Positions 1 to 64,000 of a stretch of 64,000 nucleotides of DNA are shown piece after piece. Every line of letters starts with the position of its first letter. The first letter of the stretch is position 1. The notes beneath the pieces were generated by a model. It did not search any database. It was not told the origin of the DNA and saw only the letters and a list, made by a program, of their open reading frames with translations. The DNA is from an uncultured Gemmatimonadaceae bacterium (GTDB lineage: Bacteria > Gemmatimonadota > Gemmatimonadetes > Gemmatimonadales > Gemmatimonadaceae): NCBI GenBank assembly GCA_963740355.1, contig CAVUDW010000002.1, positions 512,001 through 576,000 of the forward strand, written 5' to 3'. Made by a program: the position numbers and the translations under genes.

Positions 1-940
1 GGCCTTCTCTCGCAAGCAGATCATCGCGCCACGCGTGCTCGACCTGAATGAAGTCGTCCAGCGCGTGCAGGGTATGCTCCTGCGCGTTCTGGGCGAGGAC
101 ATCCGCCTCGAAGTGGTCACCGCGGCGTCCCTTGGGGCGGTGCGATTCGACCCCGGACAGGCGGAGCAGATCCTGCTCAACCTCGCGGTCAATGCACGCG
201 ATGCCATGCCGAACGGTGGCGTGCTGACGCTTGAAACGAGCAACGTCACGCTCGACGAAGACTACGCACGCGCTCACCCAGGCACGCAGGCAGGCGAGTA
301 CGTGCTGCTTGCGGTTTCCGACACTGGCGTGGGCATGAACGAGGAGACGCGCGAACATGTGTTCGAGCCGTTCTTCACCACCAAGGGGGTGGGGAAGGGG
401 ACGGGGTTGGGCCTGGCTATGATTCACGGCGCCGTATCGCAGAATGGTGGTCGCGTGGAGGTGTACTCCGAAGTCGGGCATGGCACGAGCTTCAAGATTT
501 TCCTTCCACGCGTCCCGGAGATTGCCACGCCGTCCGTCCGGGCTCGGCCATCACTCACCCTGCCACGCGGCTCGGAAACGGTGCTGCTGGTCGAGGATGA
601 CGACTCGGTGCGCCTGCTCATCCTGAGGCTTCTAGTACGGCAGGGATACCGCGTGCACAGCTTCCCTGGCGGACCGGAGTTGCTGGAGTGGCTGCAGGAC
701 AACGATGAGCCGATTCACCTGCTGATCACCGATGTGATCATGCCGGGAATGAATGGCAAGGTGCTCGCCGAGAAGGTGCGCGCGATCAGGCCCGAGACGC
801 GAGTGCTCTACGCGTCCGGGTACACGGCGAATGTCATCGTCCAGCACGGGGTGTTGAAGCCGGGCGTCGAGTTCCTGTCGAAACCCTTCACTGCAGCGGC
901 ACTCGCACTCACCGTGCGCGAGCTGCTCGACCGGGCGTGA
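1..940 (+). CDS. Hybrid sensor histidine kinase/response regulator, 5' end outside window (CckA-like HATPase_c + REC)
   Basis: [24 protein letters not shown] and GTGLGL kinase boxes, then a receiver domain (LLVEDD...LLITDVIMP...KPF). Confidence 0.93.
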
Positions 941-2507
941 TGCTGGGGGCTGCCGCCGGTGCTCGCCGATGGTGCGTCGCCTGTTCGTAGCCATACGCGA
1001 GCGTGATCAGCTTGCCCTCGCTCCACGGCCGGCCGAAGAAGGTCATGCCGGCGGGGAGTGAATTGCCGCGCGTGTATCCCATCGGCACGGTGATCGCGGG
1101 GAAGCCCGTGGTTGGTGAAAAGAGCTGACTGTTGTCGCCGTGCGGGGTGTTCAGGTCGCCGATCAGGCGCGGTGGATTGCTCCACGTCGGATAGACGAGG
1201 GCATCGAGACGCAGTGAGTCCATCATGCGCAGCACGGCGCCGCGGAATCGCACGCGCATCTCTTCACGCGCCGTGCATCCGGGGTTGTCTTCCGGCGGCA
1301 GCGACACCGTGTCAGCCGCCTGCAGTCGCAACTGCGCAGTGGGGTGGTAATTGCCGCTCCGCAGCACTTCGCGAATGGTCTTGACGGGGGCGTTTTCACC
1401 GCGCGCGGCAAGATACCGTTCGAGATCATACTTGAAGGCGTTGCATCCCGGTGCCGCCGCACCACTCGGCAGCGTGGTACGCAGCACGGCCTGCAATGAA
1501 TCGATGCTGGCTGGGTCGACGATCACCGCCCCCTGCGCCTTCAGGTCGGCTATCGCGCGCGCAAAGACCGTCACGACCTCGGAATCGGTGGTGGGACGTT
1601 CGTACGCCTGTCGCAGGATGCCGATGCGCGCACCCTTCAGCCCACCACCCACGACGAATCGGTTGTAGTCCGACTCACGATGTGACGTCGCCGCTGCAGT
1701 GACCGGGTCGTCAGGGTCCGCACCAGCGACGACCTGAAAGACCGCGACGGCATCGGCCACGGATCGTGCCATCGGTCCCGCGATGTCGGCACCGTTGCTC
1801 AATGGCACGACGCCCGCCCGCGACGTCAGCCCCATCGTGGAACGGATGCCCACCAGTGCGTTGTGCGCCGACGGCCCACGGATCGAATTGCCGGTGTCGG
1901 TGCCGAGCCCAACTTCCCCCTCGTTGGCGGCAATCGCGGCAGCAGTGCCGCCACTGGAGCCAGCCGTGACACGATCCAGGGCGTACGGATTCTTGGTGTA
2001 GCCGGGCAGGATCGAGCTCACTGTTTCGTACGGCGTGAAGGCCCACTCGGCGAGGTTGCTCTTCGCCAGCACGATCGCGCCCGCGGCGCGCACCCGTGCC
2101 ACCATCGTCGCGTCACGCGTCGGCACCCACCCCTTGAGCGACAGCGAGCCGGCGGTCGTCTGCAGGTCTTTCGTCTCGAAATTGTCTTTCACGATCATCG
2201 GCACGCAGTGCAGCGGACCGACGGGGCCGGAGGCCGCAAATCGCCGGTCGAGTGAGTCAGCGATGGCCAGCGCCCGTGGATTGATCGTCACGATGGCGTT
2301 GATGCCGGGACCACGCTTGTCGTAGCGGTCGATGCGATCCAGATACTGCTGCACCAACTGGTGGCAGCTCAATCGCCTGGCGCGAAACGCAGCCTGCACC
2401 TGTGCGATGCTCGTCTCCTCGACGGCAAACGTCGAGGATCGCTGGGCACCACTCGCGACCGGAATCGCGGTGATGAGGAGGCTGAGCAGTCGAGGGGCGA
2501 GGCGCAT
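909..2507 (-). CDS. Secreted amidase-signature family protein
   Basis: IVKDNF, AGSSGG and GTDTGNSIRGP motifs; signal-like MRLAPRLLSLLITA start at 2507. Confidence 0.9.
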   Translation of the reverse strand: MRLAPRLLSLLITAIPVASGAQRSSTFAVEETSIAQVQAAFRARRLSCHQLVQQYLDRIDRYDKRGPGINAIVTINPRALAIADSLDRRFAASGPVGPLHCVPMIVKDNFETKDLQTTAGSLSLKGWVPTRDATMVARVRAAGAIVLAKSNLAEWAFTPYETVSSILPGYTKNPYALDRVTAGSSGGTAAAIAANEGEVGLGTDTGNSIRGPSAHNALVGIRSTMGLTSRAGVVPLSNGADIAGPMARSVADAVAVFQVVAGADPDDPVTAAATSHRESDYNRFVVGGGLKGARIGILRQAYERPTTDSEVVTVFARAIADLKAQGAVIVDPASIDSLQAVLRTTLPSGAAAPGCNAFKYDLERYLAARGENAPVKTIREVLRSGNYHPTAQLRLQAADTVSLPPEDNPGCTAREEMRVRFRGAVLRMMDSLRLDALVYPTWSNPPRLIGDLNTPHGDNSQLFSPTTGFPAITVPMGYTRGNSLPAGMTFFGRPWSEGKLITLAYGYEQATHHRRAPAAAPSITPGRAARAR

Positions 2508-2573
2508 CGGGATAGCGTAGCCCAATTGGGAGTGTGGCGGAAGCGACCACGTGGCCCCGCCCCTCGAAGGCAC

Positions 2574-2894
2574 TCAGGTCGGATCAACCGCCTCGGCGAT
2601 CGCAAACTCCGGCGCATCCACCATACCCATGAAGGCACCCATCACTGACTGGATGACACTGCCAGGCATGTCTTCGCCCGTGAAGCCGGCGAAGTCGTCG
2701 ATCTCGAAGATTTCGACGTACTGCGCGTTTGGCGCTCCTTCACCCATCAACAGCCCCGTCACACGATACGTCTCGAACCGCTTCACGCGCTTCAAGCCGC
2801 GCATCGACGGATGATCGGTCGTTTTCACCCAGTGCTCGAAATCAGCGGCGGTGACGCCGGCCTTGAGGCGATAGCTGATGATCAGGTTGGTCAT
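2574..2894 (-). CDS. REDY-like/HapK (EthD-like dimeric alpha-beta barrel) protein
   Basis: YRLKAGVTAADFEHWVKTTD...QYVEIFEIDD pattern. Confidence 0.65.
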   Translation of the reverse strand: MTNLIISYRLKAGVTAADFEHWVKTTDHPSMRGLKRVKRFETYRVTGLLMGEGAPNAQYVEIFEIDDFAGFTGEDMPGSVIQSVMGAFMGMVDAPEFAIAEAVDPT

Positions 2895-2992
2895 GTGAGG
2901 AGTTGGTGGGAGGGCTGAAACATCTCTGAACGGGGATAGTACGGCGCGGCACAGCGACGCAGCATCACCCGCGCGGGTGAGCACCCGTCGCC

Positions 2993-4450
2993 CTATCGCC
3001 AGACGAATGTGGCCACGGCGCCGGCGGGAATGCTGGCGGGAAACGAATACCGACCATCTCCGATCAGGAATCGGCGCGCGACGGTGGCACTGTTGACGAC
3101 CAGCAGCACGACCGACGCGTCATCAGCATTGCTGAACGCGACGGTGTCGAGATCGTCGACCCCGGTATCCGACGCGATTCTCGTGGCGCCAGGCCGCACG
3201 AAGCGGCTGGCGTGCGCGAGTGCGTAATACTCCTCGTTGCGCGTCACGCGCCCGGTCGCTGAATCAACGGTCAACACGCCGCGACAGTCGTTGCAGCCGC
3301 CAAGGTGTGGGCCGTGATGCGTGTCGAGTGCGAGATTCCACAACACGACGCCGCGTGCCCAATTGCGAGTCGCGCCGATCACCAGCGTCTTCATGTTCCA
3401 GCGCAGGTTGGCACCGAAGTCCGGTGCCCATGCACCACCGGCGCATTCGGTGAAGTAGGTCTCCTTGTCAGGAAATGCCGCGTGCAGCTGTGATTGTGCC
3501 GACACGTCACCTGCGTAACAGTGCCATGCGACGCCACTCACGTAGCGCCGCGCCACGGTGTCTCGCAGCACCTCCATCGGGGACTGTGGCTCATCCCAGT
3601 TGTGGTCCCAGTCGAGGATCCGGGTGCGAACACCTCGTGCCGCGAAGAGCGGACCGAGATGTGTGCCGATGAAGGTGGCACGCTGCGGCGCGGTGAAACG
3701 CATCCCCGGGTAGTCCTTCGGCTCGTTGTGTGGCTCGTTCTGCACCGTCAGCAGCGCGATCGGCACCCCCTCACGGCCGAACGCCTCGACATATCGGCGG
3801 AGATACTCGGCGAATGCCGGATAGGCACCTGGCTCGAGCGTGCCCGTGATCAGCGATTGCGACGACTTCATCCACGCCGGCGCACTCCACGGCGTCGCCA
3901 TCACGGTCAGCTGCGGGTTGATCGCGCGTGCGCTTCGCACCAATGGCAGCACATCCCGGCGGGCCGAATCGATCGAAAAGTGCGCCAGCGCGACGTCGCG
4001 GCTGCCGGATGGGAGATCGTCGTAGGTGAAGTGCGACCGAGAAAAATCAGAGGCGCCAATGGTGAGGCGCACAAAGCTGAATCCTGCGCCGCCGTCCGTG
4101 CGCCCGAACAGCTCCTGCACCAGCGCCGCGCGCTCTACCGCCGGAATTCGCTGCTGGATCAACTCGGCTGCGGCGTCGGTGATGGCGGCACCGAAGCCGA
4201 CCATCGTCTGGAAGCGCTGCGACCGATCGACGGTGATGCGCGTGCCCGGCGTGGTGGTGGTGGACGGTGCCGAGTCGCGCGACACCGCCACCAGATCGGC
4301 TTGTCGTTCCAGCAGACGCGATCGATCAGGAGTGGTCAGCCAGAGCCTCGCGGTGCCCACTGGTGGCGCTGCTGCCGACGGAATCACGCGGGCCGAGCCA
4401 GCGCATGCCGTGAGCGCCAGCAGGAGCCCGACGCACGACTCAGCGCGCAC
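2993..4450 (-). CDS. Glycoside hydrolase family 30 (glucosylceramidase/beta-1,6-glucanase-like), probable lipoprotein
   Basis: GFGAAITD, IGASDFS, PWSAPAWMK, QNEP, WDHNWD and FTEC motifs; LTAC lipobox; GTG start overlapping the upstream stop is inferred. Confidence 0.88.
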   Translation of the reverse strand: MRAESCVGLLLALTACAGSARVIPSAAAPPVGTARLWLTTPDRSRLLERQADLVAVSRDSAPSTTTTPGTRITVDRSQRFQTMVGFGAAITDAAAELIQQRIPAVERAALVQELFGRTDGGAGFSFVRLTIGASDFSRSHFTYDDLPSGSRDVALAHFSIDSARRDVLPLVRSARAINPQLTVMATPWSAPAWMKSSQSLITGTLEPGAYPAFAEYLRRYVEAFGREGVPIALLTVQNEPHNEPKDYPGMRFTAPQRATFIGTHLGPLFAARGVRTRILDWDHNWDEPQSPMEVLRDTVARRYVSGVAWHCYAGDVSAQSQLHAAFPDKETYFTECAGGAWAPDFGANLRWNMKTLVIGATRNWARGVVLWNLALDTHHGPHLGGCNDCRGVLTVDSATGRVTRNEEYYALAHASRFVRPGATRIASDTGVDDLDTVAFSNADDASVVLLVVNSATVARRFLIGDGRYSFPASIPAGAVATFVWR

Positions 4451-5525
4451 GAGCGCGCTGTACCGGAACCGGGCCGGTGGGAATTTCCGAGCGCTTGAAG
4501 AGGAATGCCGCCTTCTCCACGCGCGCTCCCTTGTCATCCGCCACCGCGTAGGTGCCGCCTTCATAGAGGCTGGCGCTGCCGTGGCGCCCATCCTTCGCCA
4601 ACGCATAGACGTTGAGATCGAAGCGTGGACGTCCCTTCTCGTTCAACAGTCGTGCTTCAGTCATGGCGACGACGCGCTCGAGCGTCTTCAGGCATGCCTG
4701 TTCCGGCGCCATGCCCTGCCGCATGAACTCGACGGTGAGGAAACCACCACAGGCCTTGATGTTCGCTTCGCCTCGACCCGTCGAACCCGCCGATCCGACT
4801 GTCTGGTCGCAGTACTGACCAGCCCCGATGATCGGACTGTCACCAACGCGCCCAGGAACCTTGTACGCCATGCCGCTGGTGGTGGTCACGCTGCTCATCT
4901 CACCGGCGGCGTTCACCGCATTCATGTTGATCGTACCGTGTGTGAATCGGATCGCGACATCGTCGTCGTAGTCGAGTCGGAAATCACCCGGATTGAGGCG
5001 CGCGCGCCAGCGCAGCCAATTCTGGCGGCTACGCTCCGTGAGCAGGTTCTGCGGCGTGAACCCCATCTCGATTGCGAATTGCTTCGCATCATCACCGACC
5101 AGCATGATGTGGTCGGTGTAGTCCATGATGGCCTTGGCCACCAACGACGGCGTTGCAATGTCCTCGATGCAGCCGACGGAGCCAGCCCTGCGTGTCGGTC
5201 CATGCATGCAGCTGGCATCGAGCTGCACCACGCCCCGCTCGTTGGGCAAACCGCCCAGGCCAACCGAGTCGTCGTCCGGATCCAGTTCTTGGATGTTGAC
5301 GCCAGCGATGATCGAGTCGAGGGTGTCTTCGCCCCGCTGCACCATCTCGTATGCGCGCGCGACGCCTCGCAATCCATTCGTGGAGCTGACCACGCGAACG
5401 ACGCCGGCACTGCTGGCCGGTACGACCGGAGTCGCGAGGCGCATGGCATGAAGACGTTCCGTCAGCGTCAGCGACGCGGCGGCTGCGGCGGTGCGGGAGA
5501 TGAAGTCGCGGCGGGTCAGCGGCAT
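4440..5525 (-). CDS. N(4)-(beta-N-acetylglucosaminyl)-L-asparaginase (Ntn hydrolase), Tat-exported
   Basis: TRRDF twin-arginine motif; SVGLGGLPN, LDASCM, HGTI nucleophile site, GRVGDSP and STGRGE. Confidence 0.88.
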   Translation of the reverse strand: MPLTRRDFISRTAAAAASLTLTERLHAMRLATPVVPASSAGVVRVVSSTNGLRGVARAYEMVQRGEDTLDSIIAGVNIQELDPDDDSVGLGGLPNERGVVQLDASCMHGPTRRAGSVGCIEDIATPSLVAKAIMDYTDHIMLVGDDAKQFAIEMGFTPQNLLTERSRQNWLRWRARLNPGDFRLDYDDDVAIRFTHGTINMNAVNAAGEMSSVTTTSGMAYKVPGRVGDSPIIGAGQYCDQTVGSAGSTGRGEANIKACGGFLTVEFMRQGMAPEQACLKTLERVVAMTEARLLNEKGRPRFDLNVYALAKDGRHGSASLYEGGTYAVADDKGARVEKAAFLFKRSEIPTGPVPVQRARAR

Positions 5526-5600
5526 GTCGGTCCTGTGAGGTGCCAATTGGATGTTGAAAATCGCTCTCCAACGTTATCGCCTCGACGGCATTCCAGTGGG

Positions 5601-5627
5601 GTTAACGCTCGGGCGGCAGCGTCGTCT
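5601..5627 (+). promoter_or_regulatory. Possible ECF sigma promoter (GTTAAC-N16-CGTC)
   Basis: AAC at 5604-5606 and CGTC at 5623-5626, upstream of the secreted-protein operon. Confidence 0.35.
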
Positions 5628-5695
5628 GTAGGGGTGTAGCCACCATGGCAACGACTGACTGCCCCAGAGCGGCACCCGCCGCAGGAGATTGACCG

Positions 5696-6061
5696 ATGCG
5701 TATCCCGAATCTGATGCTGGCGAGCTTCTTCATCCTCGCCGCCCCGATGGCTTTGCAGGCCCAGGGCACTGCCACGCGCCAGGAAGTGCGTGAGGTGCGC
5801 CGTGACACCCGCGAACTGCGTCGCGACCGCGTCGAGATCCGCGGTGACAAGCGAGAAGTGCGTGGCGATCGCCGCGAAGTGCGCCAGGACGTGCGCGCCG
5901 CGAAGGCAGACGGGCACGTGACCGGTGCCGAACGCCGTGAGATCCGCAGCGACTCGCGCGAACTGCGTCAGGACACGCGGGACCTGCGCCGCGACAAGCG
6001 GGACCGCCGCGGCGACCGTCGTGACCTTCGCCAGGATCGGCGCGACCTCGTGAAGCCGTAA
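5696..6061 (+). CDS. Secreted Arg/Asp-rich heptad-repeat protein
   Basis: GGAG RBS, signal peptide ending ALQA, repeats of (E/D)(L/V/I)RxD(R/K/T)R. Confidence 0.75.
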   Translation: MRIPNLMLASFFILAAPMALQAQGTATRQEVREVRRDTRELRRDRVEIRGDKREVRGDRREVRQDVRAAKADGHVTGAERREIRSDSRELRQDTRDLRRDKRDRRGDRRDLRQDRRDLVKP

Positions 6062-6074
6062 GCACGATCTCCCG

Positions 6075-6108
6075 AGGGCGTCGTCGATTGAGACGGCGAC
6101 GACGCCCT
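6075..6108. terminator. 12-bp perfect hairpin (terminator or mRNA stabiliser)
   Basis: AGGGCGTCGTCG / CGACGACGCCCT between co-oriented genes. Confidence 0.5.
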
Positions 6109-6139
6109 TCGAATTTCATCGAGACTGGAGCGACATCCC

Positions 6140-6556
6140 ATGACGGGTCGGATTTTTCTTGCGCTGGGCGTGTTCCTGCTCGCGACACCGATGGTGGCGC
6201 GCGCCCAGGCCAGCACCACGGCGCCGAACGCAGCACGACGAGAGATGGCAGCGGAGCGCCGTGAGGCGATGCGCCTGCGGCGCGACGCCCGAAAGGCGAT
6301 GACGCCGGAGCAGCGCGCTGCGGCTCGTGCGCAACGTGAAGCACGGTTCAATGCCATGCCGGCTGATCAGCAGGAGTACATCCGGAACCTGCGGGCATAC
6401 CAGCAAGCGCTGCGTGCGACGTCACGAGACCTCAATGCACAGGTTACCGCTGGCACGATCACCAGAGACCAGATGGCGCGTCAACTGAAGAGCTATCGCG
6501 ACGCCAATCGTCCCAAGCGTCCCGCAGGAATGCCAGAGCCGGCACGCCGGCCGTGA
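6140..6556 (+). CDS. Secreted helical hypothetical protein (paralogue of 11150-11914)
   Basis: GGAG RBS, signal peptide, LRAYQQ...AGT...LKSYRDANRP motif. Confidence 0.75.
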   Translation: MTGRIFLALGVFLLATPMVARAQASTTAPNAARREMAAERREAMRLRRDARKAMTPEQRAAARAQREARFNAMPADQQEYIRNLRAYQQALRATSRDLNAQVTAGTITRDQMARQLKSYRDANRPKRPAGMPEPARRP

Positions 6557-6596
6557 CCGGGGTCAGCGTCCGAGGATCGACCATAACTTCGCAGCG

Positions 6597-7901
6597 ATGA
6601 CTCCCCGCACCCTGCGTCACTCCCGACCGACTTGCACCGCGCTGATTGCGGTGCTTTTCGTCGCTTCCGCCGCCCGCACCGCCGCGCAGGCACGGCCCGC
6701 GCCTGGCCGTGACACGCTCAGCACACGAGTCCGCGACAGCATCATCGCCGCCGTGCTCGCGGATACCGCTGACATCGATGTCGACACGCTCGGGCTGCTG
6801 CCCACGGTTCCTGGGTTGCGGCAATCCTACACGTTGCGGCCAACACTGCGCCGCTACACCGTCGGCACCGTCAACGCGACCGAGCAGGCATCGTACGCGA
6901 GCTGGGTGGCCCGATTCCGCCGGGCTGCGATTCGAGTCGACCTCACGCCCGTCGCCTACTCCGGCGACACCTCCACTACTGCTGATCGACCAGAAGTCGC
7001 CTTTGGTGGTGTGTCGCCCATCAGCGGCCGCCTCGATCTCGCCTTGCGACATGCCGACACACTTCGCGTGTTCGCGCAGTCGATGTCGTTCCCCGGGACA
7101 CTGTCGGCCATCGATGCGCAGGCGCTCGGCACCGTCGGTACCAGCACCATCGATCTCGATGCCGGCGCGATCGGGGTCGCGGCGCGCATCGGAACACGTT
7201 ACGTCCTCACGCAACCGATCGGCGCGCGCGGGGTGGCGTTTTCGGTGCGCGGTGGGGTCGAGTATGACCCGAAGCCGTCTGGCGCGGAGGCGGTGAGCTG
7301 GCGTGGAACCACGGTGCGCGGTGGAGTTGGCCTCTCGAAATCGACAGACCTGGTCAACCTCGGTGCCAACGTCGAACTCACGCGGAGTTTCGCCGACTCA
7401 CTCGGCGGGAAGAATCTCTTTCCCGGTGGTGGTGCACTCACGGTCGATGCGCGCGCACTGCGATTTGTGGGCACGGACGGCACCAGCTTTCTATCGGTGA
7501 ATGGTTTCTACTCGAAGCCACTCAGCATCGAGCGCCCGGATCAACCGACTCGCCTCATTCCCATCGGTGATTTTGCCGGCGCCAACGTGTCGGCGGCACT
7601 CCCGCTCGGACCGTTGACGGTACTGCCGGCCATCTCGTATGTACGCGAGTCGAGCAATGCGACTGCCCTCGTGAACGGGCGCGCCACCACACTCGAAGCT
7701 TCTGGTTACGCCACCAGCGCGAGTCTCGGGCTTTCAGTGCCGTTCGGCAGCTTCGTGACCATCACCCCGGAAGTTGGCGGCGCATTTGGAAATATCGGGC
7801 AGACCGTGTCCGCGCAGTTTCCGCGGCGCATTCGGCGTCGCAGCTTCAGCGATTCGGTCAGCGGTGGATGGGTCTCGCTCGAGCTGTCGGTCACGCGCTG
7901 A
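6597..7901 (+). CDS. Putative outer-membrane beta-barrel protein (paralogue of 11949-13235)
   Basis: Signal peptide; alternating amphipathic Gly/Ser/Thr-rich strands; C-terminal WVSLELSV strand. Confidence 0.65.
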   Translation: MTPRTLRHSRPTCTALIAVLFVASAARTAAQARPAPGRDTLSTRVRDSIIAAVLADTADIDVDTLGLLPTVPGLRQSYTLRPTLRRYTVGTVNATEQASYASWVARFRRAAIRVDLTPVAYSGDTSTTADRPEVAFGGVSPISGRLDLALRHADTLRVFAQSMSFPGTLSAIDAQALGTVGTSTIDLDAGAIGVAARIGTRYVLTQPIGARGVAFSVRGGVEYDPKPSGAEAVSWRGTTVRGGVGLSKSTDLVNLGANVELTRSFADSLGGKNLFPGGGALTVDARALRFVGTDGTSFLSVNGFYSKPLSIERPDQPTRLIPIGDFAGANVSAALPLGPLTVLPAISYVRESSNATALVNGRATTLEASGYATSASLGLSVPFGSFVTITPEVGGAFGNIGQTVSAQFPRRIRRRSFSDSVSGGWVSLELSVTR

Positions 7902-7951
7902 TGTACGGCGGATTCGTGCCGCAACTCGTTGCGGCGCATCGCGTTGAGCTC

Positions 7952-8348
7952 CGATCAAGGGGTCGGAGATCTTGATCGGACTTTCCGACGCCTAAAGTGT
8001 TGCAGCGTTTGGTGTTACACCCCGATCAAGGGGTCGGAGATCTTGGTCGATCAAGGGGTCGGAGATCTTGGTCGGACTTTCCGACGCCTAAGGTGTTGCA
8101 GCGTTTGACGTTACGCCCCGATCAAGGGGTCGGAGATCTTGGTCGATCAAGAAGTCAGAGATCTTGATCGGACTTTCCGACGCCTAAGGTGTTGCAGCGT
8201 TTGACGTTACGCCCCGATCAAGGGGTCGGAGATCTTGGTCGATCAAGGGGTCAGAGATCCTGATCGTGCTTTCCGCGGCCTAAGGCGTTGCAACGTTTGA
8301 TGTTACGCCCCGATCAAGGGGTCAGAGATCTTGATGAGATCTTGATCG
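7952..8348. repeat. About 4 x 96-bp tandem repeat containing 8 copies of a palindromic CGATCAAG...CTTG(A/G)TCG unit
   Basis: Unit starts at 7952, 8023, 8048, 8119, 8144, 8215, 8240 and 8311 (spacing alternates 71/25). Confidence 0.92.
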
Positions 8349-8364
8349 TCCACCGATCACGCGG

Positions 8365-8850
8365 TTAGCGATCCTGACGGTGCCACTCGAAGCACAACGT
8401 GTCCGGCAGCATCGAATCGCTGTACAGCGGGATCGAGACGAAGCCCAGGCGTTCGTACAGCGCCCGTGCTGCCATCAGCTCCGGCGCAGTGTCGAGGCGC
8501 ACGCACGGGCGGCCGATTTCGACCGCGTGTGCCATCAACGCGCGCATCAGTAGTTCGCCAACTCCGTTGCCGCGGGCGCTGGGCCGAACGTACACCCGCT
8601 TGATCTCGGCGATGCCCGGCTCGATGAACGGTCGCAGTGCACCACACCCCGCCGGTTCACCATCGACGAGGCAGAGCAGCAGCAATCCGTCCGGCGGCAC
8701 AAAAGGCTGGGGCAGCGCGGCCAGGTCCTGATCGATGGTGGTCCATCGGCCATCGATGTGCGGTAAGGCCGCATACTCCCCCATCAGCTGGCGCGCGACG
8801 GAGACCAGCTCACGTCCTGAAGTTTCGTCGACCGCGATCAGCTCTGGCAT
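8365..8850 (-). CDS. GNAT family N-acetyltransferase
   Basis: AEIKRVYVRPSARGNGVG...LDT...ALYERLGF. Confidence 0.9.
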   Translation of the reverse strand: MPELIAVDETSGRELVSVARQLMGEYAALPHIDGRWTTIDQDLAALPQPFVPPDGLLLLCLVDGEPAGCGALRPFIEPGIAEIKRVYVRPSARGNGVGELLMRALMAHAVEIGRPCVRLDTAPELMAARALYERLGFVSIPLYSDSMLPDTLCFEWHRQDR

Positions 8851-8875
8851 GCGTCTCTGGTCTGCGGCGACGTCG

Positions 8876-9310
8876 CTATTTCTTCAACGCCAGGACCAGC
8901 ACACCGCCGGCCACCATCGCGATCCCTGCCCATTCGCGAAGTGACGGACGTTCGCCAAGAAACGCGAAGGCGAAAACCGCGACGAGTACCAGACTCAATT
9001 TGTCCACGGGCGCGACCTTCGACGCCTCGCCCGCTTGCAGCGCTCGGAAGTAGCAGACCCACGATGCGCCGGTGGCGAGCCCTGAGAGCGTGAGGAACAG
9101 CACCGTCTTGCCGGACAAGGCAGTCGGATCACTCCATTTTCCAGTCGCGGCCACGAACACAGCCAGCACGACGATCACCACGCCGGTCCGGATCAGCGTG
9201 GCATAGTCGGAGTCGACGCCCTGAATGCCGATCTTCGCGAAGATTGCCGTCAGGGCGGCGAAGACGGCAGAGCCGAGTGCCCACGGAAACCAGTTGACGG
9301 AATTGGCCAT
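8876..9310 (-). CDS. EamA/DMT family small transporter
   Basis: FAALTAIFAKIG, LSGLATGASWVCYFRAL, VAPVDKLS. Confidence 0.9.
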   Translation of the reverse strand: MANSVNWFPWALGSAVFAALTAIFAKIGIQGVDSDYATLIRTGVVIVVLAVFVAATGKWSDPTALSGKTVLFLTLSGLATGASWVCYFRALQAGEASKVAPVDKLSLVLVAVFAFAFLGERPSLREWAGIAMVAGGVLVLALKK

Positions 9311-9422
9311 GGAGAATGAATCGCGCCATGTGGGCAGTACTGGCAATCCCGCGCGCCGCACTCCTTGTTTGACGCGTACGACTTCGCATCGATCACGTGC
9401 TCATCCCGTGCCGCCCGCCGCC

Positions 9423-10940
9423 ATGCACCTGCGTCAGCAATTCCGCGCCCCATTCGGCTGTCTCGTCGTCGGCTGCACCCTGCTGTCGGCACCACTCGAG
9501 GCGCAGCGCTCAGCGCCACTGCCGCGTGTCGCCTCGAAAGCCGAAGTGATCGCGCGTGGCGACTCGCTCGCGCTACCCGGCAAGTGGACGCCGGTGCCTG
9601 GCGACGCCCTCTCGCACTACACGGCTGGATTCGCCACGACCCTCTGCGGTGCCGTCTTCATCACCGGTCTCAAACCGGCCGATGCGGCGGCGAACGTCGG
9701 CTTCTTCACGGGGCCACTCGAGTACCGCGGCGAGGTGAAGGACACCGTCATCGACTACGCCACGCAGACGGTCCGACTCACGCTCAGGAACGGCGTCACG
9801 CGCGTCGCGAAGCGCTATGGCAGTCAGGGCTGCGTGCCGCTGCCAGTCGGTGCCGACTCGGTGTCGTTCATACCATCGGTGGTGACGTCTACGCTGCCTC
9901 CCGCCGCGACGACCCCGTGGCCGATGGGCGATGTGCTGCCCACCACGCCGCTGCCGCGGAACATCGACACCACGCTCCTCGCCCGCGCACTCGACGAAGG
10001 CTTCGGCCCGCCTGAGGCAATGACGTTGGCGTTTGTCGTCACGTACAAGGGTCGGATCATCGGCGAGCGTTATGCGTCCGGCATCACGATCCACACGCCA
10101 CTGGAAAGCTGGTCGATGGGGAAGAGTCTTACCGGGACGCTGGTGGCGCGACTGATCCAGATGGGGACGTACAAGCTCGACCAGCCGGCGCCGTTCCCGG
10201 AGTGGCAGACCCCGGGAGATCCGCGCCAGAAGATCCGCATCATGGACATCATGCGGATGTCGAGTGGTCTCCGGCTGCGCGCGCCGCAGGACCCGGACTA
10301 CGATCCCGCGCTCGGCTATCCGGAGCATCTCTACCTGTACGCCGGATCGGTGAACTCGTATCAGTTCGCGGTGTCGCGCCCGCAGCAGTGGGAACCGGGC
10401 ACTGTCGGCCGTTATCGCAACGTCGATCCAGTGCTGGCGAGTTACCTGGTGCGACTCGGTGTCGAGAAGCGTGGCGAGGACTACCACTCGTTTCCGACCC
10501 GTGCGCTGTTCGACAAGATCGGGATGCGCGACGTCGTAATCTACACCGATCCGTACGGCAACTTCCTCGGTCAGGGTGCCGAAGTGATCGCAGCCCGCGA
10601 CTGGGCTCGGCTGGGCAACCTGTACCTGCAGGATGGCGTGTGGAACGGTGAGCGGTTGCTCCCATCCGGCTATGTGAACTATGCGCGGACGCTGGCGCCG
10701 GGCTGGGTGGCTGATGGCCGACCAGTGTATGGCGGCGGATTCTTCTGGATCAACGGCGACGGCGAGCAGCCGATGCCGCGAACGGCGTATGCGATGCTTG
10801 GCGCTGGCGGTCAAAGCGCCTGGATCGTGCCGTCGCACGACCTCGTGATCGTGCGCATCGGGAAGTACCGGGGCGACGAGGCAGGTGAAGCCGCACGCGA
10901 GAAGGGGACGGCAACCCTTCTGGAAGCGATCCGGAGGTAG
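9423..10940 (+). CDS. Secreted serine hydrolase (beta-lactamase family)
   Basis: SMGK (SxxK), YRN, ARDWARLG and GAGGQ motifs; start inferred. Confidence 0.85.
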   Translation: MHLRQQFRAPFGCLVVGCTLLSAPLEAQRSAPLPRVASKAEVIARGDSLALPGKWTPVPGDALSHYTAGFATTLCGAVFITGLKPADAAANVGFFTGPLEYRGEVKDTVIDYATQTVRLTLRNGVTRVAKRYGSQGCVPLPVGADSVSFIPSVVTSTLPPAATTPWPMGDVLPTTPLPRNIDTTLLARALDEGFGPPEAMTLAFVVTYKGRIIGERYASGITIHTPLESWSMGKSLTGTLVARLIQMGTYKLDQPAPFPEWQTPGDPRQKIRIMDIMRMSSGLRLRAPQDPDYDPALGYPEHLYLYAGSVNSYQFAVSRPQQWEPGTVGRYRNVDPVLASYLVRLGVEKRGEDYHSFPTRALFDKIGMRDVVIYTDPYGNFLGQGAEVIAARDWARLGNLYLQDGVWNGERLLPSGYVNYARTLAPGWVADGRPVYGGGFFWINGDGEQPMPRTAYAMLGAGGQSAWIVPSHDLVIVRIGKYRGDEAGEAAREKGTATLLEAIRR

Positions 10941-11149
10941 GCAGCCCCCAAAGGCGACGGCTGGACGAGCCCCGTAGATCCGGTTTTTCGGGTCCGGCGT
11001 AGTTGAGTACGGTGATGGGAACCGAGGTCTGCCATTGCCGAGCCCCGGGTTCGGGTTCGGCAGCGGATGAGTCGGTTCGCCTGATCCGGCGTCGCTCTAC
11101 TCGCATCCGAGTGGAGACGCTCAACTCACCGTACACGGAGAATCAACCG

Positions 11150-11914
11150 ATGAAGGTTCGTCCTCTCGCTCTCGCCACCCTCGCCCTGGTCGTCGCGCCC
11201 ACTATTGCAGCCGCCCAGATCGTCTCCACCGTGACCGCAACTGCGGCCGCCAAGGAACAGGCCGCCGAGCGTCGCCAACTCCTCGACGCCCGAGTGGACG
11301 CTGCCGCGGCCGTTCGTGCGGCACGACCGGAATCCCGCGAAGCCGCTCCGGAGCGCGGCGCACGTCGCTCGGCAACCGCTTCGGCAGCGTTTGCCGCATC
11401 AGCGACCGAAATGCAGTTCCGTGCAGAGCTTCGCGCCTACCAGCAGGGCTTGAATCACAAGGCGGCTGAATTGCGCGCCGAAGTGCAGGCGGGCACGAAG
11501 ACGTCCGCCGAGATGGCAACCGAGCTGAAGGCCTATCGCGAAGCCAATCGCCCCCAAAATCCCGAGGCATCCACGGAAGGTCAGAAGTCGGCCACTCCGC
11601 CGGCCGATGAGCCGGCGAAGCCGAGCAAGAGTGCGTCCGCAACGTCGCAGAGTTCGGCTGCTGCGACGGGACGTGCCGAGGGTGCGTCAGGTCGCCGTAC
11701 GGTGAATGGTCAGGCCGACGCCAGCGCCACGAATCGTACCTCTGCCGGCCGGAGTGGCGTCACGAGCGAGACAAGCGCATCGGCAACCGCCCGCGCAGGT
11801 GCTCAGTCCACCAAGCCGTCTCCGACGCCCGCAGAAAAGCCGGCAGCCACACCGGAAAAGCCCGCGCCGGCAACGAACACCTCAGGCAAGCCCACCGCGC
11901 ATCAGGAGCGGTGA
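11150..11914 (+). CDS. Secreted helical protein with low-complexity S/A/T/P tail (paralogue of 6140-6556)
   Basis: GGAG RBS, signal peptide, LRAYQQ...AGT...LKAYREANRP. Confidence 0.72.
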   Translation: MKVRPLALATLALVVAPTIAAAQIVSTVTATAAAKEQAAERRQLLDARVDAAAAVRAARPESREAAPERGARRSATASAAFAASATEMQFRAELRAYQQGLNHKAAELRAEVQAGTKTSAEMATELKAYREANRPQNPEASTEGQKSATPPADEPAKPSKSASATSQSSAAATGRAEGASGRRTVNGQADASATNRTSAGRSGVTSETSASATARAGAQSTKPSPTPAEKPAATPEKPAPATNTSGKPTAHQER

Positions 11915-11948
11915 TCCGCAGTCGCGGCATCGCCTACTCGCGCGACAC

Positions 11949-13235
11949 ATGTATCCAACCGCTTTGGCGCGGATGTGCGCCGTCAACGTCGTCTGTGCGA
12001 CGTTGGCGGCGGTACCCGCCCACTCCCTCCATGCGCAGGTGTCCCCGCTGCGCCGTACACCGTCGGTTGACCGCGAAGCGGACAGCGTGATCGCTGCAAT
12101 TCTTGCTGATACCGTCGGCCTCGGCGCATCACGCATGCCCACGGCACGCGCGCGCCAGAGTGTCACGATTCGTCCAGTGAGTCGATCGTATCGCGTCGGC
12201 AACATCGACGCAGCCGAGGCAGGTGTTTACTCCAGCTTCGTGACACGTTATCCACGGGCGACCATCCGCTTCGATGTCACGCCGCTCACCTTTCGTGGCG
12301 ACACGTCAGGCACCACCGGTCGCCCACAGGTTCGGTTCGGTGGTCTGTCACCTGTGTCTGGTCGGATCGACCTGCGCGTGCGCTCAGCCGACACGCTCCG
12401 CTTCTTCGCACAATCGGGATCGACACCTGGCGCGTTGAGCGCGGCAGATGCCCAGGCACTCGGTGCCGTCGGCACCAGCACGATCGACCTCGATGCGGCC
12501 ACGCTGGGAATCGCGCCGCGCATCGGCACCCGGTACGCGCTCACGCAGGCGATCGGCACCAGTGGAGTTGCGCTGTCATTGCGCGGTGGGCTCGAGTACG
12601 ACCCGAAGCCGCGTGGTAGCGACGCGGTGAGCTGGCGCGGCACGACGGTTCGTGGCGGTGTGGGGCTCTCAGGCACGTCGGTCAGCACGACGGGTGGTGC
12701 GTTGGTGGAAGTCACACAGAGTTTTGCGGATTCGCTTGCCGGTCGCAATCTCTTTCCGGGCGGCGGATCGCTGAATGTCGAAGCTCGCCTGCTGCGGTTG
12801 ATGGGCGCTGACGGCGGTGGCCTGTTCGCGCTGAACACCTTCTACTCGCGGCCGCTCAGCATTCAGCGTCAGAATGTGAAAACTCGGTTGCTCCCGATCG
12901 GTGACTTCATGGGTGCGACCGCAGCAGGTGCCCTGCCGATCGGTCGGTTCTCGCTCCTGCCAACGGTCACGGTCCTGCGTGAGTCGAGCCGATCGCAAAG
13001 CACGAGCGGCGGGACGACCACACGGCGCGAGGCCAGTGGCTCGACACTGGTGACGGCGATGGGCATGGCAATTCCACTTGGCCGGCACCTGACGCTGACG
13101 CCGGAGGGAGGCGCGGCTTTTGGTTCGGTGGGCCAGACTTCAACGTCACCATCGGTGATCGGGAACCGGCGGCAGTCGTTTCGCGACAGCATTCGCGGTC
13201 GCTACCTCACACTGGAGATTTCACTGCGGGAGTGA
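11949..13235 (+). CDS. Putative outer-membrane beta-barrel protein (paralogue of 6597-7901)
   Basis: Shares GTSTIDLDA, EYDPKP, VSWRGTTVRGGVGLS, NLFPGGG and PIGDF with 6597-7901; start uncertain. Confidence 0.65.
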   Translation: MYPTALARMCAVNVVCATLAAVPAHSLHAQVSPLRRTPSVDREADSVIAAILADTVGLGASRMPTARARQSVTIRPVSRSYRVGNIDAAEAGVYSSFVTRYPRATIRFDVTPLTFRGDTSGTTGRPQVRFGGLSPVSGRIDLRVRSADTLRFFAQSGSTPGALSAADAQALGAVGTSTIDLDAATLGIAPRIGTRYALTQAIGTSGVALSLRGGLEYDPKPRGSDAVSWRGTTVRGGVGLSGTSVSTTGGALVEVTQSFADSLAGRNLFPGGGSLNVEARLLRLMGADGGGLFALNTFYSRPLSIQRQNVKTRLLPIGDFMGATAAGALPIGRFSLLPTVTVLRESSRSQSTSGGTTTRREASGSTLVTAMGMAIPLGRHLTLTPEGGAAFGSVGQTSTSPSVIGNRRQSFRDSIRGRYLTLEISLRE

Positions 13236-13400
13236 TCCGTGACTGACGGGTTCTCGGTTTACGGAACTCAACATCCGGAAGGTCACGGTGCCCGGGTGAC
13301 CGCGTTGCATGGCTCCGCGCGGTCGCTCGCTCGAGGGCAGGATTCGTCGTAGCTTTGCGGCTGTGGTCAAATCTTTGCCCTCCCCTCCGTCGAGCGCGAA

Positions 13401-14624
13401 ATGATGCACCGTTCGCCTGTCCTCATGCGCTGCGGGATTCTTTTCGCTGCCAGCGTTGCGCTGGTCCGAGCGGCTGGCGCGCAGTCGCCGCCGCGCCAGA
13501 CGGAGTCGGATGCCTGGACGCGCTACGAGCTGCTCGCGCCCGGCTCCGCAAAATTCCGCATCATCTACGAAGTCACCGCCACGACTGCCGGTGCGGTGTA
13601 CTACTTCAATCCGATCCGACAGGGCAGTATCGCGACGGATGAAAGCGTCGTCGATCGCGCCACGGGCAAGCCGCTGCCGTTCGAGGTGGTGGGGGCCACG
13701 GAAGCGCGTGCTGGTGGTGTGCGCGGTGATAGCCTGCAGACGTATATCCGTGTGAAGCTTGCGAGGCCGGTGCCAGCGGACGGCGGCGAACAGCGGGTGC
13801 TGATCCTCAAGACGTATCAGGACGCCGCGTCGTACTTCGCTCGCGGTGATACGATCGTCTTCACGAGGCCACTCGGCATCAAGCGAAACGTGATCGTGCT
13901 GCCGGCCGGCTATGAGCTGGTGTCGTCAGCCTTCCCGTCGCAGGTGCTGCAGGAAGCCGACGGTCGCCTTGCGCTGAGTTTCTGGAACGCGACGCCCTCC
14001 GAGGCGGCTGTCACCATCCGCGCGGTACCGGCCAGGAATGTGCGGCCCAACACGTCGAGTGTCGCTGCGCGACTGGTCGAGCGTTCACACCAGGACCGTG
14101 AGATCGTGTATTTCCTGCAGCAGCCGGAGACGCACGCCTTCGACCTGTACCACGACTACACTGAATCGCGACCAGGCACGAGCACCTATCTCAATGTGGT
14201 GCGCGCCGGCAGCACCGTCTCGAATCCCCGGGCCATGAATCTCGATACTGGCCAGCCGCTGGTGTTCGAGACACTGAAGGGTGATGCGGTCACGAAGGCG
14301 GGCCTGAGCGTTCCGGACCTGACGCCACAGACGGAAGTGGTCGTCTTTCGTTTTCCGCCCGTCGCCGCTGGAACGTCGGTACGACTGCGCATGTTCGAGA
14401 CCTACACCGATCCCGCGCGTTACACCGTCGTGAACGACGAACTGGTCTGGGATAGAAGCTTTGGCCGTCCGGCAAATGCCGTCGTGCTGCCATCGGGCTG
14501 GTTGCTGACCAACAGCACGGTGCCGGCAACAGTCAGTACGCTGCCCGACGGACGTGTGCGACTCGACTTCATCAATCCCCGCGCGGATGAAATTGGTGTG
14601 CTGATCACCGCGCGGCGCCGGTAA
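13401..14624 (+). CDS. Secreted hypothetical protein with two internally duplicated beta-rich domains
   Basis: TYQD...VLPAGYEL...DGRLALSFWN versus TYTD...VLPSGWLL...DGRVRLDFIN. Confidence 0.72.
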   Translation: MMHRSPVLMRCGILFAASVALVRAAGAQSPPRQTESDAWTRYELLAPGSAKFRIIYEVTATTAGAVYYFNPIRQGSIATDESVVDRATGKPLPFEVVGATEARAGGVRGDSLQTYIRVKLARPVPADGGEQRVLILKTYQDAASYFARGDTIVFTRPLGIKRNVIVLPAGYELVSSAFPSQVLQEADGRLALSFWNATPSEAAVTIRAVPARNVRPNTSSVAARLVERSHQDREIVYFLQQPETHAFDLYHDYTESRPGTSTYLNVVRAGSTVSNPRAMNLDTGQPLVFETLKGDAVTKAGLSVPDLTPQTEVVVFRFPPVAAGTSVRLRMFETYTDPARYTVVNDELVWDRSFGRPANAVVLPSGWLLTNSTVPATVSTLPDGRVRLDFINPRADEIGVLITARRR

Positions 14625-14645
14625 GTTGGTGCCTCGCAAACGCCG

Positions 14646-15404
14646 CTAGCGGACGGACAGGCGCGGGTCGAGTCGCAGGATCATCGTCTTCCTCGCAGCG
14701 ATCAAGCCACTGTAAGACTTGTTGAACCCAGCCGTGCGCACGCGATCCTGGTACCGTTGCCAGTCGCCAAGATTCTGGATGCCGAAGACCCGGACGTAGT
14801 CCCAACCATCAGCGACCAGCATCCGCCCGGTTTCCGACCAACCGAACGACCGCGTCGACTGTTCGAAGGGCCGCACCGCATTCTTCAGCGCGACCTCGAA
14901 GCTGGCCTGCGCACCGGGTGCGAGACGGATGTACTCGAACACTGTGAGGGTCGCCGAGTCGGATGCACTGTCGCTCAGCATCGGGATCATCTCGACGAAC
15001 TGATCGTGATGCGACTGCGTCATCGCTGAGAGTGTCCCGTACAGCGCCAGTGCGGATTTGCCCGAGGCACCCGGGCGGCGCAACCCCTCGTTCGCCGCGT
15101 CCATGCCCGCCATGTTGTCGTAGGAGCTGATCACGACCAGGTCGAGTGGTTCCGGACTCTCCGTCTCCCGATACGCACGAAACTGGCGCATCGCCGGGAT
15201 GTCAGCGTAGATCGGCTTCAACTGTTGCTCGTAGATCGCCATCGCCTCTGCGCTTCTTCCCGGCTGAAAGAGGAAGGTCACGATCTGGCGCACGTTGCTC
15301 GGCGGGAATGTCACTTGCGCCGAGACTGTGCGTGGCGCGCTGACGAGCAGCAGCCCCGCAAGAAGGAACGCGGAGCTCCGCTGGCAGAGGTGTCGCGTCG
15401 TCAC
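14646..15404 (-). CDS. Secreted protein with tandem NIPSNAP-like/dimeric alpha-beta barrel domains
   Basis: GTG start overlaps the matC stop (GTGA); signal peptide; two FQPG/LAPG repeats. Confidence 0.55.
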   Translation of the reverse strand: MTTRHLCQRSSAFLLAGLLLVSAPRTVSAQVTFPPSNVRQIVTFLFQPGRSAEAMAIYEQQLKPIYADIPAMRQFRAYRETESPEPLDLVVISSYDNMAGMDAANEGLRRPGASGKSALALYGTLSAMTQSHHDQFVEMIPMLSDSASDSATLTVFEYIRLAPGAQASFEVALKNAVRPFEQSTRSFGWSETGRMLVADGWDYVRVFGIQNLGDWQRYQDRVRTAGFNKSYSGLIAARKTMILRLDPRLSVR

Positions 15405-16645
15405 GAGAAGAATCCGATGAATAGCTGGCAGAACAGGGCACCGGCGAGCGTCATGGAGAATCCCCACAGCAGTAGCTGGCGAAACAGCTTCTTCGCGTCG
15501 TCGCTGCCCTGCGGCAAGGCGGCGATGCAGAGCGCACCGATGGTGGAGAGTGGCGACACATCGACCAGTGCCGCGCCAACGTTGATGCTCATCGCCACCT
15601 GCAGGGCATCACCGCCGCCGAGCTTCTGCACCAGCCCCGGCACGGCGGGAATGAATGCTGGATAGACCACGCCCGACGTCGAGCTGTAGGTCGAGATCAG
15701 CCCCGTAATTCCTGCGATCGCGCCATTCACGGTGGTCGGTGTGGCGATGCGTGCGAGGAGCGTCGTGAACAAGTCCATGCCGCCCGTCTTTTCCAGCACG
15801 CCGATCAGCACGCTCACACCGCAGACCATCAGGATCACGGCCCACGGGATCTGTTTCACCGAAGCCGCATCATCGCCGAGGCCGGAGAGGATCAGCAGGC
15901 TGGCAGCCACAAAGGCGGACAGGCCGGGGTTGAGCTTGAACACCACGACGGCCAACACCCACAGCGCAATGATGCCGATCGTGCTCCAGTGTCGCGACGT
16001 GAGCGGCTTCGGTTCGCTCAGCAATTCAACACTGCCCGCCTTCAGCAGCGCAGGGCCTCCGAACAGAAACCATGCCGCCAGTGATGCCAGTGCATGCGCA
16101 GTAAAGTTTGCACTCCAGACTCCCCACAGATGTCCTTCGAGCCCGATCTTCGCCATCGAGCTGTGCACGATTACACCAACCGCACTGATGGGAGAGAGGT
16201 TGCCGGCGTTGGCGCCGTTGCCGACCATCAGTGCCGCCAGAAACACCGGCATGCGCGCTTGCACGGCGATGCCCATTGCAATCGGTGCCAGCAGCGCCGT
16301 GGCCGAGATGGCGCCGGGGCCTGCCGTTGACAGTGCGCACGCCATCAGAAAGAACAACAAGGGCAACGCCGCCGCGCGTCCACGAAGCAGCGTGACGGTG
16401 GATTGCGCGAGCGCGTCCATCGTGCCGTTGGCCTGTGCGACGCCGAACAACACACTGACGCCGACCAGCGTCAGGAACAGCGTGCTGGGGAAGGTGGACA
16501 TGACCGCATCGACCTTCCAGTGCGCCGCGAAGATCGCGATCGGCCACGCCAGCGCGACGGCAAGAACACCGACGTTGATGCGCGAGGTGAGGCTGCCTGC
16601 GATCACCAGCAGCAGTGCCAGCAAGGAGAGGAGTGCGGGACTCAT
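15401..16645 (-). CDS. matC: MatC-like dicarboxylate (malonate) carrier, ion-transporter superfamily
   Basis: Multi-TM protein, INVGVLA N-terminus, two SP(I/L)S motifs; directly follows matB. Confidence 0.65.
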   Translation of the reverse strand: MSPALLSLLALLLVIAGSLTSRINVGVLAVALAWPIAIFAAHWKVDAVMSTFPSTLFLTLVGVSVLFGVAQANGTMDALAQSTVTLLRGRAAALPLLFFLMACALSTAGPGAISATALLAPIAMGIAVQARMPVFLAALMVGNGANAGNLSPISAVGVIVHSSMAKIGLEGHLWGVWSANFTAHALASLAAWFLFGGPALLKAGSVELLSEPKPLTSRHWSTIGIIALWVLAVVVFKLNPGLSAFVAASLLILSGLGDDAASVKQIPWAVILMVCGVSVLIGVLEKTGGMDLFTTLLARIATPTTVNGAIAGITGLISTYSSTSGVVYPAFIPAVPGLVQKLGGGDALQVAMSINVGAALVDVSPLSTIGALCIAALPQGSDDAKKLFRQLLLWGFSMTLAGALFCQLFIGFFS

Positions 16646-16646
16646 C

Positions 16647-18137
16647 TCAGGGCGCTGGCGGCAGCAGGTGTTTCTGCACCTTGCCCAGCGCGGTGCGCGG
16701 GAGCGTGTCGATCCGGACGAATGCGCGGGGAATCTTGAAGGAGGCGAGCTGTGTTCGCAGGTGTGCCTCGAGCGCACTCGCGTCGATGTCGGCGTCGCAC
16801 ACGATGTAGGCTACCGGTACTTCGCCCCGTGACGGGTCCGGGCGTCCGACCACGGTGGCTTCACGGATGCCCGGTTGCTCGAGCAGCAGTTCCTCGATCT
16901 CACGAGGGTAAATGTTGAATCCCCCCGAGATGATCAGCTCACTGCGCCGGCCTTCGAGGGTGATGTACCCATCGGCTGCACGCACGCCGATGTCGCCGGT
17001 GTGAAACCAGCCGTCGGCAAACGCCGTCGCGTTGGCGTCGGGGCGATTCCAGTATCCGCTGCATACGTTTGGCCCCCGCACCCACAACTCACCGCTGGTG
17101 CCATCCGGAACATCGGTGCCACCCTCACTCACGATGCGAACGGAGGTGAGCGAAAGCGGCAACCCGACGGTGCCAGCCCGGCGCTCGCCGACGTAGGGAT
17201 TGCTGACGTTCATCAGCGTCTCGGTCATGCCGTAGCGCTCGAGGATCACATGGCCGAAACGGACCTGAAACGCCTCCAGCACATGCGCGGGTAGCGGAGC
17301 GGAGCCGCAGACGAACAGGCGCGCGTGGTCGCCGATCGTGCGCGCCGTCTCCCCGGCCAGATCCAGCAGGCGGATGTACATCGTCGGCACGCCGAAGAAG
17401 ACGCTCGGTTTGTAGGCGGAGAACAGCTCTGCCGCCTTCGACGCCTCGAAACGCGCCACCAGCTTCATGTGGCAGCCGCTCAGGAGCCAGCAGTGCAGGG
17501 AATTGCCCAGCCCGTGCACGTGAAACAACGGCAGTGCGGTCAGCAGCCGATCGTCGTGGTGCATCGCCCAGCAGGCATTCAGCACCAGCGCATTGCTGGC
17601 AAAGTTTCCGTGCGTAAGGATCGCGCCTTTGGACGCACCGGTCGTTCCCGATGTGTAGACCAGCGCGAGCGGCGTTTCCGCGCCACAAACCGTCGTGTCT
17701 ACGACACTCGGGCGACCATGCGTCGAATCATGTGCGAGCGACTCCCGGGCCAGCACCCCTACATCCCATCCCGGCACTCCAGCTGGAAGATCCGGCATCC
17801 GGTCGGGGGTCGTGATCACGGCAGTCGGGGCTGAATCACCGACGATGTGTGCAATCTCGCGCGACTGATAGAGCACGTTGATCGGCACCACGATCACGCC
17901 CAGCTTCACACAGGCCAGCCACAGATCGATGATCTCGACCCGGTTCGTGAGCAGGAAGGCCAGGCGGTCACCCTGCGACAGCCCGCGATCGTGCAGCGCT
18001 CGTGCCCAGCGATTGCTTCGGTGCTCCAGTTGGCCGAAGGTGAACGATTCGGTCGTTCCGTCCGGCGTGTCGGCATCGAGTGCCACACGATCGGCGGCGC
18101 CGAGCAGGGTGTGATCGAGGAGAGTGAGCAGCGACAC
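16647..18137 (-). CDS. matB: Malonyl-CoA synthetase-like acyl-CoA ligase
   Basis: YTSGTTGASKG, LPLFHVHGL, GVPTMY, ERYGMTET, GKVQK. Confidence 0.75.
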   Translation of the reverse strand: MSLLTLLDHTLLGAADRVALDADTPDGTTESFTFGQLEHRSNRWARALHDRGLSQGDRLAFLLTNRVEIIDLWLACVKLGVIVVPINVLYQSREIAHIVGDSAPTAVITTPDRMPDLPAGVPGWDVGVLARESLAHDSTHGRPSVVDTTVCGAETPLALVYTSGTTGASKGAILTHGNFASNALVLNACWAMHHDDRLLTALPLFHVHGLGNSLHCWLLSGCHMKLVARFEASKAAELFSAYKPSVFFGVPTMYIRLLDLAGETARTIGDHARLFVCGSAPLPAHVLEAFQVRFGHVILERYGMTETLMNVSNPYVGERRAGTVGLPLSLTSVRIVSEGGTDVPDGTSGELWVRGPNVCSGYWNRPDANATAFADGWFHTGDIGVRAADGYITLEGRRSELIISGGFNIYPREIEELLLEQPGIREATVVGRPDPSRGEVPVAYIVCDADIDASALEAHLRTQLASFKIPRAFVRIDTLPRTALGKVQKHLLPPAP

Positions 18138-18339
18138 GTCTGGTCCGTGGGGTGGCTCGAAGGCTGGAGCGCGCAAGGGGCATGGCGAACGATCGCGCGA
18201 CGTGCCACACGATACCGCCGTTGCGCCTGCTTGGATACTCGCAGGGCTGCGCGGCGTGCTCCATCTTTCTGGGGTGAGTGCCGATGCGTGACGCACATGT
18301 CAGCGCACAGCCCTTCGGCGTCAGCCTGCGGAGCGCGAT

Positions 18340-18684
18340 GTGAAGCGACGATGGATTCGAGAGCGATTCACGGTGGCTGGTGTGCTCGTGCTCGGCGTGG
18401 CGGTCGGATGCCGATCGAGCCGCAGTACCATCGGCACGCCACTTCGTGGAACCCCGCCGACGATATCGTACTCCTGCGGCTCGACGCTCTCACTCCGCGT
18501 TCGGATCGACGCCACCAGCGCCACGATCACCGCCGACGGCGAGGGCCCCTTCACCCTGCCGCAGTCATCCGGGCGAGCGGATTTCACGGTCTATTCCGAT
18601 GACGTCCGTGTGTTGCAGATCTATCGTGGGGAGACATCGTATGGCCTGGTCAGGCGCGTGCTGCATCCCTGTACGCCGGCCTGA
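18340..18684 (+). CDS. Small putative lipoprotein
   Basis: Hydrophobic leader ending VGC; fills the gap between flanking genes. Confidence 0.5.
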   Translation: MKRRWIRERFTVAGVLVLGVAVGCRSSRSTIGTPLRGTPPTISYSCGSTLSLRVRIDATSATITADGEGPFTLPQSSGRADFTVYSDDVRVLQIYRGETSYGLVRRVLHPCTPA

Positions 18685-18712
18685 CAGTCGAGAGTGCTCC
18701 GCCGGCGAGCGG

Positions 18713-18991
18713 CTACTTGAGCAGCGGCAGGAAGAAGAACGCTGCGGCCACAATCGCGATCGCGATCACACCGAACCACGCGACTCGCGAAAGCCCAGTG
18801 CTCGCACCGCGATCCGTACCGCCGACGAGCGTTGGCATGTTTCCGTCCGCCCACGCCTCGACCGCGTCCTTCGCTTCCTTCAACCCCATGCCCGTTCGCT
18901 CGCGCAGGATCTTGATCGCCTCGATCTTTTCTCCGCGCTGCACAGCGGCTATCACATTCGCAGGCAACGGCTCGTGCATCTCGGTGGGCAT
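18713..18991 (-). CDS. Ribosomal L7/L12 C-terminal-like domain protein with C-terminal TM helix
   Basis: KIEAIKILRERTGMGLKEAKDAVE followed by a hydrophobic tail. Confidence 0.7.
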   Translation of the reverse strand: MPTEMHEPLPANVIAAVQRGEKIEAIKILRERTGMGLKEAKDAVEAWADGNMPTLVGGTDRGASTGLSRVAWFGVIAIAIVAAAFFFLPLLK

Positions 18992-19022
18992 CGAACGGAC
19001 TCCTGATGGAAGAGACGAGCGT

Positions 19023-20594
19023 TCAGCGGCGGGCGTGTGCGACGATCCAGTCTGCGGCGGTGCCAAGCACCACTGGTGACGCGAGATTGGTCGGCAACGT
19101 CGAATAGCCGGACGGGTTGCCCCCCGGCTGATGAATGAAGAGATGATTCAGCTCGGGAAACACGCGCATCGTCACATCGCGATTCCCGCCCGCGCGGAGC
19201 GCCTTCTCCAGGATTGGCGCCTCGGCCGCGATCACCTGCTGGTCGTCGCCGCCCTGCAGAATCAGCACCGGAGTCTTCACCCGCTTGGCGGTTGCGATCG
19301 GATCGTGACTGCCGAAAAAGCTCAGCCACGGCGACGACTTGAGCACTGAGTCCACGGTCACTGGCACATGCGCGAGCATCGAGTCCCGCTTCGCGACCGA
19401 CAACGTCGTGTCGTGCGTGATCGGGTAACCGACCTGGAACAGCAGTATCTCGCGGCCCGTGCGACCCGGTCCCGCCATCAACACGATGCCAGCCAGGGAC
19501 GGATCATCCACCGCCACCATCGGCGCGATCATGCCACCTTCGCTGTGCCCCAGCAGGAAGATCTTCTTCGGGTTCACGTCCGGCCGCGTCCGCAAGTACG
19601 CGATGGCCGCGAGGACGTCGTTCGCGAAGTCGCGGCTGGTCGCAGCGGCAAACGATCCACCCGATTCACCGAACCCTCGATCATCCATGCGCAACATCGC
19701 AATCCCGCGACGGCCGAGGGTATCGGCAACCTGGCGGAACAGTCGATAGCCGAACGGCACGATGCTGATGTACTCGTCGCGATCCTGGGCGCCGCTGCCG
19801 GTGATGCTGATCACGACGGGTTGCGGGCCGGTGGCGCCGTTCGGCTTCGTGAACGTGCCGCCCAGCGTGTGGCCGAACGTCGTTGGCACCGTCACCGTCT
19901 CAGCCGAATACGGCGCACCCGACGGCGCCGAGTAGTCGGGTTTGGCGAAACCGATCTTGCTCACCGCGATTCCATCGACTCGGCTGATCACCGCACCCTG
20001 CGCTGGCACACCGGCGCGGATCACGCGGCCGGTGCTGTCGCAGACGAACCACATCGTCGTTGGCCCAACCGTGGCCGTCACGGAGTCGGTCGTCAGCCCC
20101 GCGAAGGCGACAGGGACCGTGCGGCCGCCAGACGCGAGAAAAATCGATGCCGTGGCGTCTGCCTTGCCCCCTTTCCTGGCTGACACGATCATCGCCTCGA
20201 ACGCGGCGATGGAGCTGTTCACGATCGGCTGTGCGACCGACGACGACAACATGCGCTGTGGCACCGCCGGATTTCCGCCGGCAGAGATCGAGGCCACGGC
20301 TGAATCCCCCTCGATCCTGATTTCGCCGGTTGCCAACGGCGCTGCATCGGCACGCGCGCCAGGCCCGTACGCGGCAAGGGTGAGGGCGCCGAGGTGTCCG
20401 TCGGCCGAGATGCGGTTCGAGAATACCTGCCGCAGGCCGCCCTTCGCGGTCAGCTCACCATCCAGTCGCGTTGGGAGTCGCGTGAACTTCTCGATCTGCA
20501 CCGTGTCGCCGCGTACGACGCTGATGAACGCACTCTGCGCCGATGCCACGGATGCGGGAAGGCAAAGCAGGATGAGTGCGCGGCGGACGGACAT
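19023..20594 (-). CDS. Secreted alpha/beta hydrolase (peptidase S9-like)
   Basis: GSGAQDRDE, DDRGFGES, GHSEGG, LILQGGDD, LNHLF. Confidence 0.88.
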   Translation of the reverse strand: MSVRRALILLCLPASVASAQSAFISVVRGDTVQIEKFTRLPTRLDGELTAKGGLRQVFSNRISADGHLGALTLAAYGPGARADAAPLATGEIRIEGDSAVASISAGGNPAVPQRMLSSSVAQPIVNSSIAAFEAMIVSARKGGKADATASIFLASGGRTVPVAFAGLTTDSVTATVGPTTMWFVCDSTGRVIRAGVPAQGAVISRVDGIAVSKIGFAKPDYSAPSGAPYSAETVTVPTTFGHTLGGTFTKPNGATGPQPVVISITGSGAQDRDEYISIVPFGYRLFRQVADTLGRRGIAMLRMDDRGFGESGGSFAAATSRDFANDVLAAIAYLRTRPDVNPKKIFLLGHSEGGMIAPMVAVDDPSLAGIVLMAGPGRTGREILLFQVGYPITHDTTLSVAKRDSMLAHVPVTVDSVLKSSPWLSFFGSHDPIATAKRVKTPVLILQGGDDQQVIAAEAPILEKALRAGGNRDVTMRVFPELNHLFIHQPGGNPSGYSTLPTNLASPVVLGTAADWIVAHARR

Positions 20595-20708
20595 GGTGTG
20601 GTTGCTGAAGGGGAGCGGAAACTTCACTCCGCAACGATGGGTCGCGTGGCCGTGCAACTCAAGTGCGCGAGCGGTGCCGTCCCTGTCAGGCGATTCCCCC
20701 GCCGGCGT

Positions 20709-21185
20709 TCATGCCCCGCCTGAAAACCCGACTTGGCGCCACGCTTCGTAAGCCACGATTGCCACGGTGTTCGAAAGGTTGAGACTGCGGCGCGCCGGGA
20801 TCATCGGCAGCCGCAGCCGATGCCCGAGGGGAAATGACGCCAGCATTTCGTCCGTGAGGCCCGTCGATTCCGGGCCGAACACAAAGACGTCGCCTGCTTC
20901 GAACGCCACCGCGGAATAGCGCGTCGTCCCTCGCGCCGAAAACCCGAAGAGCCGGCGACCCTCGCCGAGCGCGGTCAGGCACGTCTGCCAGTCCCGATGA
21001 ATCGCCACCTCTGCAAGGTCCCGATAGTCGAGGCCTGCCCGCTCGAGCTGCTTGTCCTCGAAGTGAAATCCAAGCGGCTCCACCAGGTGCAGGCGCGCGC
21101 CCGTATTCGCGCAGAGCCGAATGACGTTGCCCGTATTGGGCGGGATCTCGGGAGTCATGAGCACGATGTCGAACACGATGGCCAA
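20709..21185 (-). CDS. trmL: tRNA (cytidine/uridine(34)-2'-O)-methyltransferase
   Basis: PEIPPNTGN, RAGLDY, FGPESTGL, RSLNLSN. Confidence 0.93.
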   Translation of the reverse strand: MAIVFDIVLMTPEIPPNTGNVIRLCANTGARLHLVEPLGFHFEDKQLERAGLDYRDLAEVAIHRDWQTCLTALGEGRRLFGFSARGTTRYSAVAFEAGDVFVFGPESTGLTDEMLASFPLGHRLRLPMIPARRSLNLSNTVAIVAYEAWRQVGFSGGA

Positions 21186-21234
21186 TCTCGCTTGGGGTGC
21201 GGTGGAGGTGGCTGCGACTGGTGCGGAGAAGCTG

Positions 21235-22581
21235 TCAGCGAAACCAGCTCACCGCGAGCGCACCGACGCAGGCGACGATCAGGATGATGCTCCCCCAGCC
21301 GCCGATCCGTGTCCACAGGCCATTGCGTGCATCACCCATGATCGACGGATCGCTGGCGAGCAGTTGCAATGCGATCACGTGCAGGGGAAGTAACACCGCG
21401 TTCACGACCTGGCTCATGTAGATGAGCGGGATCAGCGGCAGCCCTGGCAGCGATACCACGCTCACCGCTGCCACTGTCAGCCCGACGAATGCGGCATAGA
21501 ACCACTGAAAGTGATGCGAGTCGAGATCCAGCGACGCTGGTTCGCCCACGCCCTCCGCAATTGAGTATGCCGTCGCGATAGGCACGATCGCCGCGGCCAG
21601 CAATGCGGCCCCGAGCAGCCCCGCGCCGAACAACACGGTCGCGAATCGCCCGGCCAGAGGGCGCAGCGCGGTGGCCGCGTCACCCGCGTCCTTGATGTGA
21701 ATGCCGGCCTTGTTGAGCGTCGCTGCACACGCCACGGCAATTGCGAGGCCGATGATGCCCGTCAGCAGCGATCCGATCACCACGTCAACGCGTGTCCAGC
21801 GCAGGTTGTCGATCGTGATCTTCTTGTCCACCGCATACGACTGAATGAATGCCAGCCCCCACGGCGCGAGTGTGGTGCCGAGGGCCGCGGCGAGGGCGAT
21901 CCATCCCGGCGCGCTGCTCGGCATCTGCGGAATGAGCGAATTGTGCAGAACGGCCGACCAGTCGGGCTTCGCCAGCAATCCATCCACGATGTAGAGCGCC
22001 AGTGTCGAGGAGATCACCAGCAGCACGCGCTCCACACGGTGAAACGAGCCAAGCACCACCACCAGTGAGATCAGGATGCCCGACACCGGGGCGCTGATCC
22101 ATGAGGGAATGCCCACCAGCCCACCCGCGGCCGAGATGCCTGCATACTCGGCGCAGATCGTCCCGAAGTTTGCGAAGAGCAGGCCGACGACGGCGGCGTA
22201 GCCGGCACCCTTGCCCCATCGCTCGCGAATGATGCCGACGAATCCCTTGCCTGTCGCCGCCCCGATGCGCACCGCCATCAGGTGGAACTGCACCAGCAGG
22301 ATCGTTGACGCCGGGATGATCCAGAGCAACGAGTAACCGAAGTCGGTGCCAAGCACCGAATAGGTCGTGATGCCCGCCGGGTCATCGTCTGAAAGCCCAG
22401 CTAACAATCCGGGGCCGAGGACAGCGAGAAAGGCGACCAGCGCTCCACGCCCCGACGATCGGAACTGGGCAAACTTCAGTGCGATGCCGCGCTGGTGATG
22501 CGCGACCGCATGCGGCGGCGCCCCGGCCTTCTCACGACGACGGCGCGCGGCGCGTTGCGCCTTGCTGTGGATGGATGTCAC
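21235..22581 (-). CDS. NRAMP-like divalent metal cation transporter
   Basis: GPGLLAGLSDDDPAGITTYS, GTTLAPW; multi-TM. Confidence 0.85.
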   Translation of the reverse strand: MTSIHSKAQRAARRRREKAGAPPHAVAHHQRGIALKFAQFRSSGRGALVAFLAVLGPGLLAGLSDDDPAGITTYSVLGTDFGYSLLWIIPASTILLVQFHLMAVRIGAATGKGFVGIIRERWGKGAGYAAVVGLLFANFGTICAEYAGISAAGGLVGIPSWISAPVSGILISLVVVLGSFHRVERVLLVISSTLALYIVDGLLAKPDWSAVLHNSLIPQMPSSAPGWIALAAALGTTLAPWGLAFIQSYAVDKKITIDNLRWTRVDVVIGSLLTGIIGLAIAVACAATLNKAGIHIKDAGDAATALRPLAGRFATVLFGAGLLGAALLAAAIVPIATAYSIAEGVGEPASLDLDSHHFQWFYAAFVGLTVAAVSVVSLPGLPLIPLIYMSQVVNAVLLPLHVIALQLLASDPSIMGDARNGLWTRIGGWGSIILIVACVGALAVSWFR

Positions 22582-22700
22582 AGCTGGATCATAACCACGA
22601 GCGGGTCACTTCCTTCGGATCACCGTGAGCGTAGAGGATTCCGCTGACGTGCCAGTCGCCCTCTTTTGCCGTGCTGGTCCGGGCACTCTATTCCGCCCCC

Positions 22701-23930
22701 ATGACAACGCCGACGCCACGATGGCCCGCAGCATACACCGTCGTGCTGCTCTGTTTCGCAGCCGCGTTCATCTCCTACATCGATCGCTCCAACCTCTCGG
22801 TCGCGGCGATCGCGATGAAGGAGGAGTTCCACTGGACGGAGACGACGAAGGGTTTCGTCCTCTCGTCGTTCTTCGTGGGCTACATGCTGCTGCAGATCGT
22901 GAGCGGCATGATCGCGAATCGATATGGGGGCAAGATCCTGCTTGGTGTGGCGGTCGTCTGGTGGTCGATCTTCACCATGCTCACGCCCGCCGCGGCGTAC
23001 ACCTCGCTGGGTGCGCTGATCGCGGCGCGCATCGCCCTCGGCCTCGGCGAGGCGGCGGTCTTTCCTGGCTGCATCAACCTCATCGGGCGATGGGTACCTG
23101 TCGAGCAGCGATCACGCGCGGTCTCGCTGGTCACGAGCGGGTTGTCGCTTGGCACGGTGTTCTCGCTGCCGGTGACGGGCTACCTCGTACGTACCTACGG
23201 TTGGCCGAACCCATTCTACCTCTTCGGTGCAGTCGGCCTGGTGTGGGCTCTGGCCTGGTTTCCGCTGATCGGCAACGGTCGCGGCATTCCCGAGGAGGTG
23301 CCGCCCACGGCTGACCGCACCATCCCGTGGGCCGCGTTGCTCCGAACACCGGCGGTGTGGGCGATCTTCGTCAATCACTTCGCGCATAACTGGCTGCTGT
23401 ACGTGCTGCTGGCGTGGCTGCCGAGTTACATCAAGGCCACCTTCGGTGTGTCACTGGCCACGGCGGGGCTACTGTCGGCGGCACCGTCGTTCGTGATGTT
23501 CGTGACGGCCAATGTCGCCGGCGCCGTGGCCGACACACAAATCGCGGCAGGCCGCAATCGAACCAGCGTCCGCAAGCTGCTGCAATCGATCGGGTTGTTC
23601 GGCGCCGCCACCTTCCTCTTGCTGGTGCCGTTCGCATCGTCCACCACGATGGGCGTGTTGCTGATGTGTGGCGCGTCGGGGTCGCTCGGCGTCTGCGCCG
23701 GCGGATTCAGCTCCAACATGTTCGATGTCGCTCCACGCCACGCCGAGATCATCTGGGGCATCAGCAACACCTCGGCCACCATCCCAGGGATCGTCGGAGT
23801 GGCGGCGACCGGCTGGATGGTCGAGCGGACCGGCAGCTACGTCTCGGCATTCGTCCTGACAGCGGCGATTGCCGTGTTTGGCGGTATCGTCTTTCTGGTC
23901 GCGGGGTCGGGGGAGCGGAAGGTCGCGTAG
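22701..23930 (+). CDS. MFS transporter, ACS/SLC17 family
   Basis: YIDRSNLSVA, SSFFVGY, WLPSY, GISNT. Confidence 0.88.
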   Translation: MTTPTPRWPAAYTVVLLCFAAAFISYIDRSNLSVAAIAMKEEFHWTETTKGFVLSSFFVGYMLLQIVSGMIANRYGGKILLGVAVVWWSIFTMLTPAAAYTSLGALIAARIALGLGEAAVFPGCINLIGRWVPVEQRSRAVSLVTSGLSLGTVFSLPVTGYLVRTYGWPNPFYLFGAVGLVWALAWFPLIGNGRGIPEEVPPTADRTIPWAALLRTPAVWAIFVNHFAHNWLLYVLLAWLPSYIKATFGVSLATAGLLSAAPSFVMFVTANVAGAVADTQIAAGRNRTSVRKLLQSIGLFGAATFLLLVPFASSTTMGVLLMCGASGSLGVCAGGFSSNMFDVAPRHAEIIWGISNTSATIPGIVGVAATGWMVERTGSYVSAFVLTAAIAVFGGIVFLVAGSGERKVA

Positions 23931-24112
23931 TTTCCGCTGTTCCCCGCGTTCGTCCTGACAAGGACCCGCTGTCGGTGCTCGGCACGACGTCTTGCCTTCG
24001 GCGACCCCGCGGCATCCCGCTTGCGCTCGCTCGGAGTAGCCGGTAGCTCTGCACCGAACGTGCGCTGGCCCTTCGGCCAACACGCGGCACCGCCCATCTC
24101 AATGATCACCCC

Positions 24113-26032
24113 GTGACAATTTCCTGGATCGATTGGGTCATCGCGATCGCCAGTATTCTGGTCTGCTTCGTTCCGGCGCTTTTCCTCGCCAAGCGATCCG
24201 CCACGAGCACGACGGAGTTCTTTGCCTCGGGTCGCAGCGTGCCGTGGTGGCTGGCTGGCCTGTCGATGGTGGCGACGACGTTTTCGTCCGACACCCCGAA
24301 CTGGGTGACGGAGCAGGTGCGGCGCTACGGGGTGGCGGGCAACTGGCAGTGGTGGGCCTTCGTGCTCACCGGCCTCGCGACGGTGTTCTTCTTCGCGCGT
24401 CTCTGGCGTCGATCGGGGGTATTGACCGACCTCGAGTTCTATGAGCTCCGCTATTCCGGAAAGTCGGCGTCGGTGGTGCGCGGATTCCGTGCCGTCTATC
24501 TGGGCCTGTTTTTCAACTGCTTCATCATGGGCACCGTTACGCTGGCGGCGTGCAAGATTGCCAACATCCTGTTCGGCATGCCCGCGTGGCAGACGATCCT
24601 GTTTTGCGGTGTGTTGAACGTCGTGTTTGCAGCACACTCCGGCCTGTGGGGCGTGCTGGTGATCGACATGATCCAGTTCTTCATCAAGATGACGGCCGTG
24701 TTTGCGGCGGCATTCTTCTCACTGGTCGAAGTCGGACGCCGGCTCGGTGGCGAGGCCAGCGCCTGGGTTGGGCTCAAGCTGCTGGTCGGCAAGTTGTCGA
24801 CGCTGCAGGTGGTGCAGTCCACTGCAGCCAATGCACAGCCTGTGATGTCTACAGCTGATGGGAGCGGCCAGCCGATCCTCAACATGCTGCCGAACTTCAG
24901 CATGTCCGATTTGGCGCTGATGATCTTCATCATGCCGATCGCGATCAGCTGGTGGGCGAACTGGTATCCTGGCGCCGAGCCAGGCGGCGGATCATACATC
25001 GCGCAGCGCATGCTGGCGTCCAAGTCGGAGAAGGACGCGTTGGGCGGCACCCTGTTCTTCAACGTCGCGCACTATGTGCTGCGACCGTGGCCGTGGATCA
25101 TCACTGCCTTGTGCTCGATCATCGTCTATCCCGATCTGGCATCGATCAAGGCCGCGTTCCCGAATGCCGATGTCTCACTGATCGGGCACGACTCGGCGTT
25201 CCCGGCGATGCTCAAGTTCCTGCCGGTTGGTTTCGTCGGCTTGATGATCGGCGGCCTGCTGGCCGCCAACAGCTCGACGATCCTGACGCACCTGAACTGG
25301 GGCTCGTCATATCTGGTGCACGATTTCTATCGCCGCTTCATCCGTAAGGACGCGTCGGAGACGCACTATGTGAACGTCGGGCGTTTGTGCACGGTGGGCC
25401 TCTACCTGTTCGCGGCGTTACTCAGCCTCACGCTCAGCTCCGCGCAGCAGGCCTTCCAAGTGTTGTTGTCGATCGGCGCCGGTACCGGCCTGCTCTACAT
25501 CGCGCGCTGGTTCTGGTGGCGGGTGTCGGCGTGGTGTGAGATCGTGGCCATGTTCATGTCGCTGGCGACATCGCTGGCTGTCCCGTACTTCATGCCCGGC
25601 GCCAGCTTCGCCACCACCACCATCTGGCAGGTGGGCATCACTACGATCGCTTGGTTGGTCACCGCATACGTCGGGCCCGTGACCGATCGCGCGACTTTGA
25701 TCTCATTCGTGCAGAAGGTAAAGCCGGCCGGGCCTGGCTGGACGGAGATCAGAAAGGCCGCTGGCATTTCTGATGCGGAAGTTGCGCTCGAGAATCGTGT
25801 CGGTGGCGCGTTGGCTGGTTGGATCTCAGGCTGCGTGCTGATCTGGTCCGCACTGTTCGCGATCGGCAACTTCCTCTACGCGCCCGGCGATCCGTCACGC
25901 TGGCCGGCGGCGTGGATGCTGTTGGGCGTGTTCGTCGTGAGCGGGTTGGTCTTGCTGCGCGTGACGAAGCAGTTGTGGGCGGATAGTACTGCGAGTCAGG
26001 TGCGGGAGGATGCGCGGGTAGCGAAGGGGTGA
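24113..26032 (+). CDS. Sodium:solute symporter family protein
   Basis: FFASGRSVPWW, TTFSSDTP, AQRMLASK; multi-TM. Confidence 0.88.
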   Translation: MTISWIDWVIAIASILVCFVPALFLAKRSATSTTEFFASGRSVPWWLAGLSMVATTFSSDTPNWVTEQVRRYGVAGNWQWWAFVLTGLATVFFFARLWRRSGVLTDLEFYELRYSGKSASVVRGFRAVYLGLFFNCFIMGTVTLAACKIANILFGMPAWQTILFCGVLNVVFAAHSGLWGVLVIDMIQFFIKMTAVFAAAFFSLVEVGRRLGGEASAWVGLKLLVGKLSTLQVVQSTAANAQPVMSTADGSGQPILNMLPNFSMSDLALMIFIMPIAISWWANWYPGAEPGGGSYIAQRMLASKSEKDALGGTLFFNVAHYVLRPWPWIITALCSIIVYPDLASIKAAFPNADVSLIGHDSAFPAMLKFLPVGFVGLMIGGLLAANSSTILTHLNWGSSYLVHDFYRRFIRKDASETHYVNVGRLCTVGLYLFAALLSLTLSSAQQAFQVLLSIGAGTGLLYIARWFWWRVSAWCEIVAMFMSLATSLAVPYFMPGASFATTTIWQVGITTIAWLVTAYVGPVTDRATLISFVQKVKPAGPGWTEIRKAAGISDAEVALENRVGGALAGWISGCVLIWSALFAIGNFLYAPGDPSRWPAAWMLLGVFVVSGLVLLRVTKQLWADSTASQVREDARVAKG

Positions 26033-26066
26033 GGTAGCTCAACCCGAACCGTGTCAAGGCATTGAT

Positions 26067-26303
26067 ATGAGAAATGCGATTTTCTTGCCAGGCAGTTTGA
26101 TCGCGAAAGCGGATGTCTTGGCGGCGCGCGTCGGAATGTCGAGATCACAGCTCTGTGAGGCTGCGATTGTTGCATTTCTCGCAAGATCCAGTGACGCTGG
26201 TGTCACGGCCGCGTTGAACCGGGTGTACTCGATGCCGTATAAGCCAGACGCATTGCTTGCCAAGGCGACTCGTGCTGCATTGCGACGGTCAGAATGGACC
26301 TGA
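26067..26303 (+). CDS. ChpI-like ribbon-helix-helix antitoxin (no adjacent toxin)
   Basis: AIFLP...LAARVGMSRSQL...VTAALNRVY...RRSEW. Confidence 0.6.
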   Translation: MRNAIFLPGSLIAKADVLAARVGMSRSQLCEAAIVAFLARSSDAGVTAALNRVYSMPYKPDALLAKATRAALRRSEWT

Positions 26304-26378
26304 AGGCAGAGACTTTCGACTGGTAAAGAGGCAGTTCCGCTCGTGATTACGGAACCGCTTTCGATCAGCGCAGATTGC

Positions 26379-27227
26379 CTATTCCTTTTTCGGAAGTTCG
26401 CTGAGGATCTGCAGGAGTGCCAGTACCAGTCTTGGTGCGCCTCGGTATCCATCCAGCCCGCCGGAGGCAAGCTCAGATGCCATGGCGTGCATCAGACCGT
26501 ACGCCGGGCCGTCGCCTTCGTAGATCGTCTGGTGAAGTAATTCGAGATTGATCGAGATTTCAGTGCGTCCGTTCTCGCGCAGCCGTCCATATGCTTCCAG
26601 CGCGTCGCGCCAGACCGGATCTCGCGCCCAGTTTTCGGCGGATACGCTACTCGAGTGACGCATGGCCACTGGGGCTTTTTCCTCGACACTGTGAGCTTGC
26701 ACTTCAGCTGGCTCAGCCTGACTCTGCAGTGGGTAGATCTCGAACTCTTTGTCATTCTTTTCGGAGACGAAAAACACGAATGATCGGTGAATGCCTCTGA
26801 CCACGTGCGGTTTGAAGCGGTTCGCTTTCCGAAGACTGGCCCAGTCGTATCGCCAGACTTTTCTCGGAGAGTAGTTATCGTTGAGGCTGACAAAGACCAA
26901 ACCGTCTGGGCCGTCTTCGCTATCAGCTGTTGGAATCGCACTTGTTTTCTGCCACCCTGACGCGCGTCCGCGTCTGGTTTTCACGGAAAGTCTGCCGCCA
27001 TCAGTCGCAGCCAAGTCATGTTCGTGCGACTCATCGAGCAGAGCGCCTCCAATGATCACCTTGGCGTACATCTCACCGAGCGCCGCGACTTACTCAGACC
27101 CCTTGAAGTTCTTCTCTGGCGCGTATCGCTGGATTGCATGTCGGACGCGCTCCTGAAACGCCTCCTGTCCCGAAAATAGCTGTGTGAATTCTGCTACGAC
27201 CTGCTCGATCCGGTTCCCTGTGTTCAT
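26379..27227 (-). pseudogene. Putative PD-(D/E)XK-type nuclease interrupted by an in-frame TAA at 27090-27092
   Basis: ORFs 27090-27320 and 26379-27071 share a frame: KGSE*VAALGEMYAK...HEHDL...SVKTR. Confidence 0.5.
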
Positions 27228-27255
27228 TGGTGAGATTTTCCCCTTTGAGCGGTTG

Positions 27256-28593
27256 TCATGCGCACGAGTGAACGCTGGTGCTAGAGTGGTAGAGTCCGGA
27301 TAGTCGACCACGTGCCACACGGAACTGACTTCGCTTCTTCACTTTGGGCGACGTAGAAACATCCTCGACTTTGATTCCGGGGTCGTAGTAGATGGAACCG
27401 TCGGCAATCGCACGCATCGCAAGCGCGTAGTCGGTTCCTTCGGCGAGAAGTACTTTCTCTCCGTATCGATAGCCGATGTCCGGTGTGTCCCGCTTTATCG
27501 CGGGAACGAAGACGGCCCGCGAGTGCTTTCGAGTCCAGTGCGAAAGTAGCCCTGCAAAGGTCCACGATGCGGCGACTTCACCGTCATCCGTCAGCAATAC
27601 CACTGCTCCGTCAGATCGAGTAATTTTCCCCGAAGGCGCATCGTAGCCATCCATTCGCATCGTCAGGCCGGTCGCGGCGCATCTGATGCCGGTACGGTGA
27701 ATGCCACCAAAATTGATCCGGTCGTCACGACCGCGCTTGTCCGCGTATCCAAAACGCTGCAAGAATTCGATAGGCTCAAGAACTGAGTATGCTCCCCCGT
27801 TTGGCTCAGGGGTCATCAGAGTCACTGCACCCGTCCCCTCGCGATCGAAGGACGCGACCGTGTGGGCTTTCACCTCCCATCCATCAAAGTCCGGCTCAGA
27901 CCGTCCGTTCGCGGTGATTCCGAGCTCCGATTCCAGCGTGACACCGACGCAGTTCCGGGCAACACAAGGAATGCGCTCACCAGCCTTGGTCAGACGCCAT
28001 CCTTGAATCCAACCTTCCCGCGAAATCCTGCAGAGGGCGGAAAGCAGCCGGCCGCGCGAGTCGGCGAGGGAGGTCCCCGAGTCGAGAGGTACGCGCATCA
28101 GCACGCCAACCTCATCAAGTGAATGAAGCGCAGCGAGCTCTCGGGCGATCGCGGAATCCTCCGGAACTGCATGGCCGATCACACGTCGGTCGACCGTCAC
28201 CCCCAAAAGCAGGACGCGACCTACGGCGCGGCCAGCAAGCAGGTCGTTCGGCGAGAGGGCGGCGCCCTTCAGAAATCCTGAAAGCCGGACTTCCGGATAC
28301 TGAGGGTAAAGAATCAGCCGAGCTTCTGGTGCTGGGCAGACCTCGCCAGAGGCAGTCAGCCAGCTGAGTCGTAGCGGTGCCTTGAAGATGGGGGTGTCGT
28401 GGGTGCCGCTCGTGGTGGCTTCGGGCGGTTCTGTCGGAATGACGTTGATGACCCTGAAGTCACCCCCGAGGTAAATCTGATTCTTGCTGTTGTCGTTTGG
28501 ACTCAGCCGTTTCGCGAACAACTGTCGGACACCCTGGTGGCGCAGGGCGGCAGTGAGCTGCGCGAGTGACATTGATGAGTCGTGAATAGACAT
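27256..28593 (-). CDS. MvaI/BcnI family restriction endonuclease
   Basis: NDNSKNQIYLG, YPQYPEVRLSGF, GVTLESELG...EPDFDGWEVK, KRSQFR. Confidence 0.82.
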   Translation of the reverse strand: MSIHDSSMSLAQLTAALRHQGVRQLFAKRLSPNDNSKNQIYLGGDFRVINVIPTEPPEATTSGTHDTPIFKAPLRLSWLTASGEVCPAPEARLILYPQYPEVRLSGFLKGAALSPNDLLAGRAVGRVLLLGVTVDRRVIGHAVPEDSAIARELAALHSLDEVGVLMRVPLDSGTSLADSRGRLLSALCRISREGWIQGWRLTKAGERIPCVARNCVGVTLESELGITANGRSEPDFDGWEVKAHTVASFDREGTGAVTLMTPEPNGGAYSVLEPIEFLQRFGYADKRGRDDRINFGGIHRTGIRCAATGLTMRMDGYDAPSGKITRSDGAVVLLTDDGEVAASWTFAGLLSHWTRKHSRAVFVPAIKRDTPDIGYRYGEKVLLAEGTDYALAMRAIADGSIYYDPGIKVEDVSTSPKVKKRSQFRVARGRLSGLYHSSTSVHSCA

Positions 28594-28596
28594 CGC

Positions 28597-28649
28597 TTGA
28601 CGGCGGGAGAAAAAGCGGACATTATGACGCCATGCAATATACCGAACAA
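28597..28649. promoter_or_regulatory. Overlapping divergent sigma70-type promoters for the MTase and endonuclease
   Basis: + strand TTGACG(28597)-N17-CATTAT(28620)-N6-ATG(28632); - strand TTGTTC-N17-CATAAT. Confidence 0.5.
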
Positions 28650-29903
28650 ACCCCGGCGCTCCTTCAGCAGGCACTGATGCGCTACTCGCAGGGCGAGATC
28701 GCGTCGATGTTGGATGTCAACGTCCGTCAGGTCAGGCGGTGGATCGTCGGCGAGAGCAAGCCGAAGTCGGTTTACCTCAGCCTGCTACAGAAGGAGCTAT
28801 CGCCGGAGCCGATCCTTCGCCAGCCCAGCTTCCAGTTCATTGATTTGTTCGCGGGCATCGGTGGTCTCCGTCGCGGTTTCGAGTCAATGGGCGGCGAGTG
28901 TGTCTTTACCAGCGAATGGGACAAGAACTCCGTCCGCACGTACTCAGACAACTTCCCGGATGGGCATGACATCTGGGGCGACATCACGCAGATCGCACCG
29001 GAAGCCATTCCCGAGCACGACATTCTGCTCGGCGGCTTTCCCTGTCAGCCTTTCAGCCTCGCTGGAGTCAGCAAGAAAAACAGTCTTGGCCGAGCCCATG
29101 GCTTTCTCGACAAAGCACAGGGTACGCTGTTCTTCAACGTGCTCAGCATTTTGAAGGCAAAGCGCCCTGCGGGCTTCTTGCTAGAGAACGTGAAGAACCT
29201 GAAGAGTCACGACGGCGGTCGGACTTACCAGGTAATCAGGGGGGCTCTCGAGGAACTGGGGTATCAAGTAGAAGACCGCATCATTGATTCTCGGCCTTGG
29301 GTGCCGCAGCGCCGTGAACGCATCTTTCTGGTGGGCTTCCGGAAACACGTCCAATTCTCATTCGATGAGATGGCGGTACCGAAGCAGGGGCCGACGCTTG
29401 GCTCGATTCTGCATTCGAAGGACGAGGAACCGGAAGGCCACTTCACCAAGACTGTTCGCGGAAAGACGGTCGTGGATGAGCGGTATACGCTGTCCGACCA
29501 TCTCTGGAAATACTTGCAGGACTATGCCGCCAAGCACCGAGCCGCCGGCAATGGCTTCGGCTGCAGTGTTTTCGATGCGAATGACGTCGCTCGGACGTTG
29601 TCGGCTCGGTACCACAAAGACGGCAGCGAGATTCTGATTAAGCAGCACAAGAAGAACCCGCGTCGCCTCACCCCGCGCGAATGCGCACGTCTCATGGGTT
29701 TCGATCGCGTAGGTCGTGAGCCGCACATCATCCCGGAGACCATGTCGGACACCCAGGCGTACCGTCAGTTCGGGAACTCTGTGGTAGTGCCGGTCGTCGA
29801 GGAGATTGCGAAGATCATGGTGCCAAGGATCGTAAGCCCTGAGCGCTATAAGCCCATTCCACGACTACAGCTGGAGTTCCTTGCCACGGGCACCGAGGGC
29901 TGA
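28632..29903 (+). CDS. dcm: DNA (cytosine-5)-methyltransferase with N-terminal HTH
   Basis: FIDLFAGIGG, GFPCQPFS, ENV, QRRERI, TLSARYHKDGSE, QFGNSV; HTH SQGEIASMLDVNVRQVRRW. Confidence 0.93.
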   Translation: MQYTEQTPALLQQALMRYSQGEIASMLDVNVRQVRRWIVGESKPKSVYLSLLQKELSPEPILRQPSFQFIDLFAGIGGLRRGFESMGGECVFTSEWDKNSVRTYSDNFPDGHDIWGDITQIAPEAIPEHDILLGGFPCQPFSLAGVSKKNSLGRAHGFLDKAQGTLFFNVLSILKAKRPAGFLLENVKNLKSHDGGRTYQVIRGALEELGYQVEDRIIDSRPWVPQRRERIFLVGFRKHVQFSFDEMAVPKQGPTLGSILHSKDEEPEGHFTKTVRGKTVVDERYTLSDHLWKYLQDYAAKHRAAGNGFGCSVFDANDVARTLSARYHKDGSEILIKQHKKNPRRLTPRECARLMGFDRVGREPHIIPETMSDTQAYRQFGNSVVVPVVEEIAKIMVPRIVSPERYKPIPRLQLEFLATGTEG

Positions 29904-30312
29904 TCCGCCGGTGTCCGCAGCGCGATCGCGCAATATGGCGGCGATACGCGGAAAGGACACAAAGCCAGAAATGCTCGTGCGGAGCTGGGTGCATCGACGC
30001 GGATTCAGATTCAGGCTACACGCGAAGGGAATGCCTGGTAGCCCTGACCTTGTACTTGCGAGACACCGTACCGTCGTCTTCGTTCACGGCTGCTTCTGGC
30101 ACTCGCACGGCTGCTCGAACTCCGTCGTCCCCCAGACTCGACGCGAGTTCTGGGTAGAGAAGCTCGGCCGCAACGTGGCGCGTGATGCCAAGAATTTTAG
30201 AGAGTTAACAGAACTCGGATGGCGCGTGTTTGTTGTATGGGAGTGCGACCTGAGAAAGCATCCAGAGCGCACGCTCTCGCGGCTGACCGCGCGCCTCTCG
30301 AACACTGACTGA
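29881..30312 (+). CDS. vsr: Very short patch repair endonuclease
   Basis: RSRNMAAIRGKDTKPE, PGSPD, FVHGCFWH, VWEC. Confidence 0.93.
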   Translation: MPRAPRADPPVSAARSRNMAAIRGKDTKPEMLVRSWVHRRGFRFRLHAKGMPGSPDLVLARHRTVVFVHGCFWHSHGCSNSVVPQTRREFWVEKLGRNVARDAKNFRELTELGWRVFVVWECDLRKHPERTLSRLTARLSNTD

Positions 30313-30323
30313 TCCGTATTCAG

Positions 30324-31043
30324 CTACTCCGCCTTTCGAAATCTCTCGAATTCCTTTGGCAGAAGCTTGAGCAGTCTATCCATCGGCATCGCGTAGATAT
30401 CGAAGGTGAGATCTAGCTGCATAAGAACTTCGGCAAGCCGGCGCGGGGAGCCGCGCCCTGCGCCACCAGAGCCTTTCTTCCTACGACCAGTCGACTGGTC
30501 AACGTAGAGAGAGTTCGAGAGCGACAAAACCGTGGCAGAAGTGGCGAGTTCCATTCGAGACGCGATTTGCTCGTAGATCTCGCCTGGCTTGTGCAGGCTG
30601 CCGCCAAGGAGCGCACGTGCCCGTTCGGGATTGTCGCGATGCGCCGTGAGGATCTGCCACGGGCCTGCCAACAGATGCCGGTAGTACGTGCGATAATCCG
30701 TGCCAGTAGGTACGTATCGAGCGCGCTGGCCCAGCTTTCTGACGCCGTTGCTTGTCGGGCATACTTGGTCGAAGTACACGAGAGTGAGCCACGCCCACAT
30801 GCCAGAATCCGCCTGAACACGAATATCGGGAGCGTTGCCCATCAGGCTGAGGGAATACGTTGCCCAATCAAAACGCGTCTCAAACACACGCGGCTCTGCG
30901 ATGTCGCCATAGCCAGTTGACTCAACCAGCGCGCCTGGATTCACGAGCTCTTCTGGCACGCTTGTCGCTCTCTCATTCTGAATCGCATCGAGCCAGCGAT
31001 TCATTTCGGCAATGCCTTTAGGACGCAGTCTGTTTAGGCTCAC
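30324..31043 (-). CDS. Hypothetical protein, third gene of the GHKL operon
   Basis: 239-aa ORF with a 4-bp overlap with the upstream gene; WAWLTLVYF and YYRHLLAGPW segments. Confidence 0.75.
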   Translation of the reverse strand: MSLNRLRPKGIAEMNRWLDAIQNERATSVPEELVNPGALVESTGYGDIAEPRVFETRFDWATYSLSLMGNAPDIRVQADSGMWAWLTLVYFDQVCPTSNGVRKLGQRARYVPTGTDYRTYYRHLLAGPWQILTAHRDNPERARALLGGSLHKPGEIYEQIASRMELATSATVLSLSNSLYVDQSTGRRKKGSGGAGRGSPRRLAEVLMQLDLTFDIYAMPMDRLLKLLPKEFERFRKAE

Positions 31044-31801
31044 GCATCACTTCCATCAGTCAGTGTAGCGCCGTACTTCTCGGCGAATCGCTGTTGGCGG
31101 CAGAAGGCTTTCACTGCATCCTCAACCCAGTCCGCTCGGGCATCGTCAGAGGAGTCGGCATCAGGAACGTCACATACTCCAGGCAAACGAATGGCGAACG
31201 CTGTCCAGTCCGAATGCCAGTCCTTTTCGTCGGAGTCAAGATCTTCGAGCGCCTTGGACAGTATGCGTCGAAATAGCTCAGGATACACGAGGCTCCGAAA
31301 CGCAACCGACTGGACCGCCTGCCTCCAATCACCAAGGCGATTGTTCACCACAAGCGTTGGTCCGGCTCGAGTTTCGTCGAAGTCCAGCCGCCACGTTGCT
31401 TCATCAAGATCGTCGCCACGCGTGTTCAACAAGGACCGGCGCCCTGCATCGCGCGGGTCGGCGCTCGTCACCGGAACGCGGTCGGCCTCAGCCCAGATTC
31501 GACCGTCTTCGCGGCCTCCACTCAGGATCTTGACCCTGAATTGAACTCCGTCTGGGTCACCGAACGCGTCAAGCCTGCACGCGGTCGCCGCTCGGACAAA
31601 GCCAACCGTTCCGAATTCATACCTCCGCCAAGTCGTCTGGCGGTAGGCTTCAACGACTACCAAGCACTCCGACGGTAGCGCGTAGCTCGACAGGTTAATC
31701 TTCGCATCGAACGCAGCACTGTCTGCATCGCGAACGATTGTAATTCCAACGTCCGCGCGCTCAATTCGCTTCCGGTTCGTCCAGTTAAGTCGCTGGGGCA
31801 T
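31040..31801 (-). CDS. Hypothetical protein, second gene of the GHKL operon
   Basis: 253-aa ORF overlapping both neighbours; beta-rich N-half and helical Trp-rich C-half. Confidence 0.75.
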   Translation of the reverse strand: MPQRLNWTNRKRIERADVGITIVRDADSAAFDAKINLSSYALPSECLVVVEAYRQTTWRRYEFGTVGFVRAATACRLDAFGDPDGVQFRVKILSGGREDGRIWAEADRVPVTSADPRDAGRRSLLNTRGDDLDEATWRLDFDETRAGPTLVVNNRLGDWRQAVQSVAFRSLVYPELFRRILSKALEDLDSDEKDWHSDWTAFAIRLPGVCDVPDADSSDDARADWVEDAVKAFCRQQRFAEKYGATLTDGSDA

Positions 31802-33713
31802 CGAGCTCCCCGGTGGTAGCGATTCTGAGTGCCAGATCGCGGTTCATGTCAAACCCGATGATGGAGACACGGAAGTCCGGATCCGTAACCTCGTATCTCA
31901 CTTTGTTCTCGCTTACAGTGAGCGCGCGGAGCCCATGGATATCAGTTGGATCGCCGACGCCGTCTCGCATGAGCAGGAAATCGGCAGGATCGTACTTCGC
32001 AAACGGATCACCGCGCCTGACGTCGTAAGCAACCGAAATCTCGAGCTCGGCCGGGATCTGAGCACCTTCGGCGCCCGCAGTGATCGTGAATCCTCCCCGC
32101 ACCTTGGTCAGGCTGAAACGACGCGGCTTCGCGGGAGGGATGACCACGGGCGGGGGATCATTCTCGCCCTTCTTGCGTGGCGTTGGTGAGGGGCGCACCG
32201 GTCGCGAAGGATCTGGGGCCTCTGGGAGCGAGAAAAAGTCCGCAAGAATGTCCGGAGCGCTGTCGTCCTCATTCTCTTCGATCATTCGAACGAGCTTCTG
32301 AACGCTCGAGCGCACGAAGTTGAGATAACCCGGCCCAAACTTGTACTTGTCCTTAAAGTTTCCGGTGTCGGGCCGCCACTCGGTATGCGCCGGATTCTCG
32401 GCATCGCCCAGGAGGTCGGCAAGTGCCTTATCCTTGCACACGACGAGCGATCGAACGCCACGCGCCTTTTCGCCCTTCGCCTCACTGACTATCACGCCCT
32501 CCCGGACAAAGACGGGCCGGCCGCTATCGTACGCCGCGTCCCGAATCAGGAATACGTCGAAGTGCGAGTGACGTTCGTCTGCGAACTTGGGCCGAACAAC
32601 AATCGGAACCCTCAGCGCAACTGGATCGCCAGCGTCAAGCGAGGCTCGCACCCGAGTCTTGGACTCTTCATCGAGCATTGCTTCGTTCCACTTTGGGCTA
32701 TTGTTCTGGTCGGGAGGACCACAAAGGACAGCGGACCGCCCCGCATCCGAGAAGGCGAACCGAGTAAGGTTGACCAGCGGCTCCAGTTCTCGTCGATCAT
32801 CCGCGTCGAGCCGTGATATCTCTCCGTCGAGTGAATCACGATTCAGCGTCATAGTACCCGCTGGATCCGTGATCTCAATTTCTAGTTCGCCAGCCATAAG
32901 GCAGTAGAACCAGTCACGAATTGCCGCGTCGACCAAAGCTGCCTTCGTAATGTCGTCATCATACCAAGGCACGACCAACGACAGTCCTGGTTCATCGCGC
33001 CGCTTAAGGCGGAAAGTCTCGCGGAATTTTGCGATGAGGTCGCGATCGTCCGACGGCGCCGTAATCATGCCATCTGCGAGAACGACCTTCGATCCGAGAT
33101 AACCATCGGGAACGTGATAGCCCTCTGACGTCCTGTGCGACTTCAAGATGCATCGGCCCAGCAGGAGCGACTGGCGATCGCTTTCGCGAATAGTCCAACC
33201 GACAAACGCACTGCCTTTGCTAGCGCGAGGGAAGACGAATTTCCCGATCCCCCACCGTCCGCGACGGCCCCCGTCCGATTTGGCATTTTCGCCCTCGGCG
33301 CGGAAGAAAGCGAAGAACCCATTTCGCGTACCCTCGATCCGGTGCCACTGGAGCGGGTCGCCTTCGAGCCCCGTCGTTCCGAAATCCTCAAAGGTCAGGA
33401 ACTGACAAGGCTTCGTAATGTCGGGACGCCGGTTGGGCTGGATGCCATTGCCTGCAGCATCCAGATGCGGTCGCAATTTGCCAAAGAGGGCCGACGCTTT
33501 GGTCGCTGACGCTGCCCACTCTGGCCCAGAGATCAGGATCCGGACCTTGGCCATTCCGCTGCCTACGCGCGCATCCATCGTATTTTGGACGCCTTCCCGA
33601 ACTAACGCTTCCGCAGAATTTCGGATTGCTTCCGTGGCGAAGAACTCACCGCTGATCGGGTCGCGGGTGGTGTCGTCGGGCTGCTTCTTTTTAAAAGACC
33701 AATGAGCCGACAT
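31785..33713 (-). CDS. Divergent GHKL (MORC/Hsp90/MutL-fold) ATPase domain protein
   Basis: REGVQNTMDA (ExxxNxxDA), EDFGTTGL (DxG) and GRWGIGK (GxxGxG) motifs; Pro-rich linker and C-terminal beta domain. Confidence 0.72.
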   Translation of the reverse strand: MSAHWSFKKKQPDDTTRDPISGEFFATEAIRNSAEALVREGVQNTMDARVGSGMAKVRILISGPEWAASATKASALFGKLRPHLDAAGNGIQPNRRPDITKPCQFLTFEDFGTTGLEGDPLQWHRIEGTRNGFFAFFRAEGENAKSDGGRRGRWGIGKFVFPRASKGSAFVGWTIRESDRQSLLLGRCILKSHRTSEGYHVPDGYLGSKVVLADGMITAPSDDRDLIAKFRETFRLKRRDEPGLSLVVPWYDDDITKAALVDAAIRDWFYCLMAGELEIEITDPAGTMTLNRDSLDGEISRLDADDRRELEPLVNLTRFAFSDAGRSAVLCGPPDQNNSPKWNEAMLDEESKTRVRASLDAGDPVALRVPIVVRPKFADERHSHFDVFLIRDAAYDSGRPVFVREGVIVSEAKGEKARGVRSLVVCKDKALADLLGDAENPAHTEWRPDTGNFKDKYKFGPGYLNFVRSSVQKLVRMIEENEDDSAPDILADFFSLPEAPDPSRPVRPSPTPRKKGENDPPPVVIPPAKPRRFSLTKVRGGFTITAGAEGAQIPAELEISVAYDVRRGDPFAKYDPADFLLMRDGVGDPTDIHGLRALTVSENKVRYEVTDPDFRVSIIGFDMNRDLALRIATTGELDAPAT

Positions 33714-33851
33714 TGCGAAATTTGACTTCGTTTGCGTGCGTGCAGCTGTGAACGACCGGATGATGGTCGCTGTACACAATCAGCTGGAGGGAAGGCATGC
33801 CGTCGCAGACGGTTACACAGACGCTACTCTGCGATCATTTCTGAGCTACGC

Positions 33852-34076
33852 TCAAAGTACCTTGCGCTTGACCTTCATTCGCTGCTTCTGTCCTCCCGCA
33901 TTGTGTCGCGCCGAAATTATCAAGTGTGCGGTATGAGCAAATTCTGTTGCAGTCTGGGCGCCGTTCACCGCAGATCGATTCAGATACTCTAGGATCTCGT
34001 CCGGTGTAAGCGCTTGAGCGCCGCTCAACAGCGGATCCAGGACGAAGAAGTTGCGAATCCTTCGAATTAGCGTCAC
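33852..34076 (-). CDS. Small hypothetical protein
   Basis: 74 aa; GTGA overlap with the upstream stop and AAAGGGGG RBS. Confidence 0.45.
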   Translation of the reverse strand: MTLIRRIRNFFVLDPLLSGAQALTPDEILEYLNRSAVNGAQTATEFAHTAHLIISARHNAGGQKQRMKVKRKVL

Positions 34077-35026
34077 GTTCCCCCCTTTATGAGTTGACCG
34101 TTCGCAGTCGAAATTGTGAGTCTATCGAATAGCGTGGAATATACCTGCGCCAGATGTTCACTGATTGCTTTCATGCTGTCAACGTGCCTTCCATCCAATA
34201 CGCGGCCCGAACGGGATGTCAGAAATAGCAATCCGATCAAATCCTTCCGATCGCCCATCCAACCGACGAGAGGAGCGACTGCAAGTGCCTTAATGTCGTC
34301 GGGAAAAAGCCTATCGTTCTGAGTCATGACATACGCACCTTTCCGAGTCGCTGCAGCCAGATCGGGAATGAAAATGACGCCTTGGCATGGCACGTCTCCA
34401 GATCTAAAGAAGTTGGGAATGCCTTGATCAATCGGGATGGGCTCGCTTGTCGCGGATCGCGCTCGATTCAGTTTGCTGGAGCGTCCGAAGGTCACATACT
34501 GCGTGATCGTGCTTGGCCGCGATTTGTCGACAACCGCAATTCGGACGGCGCAGCCCGTCGTTTCGTCACCCGCCAGCCGACTGAAATGATTGGCAATCGA
34601 CTCACAGATTCCGTTAGAGTAGTCCAGAAGATGTTTGCGCTCATGCGGTGATATTTCAGCCTGTGCGCGAGGCGCCGCTGACTGGCGTTCGAACAAGTCT
34701 ACGATCATATCTCGCGAAGCAGACATGATGAGATGCATGTCTTTCTTCAGGGCGACAGAGCGTCGTGTGCGATTTCGAATCAGAAAGAAAACTGCGCTCA
34801 AAACCGTAATGGCAACTATGAAGCTGAATACGAACAAGTAGCGAGTGGGGAGCGTCACAGCCGCAGGCAACGAATCTGGCCACCAAAAGGGAGTGCCGAG
34901 TACAGGAAGGCCCAAAATTGCTGGGACCACCTGCGCACGCAGCCGGCTGAAAAATCCGCGCATCCCCACATTCCACGAACTCTCCCCGTCAATCCAGTGC
35001 GTTACATCATTCTTAGCAGGCATCAA
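34073..35026 (-). CDS. Membrane protein with N-terminal TM helices and a C-terminal GAF-like domain
   Basis: Two hydrophobic segments; IPDL...IKALAVAPL...LIGLLFLTS...AISEHLA GAF-like pattern; start uncertain. Confidence 0.6.
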   Translation of the reverse strand: MMPAKNDVTHWIDGESSWNVGMRGFFSRLRAQVVPAILGLPVLGTPFWWPDSLPAAVTLPTRYLFVFSFIVAITVLSAVFFLIRNRTRRSVALKKDMHLIMSASRDMIVDLFERQSAAPRAQAEISPHERKHLLDYSNGICESIANHFSRLAGDETTGCAVRIAVVDKSRPSTITQYVTFGRSSKLNRARSATSEPIPIDQGIPNFFRSGDVPCQGVIFIPDLAAATRKGAYVMTQNDRLFPDDIKALAVAPLVGWMGDRKDLIGLLFLTSRSGRVLDGRHVDSMKAISEHLAQVYSTLFDRLTISTANGQLIKGGT

Positions 35027-35189
35027 GTGTTTCTAGGTCCGAGCGGCGCGTAAAGCTTCGAGTTCGGGGCATAGTAGCCGGAAGTAAACCGGAACTGCTG
35101 CTCGAAAGAGCGCGGCCGCACACGGGACGTCAAGTGTCCAGAGTGCTACACCGCGACAGTAGCGGCGCGGGACGCAGCTGTCGAACTAG

Positions 35190-36443
35190 TCCGTGTAGGT
35201 TACTGCAAGCGCCCAGGGAAGCTTGGAAATGACCCCAAGTAGCGGCAAGCGCTCATGTGGCCACGCCGAAACGCAGGATCGTGCGCATCTGCACGAGGTT
35301 GTACGCGGCGTTCGTGGAGGCGAACACCCTTCGCCCGTGGCGTACCCCCGGTGGTGCAGTTTCCGTAGCCCGCCAATGGTCTTGGCCCACCCGCACACTT
35401 CCTCGACGAGCTTCCGCTTCACCTGACTGATCGCGTAGCCGGCATGGCGCGTCGTGATCATCGATGGCACTCTTGGCCTCGCGGGAATGGAGGTTATGCG
35501 CGACCGGCGGGGTGATGCAACACGCGCGCGTGGCCGCGACAAAGGCTGGACGGTCATAGTTTTTTTCTCCGCTCAGCGTCAATCGTCGCTGCCGGGCGGG
35601 TATGCATGCCGAGCATGGCGACGGCCGCATCCGGTTCCGCGTCGTAGCTTGGCGCGCAGACATCCGTCGCCACGATCAGCCCATGCCGGTTGTCAATCGG
35701 CACACTGCCGAGATCCCCGAGAATTCTCGCCGTCCTGTTGCGCTTGCGAACAAAGGCGCGCCTCGGGAACCGGCATCGACTGATGGCTCGCGCTCGCGCG
35801 CTTTTCCTTCCGGATATTGAACGTCGGATTCTTCGGATCGCCATCCGACGGGAGCGGAGTCGGATCGTCCTACGGCCGCAGACTCTTGCGACTCGCCCAC
35901 TAGTCGAGCAGCATCTCGGAGACGGTGAAGTCCTCGTGCGGGAGCAACCGTCGCTCGTCCGCGGCACGCGGCAATTCCGCCATAAAGGCGTCGGCGATGT
36001 GCCCCGCGATCAGGCGATTCCGATTTCTCCTGAACACCGCCGGGCCCCAAGTGGCGTCATCGGGACTAGTGCCGACGAACCAGCGGAACAGTAGGTTGCA
36101 ATTGAGTTGCTCCATCAGCTGCCGCTCGCTCGGCACGGGAGACGGCACCTGCAGGAGTGGGGCGCGGAGCAAGCGCTCGGGAGGGATCGACGGGCGGCAA
36201 ATCTTCGAGTAGAGCGCCTCGAATTTGGGCGACTGCGCCCCTTAGGATCGGGTTGACGAGCGCATGGATCGTCCGGAGAGGATGGTCGGAGGGAATGCGG
36301 TCTTCGGCCCACACATAGCTGGAAAAGGTCGGCTGCGTCGCGTCGGCCCACTCATGGCTCGGTGCCAGAAAGAGTCGACAACAACTGCTGGAAGCCTCAG
36401 GCCAGCGCGGCGGAAATCGGGCAACTTTTTCAGCAACCTGCTA
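35190..36443 (-). mobile_element. Decayed IS5-family insertion sequence (frameshifted transposase)
   Basis: Fragments EDRIPSDHPLR, SERQLMEQLNCNLLFRWFVG and RKLVEEVCGWAKTIGGLRK in different frames; IR-like TAGCAGGTTGCTGAAAAA (- strand) at 36443-36426; other end degenerate. Confidence 0.8.
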
Positions 36444-38219
36444 AGACAGTGCTTTTCTGCGATCGAAGAAGTGCCGAAGTAGAATCACTGGTATCGGTTC
36501 GACTCCGAGTGTTTCAGCGCTCAGCTCATGAGTGACTCCATCGAAAACTTGTGCTGAGGGAACTGCAAGAACTAGCCCCGCGTCTTTCAGCTTTTGCTCA
36601 TCCGCATCCCACGCAATCAACAAGTGAATATCCTCGAGATACTTCTTTTCTGTCGCCAGATCCGCGATCAGTGAATCAAGCGAATACTTGAACTCAATAA
36701 GCGTTCTCAGCGGAGCTTGGCCGTCATTCAGGTAGTGCGTGTGAGCATCGTAGCGGTGGCCATATCCAGTCGTCAGCGTTCGGTATCGCGTGAGAATGCC
36801 GGCGCCTATCAACTCGTGAAAAATTGCGGCCACGGCGGCTTCCTGAGCGTCTGGGGCTTTTCCGTAGCGCAACTTCGGCTCCGCAAGGTCGACCAAGCCC
36901 TCTGCTCGCGCCCACTCAGCGGCGATGATGCTCTGCCGTTCCGCCTTCGAGATTTTTGGAGCAGATGGCTCAATTGTTTCGTCACCCTGATATCGCGCAA
37001 TTTCCTCGAACTTCAGGAACATGTCCCTTACCGCAGCCTGAAGCTTTCGCACCTGAGTGTAGTGCAAAGATTTCCGCCCGAGATCAAATTTCAGCTTCTT
37101 TGACTCGACCATGAAGAAGCAGCGCTTGTAGTACGCCGGGTATCTGCCTCCCTCAGGTATTGGGAGACTCATAGCCGTGGGCATTCCCTTCGTGGCAACA
37201 AAGACACCGCTTCTGAAGAGAACGTCGTCACTGCTGGTATCTGTCGGTTCCGGAAGCAGAAGCGTGTCTCGGGACAGGATTTTGAAGGCGTCGTTCTCGG
37301 GGAACATCACGCCATATACGCAAACCTCCCAAGACCCCTCTTTCACTGTTTGCGTGTGCCAAACAGTCTTCGATCCAACAAGCTTCTTTCTAAGTGCTAC
37401 GTCCGACATTGGCACAAAAGCGTTGCGTACGTCTTGGAGAGCAATCCGATTGCTTGTCTTGACGAGAAGATGTGGGGCGTGAAAGTGAGCTTCAGTTGAC
37501 TCCAGAGAGTTTTCGCCTGGTAAGGCCAAGTCAATGTAGGCATCGAACTCAGATAGCGTCTCCGGATCGTACAAGTTCGTGGTTACGCCAACCGCGGTGC
37601 GGGTGCGAATGAGGTACCGTAGCTCGCTCTTGGTCATCGCGAAAAGATTGCGGTCATTCGACGACGGCATAACATGCGATACTGTTATCCGAGAGAACGA
37701 GTTCATCGGATACGCCTTGTCGCAGATAGCAATTGACGCTGGGTAGGCGCGTTCTTCAGAGAAGGGTGCGTAGACTGGGCGGGGAACGCTGGAGTCGTCT
37801 GTTGCGAGCCATTGCTGGGCATTTGCAACCCTTCCGCCAGCTATCGCACTGCCAACGGTACGGCTTTCAATTTCAAATTCGTTTCCTGAAAAGATTGCAT
37901 ACGTCAGTCCGACACCCTTCTCTCCAACCTCCTTCGTGTCACCGTCTTTATCGCCTCCACCAGGTGCTAGTACTTCTTGGATCTTGCTTGCGGGAATTCC
38001 GATACCGTTATCTGTGACTTGAATCAGTGATTTGCTGGCGTCGATCCTTACGTGAACGAAGAAGGGTCCAGTTACGCCGCCGTCCTTCGCACGGGTAATC
38101 GCGTCACGCGAATTCTGGAGCATTTCTGCCAACAGATCCCAGTAGTGGTGGTAGCTGTCCCTAAGGCCGCGAAGTTCTTTCTTGATCGCGCGATCGTTTC
38201 GCTCATTCAGAAAATCCAT
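36441..38219 (-). CDS. GHKL ATPase fused to a C-terminal PD-(D/E)XK-like nuclease domain
   Basis: EMLQNSRDA, DNGIGI and GEKGVGL; C-terminal EAAVAAIF...YDA...IEFKY...LLIAW. Confidence 0.78.
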   Translation of the reverse strand: MDFLNERNDRAIKKELRGLRDSYHHYWDLLAEMLQNSRDAITRAKDGGVTGPFFVHVRIDASKSLIQVTDNGIGIPASKIQEVLAPGGGDKDGDTKEVGEKGVGLTYAIFSGNEFEIESRTVGSAIAGGRVANAQQWLATDDSSVPRPVYAPFSEERAYPASIAICDKAYPMNSFSRITVSHVMPSSNDRNLFAMTKSELRYLIRTRTAVGVTTNLYDPETLSEFDAYIDLALPGENSLESTEAHFHAPHLLVKTSNRIALQDVRNAFVPMSDVALRKKLVGSKTVWHTQTVKEGSWEVCVYGVMFPENDAFKILSRDTLLLPEPTDTSSDDVLFRSGVFVATKGMPTAMSLPIPEGGRYPAYYKRCFFMVESKKLKFDLGRKSLHYTQVRKLQAAVRDMFLKFEEIARYQGDETIEPSAPKISKAERQSIIAAEWARAEGLVDLAEPKLRYGKAPDAQEAAVAAIFHELIGAGILTRYRTLTTGYGHRYDAHTHYLNDGQAPLRTLIEFKYSLDSLIADLATEKKYLEDIHLLIAWDADEQKLKDAGLVLAVPSAQVFDGVTHELSAETLGVEPIPVILLRHFFDRRKALS

Positions 38220-38374
38220 CTTGGTCCTCGAGAAGTTATGCCGTGCGGTCGTTGATTGTATGATAACAATACGAAGGGCGTCGGGCGGTAGAAACTATGG
38301 AACGCAGCTTTGCGGGTCGCGACTACTCAGGTTCGAGATAATCTGGCCGACGGGCTAGATCTGCGTCACGGGCG

Positions 38375-39496
38375 TCACCCGAGCATCCTAGCCAACGGAA
38401 CGGCGCCGAACGTGCCTATATTGTCACGCGCGCCAACCGCCAGCGCACCAGTGCCTCGGAAGCGAAGGAGCGTCGCCACATGCGCGGAGAAGGGGGGAAG
38501 TACCGCCGCCAGCGCATGCCCGCGCCCAACCAGCGCTCGCACCGTTTGCATCAACGCCGAGCAATCCCCGACCTCGAACGACACCACCTGTCCATCCGCC
38601 CCAAACACAGGCAGACACCCACCGCCATCAGATGAGACAGTCACCCGATCCACTGGCGCCCCCGATTCCCAGTAGATCTCCAGCGCATCCGCCGCCGAAT
38701 ACGCATCCTCGCCGTCCGCGACTGGAAAATCCGTGATGTCGATGTAACACCCGAACTCCTTCACCAACGCGATCGCTTCGTGAAAGAGCGCTTTCCGTCG
38801 ATTCACATGCGTCGGATTGAACACCCGCGGCGGAATCTCCGAGACCGTCAGCGCCTCGCGAATCAGCTCCAGCCCGCGCAGCCCGTCGCCCACGTGCAGG
38901 TGCAGGATCCCCGCCTTGCCCGTCATCAATCCGGCCACGTGTGCATCGGCCGCGATCCGCAGCAGTTCCTGCAGCGTCGGCTGTGATGATCGATGATCCG
39001 AGATCGCCACTTCGCCCACGCCAATGATGCAATCGATGTTCACTATGTCGCTGCGCACCGAGCCGGTGAGCGTCGTCAGCGGCAGGTGATACCCACCGGT
39101 GTGGCACCAGGCATTGATCCCCTGTGCCCGTAGTGCACGCACACCGGCCACCAGTTCGGCGGTGGATCGCGTCACATCGTCGGTGCCCAGCACCCCGACC
39201 ACCGTCGTCACGCCGGCCTTCCGATACGACTCCGCCAGCGGTGCTGGCACCTTCGACGCCGGCCCCGCCTCACCACCACCACCGGTGATGTGGCAATGCC
39301 CATCGATCAGCCCCGGAATCACCCGCCGCCCTTCGAGGTCGATCTCCTCCACACCCAGGTACGGCGGAAACGACGGCCGCTCCGTCCCCATGTAGAGAAT
39401 CGTGCCGCCACCAATCAGGATGTGCTGGTGCCCCAGGTGCTCCGGCGCGTACACATCGCCGTTGAGCAGGAGAGTCATTGAACTCGTCGTCGTCAT
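38375..39496 (-). CDS. iadA: Isoaspartyl dipeptidase (beta-aspartyl peptidase)
   Basis: DGHCH, GGGGEAG, GVLGTD, TGGYH, AISDHRSSQP, PTH, SSDG. Confidence 0.9.
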   Translation of the reverse strand: MTTTSSMTLLLNGDVYAPEHLGHQHILIGGGTILYMGTERPSFPPYLGVEEIDLEGRRVIPGLIDGHCHITGGGGEAGPASKVPAPLAESYRKAGVTTVVGVLGTDDVTRSTAELVAGVRALRAQGINAWCHTGGYHLPLTTLTGSVRSDIVNIDCIIGVGEVAISDHRSSQPTLQELLRIAADAHVAGLMTGKAGILHLHVGDGLRGLELIREALTVSEIPPRVFNPTHVNRRKALFHEAIALVKEFGCYIDITDFPVADGEDAYSAADALEIYWESGAPVDRVTVSSDGGGCLPVFGADGQVVSFEVGDCSALMQTVRALVGRGHALAAVLPPFSAHVATLLRFRGTGALAVGARDNIGTFGAVPLARMLG

Positions 39497-39552
39497 GCGC
39501 CCAAGCCTACCGCTCCCGCCGCGCCGCCACCACCGGCACGAGCGGTCGCTGT

Positions 39553-39978
39553 CGCTTCGCCAGCGCCGTTAACAGCAATGGGGGCGGGAGGCCACGGAGC
39601 TCACGGAGTAGCTCCCGATGCCACCACTCGCGCTTCGCTACCGCCGTTAACAGCGATGGGGGCGGGAGGCCACGGAGCTCACGGAGTAGCTACGGTTGCC
39701 ACCTGCCGTGCAGCGCGATCCATCCTTGACGAGGAAAAGAGGGAACAGCGGAATAGCAGTCCCCGTCAATCTCGATGGCGGCGAAACGCGACGCCTCGTG
39801 AATGGAGCTACTCCGTGAGCTCCGTGGCCTCCCGCCCCCCTGCAGTTCAGGATGCATCGCTCGCGCGTGGAGTCCTCGTGTCCTACCGCCCACCTGCAGT
39901 TCACACTGCCCGCGAAACGCGACGCCTCGTGAATGGAGCTACTCCGTGAGCTCCGTGGCCTCCCGCCCCCCTGCAGTT
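39553..39978. repeat. Intergenic array with two direct and two inverted copies of a 34-bp core
   Basis: GGGGGCGGGAGGCCACGGAGCTCACGGAGTAGCT at 39580 and 39658; reverse complement at 39806 and 39937. Confidence 0.92.
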
Positions 39979-40101
39979 GACGATGTCTCGCTCGCGCATG
40001 GAGCCCTCGTGCCGGCGCGGATGTAGTCCGGACACAGGCATGCCAACACTAGTCAGCCGCTCCGGCTCCCTGATCTCGCCCGTCCCCCGTACCTTGCGAC
40101 C

Positions 40102-40938
40102 ATGCCGTCTCCAACCAACCGCAAAGGCTGGCTCGTCCCGATCGGCGGGAAACTGACCGACGCCAACATCCTCGCTCGGTTCATCGAGCTCTGTGGGCCA
40201 CGGAATCCGGTCATCGCCATCATCCCCACCGCCTCGGAAGAGTCGGACATGGGGGCGTGGTACGAGAAGCAGTTCGCCAGGCACGGCGTCAAATACGCCC
40301 GCGCCCTCAACTTCCAGCGCCGATCCGACTGCGACGACCGCGACTGGACCGCGCAGCTCGAAGATGCCGACGGCGTATTCATCACCGGCGGCAACCAGCT
40401 CCGGTTGACCACCATCATGGGTGGAACCCCAGCGGCGCAGATCCTCCACGACCGCTTCTACGCCGGAATGCCAGTGGCCGGCACCAGCGCCGGGGCCGCT
40501 GTCATGTCCACCCACATGATCGCCGGCGGCGAGGAAGGCCCAACCCCTCGCGCAGGCATGGTGACGATGGCGCCAGGATTCGGCCTCACCCGCGACTTCA
40601 TCGTCGACCAGCACTTCCGCCAGCGCGACCGACTCGGACGGCTGCTTACCGCGCTGTCCTACAACCCCGCGCTTTTGGGTCTGGGCGTGGACGAAGACAC
40701 CGCCGCCTTCATCAGCCCGGACGACGAAATCGACGTCATGGGCACCAGCGCGGTCACGGTGATCGATACTGCGGATGTGGAGTTCTCCTCCATGCATGCA
40801 GCGGAACCGTACGACACCGTCACGCTGCTCGGCATCAGGATGCACCAACTCGCTGAAGGCGCCGGATTCAACCTCCGCACCCGCAAGGCGCACGGCAAGA
40901 ACGTCGTCACCCTCCAGCACACCGACCCGGCCGCATGA
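40102..40938 (+). CDS. cphB: Cyanophycinase
   Basis: IGG, IPTAS, TGGNQLRL, GTSAGAA, DQHFRQRDRLGRL, GVDEDTA. Confidence 0.92.
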   Translation: MPSPTNRKGWLVPIGGKLTDANILARFIELCGPRNPVIAIIPTASEESDMGAWYEKQFARHGVKYARALNFQRRSDCDDRDWTAQLEDADGVFITGGNQLRLTTIMGGTPAAQILHDRFYAGMPVAGTSAGAAVMSTHMIAGGEEGPTPRAGMVTMAPGFGLTRDFIVDQHFRQRDRLGRLLTALSYNPALLGLGVDEDTAAFISPDDEIDVMGTSAVTVIDTADVEFSSMHAAEPYDTVTLLGIRMHQLAEGAGFNLRTRKAHGKNVVTLQHTDPAA

Positions 40939-43820
40939 AGATTCTCGATCGCAACGTCTACGTCGGCCCGAGTCACTACGCCCACTTCCCGGTCATCCGG
41001 CTGGAAGTGGACCTCGGCGTGCTCGAGGCCTGGCCGACCATGCGATTGGGACACGGGTTCATCGACGCGCTGGTCGAACGACTCCCCGGCCTGAAGGAAC
41101 ACGGCTGCAGCTACGGTGAGCCCGGTGGATTCATCCGACGCATGACCGAGGACGAAGGCACCTGGCTTGGCCATGTCTTCGAACATGTCGTGATCGAGAT
41201 GCAGAACACCGCCGGTATCGCCGTCACCTTCGGCAAGACCCGTTCTGCCGGCCGTGATGGTGTCTACGACGTGGCGTTCGAATACGAACAGGAAGATGTC
41301 GGGATCGAAGCGGCCGACCTCTCGCTGAATCTGCTGCACTCGTTGCTGCCGGCTGAACTTCGTCCAGACGACTACGACGCCAGCTTCGACTGGGAAGAAA
41401 GTCGTGACACGTTCATTCGGTATGCACAGCGACGCGCGCTCGGCCCGAGCACCGCGTCCATCGTGCACGCCGCCGAGAAGCGCGGCATCCCATGGATCCG
41501 CCTCAACGAGCAGTCGCTGATCCAGCTTGGATACGGCTGCCATCAGCAGCGCATCCAGGCCACCATCACCGGCCGCACGTCGCACATCGCCGTCGAACTG
41601 GCGAGTGACAAGGAAGAAACCAACAAGATCCTCGCCAACCTCGGCCTGCCAGTGCCGAAGCAGCGGCTGGTGCAGACCGCCGAACGGGCCGTGAATGCGG
41701 CGGAACGGATCGGCTTCCCGGTCGTGCTCAAGCCGTACAACGGCAATCATGGTCGCGGCGTCTCGATCAATCTCAGCGACAAGGACGAGATCCGCGAAGC
41801 CTTCGCGCGTGCGCAGGAACACTCGCGCAGCGTGATCGTCGAGACGTTCATCACCGGCCATGACCATCGCATGGTGGTGATCAATGGTGAGCTGGTCGCC
41901 GTCAGCAAGCGTGAGCCAGGCCATGTCGTCGGCGACGGCGAGCACACCATCGAGCAGTTGGTGGCGATCGTGAACTCCGATCCGCGACGCGGCATCGGAC
42001 ACGAGAAGGTGTTGACGCGAATCGAGCTCGATGCACAAGCCACCGGCCTGCTGACCAAGCTTGGCTATACCGCGCAGACGATTCCGCCGAAGGATGAAGT
42101 CGTGTATCTGCGGCTGACCGCTAACCTCAGTACCGGCGGTACAGCCCGCGACATGACCGACCTCGTGCACCCCGACAACGCCGAGATGGCGGTGCGCGCG
42201 ATCAAGGCGATCGGGCTCGACATCGGTGGCGTGGACTTCCTCACGCCGGATATCACGCAGAGCTACAAGGACATCGGCGGAGCGATCTGCGAGATCAACG
42301 CGGCGCCAGGTTTCCGCATGCACATGGCGCCCAGCGACGGGCGCCCGCGCGATGTCGCGGGCAAGACCATCGACATGTTGTTCCCGGCCGGAAGCCCGAG
42401 CACCATTCCGATTGCAGCCATCACCGGCACCAACGGCAAGACGACCACCTCGCGCATGCTGGCGCACATCCACAAGCTGGCTGGCAAGCGTGTCGGATTG
42501 ACCACCACCGACGGCGTGTACGTCGATGGTCAGCGCACTGTAGTGGGCGACATGACGGGTCCTACCGCCGCGCGCATCGTGCTCAGCGATCCGAATGTCG
42601 AAGTGGCAGTGCTGGAGACAGCCCGCGGTGGACTGCTGCGTGCTGGCATGGCGACCCGACACGTGGACGTCGGCGCCGTGCTCAACGTGCGCCCCGATCA
42701 TCTGGGCCAGAAGAACATCGATACCCTCGAGCAACTCGCCGAGATCAAGCGGACGGTGATCGAGATCGCGCGTGATACGGCGGTGTTGAATGCCGATGAT
42801 CCGCTCACGCTCCGCATGGCGGCGTATACCGAGGCGAAGCATGTCTGTTACGTGACGCTGAACCCGGATCACCAGCTGGTGCGCGAGCATATCCGCGCCG
42901 GCGGTCGTGCCATCGCGCTCGAGAATGGCATCAACGGCTCGATGATCACGATCTACGATCACGGTGCCCACATTCCGTTGCTCTGGACGCACCTGATTCC
43001 GGCCACGATCGAAGGCAAGGCGTTGCACAACGTGCAGAACGCGATGTTCGCCGCCGCAATGGCATTTGCGATGGGTGTGCGTCTCGAGGACATCCGGCAC
43101 GGCCTGCGCACCTTCGACACCAGCTTCTTCCAGGCACCGGGACGTCTCAACGTCTACGAGCAGCATCCGTTCCGCGTGTTGTTCGACTACGGTCACAACG
43201 CCGACGCCGTCGAGCAACTCTGTCAGCTGGCGAACCGGCTCGATGTGAAGGGCCGTCGCATCTGCGTGCTCTCGGCGCCAGGCGACCGTCGGGATCAGGA
43301 TATCGTGGCCATCGCTGACGTCGCGGCGGCCGCTGTCTTCGATCACTACATCTGCCGTCGTGACGACAGTCGGCGTGGTCGAAGTGACGACGAAGTGCCG
43401 CGGATGCTCGCCGAGGCGCTGCTCGCACGCGGCATCGGGAAGGACCGCGTCGAGATCGTCGTCGACGAGCAGGAGGCGATCGAGACTGCGCTGCGCAAGG
43501 CAGAACCGGGTGACCTGGTACTGATCTTCGCCGACGCTTTGGCGCGCGGCTGGAAGCAGATCACGCAGTTCAAGCCCGACTTCGACCGCGCGTCACTCGT
43601 CTCGCCGAAGCGGCAGGCGCCGCAGACCATCACCCCCGATGCGATGGAGTTGGCGGACGACAGCGTACCGCCGCCGGCGCCGCCGAAGGTGGTGGTCGAG
43701 GCGCGTCCTGTCGCACCGGCTCGTGTCCCGATCGCGCACACTGATGCTGAAGGGCATGGCTCCACGACCATCGTCAGGGACGATCGCGGCGTGTTTCTCG
43801 CCCGCGAAGCGAACGACTAG
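40935..43820 (+). CDS. cphA: Cyanophycin synthetase
   Basis: N domain EHGCS...GHVFEH; ATP-grasp (KPYNGNHGRGV, NLSTGG, EINAAPG); Mur-ligase domain (TGTNGKTT, ETARGG, DYGHN). Confidence 0.95.
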   Translation: MKILDRNVYVGPSHYAHFPVIRLEVDLGVLEAWPTMRLGHGFIDALVERLPGLKEHGCSYGEPGGFIRRMTEDEGTWLGHVFEHVVIEMQNTAGIAVTFGKTRSAGRDGVYDVAFEYEQEDVGIEAADLSLNLLHSLLPAELRPDDYDASFDWEESRDTFIRYAQRRALGPSTASIVHAAEKRGIPWIRLNEQSLIQLGYGCHQQRIQATITGRTSHIAVELASDKEETNKILANLGLPVPKQRLVQTAERAVNAAERIGFPVVLKPYNGNHGRGVSINLSDKDEIREAFARAQEHSRSVIVETFITGHDHRMVVINGELVAVSKREPGHVVGDGEHTIEQLVAIVNSDPRRGIGHEKVLTRIELDAQATGLLTKLGYTAQTIPPKDEVVYLRLTANLSTGGTARDMTDLVHPDNAEMAVRAIKAIGLDIGGVDFLTPDITQSYKDIGGAICEINAAPGFRMHMAPSDGRPRDVAGKTIDMLFPAGSPSTIPIAAITGTNGKTTTSRMLAHIHKLAGKRVGLTTTDGVYVDGQRTVVGDMTGPTAARIVLSDPNVEVAVLETARGGLLRAGMATRHVDVGAVLNVRPDHLGQKNIDTLEQLAEIKRTVIEIARDTAVLNADDPLTLRMAAYTEAKHVCYVTLNPDHQLVREHIRAGGRAIALENGINGSMITIYDHGAHIPLLWTHLIPATIEGKALHNVQNAMFAAAMAFAMGVRLEDIRHGLRTFDTSFFQAPGRLNVYEQHPFRVLFDYGHNADAVEQLCQLANRLDVKGRRICVLSAPGDRRDQDIVAIADVAAAAVFDHYICRRDDSRRGRSDDEVPRMLAEALLARGIGKDRVEIVVDEQEAIETALRKAEPGDLVLIFADALARGWKQITQFKPDFDRASLVSPKRQAPQTITPDAMELADDSVPPPAPPKVVVEARPVAPARVPIAHTDAEGHGSTTIVRDDRGVFLAREAND

Positions 43821-43841
43821 TGTTGCAACGCAGGACCTGAT

Positions 43842-45548
43842 ATGACGCGCCCTCCGCGCGAACCGGACCTCGAGTCGGGTTATCCCTCACCGACCATCGT
43901 GGATTCGCGCCGTCTGATGGGCCCCAACCTGATGCACTCAGGGCTGGGTGCTGTGCTCGATGTTTCGCTCGATGATGCTGCAACGGACCACAACGCCGAG
44001 CTGCTGCGTGTGTGGCACGAGCGTGTGTCTGTGCTGGCGGACGCGCTCGATTGGCCTTACGCCGAGACGGTGCAGCGCGTCTACCCGGGGGGCGCGAGCC
44101 TCTTCGTTCACGCGCCGATCGATCAGTTGATGACTGCAACGGAAGTCTGCGAGTCCGCCTGGGTGTATGCGGAATCGCGGCTCGCTGGCGCGGAATCCGC
44201 GAAGCTGACCGACCCCGTTGCGGCATTGAAGGCGTTTTCGCACGCCGAAGCAGTGCGGACGCCAGGCACCCGGCGCAGACTGCTCGAACTCTGGGACGAA
44301 GCGCAGCGGCTCGGATTGAACTGCACCTTTGATGAAACCCACGCCTTCGTCGGGACTGGCGTTGGCGCCACGGGGTGGCTGATCGATGACATCCCACCCA
44401 TCGATTCGATCGACTGGCTGAGCGTACGCGACATCCCGATCGTGCTCGTCACCGGGTCGAACGGCAAGACCACCGTGGTGCGCATGGTGGCGGCGATGGC
44501 GCGCGCTGCCGGTCACACGGTCGGCTACACCTGCACCGATGGTGTCTGGATCGGCGACATGCAGGTCGAAAGTGGCGATTGGTCAGGGCCTGCAGGAGCG
44601 CGTCGGGTGGTTCAGGACCCAGCAGTGACGCTGGCGGTGCTCGAGACGGCTCGCGGTGGCTTGCTGCGGCGTGGACTGGCGGTGCAGCGCGCCTCAGTCG
44701 CTGCGATCGTCACGCTCTCCCCCGACCACTTCGGCGATTATGGCATCAATGACCTAAGGACACTGGCCGAGGCGAAGCTGGTGGTTGGTCGGGCGGTATC
44801 GGAGACCGGGGCGCTGGTCTACAACGCCGAGGTGCCTGCGCTGGTGGAGGCTGTTGCTGGCTATCAGGGTCGCCGCGTGCCGGTGCGCGCCGACGACGGC
44901 GGCCTTTCCCAGGCCGACATCGCGGCGATCCCTGCAACGCTGGGCGGCACGGCACGCCACAACGTGCTCAACGCGGCCTTCGCGTTCGCCATCGCCACGG
45001 AGTTGAAGCTCGGCGAGGCCGCTGTGGGGGCGCTGAAGGTTTTTGGCGCCGGCTCCGCCGACAACATGGGTCGGCTCATGGTGCGGAAGGTTGGTGGCGT
45101 AACGGTCGTGATCGACTACGCCCACAATCCGCAGAGCGTCGCCGCGCTCATCGACGCGACCCGCCAGATTCAGGCGACCCGGCGCGTGATCTCACTCGGC
45201 ACTGGTGGTGACCGGGACGATGTCGCGCTGCACGCAATCGCGAAGGCCGCGTTGGACTCCGGCATCATCGATCGGTACATCGCGAAGGAGATGCCGAAAT
45301 TCCTTCGCGGCCGCGCATCAGGCTCCATCAGCGGTGTTCTGCTCGATGCCCTGCGCCAGCTCGGCGTGCCGAACGAGCGGATGGAAAGTGCACCGGACGA
45401 CATGAGCGCCGTTCGCTCAGCATTGCAGTGGGCGCACAGTGGTGACCTGCTTTTGCTCTCCGTGCATGATCATCGCGACGATGTGCTCGCTCTGATTGCA
45501 AAACTTGCAGAGAACGGCTGGCACGCGGGCGACGATCTCACGGCGTAG
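43842..45548 (+). CDS. CphA-related Mur-ligase protein lacking the ATP-grasp domain
   Basis: DSRRLMGPN N-terminus, TGSNGKTT, ETARGGLLRRGL, PDH, DYAHNP, GDR; no ATP-grasp motifs. Confidence 0.82.
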   Translation: MTRPPREPDLESGYPSPTIVDSRRLMGPNLMHSGLGAVLDVSLDDAATDHNAELLRVWHERVSVLADALDWPYAETVQRVYPGGASLFVHAPIDQLMTATEVCESAWVYAESRLAGAESAKLTDPVAALKAFSHAEAVRTPGTRRRLLELWDEAQRLGLNCTFDETHAFVGTGVGATGWLIDDIPPIDSIDWLSVRDIPIVLVTGSNGKTTVVRMVAAMARAAGHTVGYTCTDGVWIGDMQVESGDWSGPAGARRVVQDPAVTLAVLETARGGLLRRGLAVQRASVAAIVTLSPDHFGDYGINDLRTLAEAKLVVGRAVSETGALVYNAEVPALVEAVAGYQGRRVPVRADDGGLSQADIAAIPATLGGTARHNVLNAAFAFAIATELKLGEAAVGALKVFGAGSADNMGRLMVRKVGGVTVVIDYAHNPQSVAALIDATRQIQATRRVISLGTGGDRDDVALHAIAKAALDSGIIDRYIAKEMPKFLRGRASGSISGVLLDALRQLGVPNERMESAPDDMSAVRSALQWAHSGDLLLLSVHDHRDDVLALIAKLAENGWHAGDDLTA

Positions 45549-45672
45549 TCGCCCCGCGGAACGCCGTTGATTTCACGCGCATTTCGGCACCGACTTTTGC
45601 CGCTTCGCTGACATGTGCAATCGCGATGTTTTTCGTCTCGCACGAGACTGGTTCGAGACGTAGCTTCGTGCC

Positions 45673-47529
45673 ATGAAAAATGTGATTCTCACACAACTCA
45701 AGGCGCTGCCGTTCGTGGCAGGGCTTCCGGATGCGCAGCTCTGGCGTTTCGCCCAGTCACTCGAGCCGCATTCCTTCGCCACCGATGATGTGTTCTTCAG
45801 CGAAGGCGATGAGCGATCGATGTTCGCGCTGGTCGTAACCGGTGGCGTGGCCATCGAGAAGACTGCAGGTGGCCGTACCACACGCCTCGTCACGATGGGG
45901 CCCGGTGAGGCCATCGGCGAAGGCATCCTGTTGGACGATACGCGCCACGGCACCACGGCTCGCGCCGTGATCGCCGGTGAGCTGCTGATCCTGAGCAAGG
46001 AGAAGCTGGCCGACATCGTGAAGGACAACCCGCATCTGTACGCCGGGCTTGTGAACCGCGCCGCCCGCGCCATCGCCGGTCGCCTGCGGATCGCCGACGC
46101 CACCCTGGTCGGTCGTGGTCGGACCCTCGGTTTTGGCAGTCGTCGCATGCGCGTCGAACACGATCTGCTTGGGGAGCGGGAAGTGCCGGACGAAGCGCTC
46201 TATGGGGTGCAGACGCTGCGCGCGGCCGAGAATTTCCCGATCACCGGCGTGCCGCTCCGCGAGTTTCCTGAGATCATCGTCGCGTTAGCTGCGGTCAAGA
46301 TCGCTGCCGCTGAAGCCAATCGAGAACTCGGCCTGCTGCCCGACAACGTGGCGGACGCCATCGTGCGTGCGGGCGAGGAGATTCGCGCTGGACGGCACCA
46401 CGAACACTTCATCGTGGACATGATCCAGGGGGGTGCCGGCACCAGCACCAACATGAATGCGAACGAGGTGATCGCGAATCGCGCTCTCGAGATCCTCGGC
46501 CGGTCGCGTGGGACCTATGACGTCGTGCACCCGAACGAACATGTCAATCGCAGCCAGAGCACGAACGACGTGTATCCGACATCGATTCGCATCGCGCTTC
46601 ACATGGCACTCGATGTCCTGCGCGATTCGCTGAAGGATCTGTGCGGCGCGATGGATGCGAAGGCGGTCGAGTTCAGTGACCTGATCAAGATGGGCCGCAC
46701 CCAGCTGCAGGACGCGGTGCCGATGACGCTCGGTCGTGAATTCAAGGCGTGGGCACACACGCTGATGGAAGACGTCGATCGCCTTGGCGAAGCACAGGCG
46801 CTGATGCGCGAGATGAACATGGGCGCGACCGCGATCGGCACCGGCATCACGGCTTCGGAGGAATTCACCGTGTCGGTGCGCAAGCACCTGTCGGAAGTGA
46901 CCGGGCTGGTGATGATCACGGCGCCCGACCTGATCGAGGCCACCAGCGACACCGGTGCTTTCGTGCAGCTGAGTGGCGTGTTGAAGCGCACGGCCACCAA
47001 GCTCTCGAAGATCTGCAACGACCTGCGTTTGCTCAGCTCTGGCCCGCGCGCTGGCTTCGGCGAGATCAACCTGCCGGCCATGCAACCCGGTAGCAGCATC
47101 ATGCCGGGCAAGGTGAATCCGGTCATCCCTGAAGTCGTCAATCAGGTGTGCTTCAACATCATCGGCGGCGATGTCACGGTGACGATGGCGGCCGAGGCAG
47201 GGCAGCTGCAGCTCAACGTCTTCGAGCCGATCATCGCCTACAAGCTGCTGGGCGGCATCCACGAGCTGACGCACGCCATCCAGGTTCTGAAGGACAAGTG
47301 CATCGTCGGCATCACGGCCAATGCCGACCGCATGCGGTACTACGTCGAGCATTCCATCGGCGTCGTCACCGCGTTGTTGCCGGTGATCGGCTACGAGAAG
47401 GCGACCGGTGTGGCCAAGGAAGCGCTGGCGACGGGCCGGGGCGTGACCGAGATCGTGCTCGAGCGCGGGTGGCTGACGCGTGAGCAGCTCGATGACGTGC
47501 TGCGTCCGGAGTCGATGGCGGGACGGTAG
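45673..47529 (+). CDS. aspA: Aspartate ammonia-lyase with N-terminal cNMP-binding-like domain
   Basis: FSEGD...G...GPGEAIGE cNMP fold; RVEHDLLG, GAGTSTNMNANEV, QSTND, GSSIMPGKVNP. Confidence 0.9.
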   Translation: MKNVILTQLKALPFVAGLPDAQLWRFAQSLEPHSFATDDVFFSEGDERSMFALVVTGGVAIEKTAGGRTTRLVTMGPGEAIGEGILLDDTRHGTTARAVIAGELLILSKEKLADIVKDNPHLYAGLVNRAARAIAGRLRIADATLVGRGRTLGFGSRRMRVEHDLLGEREVPDEALYGVQTLRAAENFPITGVPLREFPEIIVALAAVKIAAAEANRELGLLPDNVADAIVRAGEEIRAGRHHEHFIVDMIQGGAGTSTNMNANEVIANRALEILGRSRGTYDVVHPNEHVNRSQSTNDVYPTSIRIALHMALDVLRDSLKDLCGAMDAKAVEFSDLIKMGRTQLQDAVPMTLGREFKAWAHTLMEDVDRLGEAQALMREMNMGATAIGTGITASEEFTVSVRKHLSEVTGLVMITAPDLIEATSDTGAFVQLSGVLKRTATKLSKICNDLRLLSSGPRAGFGEINLPAMQPGSSIMPGKVNPVIPEVVNQVCFNIIGGDVTVTMAAEAGQLQLNVFEPIIAYKLLGGIHELTHAIQVLKDKCIVGITANADRMRYYVEHSIGVVTALLPVIGYEKATGVAKEALATGRGVTEIVLERGWLTREQLDDVLRPESMAGR

Positions 47530-47540
47530 CCATACCTGGC

Positions 47541-47581
47541 CATCTGTACTATCTGACTAGTCCGGTCAGCTAGTACAGATG
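47541..47581. terminator. Hairpin between convergent aspA and vapC
   Basis: CATCTGTACTA / TAGTACAGATG with inner CTGAC/GTCAG stem. Confidence 0.55.
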
Positions 47582-47603
47582 TTCAGGAAACATCGACCGT
47601 CGG

Positions 47604-47990
47604 TCACCATGCCTCGAGCTCGAGGCCGATAATGTCGGAGAAGTCGCTCGCGTTCATGGTCACGAGCCTTGCGCGATGTACGATTGCCTGTGCGGCGATC
47701 ATCCGATCCAGCAGCTTCCTTCGCGAATAGCCCGCCTGCGCCACGATGGCACTGTGCGCGGCTGCGGCGGAATCATCGAATGCCAGCACAGGAACCGCAG
47801 CAAGGATCGCGTCCAGTCGGGCGCGGCGAATCGGTGCATCTGCCGGATGGCGGTACACACCCCCTTCAAGTTCGACGCGCGTCACGATCGACATCACGAT
47901 CGCGTCGTCCAGCGCCGCGATGCGCGACGCGATTGTCTGGTCGCCATCGCGCAGTTGAATGGCGATGTTCGTGTCGATCATGCATGCCAT
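47604..47990 (-). CDS. vapC: PIN-domain toxin
   Basis: IDTNI, SIVTRVELEGG, DRMIAAQA, LVTMN..DF. Confidence 0.9.
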   Translation of the reverse strand: MACMIDTNIAIQLRDGDQTIASRIAALDDAIVMSIVTRVELEGGVYRHPADAPIRRARLDAILAAVPVLAFDDSAAAAHSAIVAQAGYSRRKLLDRMIAAQAIVHRARLVTMNASDFSDIIGLELEAW

Positions 47991-47993
47991 GGC

Positions 47994-48233
47994 TCAGAGG
48001 CCACTGCGTTCAGGAATACCCTCGTCATCCCGCTCATCACGCTCCGTGACCGCGGGCAATGCCGCCAGACGTGCGAGCATCTCCGGAATCGTTGTCGCGG
48101 CCGGGTAGATGGTCATGACGTCGCCGGATCGGACCAAAATCAGTTCGACGTCATCGCCGAACGCCACGTCTTTCGGCAGCCGAATCGCCTCGCTGTTCCC
48201 GCTACGAAATGTGCGACTACGCGCGATGCTCAT
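47994..48233 (-). CDS. vapB: AbrB/SpoVT-type antitoxin
   Basis: FRSGNSEAIRLPK; directly upstream of vapC. Confidence 0.88.
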   Translation of the reverse strand: MSIARSRTFRSGNSEAIRLPKDVAFGDDVELILVRSGDVMTIYPAATTIPEMLARLAALPAVTERDERDDEGIPERSGL

Positions 48234-48249
48234 CGAAGGACTCCAAGTT

Positions 48250-48267
48250 GGATATACAAGTATATAC
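48250..48267. promoter_or_regulatory. Possible vapBC operator
   Basis: GGATATAC and palindromic GTATATAC just upstream of vapB. Confidence 0.4.
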
Positions 48268-48326
48268 ATTGAGTAGTGCCTGACCGCAACCGCGAAATGT
48301 CACGCCGGTGAATCGACCTCCCCCGG

Positions 48327-48728
48327 CTACACCGCGAACAAATCCCTCTGCACCGGCGCCGTCTTGGGATCCCCGGCACGATCGCGCCACACCCCATCGC
48401 GCGCCGTACGCCCGCGCGTGAAGGCCGTCGCATCGTTCTCGCGCAGCAGCCCATCGTCCACATCGCTCTGCAGGTACCCACCCGTGAGCGCCATGCGCAC
48501 CACGATCGCCGTGTCGCAGGCCGGGTTGCTGCAGGGATAGACGGTGCTCGCAACAGCCACGGTTGTTCCCGACGCTTCCTCAGCCTCGCCCGCCTGCACC
48601 CGCCATCCACGGCGCACTTTCCGCGTCGGGCCGAGGTAAGGCGCCGACCAGCACTCCGGACACCGCGGTGTGGGCGGTGTGGCGGGGGCGAAGGCGGCGG
48701 GCCGGCGGGTCGGCGTGCGGTCGGACAT
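48327..48728 (-). CDS. Small Cys4 zinc-finger protein
   Basis: CPEC...YPCSNPAC; C-terminal QRDLF. Confidence 0.5.
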   Translation of the reverse strand: MSDRTPTRRPAAFAPATPPTPRCPECWSAPYLGPTRKVRRGWRVQAGEAEEASGTTVAVASTVYPCSNPACDTAIVVRMALTGGYLQSDVDDGLLRENDATAFTRGRTARDGVWRDRAGDPKTAPVQRDLFAV

Positions 48729-48775
48729 CCCGACAAATTATCGCACGCCGAGCCGTGTGCAGGTTCTGGCGTTGT

Positions 48776-49309
48776 TCAGAAGTAGACGGCGCCGATCAGG
48801 CGCGCGAGCGAGGCGCCGAACGTCGATCCGTTAGGGTTGTTTCGCGTGACGCTCGCCGTTCCGATCGCGCCCAGAGACACGTGGGGGTTGAAGAAGTAGA
48901 CGGCACCGAGCTCACCGTACGCACCATAGGAGGTGGGGTTGCCCGTGCGGCCGGCGATGAGGAGGCCGCCGCCAACTACCGGCCGCACGCCCAGCCCCGT
49001 GCGTGCGTACCGCCTCGCACCGACCTGCAGCGCCGCCAGCGTGAAACGGTCGTCGATTGCAATGTCACCGCTCTGGAAGCTCGACTTGTACGACGTCAGC
49101 GTCGCGCCGGCGACGACGGCCCACCGCGGCGACAGAAACTTGAGCAGCGACGCACTCTGCCCTTCTCCAACTGCCACTTCGCCACCCCATGTGCCCTTCT
49201 CTGGCGCTCCGCTCCGTGTCGCCTTTTGCGCCGACAGGCTCGCCGGATTCGAGACCGAGAACAGCACTCCAACAGCCGTCACCGCCATCACACGAAATAG
49301 CAGGCCCAT
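48776..49309 (-). CDS. Small outer-membrane beta-barrel protein
   Basis: Signal peptide, YGELGAVYFF strand, terminal YF. Confidence 0.7.
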   Translation of the reverse strand: MGLLFRVMAVTAVGVLFSVSNPASLSAQKATRSGAPEKGTWGGEVAVGEGQSASLLKFLSPRWAVVAGATLTSYKSSFQSGDIAIDDRFTLAALQVGARRYARTGLGVRPVVGGGLLIAGRTGNPTSYGAYGELGAVYFFNPHVSLGAIGTASVTRNNPNGSTFGASLARLIGAVYF

Positions 49310-49443
49310 GCCACACCCCAGCGTGAGAGAAGTCGAACGCGTGAGGCATTGAGTGCTAAACCGTATGTAATTGTTCCACAGACCTGGAGGTCCGAAACGG
49401 CGGGGGTGACTCCGAGGTGACGCCGGTGGCGTAGCTTTCCCGC

Positions 49444-49845
49444 ATGGCAAAGCCCACCGTAGACGGCCCAGGTCAGGCCAAGCTCCAGCAGCTCGAAACC
49501 GCGACCGCGATCACCCAGACCCTGCATGGCATGATCGAGACGTATGCGATCGCCATTCGCGCCGGAAATCCCACTTCGGCCTTTCCGCAGCAGCTGAAGC
49601 GGGCAGCGACCCCGTTGGTGGGCCTCCTGCGGAGCCAGTTCCAGCTCCTCGCCGACCTCTCCAGCGACCTGATCCTGATCGCTACCAGAGGGGGCGGGGC
49701 CGATCAGGCCAAGCTCCGGATGCTGCGCGAGCGAGTGGGACAACTTCGCTCGGGAATCGAGTTGGCGGTGACCTCCACGCTCGCGAAACATGCGGTGGCC
49801 GACCCAGTTGCGAAGACAGACTCGTCAAGCGCTGGCGGCGCGTAA
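49444..49845 (+). CDS. Helical hypothetical protein
   Basis: Clean 133-aa ORF with host-like codon usage. Confidence 0.65.
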   Translation: MAKPTVDGPGQAKLQQLETATAITQTLHGMIETYAIAIRAGNPTSAFPQQLKRAATPLVGLLRSQFQLLADLSSDLILIATRGGGADQAKLRMLRERVGQLRSGIELAVTSTLAKHAVADPVAKTDSSSAGGA

Positions 49846-50103
49846 CCCCTGCGCCTTAGTTTTGCGCGATCTGTCTAAGTTTGCTGACGTTGCATCAGTC
49901 AGCCACCGGTTGTAGCTAACCGGTACGTCGGTCGCTAGACCTGGTAGGGGTCGCGGTTGTCGTGCATGACATGACGATATCTGCTCTTTGCGGGATGCGT
50001 GTGCCGTTTCCCGTACCGGCGCTCTGGAACATCTGTTCCCGTCCTGTCGGTTCCTCTCGGGGCGTCTACCCTGGCTCCCCACGACCTTTCCCAAGACCTG
50101 GGC

Positions 50104-51414
50104 ATGGCCAGCTTTTCAAGGTTCCGCCGGCTCCTCGCCGGCGCACTGACCCGACGCGGACTTGCACCCGTCGCGCTTCCCGCGCTGCTGATGCTCGGAT
50201 TCGCCGCCTCCGCCGCGGCGCAACAATATCCGAACACGACGTTCAACTACACCACCGACCTCAATGAGGCGACGACCCATCTCTGGGACAGTCTGCTCTT
50301 CTGGGCCACGGTGGTGTTTGTCATCGTCGAAGTCGGCATCCTCTATATCATCTTCAAGTTCAAGGCGCGCCCGACGTCGCCGGAACCGAAGCACGTGCAC
50401 GGCAACACCACCCTCGAAATCGCCTGGACCGCGATTCCGGCGGTGATTCTGGCGTTCATCGCCGTGCCGACGGTGAAGACGATCTTCATGACGCAGGCCA
50501 AGGCACCGGCCAATGCGCTGCAGGTCGAGGTGATCGGTCATCAGTGGTGGTGGGAGTTCCGCTACCCGGAATACGGCATCACCACCGCCAATGAGCTCTA
50601 CCTGCCGGTGAACCGGCCGGTGAATTTCAAGCTCAACACGGTCGACGTGCTGCACTCGTTCTGGATCCCGCGCCTCGGTGGCAAGCGCGACCTGATCTCG
50701 AACAAGACGAACTATCTCTGGATGACGCCGCGCGACTCGATGGTGATGAAGTCGCTCAACGGCAGCTGCAACGAATACTGCGGCTCCAGCCACGCGAACA
50801 TGAAGTTCCGCGTCTTCACGGTCTCACCCGAGCAGTTCGCCAGCTGGACCGCGCACCAGAAGGCGCCAGCCGTCTTTGGCGTCGCGCCTGCGGCGGCACC
50901 GGTAGCTGCCCCGGTCACGCCGGCCGCTGAGTCGACCACCAAGGCCGGACAGGTCGGCGCCGCCCTCGCGAACGCTGCCGAACCGGCCCCGGTCGGTTTT
51001 GTCTTCCCCCGCGAGAAGCTCGACATCTCGACCATCCCGACGGCCAAGGCGCCGAACTCGATCACGTTCGCGGCTGGCCTCACGGGCGACGCTACGCGCG
51101 GTCAGGCGATCTACTCGCGCTCCGCCTGCATCGGCTGCCACAAGGTGAGCGGGAACCCGATGAGTGCCGGTATCATCGGCCCCAACCTGACGCACTTCGG
51201 CTCGCGCTACACGTTGGCCGGTGCGCTGTACGAGAACACCACCGAAAACCTCGTGCGCTGGATCAAGAACGCGCCAGCCATGAAGCCGGGCAGCTTGATG
51301 CCGGCGATCGGCACGGGTGAGTACAACCCGGCGATCAAGGCGAAAGTCACGATGGGTGGGCTCTCCGATCAGCAGATCGCAGACGTCGCCGCCTATCTGC
51401 AGGCACTCAAGTAA
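50104..51414 (+). CDS. coxB: Cytochrome c oxidase subunit II with fused cytochrome c (caa3 type)
   Basis: LEIAWT, GHQWWW, DVLHSFW, CNEYCGSSHANM (CuA), CIGCH heme motif. Confidence 0.93.
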   Translation: MASFSRFRRLLAGALTRRGLAPVALPALLMLGFAASAAAQQYPNTTFNYTTDLNEATTHLWDSLLFWATVVFVIVEVGILYIIFKFKARPTSPEPKHVHGNTTLEIAWTAIPAVILAFIAVPTVKTIFMTQAKAPANALQVEVIGHQWWWEFRYPEYGITTANELYLPVNRPVNFKLNTVDVLHSFWIPRLGGKRDLISNKTNYLWMTPRDSMVMKSLNGSCNEYCGSSHANMKFRVFTVSPEQFASWTAHQKAPAVFGVAPAAAPVAAPVTPAAESTTKAGQVGAALANAAEPAPVGFVFPREKLDISTIPTAKAPNSITFAAGLTGDATRGQAIYSRSACIGCHKVSGNPMSAGIIGPNLTHFGSRYTLAGALYENTTENLVRWIKNAPAMKPGSLMPAIGTGEYNPAIKAKVTMGGLSDQQIADVAAYLQALK

Positions 51415-51438
51415 CCCGCGCCCGGAGCATATAAAGTC

Positions 51439-53337
51439 ATGGCCACGACTGTTGCGCCGCCGACCTACGCGCCGGCTGCATCCTCCGCTTCCTACTCCGG
51501 CGAGAAGACCGGTGTCTGGAGCTGGATCACGACCACGGACCACAAGCGGATCGGCGTGCTGTATCTCTTCACGTCGCTCTTCTTCTTCATCTTCGGCGGG
51601 CTCGAGGCGGCGGTCATCCGCGCCCAGCTGGCCGCACCGAACCAGGCCCTCGTCAGTGCAGAGCTCTACAACCAGCTCTTCACGATGCACGGCACCACGA
51701 TGGTGTTCCTCGCCATCATGCCGCTGTCGGCCGCGTTCTTCAACTTCCTCATCCCGCTGCAGATCGGCGCCCGCGACGTGGCCTTCCCACGCCTGAACGC
51801 CTTCAGCTACTGGGTCTACCTGCTCGGCGGCATCTTCATCACGCTGCCGATCTTCGCCGGCCTCGCGCCGAACGGCGGCTGGTTCGGCTACGCGCCAATC
51901 ACCACCATGGCGTACAACCCGGGTCTCAACATCGACTTCTGGGTGCTCGGCCTCCAGATCCTCGGTATCAGCTCGCTGGCCGCCGGCTTCAACTTCATCA
52001 CCACGATCATCAACATGCGCGCACCAGGCATGCACCTGATGCGCATGCCGATGTTCACGTGGATGAGCTTCGTGGTGCAGTTCCTCGTCGTGCTGGCGTT
52101 CCCGGTGATCACGGTCGCACTGGTGTTCCTGCAGTTCGACCGTTTCTTCGGCACGAACTTCTACACGCTCACCGCCGGCGCTGACCCGCTGCTCTGGCAG
52201 CACCTGTTCTGGATCTTCGGGCACCCCGAGGTCTACATCCTGATCCTGCCAGCCTTCGGCCTCGTGAGCGAAGTGCTGCCGACGTTCAGCCGCAAGCCGC
52301 TGTTCGGCTACGCAGTGATGGTGTACTCCGGCATCCTGATCGGCTTCCTCGGCTTCGGCGTGTGGGCACACCACATGTTCTCGGTCGGCATGGGCCCGAT
52401 CGCCGACACCGTGTTCAGCCTCACCACGATGCTGATCGCGATTCCGACCGGCGTGAAGATCTTCAACTGGATGAGCACGATGTGGGGCGGCAAGCTGCAG
52501 TTCACCACCGCCATGTGCTTCTCGGTCGGCCTCGTCGCGATGTTCACCATCGGCGGTCTCTCAGGCGTGACGCACGCGTCGCCCCCGACCGACCTGCAGC
52601 AGACCGACACCTACTACGTCGTGGCGCACTTCCACTACGTGCTGTTCGGTGGCTCGATCATGGGCATCTTCGCCGGCATCTATCACTACTTCCCGAAGAT
52701 GTTCGGGCGGTTGATGAACGAGACGCTCGGCAAGTGGCACTTCTGGATCAACATGATCGGCATGAACCTGACGTTCGGCCCGATGCATTTGTCCGGGTTG
52801 CTCGGCATGCCGCGCCGCATCTACACGTACGATGCGAACCAGGGCTGGGATCTCTTCAACATGATGAGCTCCATCGGCACCGCGATCATCATCGTCGCGA
52901 CCCTGATCTTCCTCTACAACTTCTTCACGTCGCTGCGCAGTGGACCGCGTGCCGGCCGTGATCCGTGGGGGGCATCGACGCTCGAGTGGTCGATCCCGTC
53001 GCCACCGCCCGAGTACAACTTCGCCGTGCTGCCGAACGTCACCAGCCGCTATCCACTCTGGGACGTGACGGATGGACATGACCTGTCGCGTGAGCATCAC
53101 GAGGGTCACGAAAATCGCGACGATCGTGTGCCGACCGCGAAGGAACTGGGTATCCCGATGCCGTCGAACACGTTCAAGCCGGTCATGGCTGCCATCGGCC
53201 TCGTCACCATGCTGGGTGGCATGACGCTCAAGCACGTCAACGATTACGCCTTCTACGCCGTCGTCGGCGGTGGCGCAACCATGCTCGTCGTGAGCCTGTA
53301 TGCCTGGCTCACCACGCCGCTCGAGGAGTCGCACTGA
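51439..53337 (+). CDS. ctaD: Cytochrome c oxidase subunit I
   Basis: DHKRIG, TMHGT, GHPEVY, WAHH, HFHY, GMPRR. Confidence 0.96.
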   Translation: MATTVAPPTYAPAASSASYSGEKTGVWSWITTTDHKRIGVLYLFTSLFFFIFGGLEAAVIRAQLAAPNQALVSAELYNQLFTMHGTTMVFLAIMPLSAAFFNFLIPLQIGARDVAFPRLNAFSYWVYLLGGIFITLPIFAGLAPNGGWFGYAPITTMAYNPGLNIDFWVLGLQILGISSLAAGFNFITTIINMRAPGMHLMRMPMFTWMSFVVQFLVVLAFPVITVALVFLQFDRFFGTNFYTLTAGADPLLWQHLFWIFGHPEVYILILPAFGLVSEVLPTFSRKPLFGYAVMVYSGILIGFLGFGVWAHHMFSVGMGPIADTVFSLTTMLIAIPTGVKIFNWMSTMWGGKLQFTTAMCFSVGLVAMFTIGGLSGVTHASPPTDLQQTDTYYVVAHFHYVLFGGSIMGIFAGIYHYFPKMFGRLMNETLGKWHFWINMIGMNLTFGPMHLSGLLGMPRRIYTYDANQGWDLFNMMSSIGTAIIIVATLIFLYNFFTSLRSGPRAGRDPWGASTLEWSIPSPPPEYNFAVLPNVTSRYPLWDVTDGHDLSREHHEGHENRDDRVPTAKELGIPMPSNTFKPVMAAIGLVTMLGGMTLKHVNDYAFYAVVGGGATMLVVSLYAWLTTPLEESH

Positions 53338-53338
53338 T

Positions 53339-54034
53339 ATGAGCGCCACGGCAGTTGAAACCACGTCCGGCGGCCATGCCGACCACGCCGCGCACGGACA
53401 CCATTACACCACGACGGGACTCGACAACCGCAAGATTGCGATCTGGGCCTTCATCGGCTCGGAGTGCATGCTGTTCGTCAGCCTCATCTCGACGTACCTG
53501 ATCTACAAGGGCAAGTCGCGCGTCGGTCCCTATCCGCACGAGATCTGGACTGACCCGGCCACTGGCCAGACGTTCAAGGCCATTCTCAACATCCCGGTCA
53601 CCAGCTTCTCGACGTTCGTGCTGCTGATGTCCTCGTTGGCGATGGTGCTGGCGCACAATGCCGTGGTCAATCGACGCGTCACACGCACGACGTTCATGCA
53701 GAAGCTCGAAGGCAACTCGTTCTTCTGGCTGGTGTCGACGGCGATCCTCGGCATCGTCTTCCTCATGTGCCAGGCGTACGAGTTCACCAGCTTCGTGCAC
53801 GAAGGCCTCGGCCTGACGACGAACCTCTTCAGCAGCAGCTTCTTCGTGCTGACGGGCTTCCACGGTGCACACGTCACGGCGGGTGTGCTCTGGCTTGCCA
53901 CGCTCGCGTCGATCGACAAGAAGCGCGGGCTCCGCGAAGACGAAGCACTCAACGTCGACCTCTGTGCACTCTACTGGCACTTCGTGGACGTGGTCTGGAT
54001 CGCGATCTTCGTTCTTCTCTACCTCATCAAGTGA
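53339..54034 (+). CDS. ctaE: Cytochrome c oxidase subunit III
   Basis: FIGSE, TGFHGAHV, YWHFVDVVW. Confidence 0.93.
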   Translation: MSATAVETTSGGHADHAAHGHHYTTTGLDNRKIAIWAFIGSECMLFVSLISTYLIYKGKSRVGPYPHEIWTDPATGQTFKAILNIPVTSFSTFVLLMSSLAMVLAHNAVVNRRVTRTTFMQKLEGNSFFWLVSTAILGIVFLMCQAYEFTSFVHEGLGLTTNLFSSSFFVLTGFHGAHVTAGVLWLATLASIDKKRGLREDEALNVDLCALYWHFVDVVWIAIFVLLYLIK

Positions 54035-54045
54035 GCCGCGAACCA

Positions 54046-54378
54046 ATGGCACACGGACACGACGACGCGGCACACGGCGATCACCCGACCGCCAGGACCT
54101 ACCTCTGGACGGCCCTCTTCCTCACGATCGTGACGATCGTCGAGATTTCGGCCTACTACATCAAGCCATGGGAGCAGTCGGCGATCTACGTGCCGAGCAT
54201 GATCTTCATGTCGGCGGTGAAGTTTGCGGTGGTCTGCGCGGTCTACATGCACCTCAAGTACGACAACAAGCTGTTCCGGAACCTGTTCGTCGGCCCACTC
54301 GCGATTGCGATCGTGACGTGCGTAGGCCTCCTGTTCCTGTTCGGCAAGGTCGCGATCAATCTCAGCAGCGGTTCGTAA
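54046..54378 (+). CDS. Cytochrome c oxidase subunit IV
   Basis: LTIVTIVE...KF...YMHLKYD; position in the operon. Confidence 0.85.
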   Translation: MAHGHDDAAHGDHPTARTYLWTALFLTIVTIVEISAYYIKPWEQSAIYVPSMIFMSAVKFAVVCAVYMHLKYDNKLFRNLFVGPLAIAIVTCVGLLFLFGKVAINLSSGS

Positions 54379-54396
54379 CAGTCATGCAGGTCTAGC

Positions 54397-55254
54397 GTGG
54401 TAGCACTCGCGCTGCTTCTCCACCCGGCGCAATCACTGGCGCTGGACAGCTGGACGATCCACCCGAGCACGGTCATTGGATTGACCGCGCTCGGGTGGCT
54501 CTATTTTTGGCGTGCCCGTGCGGCCGACGGTGAGGGGCCGAGTACCGGCCAGCGCCTGTCGTTCGTGAGCGGGCTGGTGCTGTTGTTCGTGATCCTGAAT
54601 GGGCCGCTGCACGACCTGAGCGACTTCTACCTGTTCAGCGGGCACATGGTACAGCACCTGATCATGGAACTGATCGTGCCGCCCTTGCTGATCGCCGGAA
54701 CGCCTGGCTGGATGCTGCGCCCCGCGCTCGGGTGGCCCGTCGTCGGATGGCTTGCACCGCGCATTACCACCGGCGCGATGGCATTCGCGATCTTCAACGT
54801 CACGTTGTCAGTGTGGCACATTCCGGCGCTCTACAACCTCGCGCTGTTGCACCACAATGTGCACATCCTGCAGCACCTGACGTTCCTGATCGCGAGTGTG
54901 CTGATGTGGTGGCCGTTCATGAGTCCACTGCCCGAGCTGCCGCGCCTGAGCTATCCGGGGCAGATGTTGTACTGCTTTTTGATGACCATTCCGATGAGCG
55001 TGGTGGCGATCTACATCGCGATGGCTGACACCGTGCTGTACCCGCTCTACGCGTCGAGCCCCAGGCTGTGGGGGATCTCGCCGAAGATGGACCAGCTCAT
55101 CGGAGGTCTCATCATGTGGATTCCAGGCGGCTTGTTCTTCTACGGCATCATGACGGTGGTGTTCTTCCGCTGGCAGCGACAGGGCAATGGCGGCGACGAC
55201 ATCGCCGACGCGCAGGGGTCGAGCGGAACCCTCGTGACGGCCGCAGGTCACTGA
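54397..55254 (+). CDS. caa3-type oxidase assembly factor (CtaG-like)
   Basis: YLFSGHMVQH, WHIPALY, DQLIGGLIMWIPG. Confidence 0.88.
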   Translation: MVALALLLHPAQSLALDSWTIHPSTVIGLTALGWLYFWRARAADGEGPSTGQRLSFVSGLVLLFVILNGPLHDLSDFYLFSGHMVQHLIMELIVPPLLIAGTPGWMLRPALGWPVVGWLAPRITTGAMAFAIFNVTLSVWHIPALYNLALLHHNVHILQHLTFLIASVLMWWPFMSPLPELPRLSYPGQMLYCFLMTIPMSVVAIYIAMADTVLYPLYASSPRLWGISPKMDQLIGGLIMWIPGGLFFYGIMTVVFFRWQRQGNGGDDIADAQGSSGTLVTAAGH

Positions 55255-55257
55255 CCC

Positions 55258-56517
55258 GTGGCGACGGTCACCCGACCCGATCTGTCGCCCGTTCGCCGCG
55301 AGCGTCCGCCCGTAGCAGCGCCTGCACCCAGCGGCTCGCGCGAGCGATTGCTCTCGCTCGATGTCTTCCGCGGCATGACGGTCGCTGGCATGCTCCTCGT
55401 GAACAATCCGGGGGACTGGGACCACATCTTCGAGCCGCTCGAACATGCGAAATGGAACGGCTGGACTCCGACGGACCTGATCTTCCCGTTCTTTCTCTTC
55501 ATCGTTGGTGTGACGTCGTACCTCTCGTTGTCACAGCGGCGAGCACGGGGTGATGGCGAAGGTGAGATCGTTCGGCAGGTGCTGCGCCGCGGTGTGCTGA
55601 TATTCCTGTTCGGGCTCTTCCTCGCGTGGTTCCCCGGGTTCATGTGGGGCACCATCGACTCGATGCCCAATCCGAGTTTCCTCGACCGCATGGTGTACCG
55701 CCTCGAGCATCTGCGCATCATGGGTGTATTGCAGCGCATCGCCGTCGCGTACGTCGTCGGCGCGCTGATCACATTGCGAGGCACGTGGAAGCAGCACGCC
55801 GTGGTGCTGGTCGGCATCCTGCTCGGCTATTGGGCGCTGATGACGCTCGTGGTCGTGCCGGATCGTGGTGTGCCGGGCTGGCAGCTCCTCGATCAGCCGG
55901 AGGCTGTGTTGAGCGCCTGGGTGGATCGCCTCGTCTTCGGCACCAATCACCTGTGGGTGTCGGCCAAGACGTGGGACCCGGAAGGGCTGTTGAGCACGTT
56001 GCCCGCGGTGGGGACGATGATGCTCGGGCAGTTCGCTGGACGCTGGATCGGAAGCCCACGGCCTCTCGCCGAACGGCTGAATGGCATGTTTGGCTCCGGT
56101 GCGCTGCTGATGATGGTCGGGCTGATGTGGCATTGGGTGTTTCCCATCAACAAGACACTCTGGACGAGTAGCTACGTCGTATTCACCGCCGGCATGGCGC
56201 TGGTGACGCTGGCGACGTGCATGTGGATCATCGACGTGAACGGCTGGAAACGGTGGACGAAGTTCTTCGTCATTTATGGTACGAACCCGATGATCGCCTT
56301 TCTCGGGTCCGGACTGATGGCTCGGCTTACCGTGACGGTGCTCAAGGTCCAGACCGCTGATGGTCCGGAATCGGTGCAATGGGTGGTCTATCAGGCGATC
56401 TTTGCGCCGATACTCGAACCACGAGTGGCGTCGCTGGGGTATGCAGTGACGTTCGTCCTCTTCTGGTTCGTGATTCTTTGGGCGCTCTGGCGCCGGAACA
56501 TCTTTCTCAAGGTGTGA
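55258..56517 (+). CDS. HGSNAT/NagX-like membrane acyltransferase
   Basis: SLDVFRG, VNNPG, DLIFPFFLF, GVLQRI, DPEGLLS, PINKTLWT. Confidence 0.88.
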   Translation: MATVTRPDLSPVRRERPPVAAPAPSGSRERLLSLDVFRGMTVAGMLLVNNPGDWDHIFEPLEHAKWNGWTPTDLIFPFFLFIVGVTSYLSLSQRRARGDGEGEIVRQVLRRGVLIFLFGLFLAWFPGFMWGTIDSMPNPSFLDRMVYRLEHLRIMGVLQRIAVAYVVGALITLRGTWKQHAVVLVGILLGYWALMTLVVVPDRGVPGWQLLDQPEAVLSAWVDRLVFGTNHLWVSAKTWDPEGLLSTLPAVGTMMLGQFAGRWIGSPRPLAERLNGMFGSGALLMMVGLMWHWVFPINKTLWTSSYVVFTAGMALVTLATCMWIIDVNGWKRWTKFFVIYGTNPMIAFLGSGLMARLTVTVLKVQTADGPESVQWVVYQAIFAPILEPRVASLGYAVTFVLFWFVILWALWRRNIFLKV

Positions 56518-56518
56518 T

Positions 56519-58153
56519 TTGCGACGCTGCAATCGCCTGCTGTCCGTTTTTCGTTCGCTCACCTTCGTGCTCGTCACCCTCGGCTTTGCGCTTGCCGTCG
56601 AGGCGCAGAAGCCGCGCAAGAAGGCCACCGTGAGTCGCCGAACCGCCGCGAAGTCGCCGGCGCGCGGTGTGGCCCGGACTGGATCGGCCGCCGCACGTAA
56701 TCGGCTGACGCGGACTAAGCCGCGTACGCGCCTTTCGCGGCCCGCTGGCCCTGCGCTCTCGCCGCTCCTGCCACGGTCCTCGTTCGGACTCGATGGGCTG
56801 CGCGCCGACCTTGGGCTGCTCGCCGGCACGTCCATCCGCAACGGATCGTGGGGCATGATGGTCGTGTCGCTGACGCATGGCGACACGCTGTTCTCGATCA
56901 ACGCGGATGTGCCACACCTTCCCGCGTCGACGGAGAAGGTGCTCACGTCCGTGCTCGCGCTCAACTCGCTCGGGCCGCAGTACCGCTATCACACCGATGT
57001 GTTGCACACCGGCACACTGCGTGACGGTGTGCTGGACGGCGACCTGATCCTGCGTGGCGACGGTGATCCATCGATGTCCTCACGTTTCATCGGCGGCAAG
57101 CCCGATGCCGCCATGGATTCGCTCGCGGCGCGGGTGGTGAAGGCAGGGGTTCGTACCGTGACTGGTCGCGTGATCGGTGATGCGTCGGCCTTCGAGACAC
57201 GCAGCATCCCGGAGGGCTGGCATCCCCGCATCCTGCAGGATGCGTATGCCGGTCGCGTGTCTGGTTTGTCGTTGAACGAGAACATCGTCTGGGTCACGGT
57301 GCGTCCGACGACGCGCGGTAATCCCGCTGAGGTGGTGCTGGAGCCGGCCACGACTGCGATTCCGCTTCGTGCGACGGTGCGCACCGTCGCGGGCCGCGGC
57401 GCGTCGTTGAAGATGGCGCGCAACTCGAGCGGCATTTCCGTCACCGGCAGCATCGGCGCCGACGTGTACCAGCGCTCGTACTCTTACATCGTCGAGGATC
57501 CGGCATCTTTCACCACAGGCGCCTTCGCTGCCGCGCTCCAGCGCAATGGCGTGACGGTGGGGAAAGGCATGATGCTTGGCAATACCCCGGCCAATGCACT
57601 GCCGCTCACCACCTGGGAGTCGGTGCCGCTCGAGACTCTCCTCACCGTGATGAATCGTGAATCGGTGAATGTCATCGCCGAGCACATGTACCGGGCGGCG
57701 GCGCGCGGTGCTGATCGCCATACCACCGGGTCAGCCAGCACGGCTGACACGGCGCTGCGGGCACTCCTTCAGCGCACGGCCGGTGTGCGCGAGGACGCCA
57801 TCCGCTCCAGCGACGGCAGCGGGCTGTCGCAATACGACAAGGTCTCGCCGCGCGCGATGGTGCAACTGCTAGGATGGGCCGACAAGTCATCGTGGGGCCC
57901 GTTGCTCCATGCCTCGCTCCCGCTGGCCGGGGAAAGCGGCACGCTGCGCAATCGGATGAAATTCTCGACCGCGCAGACGAACCTGCACGCGAAGACCGGC
58001 ACCACCAACGATGTCGTCGCCCTAGCCGGCTACGTCACCGCCCGCAACGGTGAACTGCTGGCCTTCGCGATGCTCTATAACGGCCGCGATCGTTGGCGTG
58101 CCCGTGAAGCCATCGACGCCATCGGCATCACGCTCGCGAACTGGGCGCGCTGA
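56519..58153 (+). CDS. dacB: D-alanyl-D-alanine carboxypeptidase/endopeptidase (PBP4, S13)
   Basis: PASTEK, GDGDP, SVN, DGSGLS, KTGT; start uncertain. Confidence 0.9.
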   Translation: MRRCNRLLSVFRSLTFVLVTLGFALAVEAQKPRKKATVSRRTAAKSPARGVARTGSAAARNRLTRTKPRTRLSRPAGPALSPLLPRSSFGLDGLRADLGLLAGTSIRNGSWGMMVVSLTHGDTLFSINADVPHLPASTEKVLTSVLALNSLGPQYRYHTDVLHTGTLRDGVLDGDLILRGDGDPSMSSRFIGGKPDAAMDSLAARVVKAGVRTVTGRVIGDASAFETRSIPEGWHPRILQDAYAGRVSGLSLNENIVWVTVRPTTRGNPAEVVLEPATTAIPLRATVRTVAGRGASLKMARNSSGISVTGSIGADVYQRSYSYIVEDPASFTTGAFAAALQRNGVTVGKGMMLGNTPANALPLTTWESVPLETLLTVMNRESVNVIAEHMYRAAARGADRHTTGSASTADTALRALLQRTAGVREDAIRSSDGSGLSQYDKVSPRAMVQLLGWADKSSWGPLLHASLPLAGESGTLRNRMKFSTAQTNLHAKTGTTNDVVALAGYVTARNGELLAFAMLYNGRDRWRAREAIDAIGITLANWAR

Positions 58154-58172
58154 GCCTTCGCGCGGTCCGGCG

Positions 58173-59309
58173 CTAGCTGATGCGGATGTTGATGCCGCGC
58201 GAAGCCAGTTCGGAGATGTAGCGATCGCCGGGAAAGCACTCGTCGGGAGTGTAGACACCTGACGCCAGTGCGCCGGACGCCATCAGCTGGCCGGTGATCG
58301 AGAGTGTGTAGCCCGTCACGCGCATCATGGCCGTGATCTGGTGCTCGGCGTCGTAGTAATCGAGCAGGTCGTACTGACGCGTGGCCGGGGCTCCCGACTT
58401 GGTACCGGACACCACGACGCGCAGCGCCACGAGATCCGTCCCGCCAGGGCGGCGAAGCTTCGGGCCGACCGTCGCAATGAACACATCACGCGGCACGACC
58501 TGCTGCCCCTTCACGTCGATCGGCGTCGAGTCGTACAGACCGAGGTCGCGCATCGCGGCCATCAACTCCGCGTGACCAGGATAACGGAGGGTCTTGTACT
58601 CCATGACAGGGATCTTGCCCTCGTACCGCCACGCCATCGTCGACAGGCCACCGGCGGTGTGGAATGCCTCGAGGGTACCGATCGGCTCGATGAACTGCAC
58701 CGGCTCCAATTCCGACAGCGCCTTCACCTGCACCCGCTTCCCATCGCGGACGACCCAGGAGAGCGTCGAGTAGTAGTCCAGCACGCCTTCGATCGAGTAC
58801 ACGATCTGATAATTCAGCGGCGGCTCCGGGTGCTGCGGCAGCCCGCCAACGAACAGCTTCACACTCTCGACGGTATCGAGCGACTGGATGCCATGTTCCG
58901 CCAGGACGTTGATCATGCCAGGCGCGAGGCCCGTGTCGGGCACGACGGTGACGTGCTTCAGCCGAGCCGCTTCGTGCAGTTCCTTCTGCTTGAAGACGAT
59001 CTCGGTGTTGCCGCCAAGGTCGGCGAAGTGCACACCGGCCTGCACCGCGAGGGCGGCCAGCTCACCGTTGAAGTAGTACGGAATCGCGCTGAGGACCGCG
59101 TCCACCTCGCTCATTTGCGCCAGCATCGACACACGATCCCGCACGTCGAGCGACACTGCCTTCAGTCGAGTGTCGGCTGTCGGCAGAAACTTCGGGAGAT
59201 CTGAGACGTCGATGTCGGCCAGGCGAACTTCCGTGACGCCGGGACTGCGAAGCAGGTCGAACGCACAGGCAGAACCTTGGGCGCCGCGGCCAAGAACGAG
59301 AAAGCGCAT
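58173..59309 (-). CDS. Saccharopine/lysine dehydrogenase family oxidoreductase
   Basis: Rossmann start, DLGG, GLAPG, VGGLP, KTLRYPGH. Confidence 0.88.
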   Translation of the reverse strand: MRFLVLGRGAQGSACAFDLLRSPGVTEVRLADIDVSDLPKFLPTADTRLKAVSLDVRDRVSMLAQMSEVDAVLSAIPYYFNGELAALAVQAGVHFADLGGNTEIVFKQKELHEAARLKHVTVVPDTGLAPGMINVLAEHGIQSLDTVESVKLFVGGLPQHPEPPLNYQIVYSIEGVLDYYSTLSWVVRDGKRVQVKALSELEPVQFIEPIGTLEAFHTAGGLSTMAWRYEGKIPVMEYKTLRYPGHAELMAAMRDLGLYDSTPIDVKGQQVVPRDVFIATVGPKLRRPGGTDLVALRVVVSGTKSGAPATRQYDLLDYYDAEHQITAMMRVTGYTLSITGQLMASGALASGVYTPDECFPGDRYISELASRGINIRIS

Positions 59310-59462
59310 TGGGTAGGGGCAAGGCCGCACGCGCGCCGACTGGGCGCTGCGAGGCAGGCTGATAAATCGGGCGCAGGGTAGGAATCCTGCAGGAGACCGA
59401 GGAATTTACAGAGGCGTGCAGGATTCCGCGCTCAGGCATATCACCCACACCGGCAAAATCCC

Positions 59463-59915
59463 ATGTCCACCAGCGACGAGGCCTGGCGCCAGCACCTGTT
59501 GACCAGCGCTGCGGACATTCACGCCGCGATCAGCCCCCTGAAAACGATCGCCGTCCTCGGCATCAAGCCGGCCGACACCGATGCGCCAGCGTTCTACGTG
59601 CCAGAGTATGCCCAGCGGGCGGGCTATAAAATCATCCCGGTACCGGTGTACTACCCGCTGATGACCAAGGAATTGGGGGAGACGGCGTACCAGTCCCTTC
59701 GCGACATCCCAGTCCCCGTGGACATCGTCGAGATTTTTCGCCGCCCAGCAGACATCCCGCAGCACCTCGATGACATCCTTGCCATCAAGCCGAAGCTGGT
59801 CTGGATGCAACTCGGAATTCGCCACGAAGCCGTGGCCGAGACCCTCGCCCGCGCCGGCATCGACGTCGTGCAGGACCACTGCCTCCTCGTCGAACTGCGC
59901 AAAATGGGGCGGTGA
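59463..59915 (+). CDS. CoA-binding protein (YccU-like)
   Basis: TIAVLG, VDIVEIFR, WMQLGI, DHC. Confidence 0.9.
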   Translation: MSTSDEAWRQHLLTSAADIHAAISPLKTIAVLGIKPADTDAPAFYVPEYAQRAGYKIIPVPVYYPLMTKELGETAYQSLRDIPVPVDIVEIFRRPADIPQHLDDILAIKPKLVWMQLGIRHEAVAETLARAGIDVVQDHCLLVELRKMGR

Positions 59916-59976
59916 TCGCTGGCGGACTTTCTCCGCCGATCGAACGCCCGCCTGCGACTCTCACCCCATAAAAACC

Positions 59977-60043
59977 CAGAACCCCCGCCGCCAAAGGCGT
60001 CGAGGGTTCTGCTCCGCGTCTCCGCGTCCCCCGCGGCTCCGCG
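59977..60043. terminator. Hairpin plus short CTCCGCG repeats between convergent genes
   Basis: CAGAACCC.../GGGTTCTG stem followed by 3-4 (C)TCCGCG units. Confidence 0.45.
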
Positions 60044-60088
60044 GGTTTGACTGTGTGGACCTCTGCCGTCGCAGACGTCCAAGATGGA

Positions 60089-61273
60089 TCAGCGCGACGA
60101 AGTGACGCGGAAGATGGTACCGCCGTTGTCATCGCTCACCAGCACCGAGCCGTCGCGAAGAACGGCGAAATCCACCGGGCGACCCCAGCGGGCGCCGGTC
60201 TCACCCTGCCAGCCGGTGATGAAGTCCTCGTAGCTCACCGGGCGGCCGTTCCGCACACGAACACGCACCACCTTTGCACCGGTCGGCGTGTCGCGATTCC
60301 AGCTGCCGTGGAAGGCCACCAGCGCGTCGCCACGCCAATCGGCGGGGAACGACGTCGCCTTGTCGAGGAAGGTCATGCCGAGCGGCGCGGAGTGCGCCTG
60401 CATGCGGAGCGCCGGCGACTCCGTGCGGTTGCAGCGCGCCTGATCGTGGAACTCCGGGTTCGGAATCTTCGGGCCATGGCAGTAGGGCCAGCCGTAGTCC
60501 TTCCCGTCGCGCAGCAGGTTCAGCTCTTCCGTCGGCAGGTCCTGATGGTCTGGCTGCAGGTTGTCGCGCTCATGCTGCGTGACCCAGATCTGCTTGGTGG
60601 TCGGGTTCACCGCCATGCCAACCGCGTTGCGAAGGCCACTGCTGTAGACGCGGCCATTCTGGCCATCCGCGTCGTACTGCATGACGGTCGCACGCTCTTC
60701 AGCCTTTTCGATGCAGATGTTGCAGCTGCTGCCAATCGAGACGTACATCTTTCCGTCGGTGCCGAACAGGATGCTGCGCGTCCAGTGCCCGGTGCCGCCG
60801 TCGTAGCGATTCAGCTGCTCAGCGGCCCCGGTCGGAACGCCGTCCGCGGTGAGCGCGAAACGCACCACGCCGCCCGTGTTCGCGACGTAGAACTTGCCGC
60901 CGTGGAACGCCATGCCGTGCGGGCGATCGAGACCGGTCGTGAGCACAGCGCTCGTCGAGTCGGCGACGCCATCATTGTTGGTGTCGAGCACACGGACGAT
61001 CGTGTTGCGGTTCGGCGTGCTGACGTACACGCTGCCGTCTGGCCCCACCACCATCGCGCGAGCACTGGGCACTGACGCGTACTTCGTGACCGTGAAGCCC
61101 GTCGGCACGCTGAGCTTGCCATCGAGGGTCTGTGCACGAGCCGGAACCAGGCGGCTCGGCGTCGTGTCGATCGACGCCGTTGGCCCCGTCTGGGCCTCGA
61201 GCCCGGCAGCGGAGAAAGTGGCCATGCCGAGCACGGCCAAGGTGTAGAACGAACCGCGCATTGTCTGCCTCAT
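60089..61273 (-). CDS. PQQ-dependent sugar/sorbosone dehydrogenase family protein
   Basis: GHWTR, GSSCN, GLRNAVG, YGWPYC, AHSAPLG, HGSWNR, GRPVD. Confidence 0.88.
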   Translation of the reverse strand: MRQTMRGSFYTLAVLGMATFSAAGLEAQTGPTASIDTTPSRLVPARAQTLDGKLSVPTGFTVTKYASVPSARAMVVGPDGSVYVSTPNRNTIVRVLDTNNDGVADSTSAVLTTGLDRPHGMAFHGGKFYVANTGGVVRFALTADGVPTGAAEQLNRYDGGTGHWTRSILFGTDGKMYVSIGSSCNICIEKAEERATVMQYDADGQNGRVYSSGLRNAVGMAVNPTTKQIWVTQHERDNLQPDHQDLPTEELNLLRDGKDYGWPYCHGPKIPNPEFHDQARCNRTESPALRMQAHSAPLGMTFLDKATSFPADWRGDALVAFHGSWNRDTPTGAKVVRVRVRNGRPVSYEDFITGWQGETGARWGRPVDFAVLRDGSVLVSDDNGGTIFRVTSSR

Positions 61274-61369
61274 CGTGTAACTGGAATCGACTGCGTCGAA
61301 GGACTTCACTTCACATCGGGGCTGAGCCCGTGCCGTGCCAGCGTCGGAACGGCCCTGCTCAACCGGTAC

Positions 61370-63463
61370 TTAGAGTTCGATTTGTGTGCCGAGTTCCACC
61401 ACTCGCCCCGGCGGGATGCCGAAGAAGGCGGTCGCAGAGCGTGCGTTGCGAACCATGAGGATGAACAGCTTCTTCCGCCAGCGCGACATGCGCGTTGGAC
61501 CATTGGGGAGCAGCTGCTCGCGCCCGAGGAAATAACTCGTTGAGCCGGTCGAGCAGATCAGCCCAGAGCCCCGCGCGCTGGCCATGATGTCGCGCATCTC
61601 GGGGGTCTGCATGAAGCCGTACATGGCGCGCACCCGCCAGAAACCGGCGCCCAGCGGCTCCACCATCACGCGTTGCGAAGAGTCGATGTAGGGCACGGTC
61701 TTCGAGACCACGCTCAGCAGCACCACCTGGTCGTGCAGCACCTTGTTGTGCTTGAGGTGGTGCAGCAGCACCGGCGGGATGCCATCGGCGTCGGACGTCA
61801 TGAAGACGGCCGTCCCGGAGACGCGAACCGGCTCCTTGCGCTTGATGTCCGCAAGAAAGAGTTCGGTCGGCAACGTACTGCGACGCAGGAGCTGGCCAAG
61901 CGCCTCGCGACCGCGCTTCCAGGTGGTCATCAGCGTGAACAGGCCCATCGCCACGACCAGCGGTACCCATCCACCATCCAGCACCTTGAGCACGTTCGCA
62001 CCGAGGAATGCGATGTCGATGAAGAGGAAGAACCCCGCCAGCGTCATCGCACGCCACTTCGGCCAGTTCCACCGCAGGACGCAAAGCTCATAAAAGAGCA
62101 GCGTGGTGATCGCCATCGTACCGGTCACCGCAATCCCATACGCGGCGGCCAGTGCACTCGACGACTTGAACCCCAGCACCACGAAGATCGTCCCCATGGC
62201 GAGCAGCGTGTTGATCTCGGGGATGTAGATCTGCCCCGACTGCTGTTCCGAGGTGTGGATGATCGTCACGCGCGGGGTGTAGCCAAGCTGCACGCTCTGT
62301 TGCGTGAGCGAGAAGGCACCGGAGATGAGTGCTTGGCTGGCGATGATGGCGGCCATCGTGGCCAGCACCAGCAGTGGGTACTGCAGCACTGACGGTGCCA
62401 GGGAATAGAACGGGTTCACGCGAGCCGACGCATCACTCATCAGCACCGCGCCCTGCCCGAAGTAATTCAGCAGCAGGCACGGGAATACCATGAAGCCCCA
62501 CGCCAATCGGATCGGTCGCTTGCCGAAGTGCCCCATGTCGGCGTACAGCGCTTCCGCGCCGGTCACGGACAGCACCACGGCCCCGAGCAGCACGAATGCA
62601 TGCCAGCCATGCGACAGCATGAACATGATGGCGTACCACGGCAGCAGCGACCGAAGCACGTTCGGGTGCTCGATGATGTGTGGTACACCGAGTGCAGCGA
62701 TGCTTGCGAACCACACGAACATGATCGGACCGAACGCCTTGCCCACACGGTCCGTACCGAAGCGCTGGGCGGCAAAGAGCCCCAGGAGCAGCACGATCGT
62801 GACCGGAACCACGATCTTTTGGAGCGCAGGAGCGATGACCGACACACCTTCCACTGCACCGAGCACCGAGACCGCCGGCGTGATGATCCCGTCGCCGTAG
62901 AGCAATGCCGCGCCGAACAATGCCAGTACGACGACTCGCTTCTTCTTCTTCTCGTCGTTCAAAACGCCGCCCGTCTTCTGCAGCAGCAACGCGAGCAGGG
63001 CGAGAATACCGCCTTCGCCGCGGTTGTCGGCCCGGAGGATGAAGCCGATGTACTTGACGCTCACCACCGTGATCAGCGACCAGACGATCATCGAGAGCAC
63101 ACCAACCACGTTTTCCGGCGTCGGTTCGACGCCGTGCGGGCCGTTGAAGCACTCCTTCAATGCATAGAGCGGGCTGGTGCCGATGTCGCCGTACACGACG
63201 CCAAGTGCGGTCAGCGTCAGTAAGGCGAGCTTTCGCCCCGTCGCGGGATCGCCGACGTGATGATGATTGCTGTCAGCGATGACCGGATGCGAGCCCGTGG
63301 TCATCGTCAGACCAGGCGGCTGCGTCGGTGGCGGTGGCGGTGACGCGGGTGCCGCCGGTTGTTCACCGGTGGCAGCAGGACTGTCGGACTGCACTGGGTC
63401 TGCAGCAGTCCCGGATGATCCCGGGACCGGCGACGCCGAAGGAGAAGGCTGCGGTTCAATCAT
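61370..63463 (-). CDS. kup: KUP/HAK/KT potassium transporter
   Basis: GVVYGDIGTSPLY, GEGG, EALYADMGHF, AYGIAV, YFLGRE; start uncertain. Confidence 0.95.
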   Translation of the reverse strand: MIEPQPSPSASPVPGSSGTAADPVQSDSPAATGEQPAAPASPPPPPTQPPGLTMTTGSHPVIADSNHHHVGDPATGRKLALLTLTALGVVYGDIGTSPLYALKECFNGPHGVEPTPENVVGVLSMIVWSLITVVSVKYIGFILRADNRGEGGILALLALLLQKTGGVLNDEKKKKRVVVLALFGAALLYGDGIITPAVSVLGAVEGVSVIAPALQKIVVPVTIVLLLGLFAAQRFGTDRVGKAFGPIMFVWFASIAALGVPHIIEHPNVLRSLLPWYAIMFMLSHGWHAFVLLGAVVLSVTGAEALYADMGHFGKRPIRLAWGFMVFPCLLLNYFGQGAVLMSDASARVNPFYSLAPSVLQYPLLVLATMAAIIASQALISGAFSLTQQSVQLGYTPRVTIIHTSEQQSGQIYIPEINTLLAMGTIFVVLGFKSSSALAAAYGIAVTGTMAITTLLFYELCVLRWNWPKWRAMTLAGFFLFIDIAFLGANVLKVLDGGWVPLVVAMGLFTLMTTWKRGREALGQLLRRSTLPTELFLADIKRKEPVRVSGTAVFMTSDADGIPPVLLHHLKHNKVLHDQVVLLSVVSKTVPYIDSSQRVMVEPLGAGFWRVRAMYGFMQTPEMRDIMASARGSGLICSTGSTSYFLGREQLLPNGPTRMSRWRKKLFILMVRNARSATAFFGIPPGRVVELGTQIEL

Positions 63464-63657
63464 ACGGAATGCCACGCACCGCGTTAGCCGTGCGCAGCGA
63501 AACGGAAATGGCGGCGGGCTGCAATCGCAGCAAGCCACCCGAACGGTGCAAACGGGGAACGCCGCCCTACAGTGTCGACAGGCGGCGTCGTGTCACGACA
63601 AGCGGGATGAGACGGGAGGAAGCTATACGTCCCGGTGGGGCGGGGTAGTGGTCGGCG

Positions 63658-64000
63658 TCAACGCCCGGCCCCGCGCGCGCTGTCCTTGCTCATCTCGAGC
63701 AGGACCTGATCCCACTTGGCCTGTTGCACGGCAGAGAGCCGCCCCCGAATCACGCCTCGGGCCACCAGACGCACCGAGTCAAGCTTCGGGCTGACCGGGG
63801 CGAGGATCACCTTCATCTGCTCGTTTCTGTCGTCCAGCACCGAGTCCAGCATTCGGCGCTGTTCCGGGCTCAGCTGCAGGCGATCAGCCAGTTCTGCCCG
63901 CGACGTCTTCTGATCCTTCGGCGCGTCCCGGTGCGCCATGGCGCGATTCGCCGTGAAGCCCAGGGCGCCGCCGACCAGAACCGCACCGAGCAGGAAGAAG
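63658..64000 (-). CDS. Exported helical protein (Spy/CpxP-like), 5' end outside window
   Basis: Hydrophobic FLLGAVLVGGALG then LQLSPEQ...LSAVQQ repeats. Confidence 0.55.
   Translation of the reverse strand, partial: FFLLGAVLVGGALGFTANRAMAHRDAPKDQKTSRAELADRLQLSPEQRRMLDSVLDDRNEQMKVILAPVSPKLDSVRLVARGVIRGRLSAVQQAKWDQVLLEMSKDSARGAGR

Follow-up and report, generated by a model that had tools for sequence, protein, structure and literature searches.

A three-gene cassette with a GHKL-fold ATPase, often adjoining C5-cytosine methylases, as the candidate effector half of a methylation-linked defence system

The passages that Iyer, Abhiman & Aravind (2008, PMC2292703) devote to GHKL ATPases encoded alongside Vsr and cytosine methylases predict that these proteins are components of restriction-modification (R-M) systems. 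Exact-word searches of the literature found no experimental test of such multi-gene GHKL-methylase forms. Single-protein GHKL defence nucleases have been validated in VcSduA (a paraMORC3-type Shedu; PMC12137116) and Tiamat (2026 preprint), and according to the parts of these two reports that deal with the ATPase, the GHKL ATPase is required for anti-phage activity. PADLOC includes 145 untested 'phage defence candidates', one of them being PDC-M33, which were chosen as genes embedded in defence systems, as the relevant part of the preprint of Payne et al. (2024) describes. Here we analysed a cassette of three genes (g1, g2 and g3) lying in a window of 64,000 nucleotides, this being the whole stretch of DNA under study. 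We hold, with a little better than even confidence, that this cassette is the effector (restriction-like) half of a paraMORC-type methylation-linked defence system, and one without a recognisable nuclease.

The layout of the locus (Table 1) is the one described by the initial annotation. Coordinates and sequence agree in placing three genes on the minus strand, with g1 and g2 overlapping by 17 bp and g2 and g3 by 4 bp (GTGA), and in leaving 11 bp between the stops of g3 and vsr (the latter at 30312). The neighbours reported there as Dcm, Vsr and MvaI were all three identified by Pfam, a type II R-M system with Vsr (domains PF00145, PF15515 and PF03852 all present) being located next to the trio. 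As the start of g1 we took the ATG that is also used by its relatives, the open reading frame extending to a TTG at 33779. The MvaI/BcnI-family enzyme, which has an N-terminal region of 212 aa outside the domain matched by Pfam, is the probable type II partner of dcm. A search of its own 5.45-Mb genome for PF00145 found this dcm and no second gene, and it adjoins the trio; in the window, the module and the MvaI-family type II enzyme share the genome's only Dcm. The island that carries the cassette has a GC content of 0.52-0.63 against 0.61-0.67 elsewhere in the window, and neither a tRNA gene nor convincing flanking direct repeats were found at its borders.

Table 1. Features of the cassette and of its surroundings (positions in the window unless given as residues)
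Feature	Position	Strand	Description	Basis
g1	31785..33713	-	642-aa GHL-type ATPase	ORF + model
g1 domains	residues ~11-490; 481-522; 528-642		GHKL + transducer; Pro-rich disordered linker; beta-sandwich	
g2	31040..31801	-	253-aa partner protein, no known family	ORF
g3	30324..31043	-	239-aa partner protein, mostly helical; GTG start	
vsr	29881..30312	+	endonuclease of very-short-patch repair; transcribed towards g3	Pfam Vsr E 8.4e-27; PADLOC Vsr 3.3e-39
dcm	28632..29903	+	C5-cytosine DNA methyltransferase, N-terminal HTH	Pfam DNA_methylase (PF00145) E 4.4e-78
MvaI/BcnI-family restriction endonuclease	27256..28674	-	domain at residues 213-462	Pfam MvaI_BcnI E 1.3e-35
Low-GC island carrying the cassette	26000..38300			GC profile of the window

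The assignment of g1 to the GHKL ATPases is weak at the level of sequence and clear in the predicted structure. No Pfam family matched g1 at E<=0.1 and 0/26 relatives matched HATPase at E<=1, NCBIfam and PHROGs gave no match, and the profile of the g1 family had 0 matches at E<=1 among PDB sequences. Alignment by hhalign with the true HATPase_c_3 family yielded a probability of 3-18% with motif I alone aligned, motifs I-IV being colinear with this bona fide family at a loose setting only. In contrast, the predicted model (pLDDT 80.3 overall) aligned in structure searches to GHKL plus transducer modules, in which the Bergerat fold that binds ATP precedes an S5-like transducer domain, so that the GHKL fold proposed by the initial annotation is borne out. 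Foldseek returned 184 PDB matches at E<=1e-3, the best being topo VI-B (1.5e-10), and among the matches listed all were GHL ATPases. In the VIA comparison of model residues 11-490 the Z values were 17.4 for Hsp90 (Hsc82), 16.2 for SMCHD1, 15.5 for MORC3 and 13.5 for MutL; the top 29 rows of the wide search (Z 16.2 to 9.4) were all GHKL modules, many of them aligned across residues 11-490, and a second VIA comparison gave 356 chains at Z>=8.

The Bergerat motifs that had been read from the sequence are real and conserved, since all of 69 distinct relatives have G115, G152, G155 and G157, and at least 93% of them retain E40, N44, D47 and D110. The motifs follow one another in the order I (ExxxNxxD; E40/N44/D47), II (DxGxxG; D110/G112/G115), III (GxxGxG; G152/G155/G157) and IV (T174). 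E439 and H443 are also invariant in the 69 distinct relatives and lie inside the stretch aligned to the transducer (to ~490); E439xxxH443 together with D437 could form a putative metal site. The Pro-rich linker and the beta-rich tail that had been noted in g1 were both recovered, the former as 14 prolines within residues 481-535, the linker being of low pLDDT in the model, and the latter as residues 528-642, which are all-beta in the model and found weak beta-sandwich matches only (Z 5-5.7) in the VIA wide search.

The other two genes are, as the initial annotation had it, without a recognised family, nothing being found for either of them in Pfam, NCBIfam, PHROGs or PADLOC. Its further suggestion, that g3 loosely recalls DUF6339-type proteins, is not supported, 0/30 members of the g3 family matching DUF6339 at E<=1 in Pfam; member-by-member Pfam scans of the g1 and g3 families produced scattered single weak matches, with neither DUF6339 nor HATPase among them. 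The family of g2 comprises 2209 representative clusters at E<=1e-3 in the profile search, nearly all of ~250 aa, and its profile had 0 matches among PDB sequences. One longer g2 match (P0176) is a chimera in which the first ~120 residues of g1 are joined to g2. The model of g3 is a confident one (pLDDT 92.7, pTM 0.89) and its fold had no solved match (best E 2.4 in Foldseek against the PDB, best Z 4.1 in VIA wide) and no match among the viral predicted structures of BFVD (best E 1.3). Four weak matches of the g3 family profile to PDB sequences (best E 0.019) were judged to be due to chance, and kinship between g2 and g3 was rejected (hhalign probability 0.8%). No longer proteins containing g3 were found, which is weak evidence against fused forms, and a search of the ESM Atlas retrieved unnamed clusters only. 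A nuclease, helicase or methyl-reader domain was recognised in none of the three proteins by Pfam, NCBIfam or PADLOC, nor in g1 and g3 by the fold searches.

We read the trio as one conserved, horizontally mobile module. Relatives of g1 numbered 1837 in a word-based search, and 335 species-level genomes were found to carry one; we retained 76 trio loci from 14 phyla (mainly Planctomycetota, Pseudomonadota, Verrucomicrobiota and Acidobacteriota) for the neighbourhood counts, 68 of which were informative for gene order. The homologues do co-occur: g2 follows g1 in 65/68 loci, g3 is present in 60/68, and the order of the trio is kept in 60/68 loci with enough downstream DNA, which goes beyond a chance arrangement. 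In these 60 trios, with start codons as chosen by script, g1 and g2 overlap in 55/60 and g2 and g3 in 41/60. The members of the trio co-evolve with one another (Spearman 0.71-0.80), as compared with a value of 0.26 for the trio and Dcm. Among 40 related genomes, including 19 of the same genus, no match to g1 was found.

Defence, toxin-antitoxin or mobile-element genes were found in the flanks of 12/21 and 13/27 loci, and in about half of the loci the flanks held housekeeping or unassigned genes only. In PADLOC, g1 has a distant match to PDC-M33A (3.1e-9), as have all 18 of its relatives that were scanned (E 3e-9 to 4e-26). Nothing matched g2 or g3 even at E<=10, and 0/17 relatives of g2 and g3 matched any model, so that in the trio g1 alone matches a component of PDC-M33. 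This match of g1 to a candidate being the sole one in PADLOC, the trio corresponds to no named system, in keeping with the initial annotation. Exact-word searches of the literature found neither a description of this trio nor the name PDC-M33.

The trio is linked to C5-cytosine methylases, one of which adjoins it in 41/76 loci, plus the window, often in the same operon. These methylases belong to several lineages (clusters of 18, 12 and 8 at >=40% identity and three small ones) and lie directly upstream of the trio, directly downstream of it or convergent with it, the trio being placed between dcm and vsr in two loci (L004 and L011). A Vsr gene is near the trio in 31/76 loci, and an EcoRII-family enzyme takes the place of MvaI in 10/76, a homologue of MvaI being found in only 1/76 (L013). 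The combination of a cytosine methylase with a Vsr or restriction-endonuclease-fold nuclease, as in paraMORC-type neighbourhoods, is thus present at trio loci. Where Dcm is linked to the trio and both EcoRII and MvaI are lacking (27 loci), the flanks matched no family of type II endonucleases. The initial annotation had offered an R-M accessory as one possible role, and this part of its reading has gained strength from the presence of Dcm in 41/76 loci and from at least three lineages, the trio being associated with C5-cytosine methylases as a class and not with MvaI. In the window and in 11 loci with an MvaI/EcoRII-type endonuclease, the methylase may simply serve that R-M system.

The dependence on methylation is not uniform across the family. 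Dcm is present in 23/23 members of a 23-row g1 clade, and a well-supported clade of 13 rows has an adjacent Dcm in 0/13, which counts against a dependence on m5C. Among 10 genomes with a Dcm-less trio locus, PF00145 was found elsewhere in 6/10 (controls 9/14, about the same rate) and not at all in 4/10. The Dcm-free clade and these four genomes indicate that the module is not strictly m5C-dependent, and a strict model of obligatory R-M is weakened by them. The same observations would fit the rival view that the trio is a self-sufficient, methylation-independent defence system, brought near Dcm-Vsr and R-M genes through the clustering of defence genes and their mutual embedding. Such an explanation would also suit the free swapping of Dcm lineages (with the correlation of 0.26 between trio and Dcm), the presence of Cas3, Mrr, AbiE, SIR2-TIR, AIPR and HEPN-Hsp70 beside the trio in other cases, and the way in which, according to the part of Payne et al. 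(2024 preprint) on their choice, the PDC candidates were themselves discovered through embedding. We nevertheless regard it as unlikely, because it is a single class of enzymes, C5 methylases of at least three lineages, that recurs in 41/76 loci, and no other neighbour family approaches the frequency of Dcm. Moreover, Dcm is often a member of the trio operon, with genes overlapping or nearly abutting, the dcm-trio-vsr arrangement included, and the single Dcm of the present genome is the one adjoining the trio.

The frequency of Vsr near the trio (31/76) raises another explanation, namely that the trio is an accessory of Dcm-Vsr for repair or damage control, in which g1 would act as a MutL-like matchmaker aiding Vsr at the T:G mismatches that arise from m5C deamination, and would travel with mobile methylases. 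MutL works with Vsr (Monastiriakos 2004, as cited in Iyer et al. 2008, PMC2292703), and g1 resembles the N-terminal module of MutL (Z 13.5). This resemblance is however no closer than that to Hsp90, SMCHD1 or MORC, and several loci (for example L014, L016, L025, L036 and L040) have Dcm without a detectable Vsr despite the availability of flanking DNA. One whole g1 clade has neither Dcm nor Vsr, and in most loci Vsr accompanies dcm in the customary way and is not attached to the trio. Given also that the cassette is borne on an island and was not found in the 40 relatives, we give this explanation very little credence.

Because the trio usually stands beside a cytosine DNA methylase, it would probably supply the attacking part of an anti-phage system that resembles restriction, and we infer a defence function for it. 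Under our preferred reading of the cassette as an effector half, g1, a GHKL plus transducer ATPase akin to MutL, MORC, SMCHD1, Hsp90 and topo VI-B, would act as a dimer, and its flexible Pro-rich linker would tether the beta-sandwich domain; g2 and g3 would be its translationally coupled partners. In most lineages a C5-cytosine methyltransferase, usually accompanied by its Vsr, is genetically linked to the module. The m5C deposited by the adjacent Dcm would mark the host DNA as self, and g1 would close around DNA upon binding ATP. On unmarked incoming DNA, the complex would then recruit or activate an attack by g2, by g3 or by the ExxxH site of g1. The attack may take the form of cleavage or of blocking by clamping, and we leave both forms in the model because no nuclease domain is recognisable in the trio.

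Taken alone, the second of these forms would amount to a non-nucleolytic silencer, a MORC/SMCHD1-like ATP-driven clamp that compacts, blocks or traps unmethylated foreign DNA with no cutting, and that would be guided by g2 and g3, whose folds would both be new, and would sense the absence of host m5C. SMCHD1 and MORC3 are chromatin-compacting ATPases, and they are among the best structural neighbours of g1 (Z 16.2 and 15.5, respectively); that a nuclease was recognised in none of the three proteins points in the same direction. A nuclease could nonetheless have escaped recognition, the fold of g3 being unmatched and g2 having been compared by sequence only, and the invariant E439xxxH443 with D437 might provide a metal site. 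We consider a pure silencer to be distinctly improbable; if true, it would represent a prokaryotic counterpart, perhaps a forerunner, of the eukaryotic epigenetic silencing by MORC and SMCHD1.

Common as the cassette is, none of its three genes is covered by Pfam or NCBIfam, and the sole PADLOC model matched by g1, PDC-M33A, is a distant candidate. At least one of its proteins, g3, is confidently folded and without a structural relative, and the module exists in a clean minimal form that consists of the trio and Dcm, with or without Vsr. The minimal form and the unmatched fold of g3 make it a tractable case of how a GHKL clamp might discriminate between methylated and unmethylated DNA and of an effector without a visible nuclease, and the methylase-free clade offers a natural built-in comparison.

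Placing the trio among the known systems, VcSduA and Tiamat are, in the relevant parts of their reports (PMC12137116; 2026 preprint), similarly found in defence islands with methyltransferases often nearby, and each of them combines its ATPase with a recognisable PD-(D/E)xK nuclease on one polypeptide, whereas g1 has none and is accompanied by two separate orphan proteins. Solved GHL structures (Hsp90, SMCHD1, MORC2/3/4, the N-terminal domain of MutL, topo VI-B and GyrB) share with g1 the same two-domain ATPase module (Z 17.4 to 13) and an N-terminal strap-like segment; their sequence identity to g1 is 8-13% with no single family standing out, and they lack counterparts of its Pro-rich linker and beta-sandwich and of g2 and g3. 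The model of PDC-M33A, with 627 positions, is similar in length to g1, but it is mainly its N-terminal half (~positions 3-290) that takes part in the match. The paraMORC proteins differ from the trio in that g1 has no Pfam HATPase_c or HATPase_c_3 match, in that paraMORC2 is given in PMC2292703 as mainly cyanobacterial and Gram-positive whereas the trio loci belong mainly to other phyla, and in that the paraMORC passages of that paper describe no fixed pair of orphan partners. On the other hand, these same passages attribute to paraMORC, and especially to paraMORC2, a GHKL domain joined to an S5/transducer domain, cytosine methylases and nucleases of the Vsr family as neighbours, and a patchy distribution typical of lateral transfer, all of which are found in the trio, and the paraMORC2 motif as defined in that text is present in g1 as E439/H443, the likeness being one by description. 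Our best reading is that the trio is a form of the kind predicted in 2008, as far as those passages characterize it (Iyer et al., PMC2292703).

The trio formed by g1, g2 and g3, three overlapping minus-strand genes, is one unit. Of the 8000 candidates scored, 1837 proteins, none of them named, fall into the g1 family at E<=1e-3. Scanning a single genome of each species turned up 335 places that encode g1 relatives, from which 76 loci were retained; these cover 14 named phyla, with Planctomycetota (18 loci) most frequent, ahead of Pseudomonadota (12), Verrucomicrobiota (11) and Acidobacteriota (7). Counted on the 68 loci whose sequence extends 1600 bp or more beyond g1, g2 and g3 follow in the same order and strand in 60, g2 alone in five and neither in three, so that synteny across genomes, which the initial annotation had left as a question, proves to be the rule. 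In the 60 trios g1 overlaps g2 in 55 and g2 overlaps g3 in 41 (start codons being chosen by script), and the pairwise identities of the three proteins correlate with one another (Spearman 0.71-0.80). As the initial annotation had read them, and as coordinates and sequence confirm, the overlaps in the window are 17 bp (g1/g2) and 4 bp (g2/g3, GTGA), with 11 bp between the end of g3 and the vsr stop; its naming of the neighbours as Dcm, Vsr and MvaI is borne out by Pfam matches. A Planctomycetota clade of seven g1 rows (loci L050, L054, L061, L067, L073, L075 and L076) has neither Dcm nor g3, g2 being also gone in three, and, as judged by eye from translations of L054 and L076, retains the ATPase motifs; these loci may represent copies in decay or a reduced form of the cassette.

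Features of the window and of compared loci (L handles are loci from other genomes encoding a g1 relative, with coordinates counted within the locus)
Feature	Coordinates	Strand	Product and evidence
g1	33713..31785	-	642 aa, counted from ATG start also used by relatives
g2	31801..31040	-	253 aa ORF
g3	31043..30324	-	239 aa ORF, GTG start
vsr	29881..30312	+	Vsr (Pfam, E 8.4e-27)
dcm	28632..29903	+	C5-cytosine methylase with N-terminal HTH (Pfam, E 4.4e-78)
Endonuclease gene	27256..28674	-	MvaI/BcnI family (Pfam, E 1.3e-35; residues 213-462 of 472)
Island gene	26379-27071	-	230 aa
Island gene	34073-35026	-	317 aa; hydrophobic N-terminal stretch by eye
Broken ORFs	35186-36351	both	overlapping
ORF	35900-36172	-	
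Second GHKL gene	36441-38219	-	592 aa; Pfam HATPase_c_3 (E 5.9e-7) and HATPase_c
Recurring peptide strings	~39480-40030	both	
PIN gene	L005:6565-6975		Pfam
PIN gene	L006:1298-1696		Pfam
PIN gene	L008:2089-2499		Pfam
PIN gene	L023:6567-6980		Pfam
PIN gene	L069:6572-6991		Pfam
Optional upstream gene	L071:5767-6981		
Optional upstream gene	L045:5814-7004		
Optional upstream gene	L046:5577-6332		
Optional upstream gene	L010:5842-6471		

The main result beyond the initial annotation is the link to methylases. When all ORFs of the 76 loci were clustered, only two neighbour families recurred to any extent, C5-cytosine methylases (41/76 loci, their identity confirmed by Pfam on a sample of the neighbouring ORFs) and Vsr (31/76), both of which the window has besides. 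At 40% identity or more the methylases form clusters of 18, 12 and 8 members and three small ones. Those of the 8-member cluster (550-615 aa) immediately precede g1 in the same orientation, and in two of these loci, L004 and L011, vsr comes after g3, which places the trio between dcm and vsr. Those of the 18-member cluster lie mostly right after g3 or convergent with vsr. The methylase of the window belongs to the 12-member cluster, to which it is 54-60% identical and which comes with a type II endonuclease, of the EcoRII family in 10 loci and of the MvaI family in the window and L013. MvaI proper is partnered by an N4-cytosine methylase, and Dcm-type methylation does not block it; the pairing with a C5 methylase here may therefore signal a different sensitivity or specificity. 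The endonuclease of the window has an additional N-terminal region of 212 aa lacking a Pfam match. No type II endonuclease family was found by Pfam in the 111 flanking ORFs scanned from the 27 Dcm-linked loci without EcoRII or MvaI, the closest being HNH_2 (L025), ResIII-PLD (L017), AIPR (L016) and DUF559 (L007). The identities of trio and Dcm show a correlation of merely 0.26, so the methylases have been exchanged and the trio kept together. In the genome of the window (5.45 Mb) the one PF00145 gene stands beside the trio, and we estimate the chance of a random 17-kb stretch containing it at about 0.3%.

On the g1 tree (70 rows, quick IQ-TREE) the Dcm label changes 10 times, against a mean of 23.5 when labels are shuffled. 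Dcm is present in all rows of one clade (23/23) and in none of a well-supported clade of Pseudomonadota, Thermodesulfobacteriota and Nitrospinota (0/13), some of the rows without Dcm outside the Dcm-free clades lying on short contigs. Ten genomes with a Dcm-less trio locus have PF00145 elsewhere in six cases and none seen in four, their assemblies being possibly incomplete; this rate is about that in control genomes (9/14). Other methylases abut the trio in two Dcm-less loci, N6_N4_Mtase after g3 (L049) and HsdM before g1 (L068). Due to the Dcm-free clade and the genomes without PF00145, the tie of the module to m5C is usual and not constant. We regard it as unlikely that the trio is a stand-alone defence system unlinked to methylation.

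Neither in the genus nor beyond it did we find g1 among 40 related genomes (19 of the same genus), and the GC content is 0.52-0.63 across the island at about 26-38.3 kb against 0.61-0.67 in the remaining window. Genes of defence, toxin-antitoxin or mobile-element families, a status that we assigned to Pfam families by our own judgement, flank 13 of 27 Dcm-linked loci (PIN genes in five, HEPN_Swt1-Hsp70 together with a UvrD-like helicase in two, also AIPR, DndB, Fic and integrases) and 12 of 21 Dcm-less loci (85 of 142 listed ORFs scanned; Cas3, Mrr, AbiEi/AbiEii, SIR2-TIR, RES, SNF2, IS66/ISL3 transposases and a serine recombinase among them), the flanks of the remaining loci being housekeeping or without assignment. 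Immediately upstream of g1, five Dcm-linked loci have a PIN-domain (VapC-like) gene, preceded in L023 by a MazE-type antitoxin gene. In 15 loci that position is taken by an optional extra gene of two clusters (about 385 aa in six, about 215 aa in nine), absent from the window, which has no match in Pfam or PADLOC and a C-terminus that looks winged-helix-like by eye; it may serve the cassette as a regulator or as a DNA-binding subunit.

The two further island genes had no match in Pfam, NCBIfam, PADLOC or PHROG, and no homologues of them were found in the 76 trio loci. The second GHKL protein of the island has 111 homologues at E<=1e-10 and weak PADLOC matches to TmtA (Tiamat). Its C-terminal part, with D491 and F510 invariant and F510 within a conserved 'VIEFKY' consensus, looks in sequence like a PD-(D/E)xK nuclease, as in a paraMORC3-like architecture; Pfam gave no DUF4263 or DUF3883 match, so membership of Shedu or Tiamat is not established. 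Between this gene and the upstream neighbour of the trio lie the broken ORFs, one of them (35900-36172) with an N-terminal pattern that we take to be that of IS5-type transposases, suggesting the remains of an insertion sequence. Just outside the island the same peptide strings (e.g. GAGGHGAHGVAP) recur several times in ORFs of both strands, suggesting a short interspersed DNA repeat. CCWGG sites are about half of those expected from a crude calculation on base composition alone (14 vs 35.7 in the island, 105 vs 196.9 in the remaining window).

None of the trio proteins matched Pfam, NCBIfam or PHROGs, nor did their family profiles find anything credible among PDB sequences; 26 g1 relatives scanned singly gave no HATPase match in Pfam. 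The only library match was that of g1 to the PADLOC model PDC-M33A (E 3.1e-9), repeated, mostly on the N-terminal half of the profile, by 18/18 further g1 relatives scanned (E 1e-10 to 4e-26); 17 g2/g3 relatives matched no PADLOC model (0/17). The PDC systems, as the preprint of Payne et al. (2024) outlines them, are 145 untested candidates picked for being embedded in known defence systems, and the exact string 'PDC-M33' did not occur in the literature searched.

Alignment of 26 g1 relatives places the Bergerat motifs in order, as E40xxxN44xxD47A (I), D110-F-G112-T-T-G115 (II), G152-x-W-G155-x-G157-K (III) and T174 (IV); among 69 distinct relatives G115, G152, G155 and G157 are invariant and E40, N44, D47 and D110 retained in at least 93%. 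Compared profile to profile with a genuine HATPase_c_3 family, built from the other GHKL protein of the window, g1 aligned in motif I alone (probability 3-18%), the remaining motifs matching at a loose setting only, and the fold is therefore unproven by sequence alone. The AlphaFold model (mean pLDDT 80.3, pTM 0.70) settles the question, showing g1 to have the GHKL ATPase fold. Foldseek gave 184 PDB matches at E<=1e-3, topo VI-B first (1.5e-10), then Hsp90 and GyrB; re-scored, this list holds 356 chains at Z>=8 (Hsc82 17.4, SMCHD1 16.2, MORC3 15.5, topo VI-B 15.3, MutL 13.4). The best 29 rows of an independent structure search were all GHKL modules (Z 16.2 to 9.4; SMCHD1 16.2 with 319 residues aligned, GRP94 15.0, MORC3 13.6, MutL 13.5, MORC2 12.5), many extending over residues 11-490 so that ATP-binding domain and transducer are both covered; no GHKL family is clearly closest. 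The C-terminal part of the transducer carries an invariant E439-N-P-A-H443 with D437 ahead of it. A linker of low model confidence, with 14 prolines in residues 481-535, leads to an all-beta domain (528-642) whose only matches, to beta-sandwiches, are weak (Z 5-5.7), and the anatomy proposed in the initial annotation (Bergerat motifs, Pro-rich linker, beta-rich tail) was therefore right.

Its loose likening of g3 to DUF6339 finds no support, as none of 30 g3 relatives scanned singly against Pfam matches that family. The g3 model is confident (pLDDT 92.7, pTM 0.89) and mostly helical, and matched nothing in PDB (Foldseek best E 2.4, second structure search best Z 4.1) or among structures predicted for viral proteins (best E 1.3). 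The g2 profile, searched against 1.84 billion proteins, found 2209 representative clusters, 1117 of them at E<=1e-30, almost all of them free-standing and about 250 aa long. The two partners are unrelated to each other, and no fused forms were found in a search for longer proteins that include g3; in a public protein of 389 aa (P0176) roughly the N-terminal 120 residues of a g1 relative are joined to a complete g2, probably through deletion or an assembly artefact.

What the data show is a mobile unit, preferentially joined to C5 methylases, that consists of a GHKL-transducer ATPase and two partners inherited with it. In GHL ATPases, as presented by Iyer et al. 2008 (PMC2292703) and the Tiamat preprint, N-terminal dimerisation driven by ATP closes a clamp, and MutL is a matchmaker for MutH, Vsr and UvrD. 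By analogy, g1 would dimerise around DNA, with g2 and g3 held by its tethered beta-sandwich or its transducer; m5C on host DNA would be the self mark, and DNA without it would be attacked, possibly by g2 and g3 with their orphan folds or by the D437/E439/H443 site in g1. Members of the Dcm-free clade might use other means of discrimination or an unlinked methylase. We lean mildly towards this methylation-linked defence. No nuclease, helicase or methyl-reader is recognisable in the sequences of g1, g2 and g3 or in the models of g1 and g3, as would suit a nuclease-free silencing clamp; with the D437/E439/H443 site on the other side, we think that quite improbable. A helper of Dcm-Vsr repair, to which the MutL analogy and the Vsr neighbours would be congenial and the Dcm-free clade foreign, seems slightly less probable still.

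Iyer, Abhiman and Aravind (2008, PMC2292703) predicted operons that combine GHKL ATPases with cytosine methylases and Vsr, a theme that a 2026 preprint (Tiamat) still terms a proposal. They describe ExxxH as the mark of the paraMORC2 family, and g1 has exactly such a motif (E439/H443), the comparison being with the published description alone. Two GHKL defence proteins have been validated, VcSduA, which is a paraMORC3-type Shedu (as described in PMC12137116), and Tiamat (as described in its preprint); both carry a PD-(D/E)xK nuclease in the same chain, whereas the cassette is without a recognisable nuclease. It differs further in having an ATPase that is invisible to Pfam and bears a tethered beta-sandwich, and a fixed pair of orphan partners. 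Operons of GHKL, cytosine methylase and Vsr were already predicted, and what is new here is this four-feature cassette form, a putative system.
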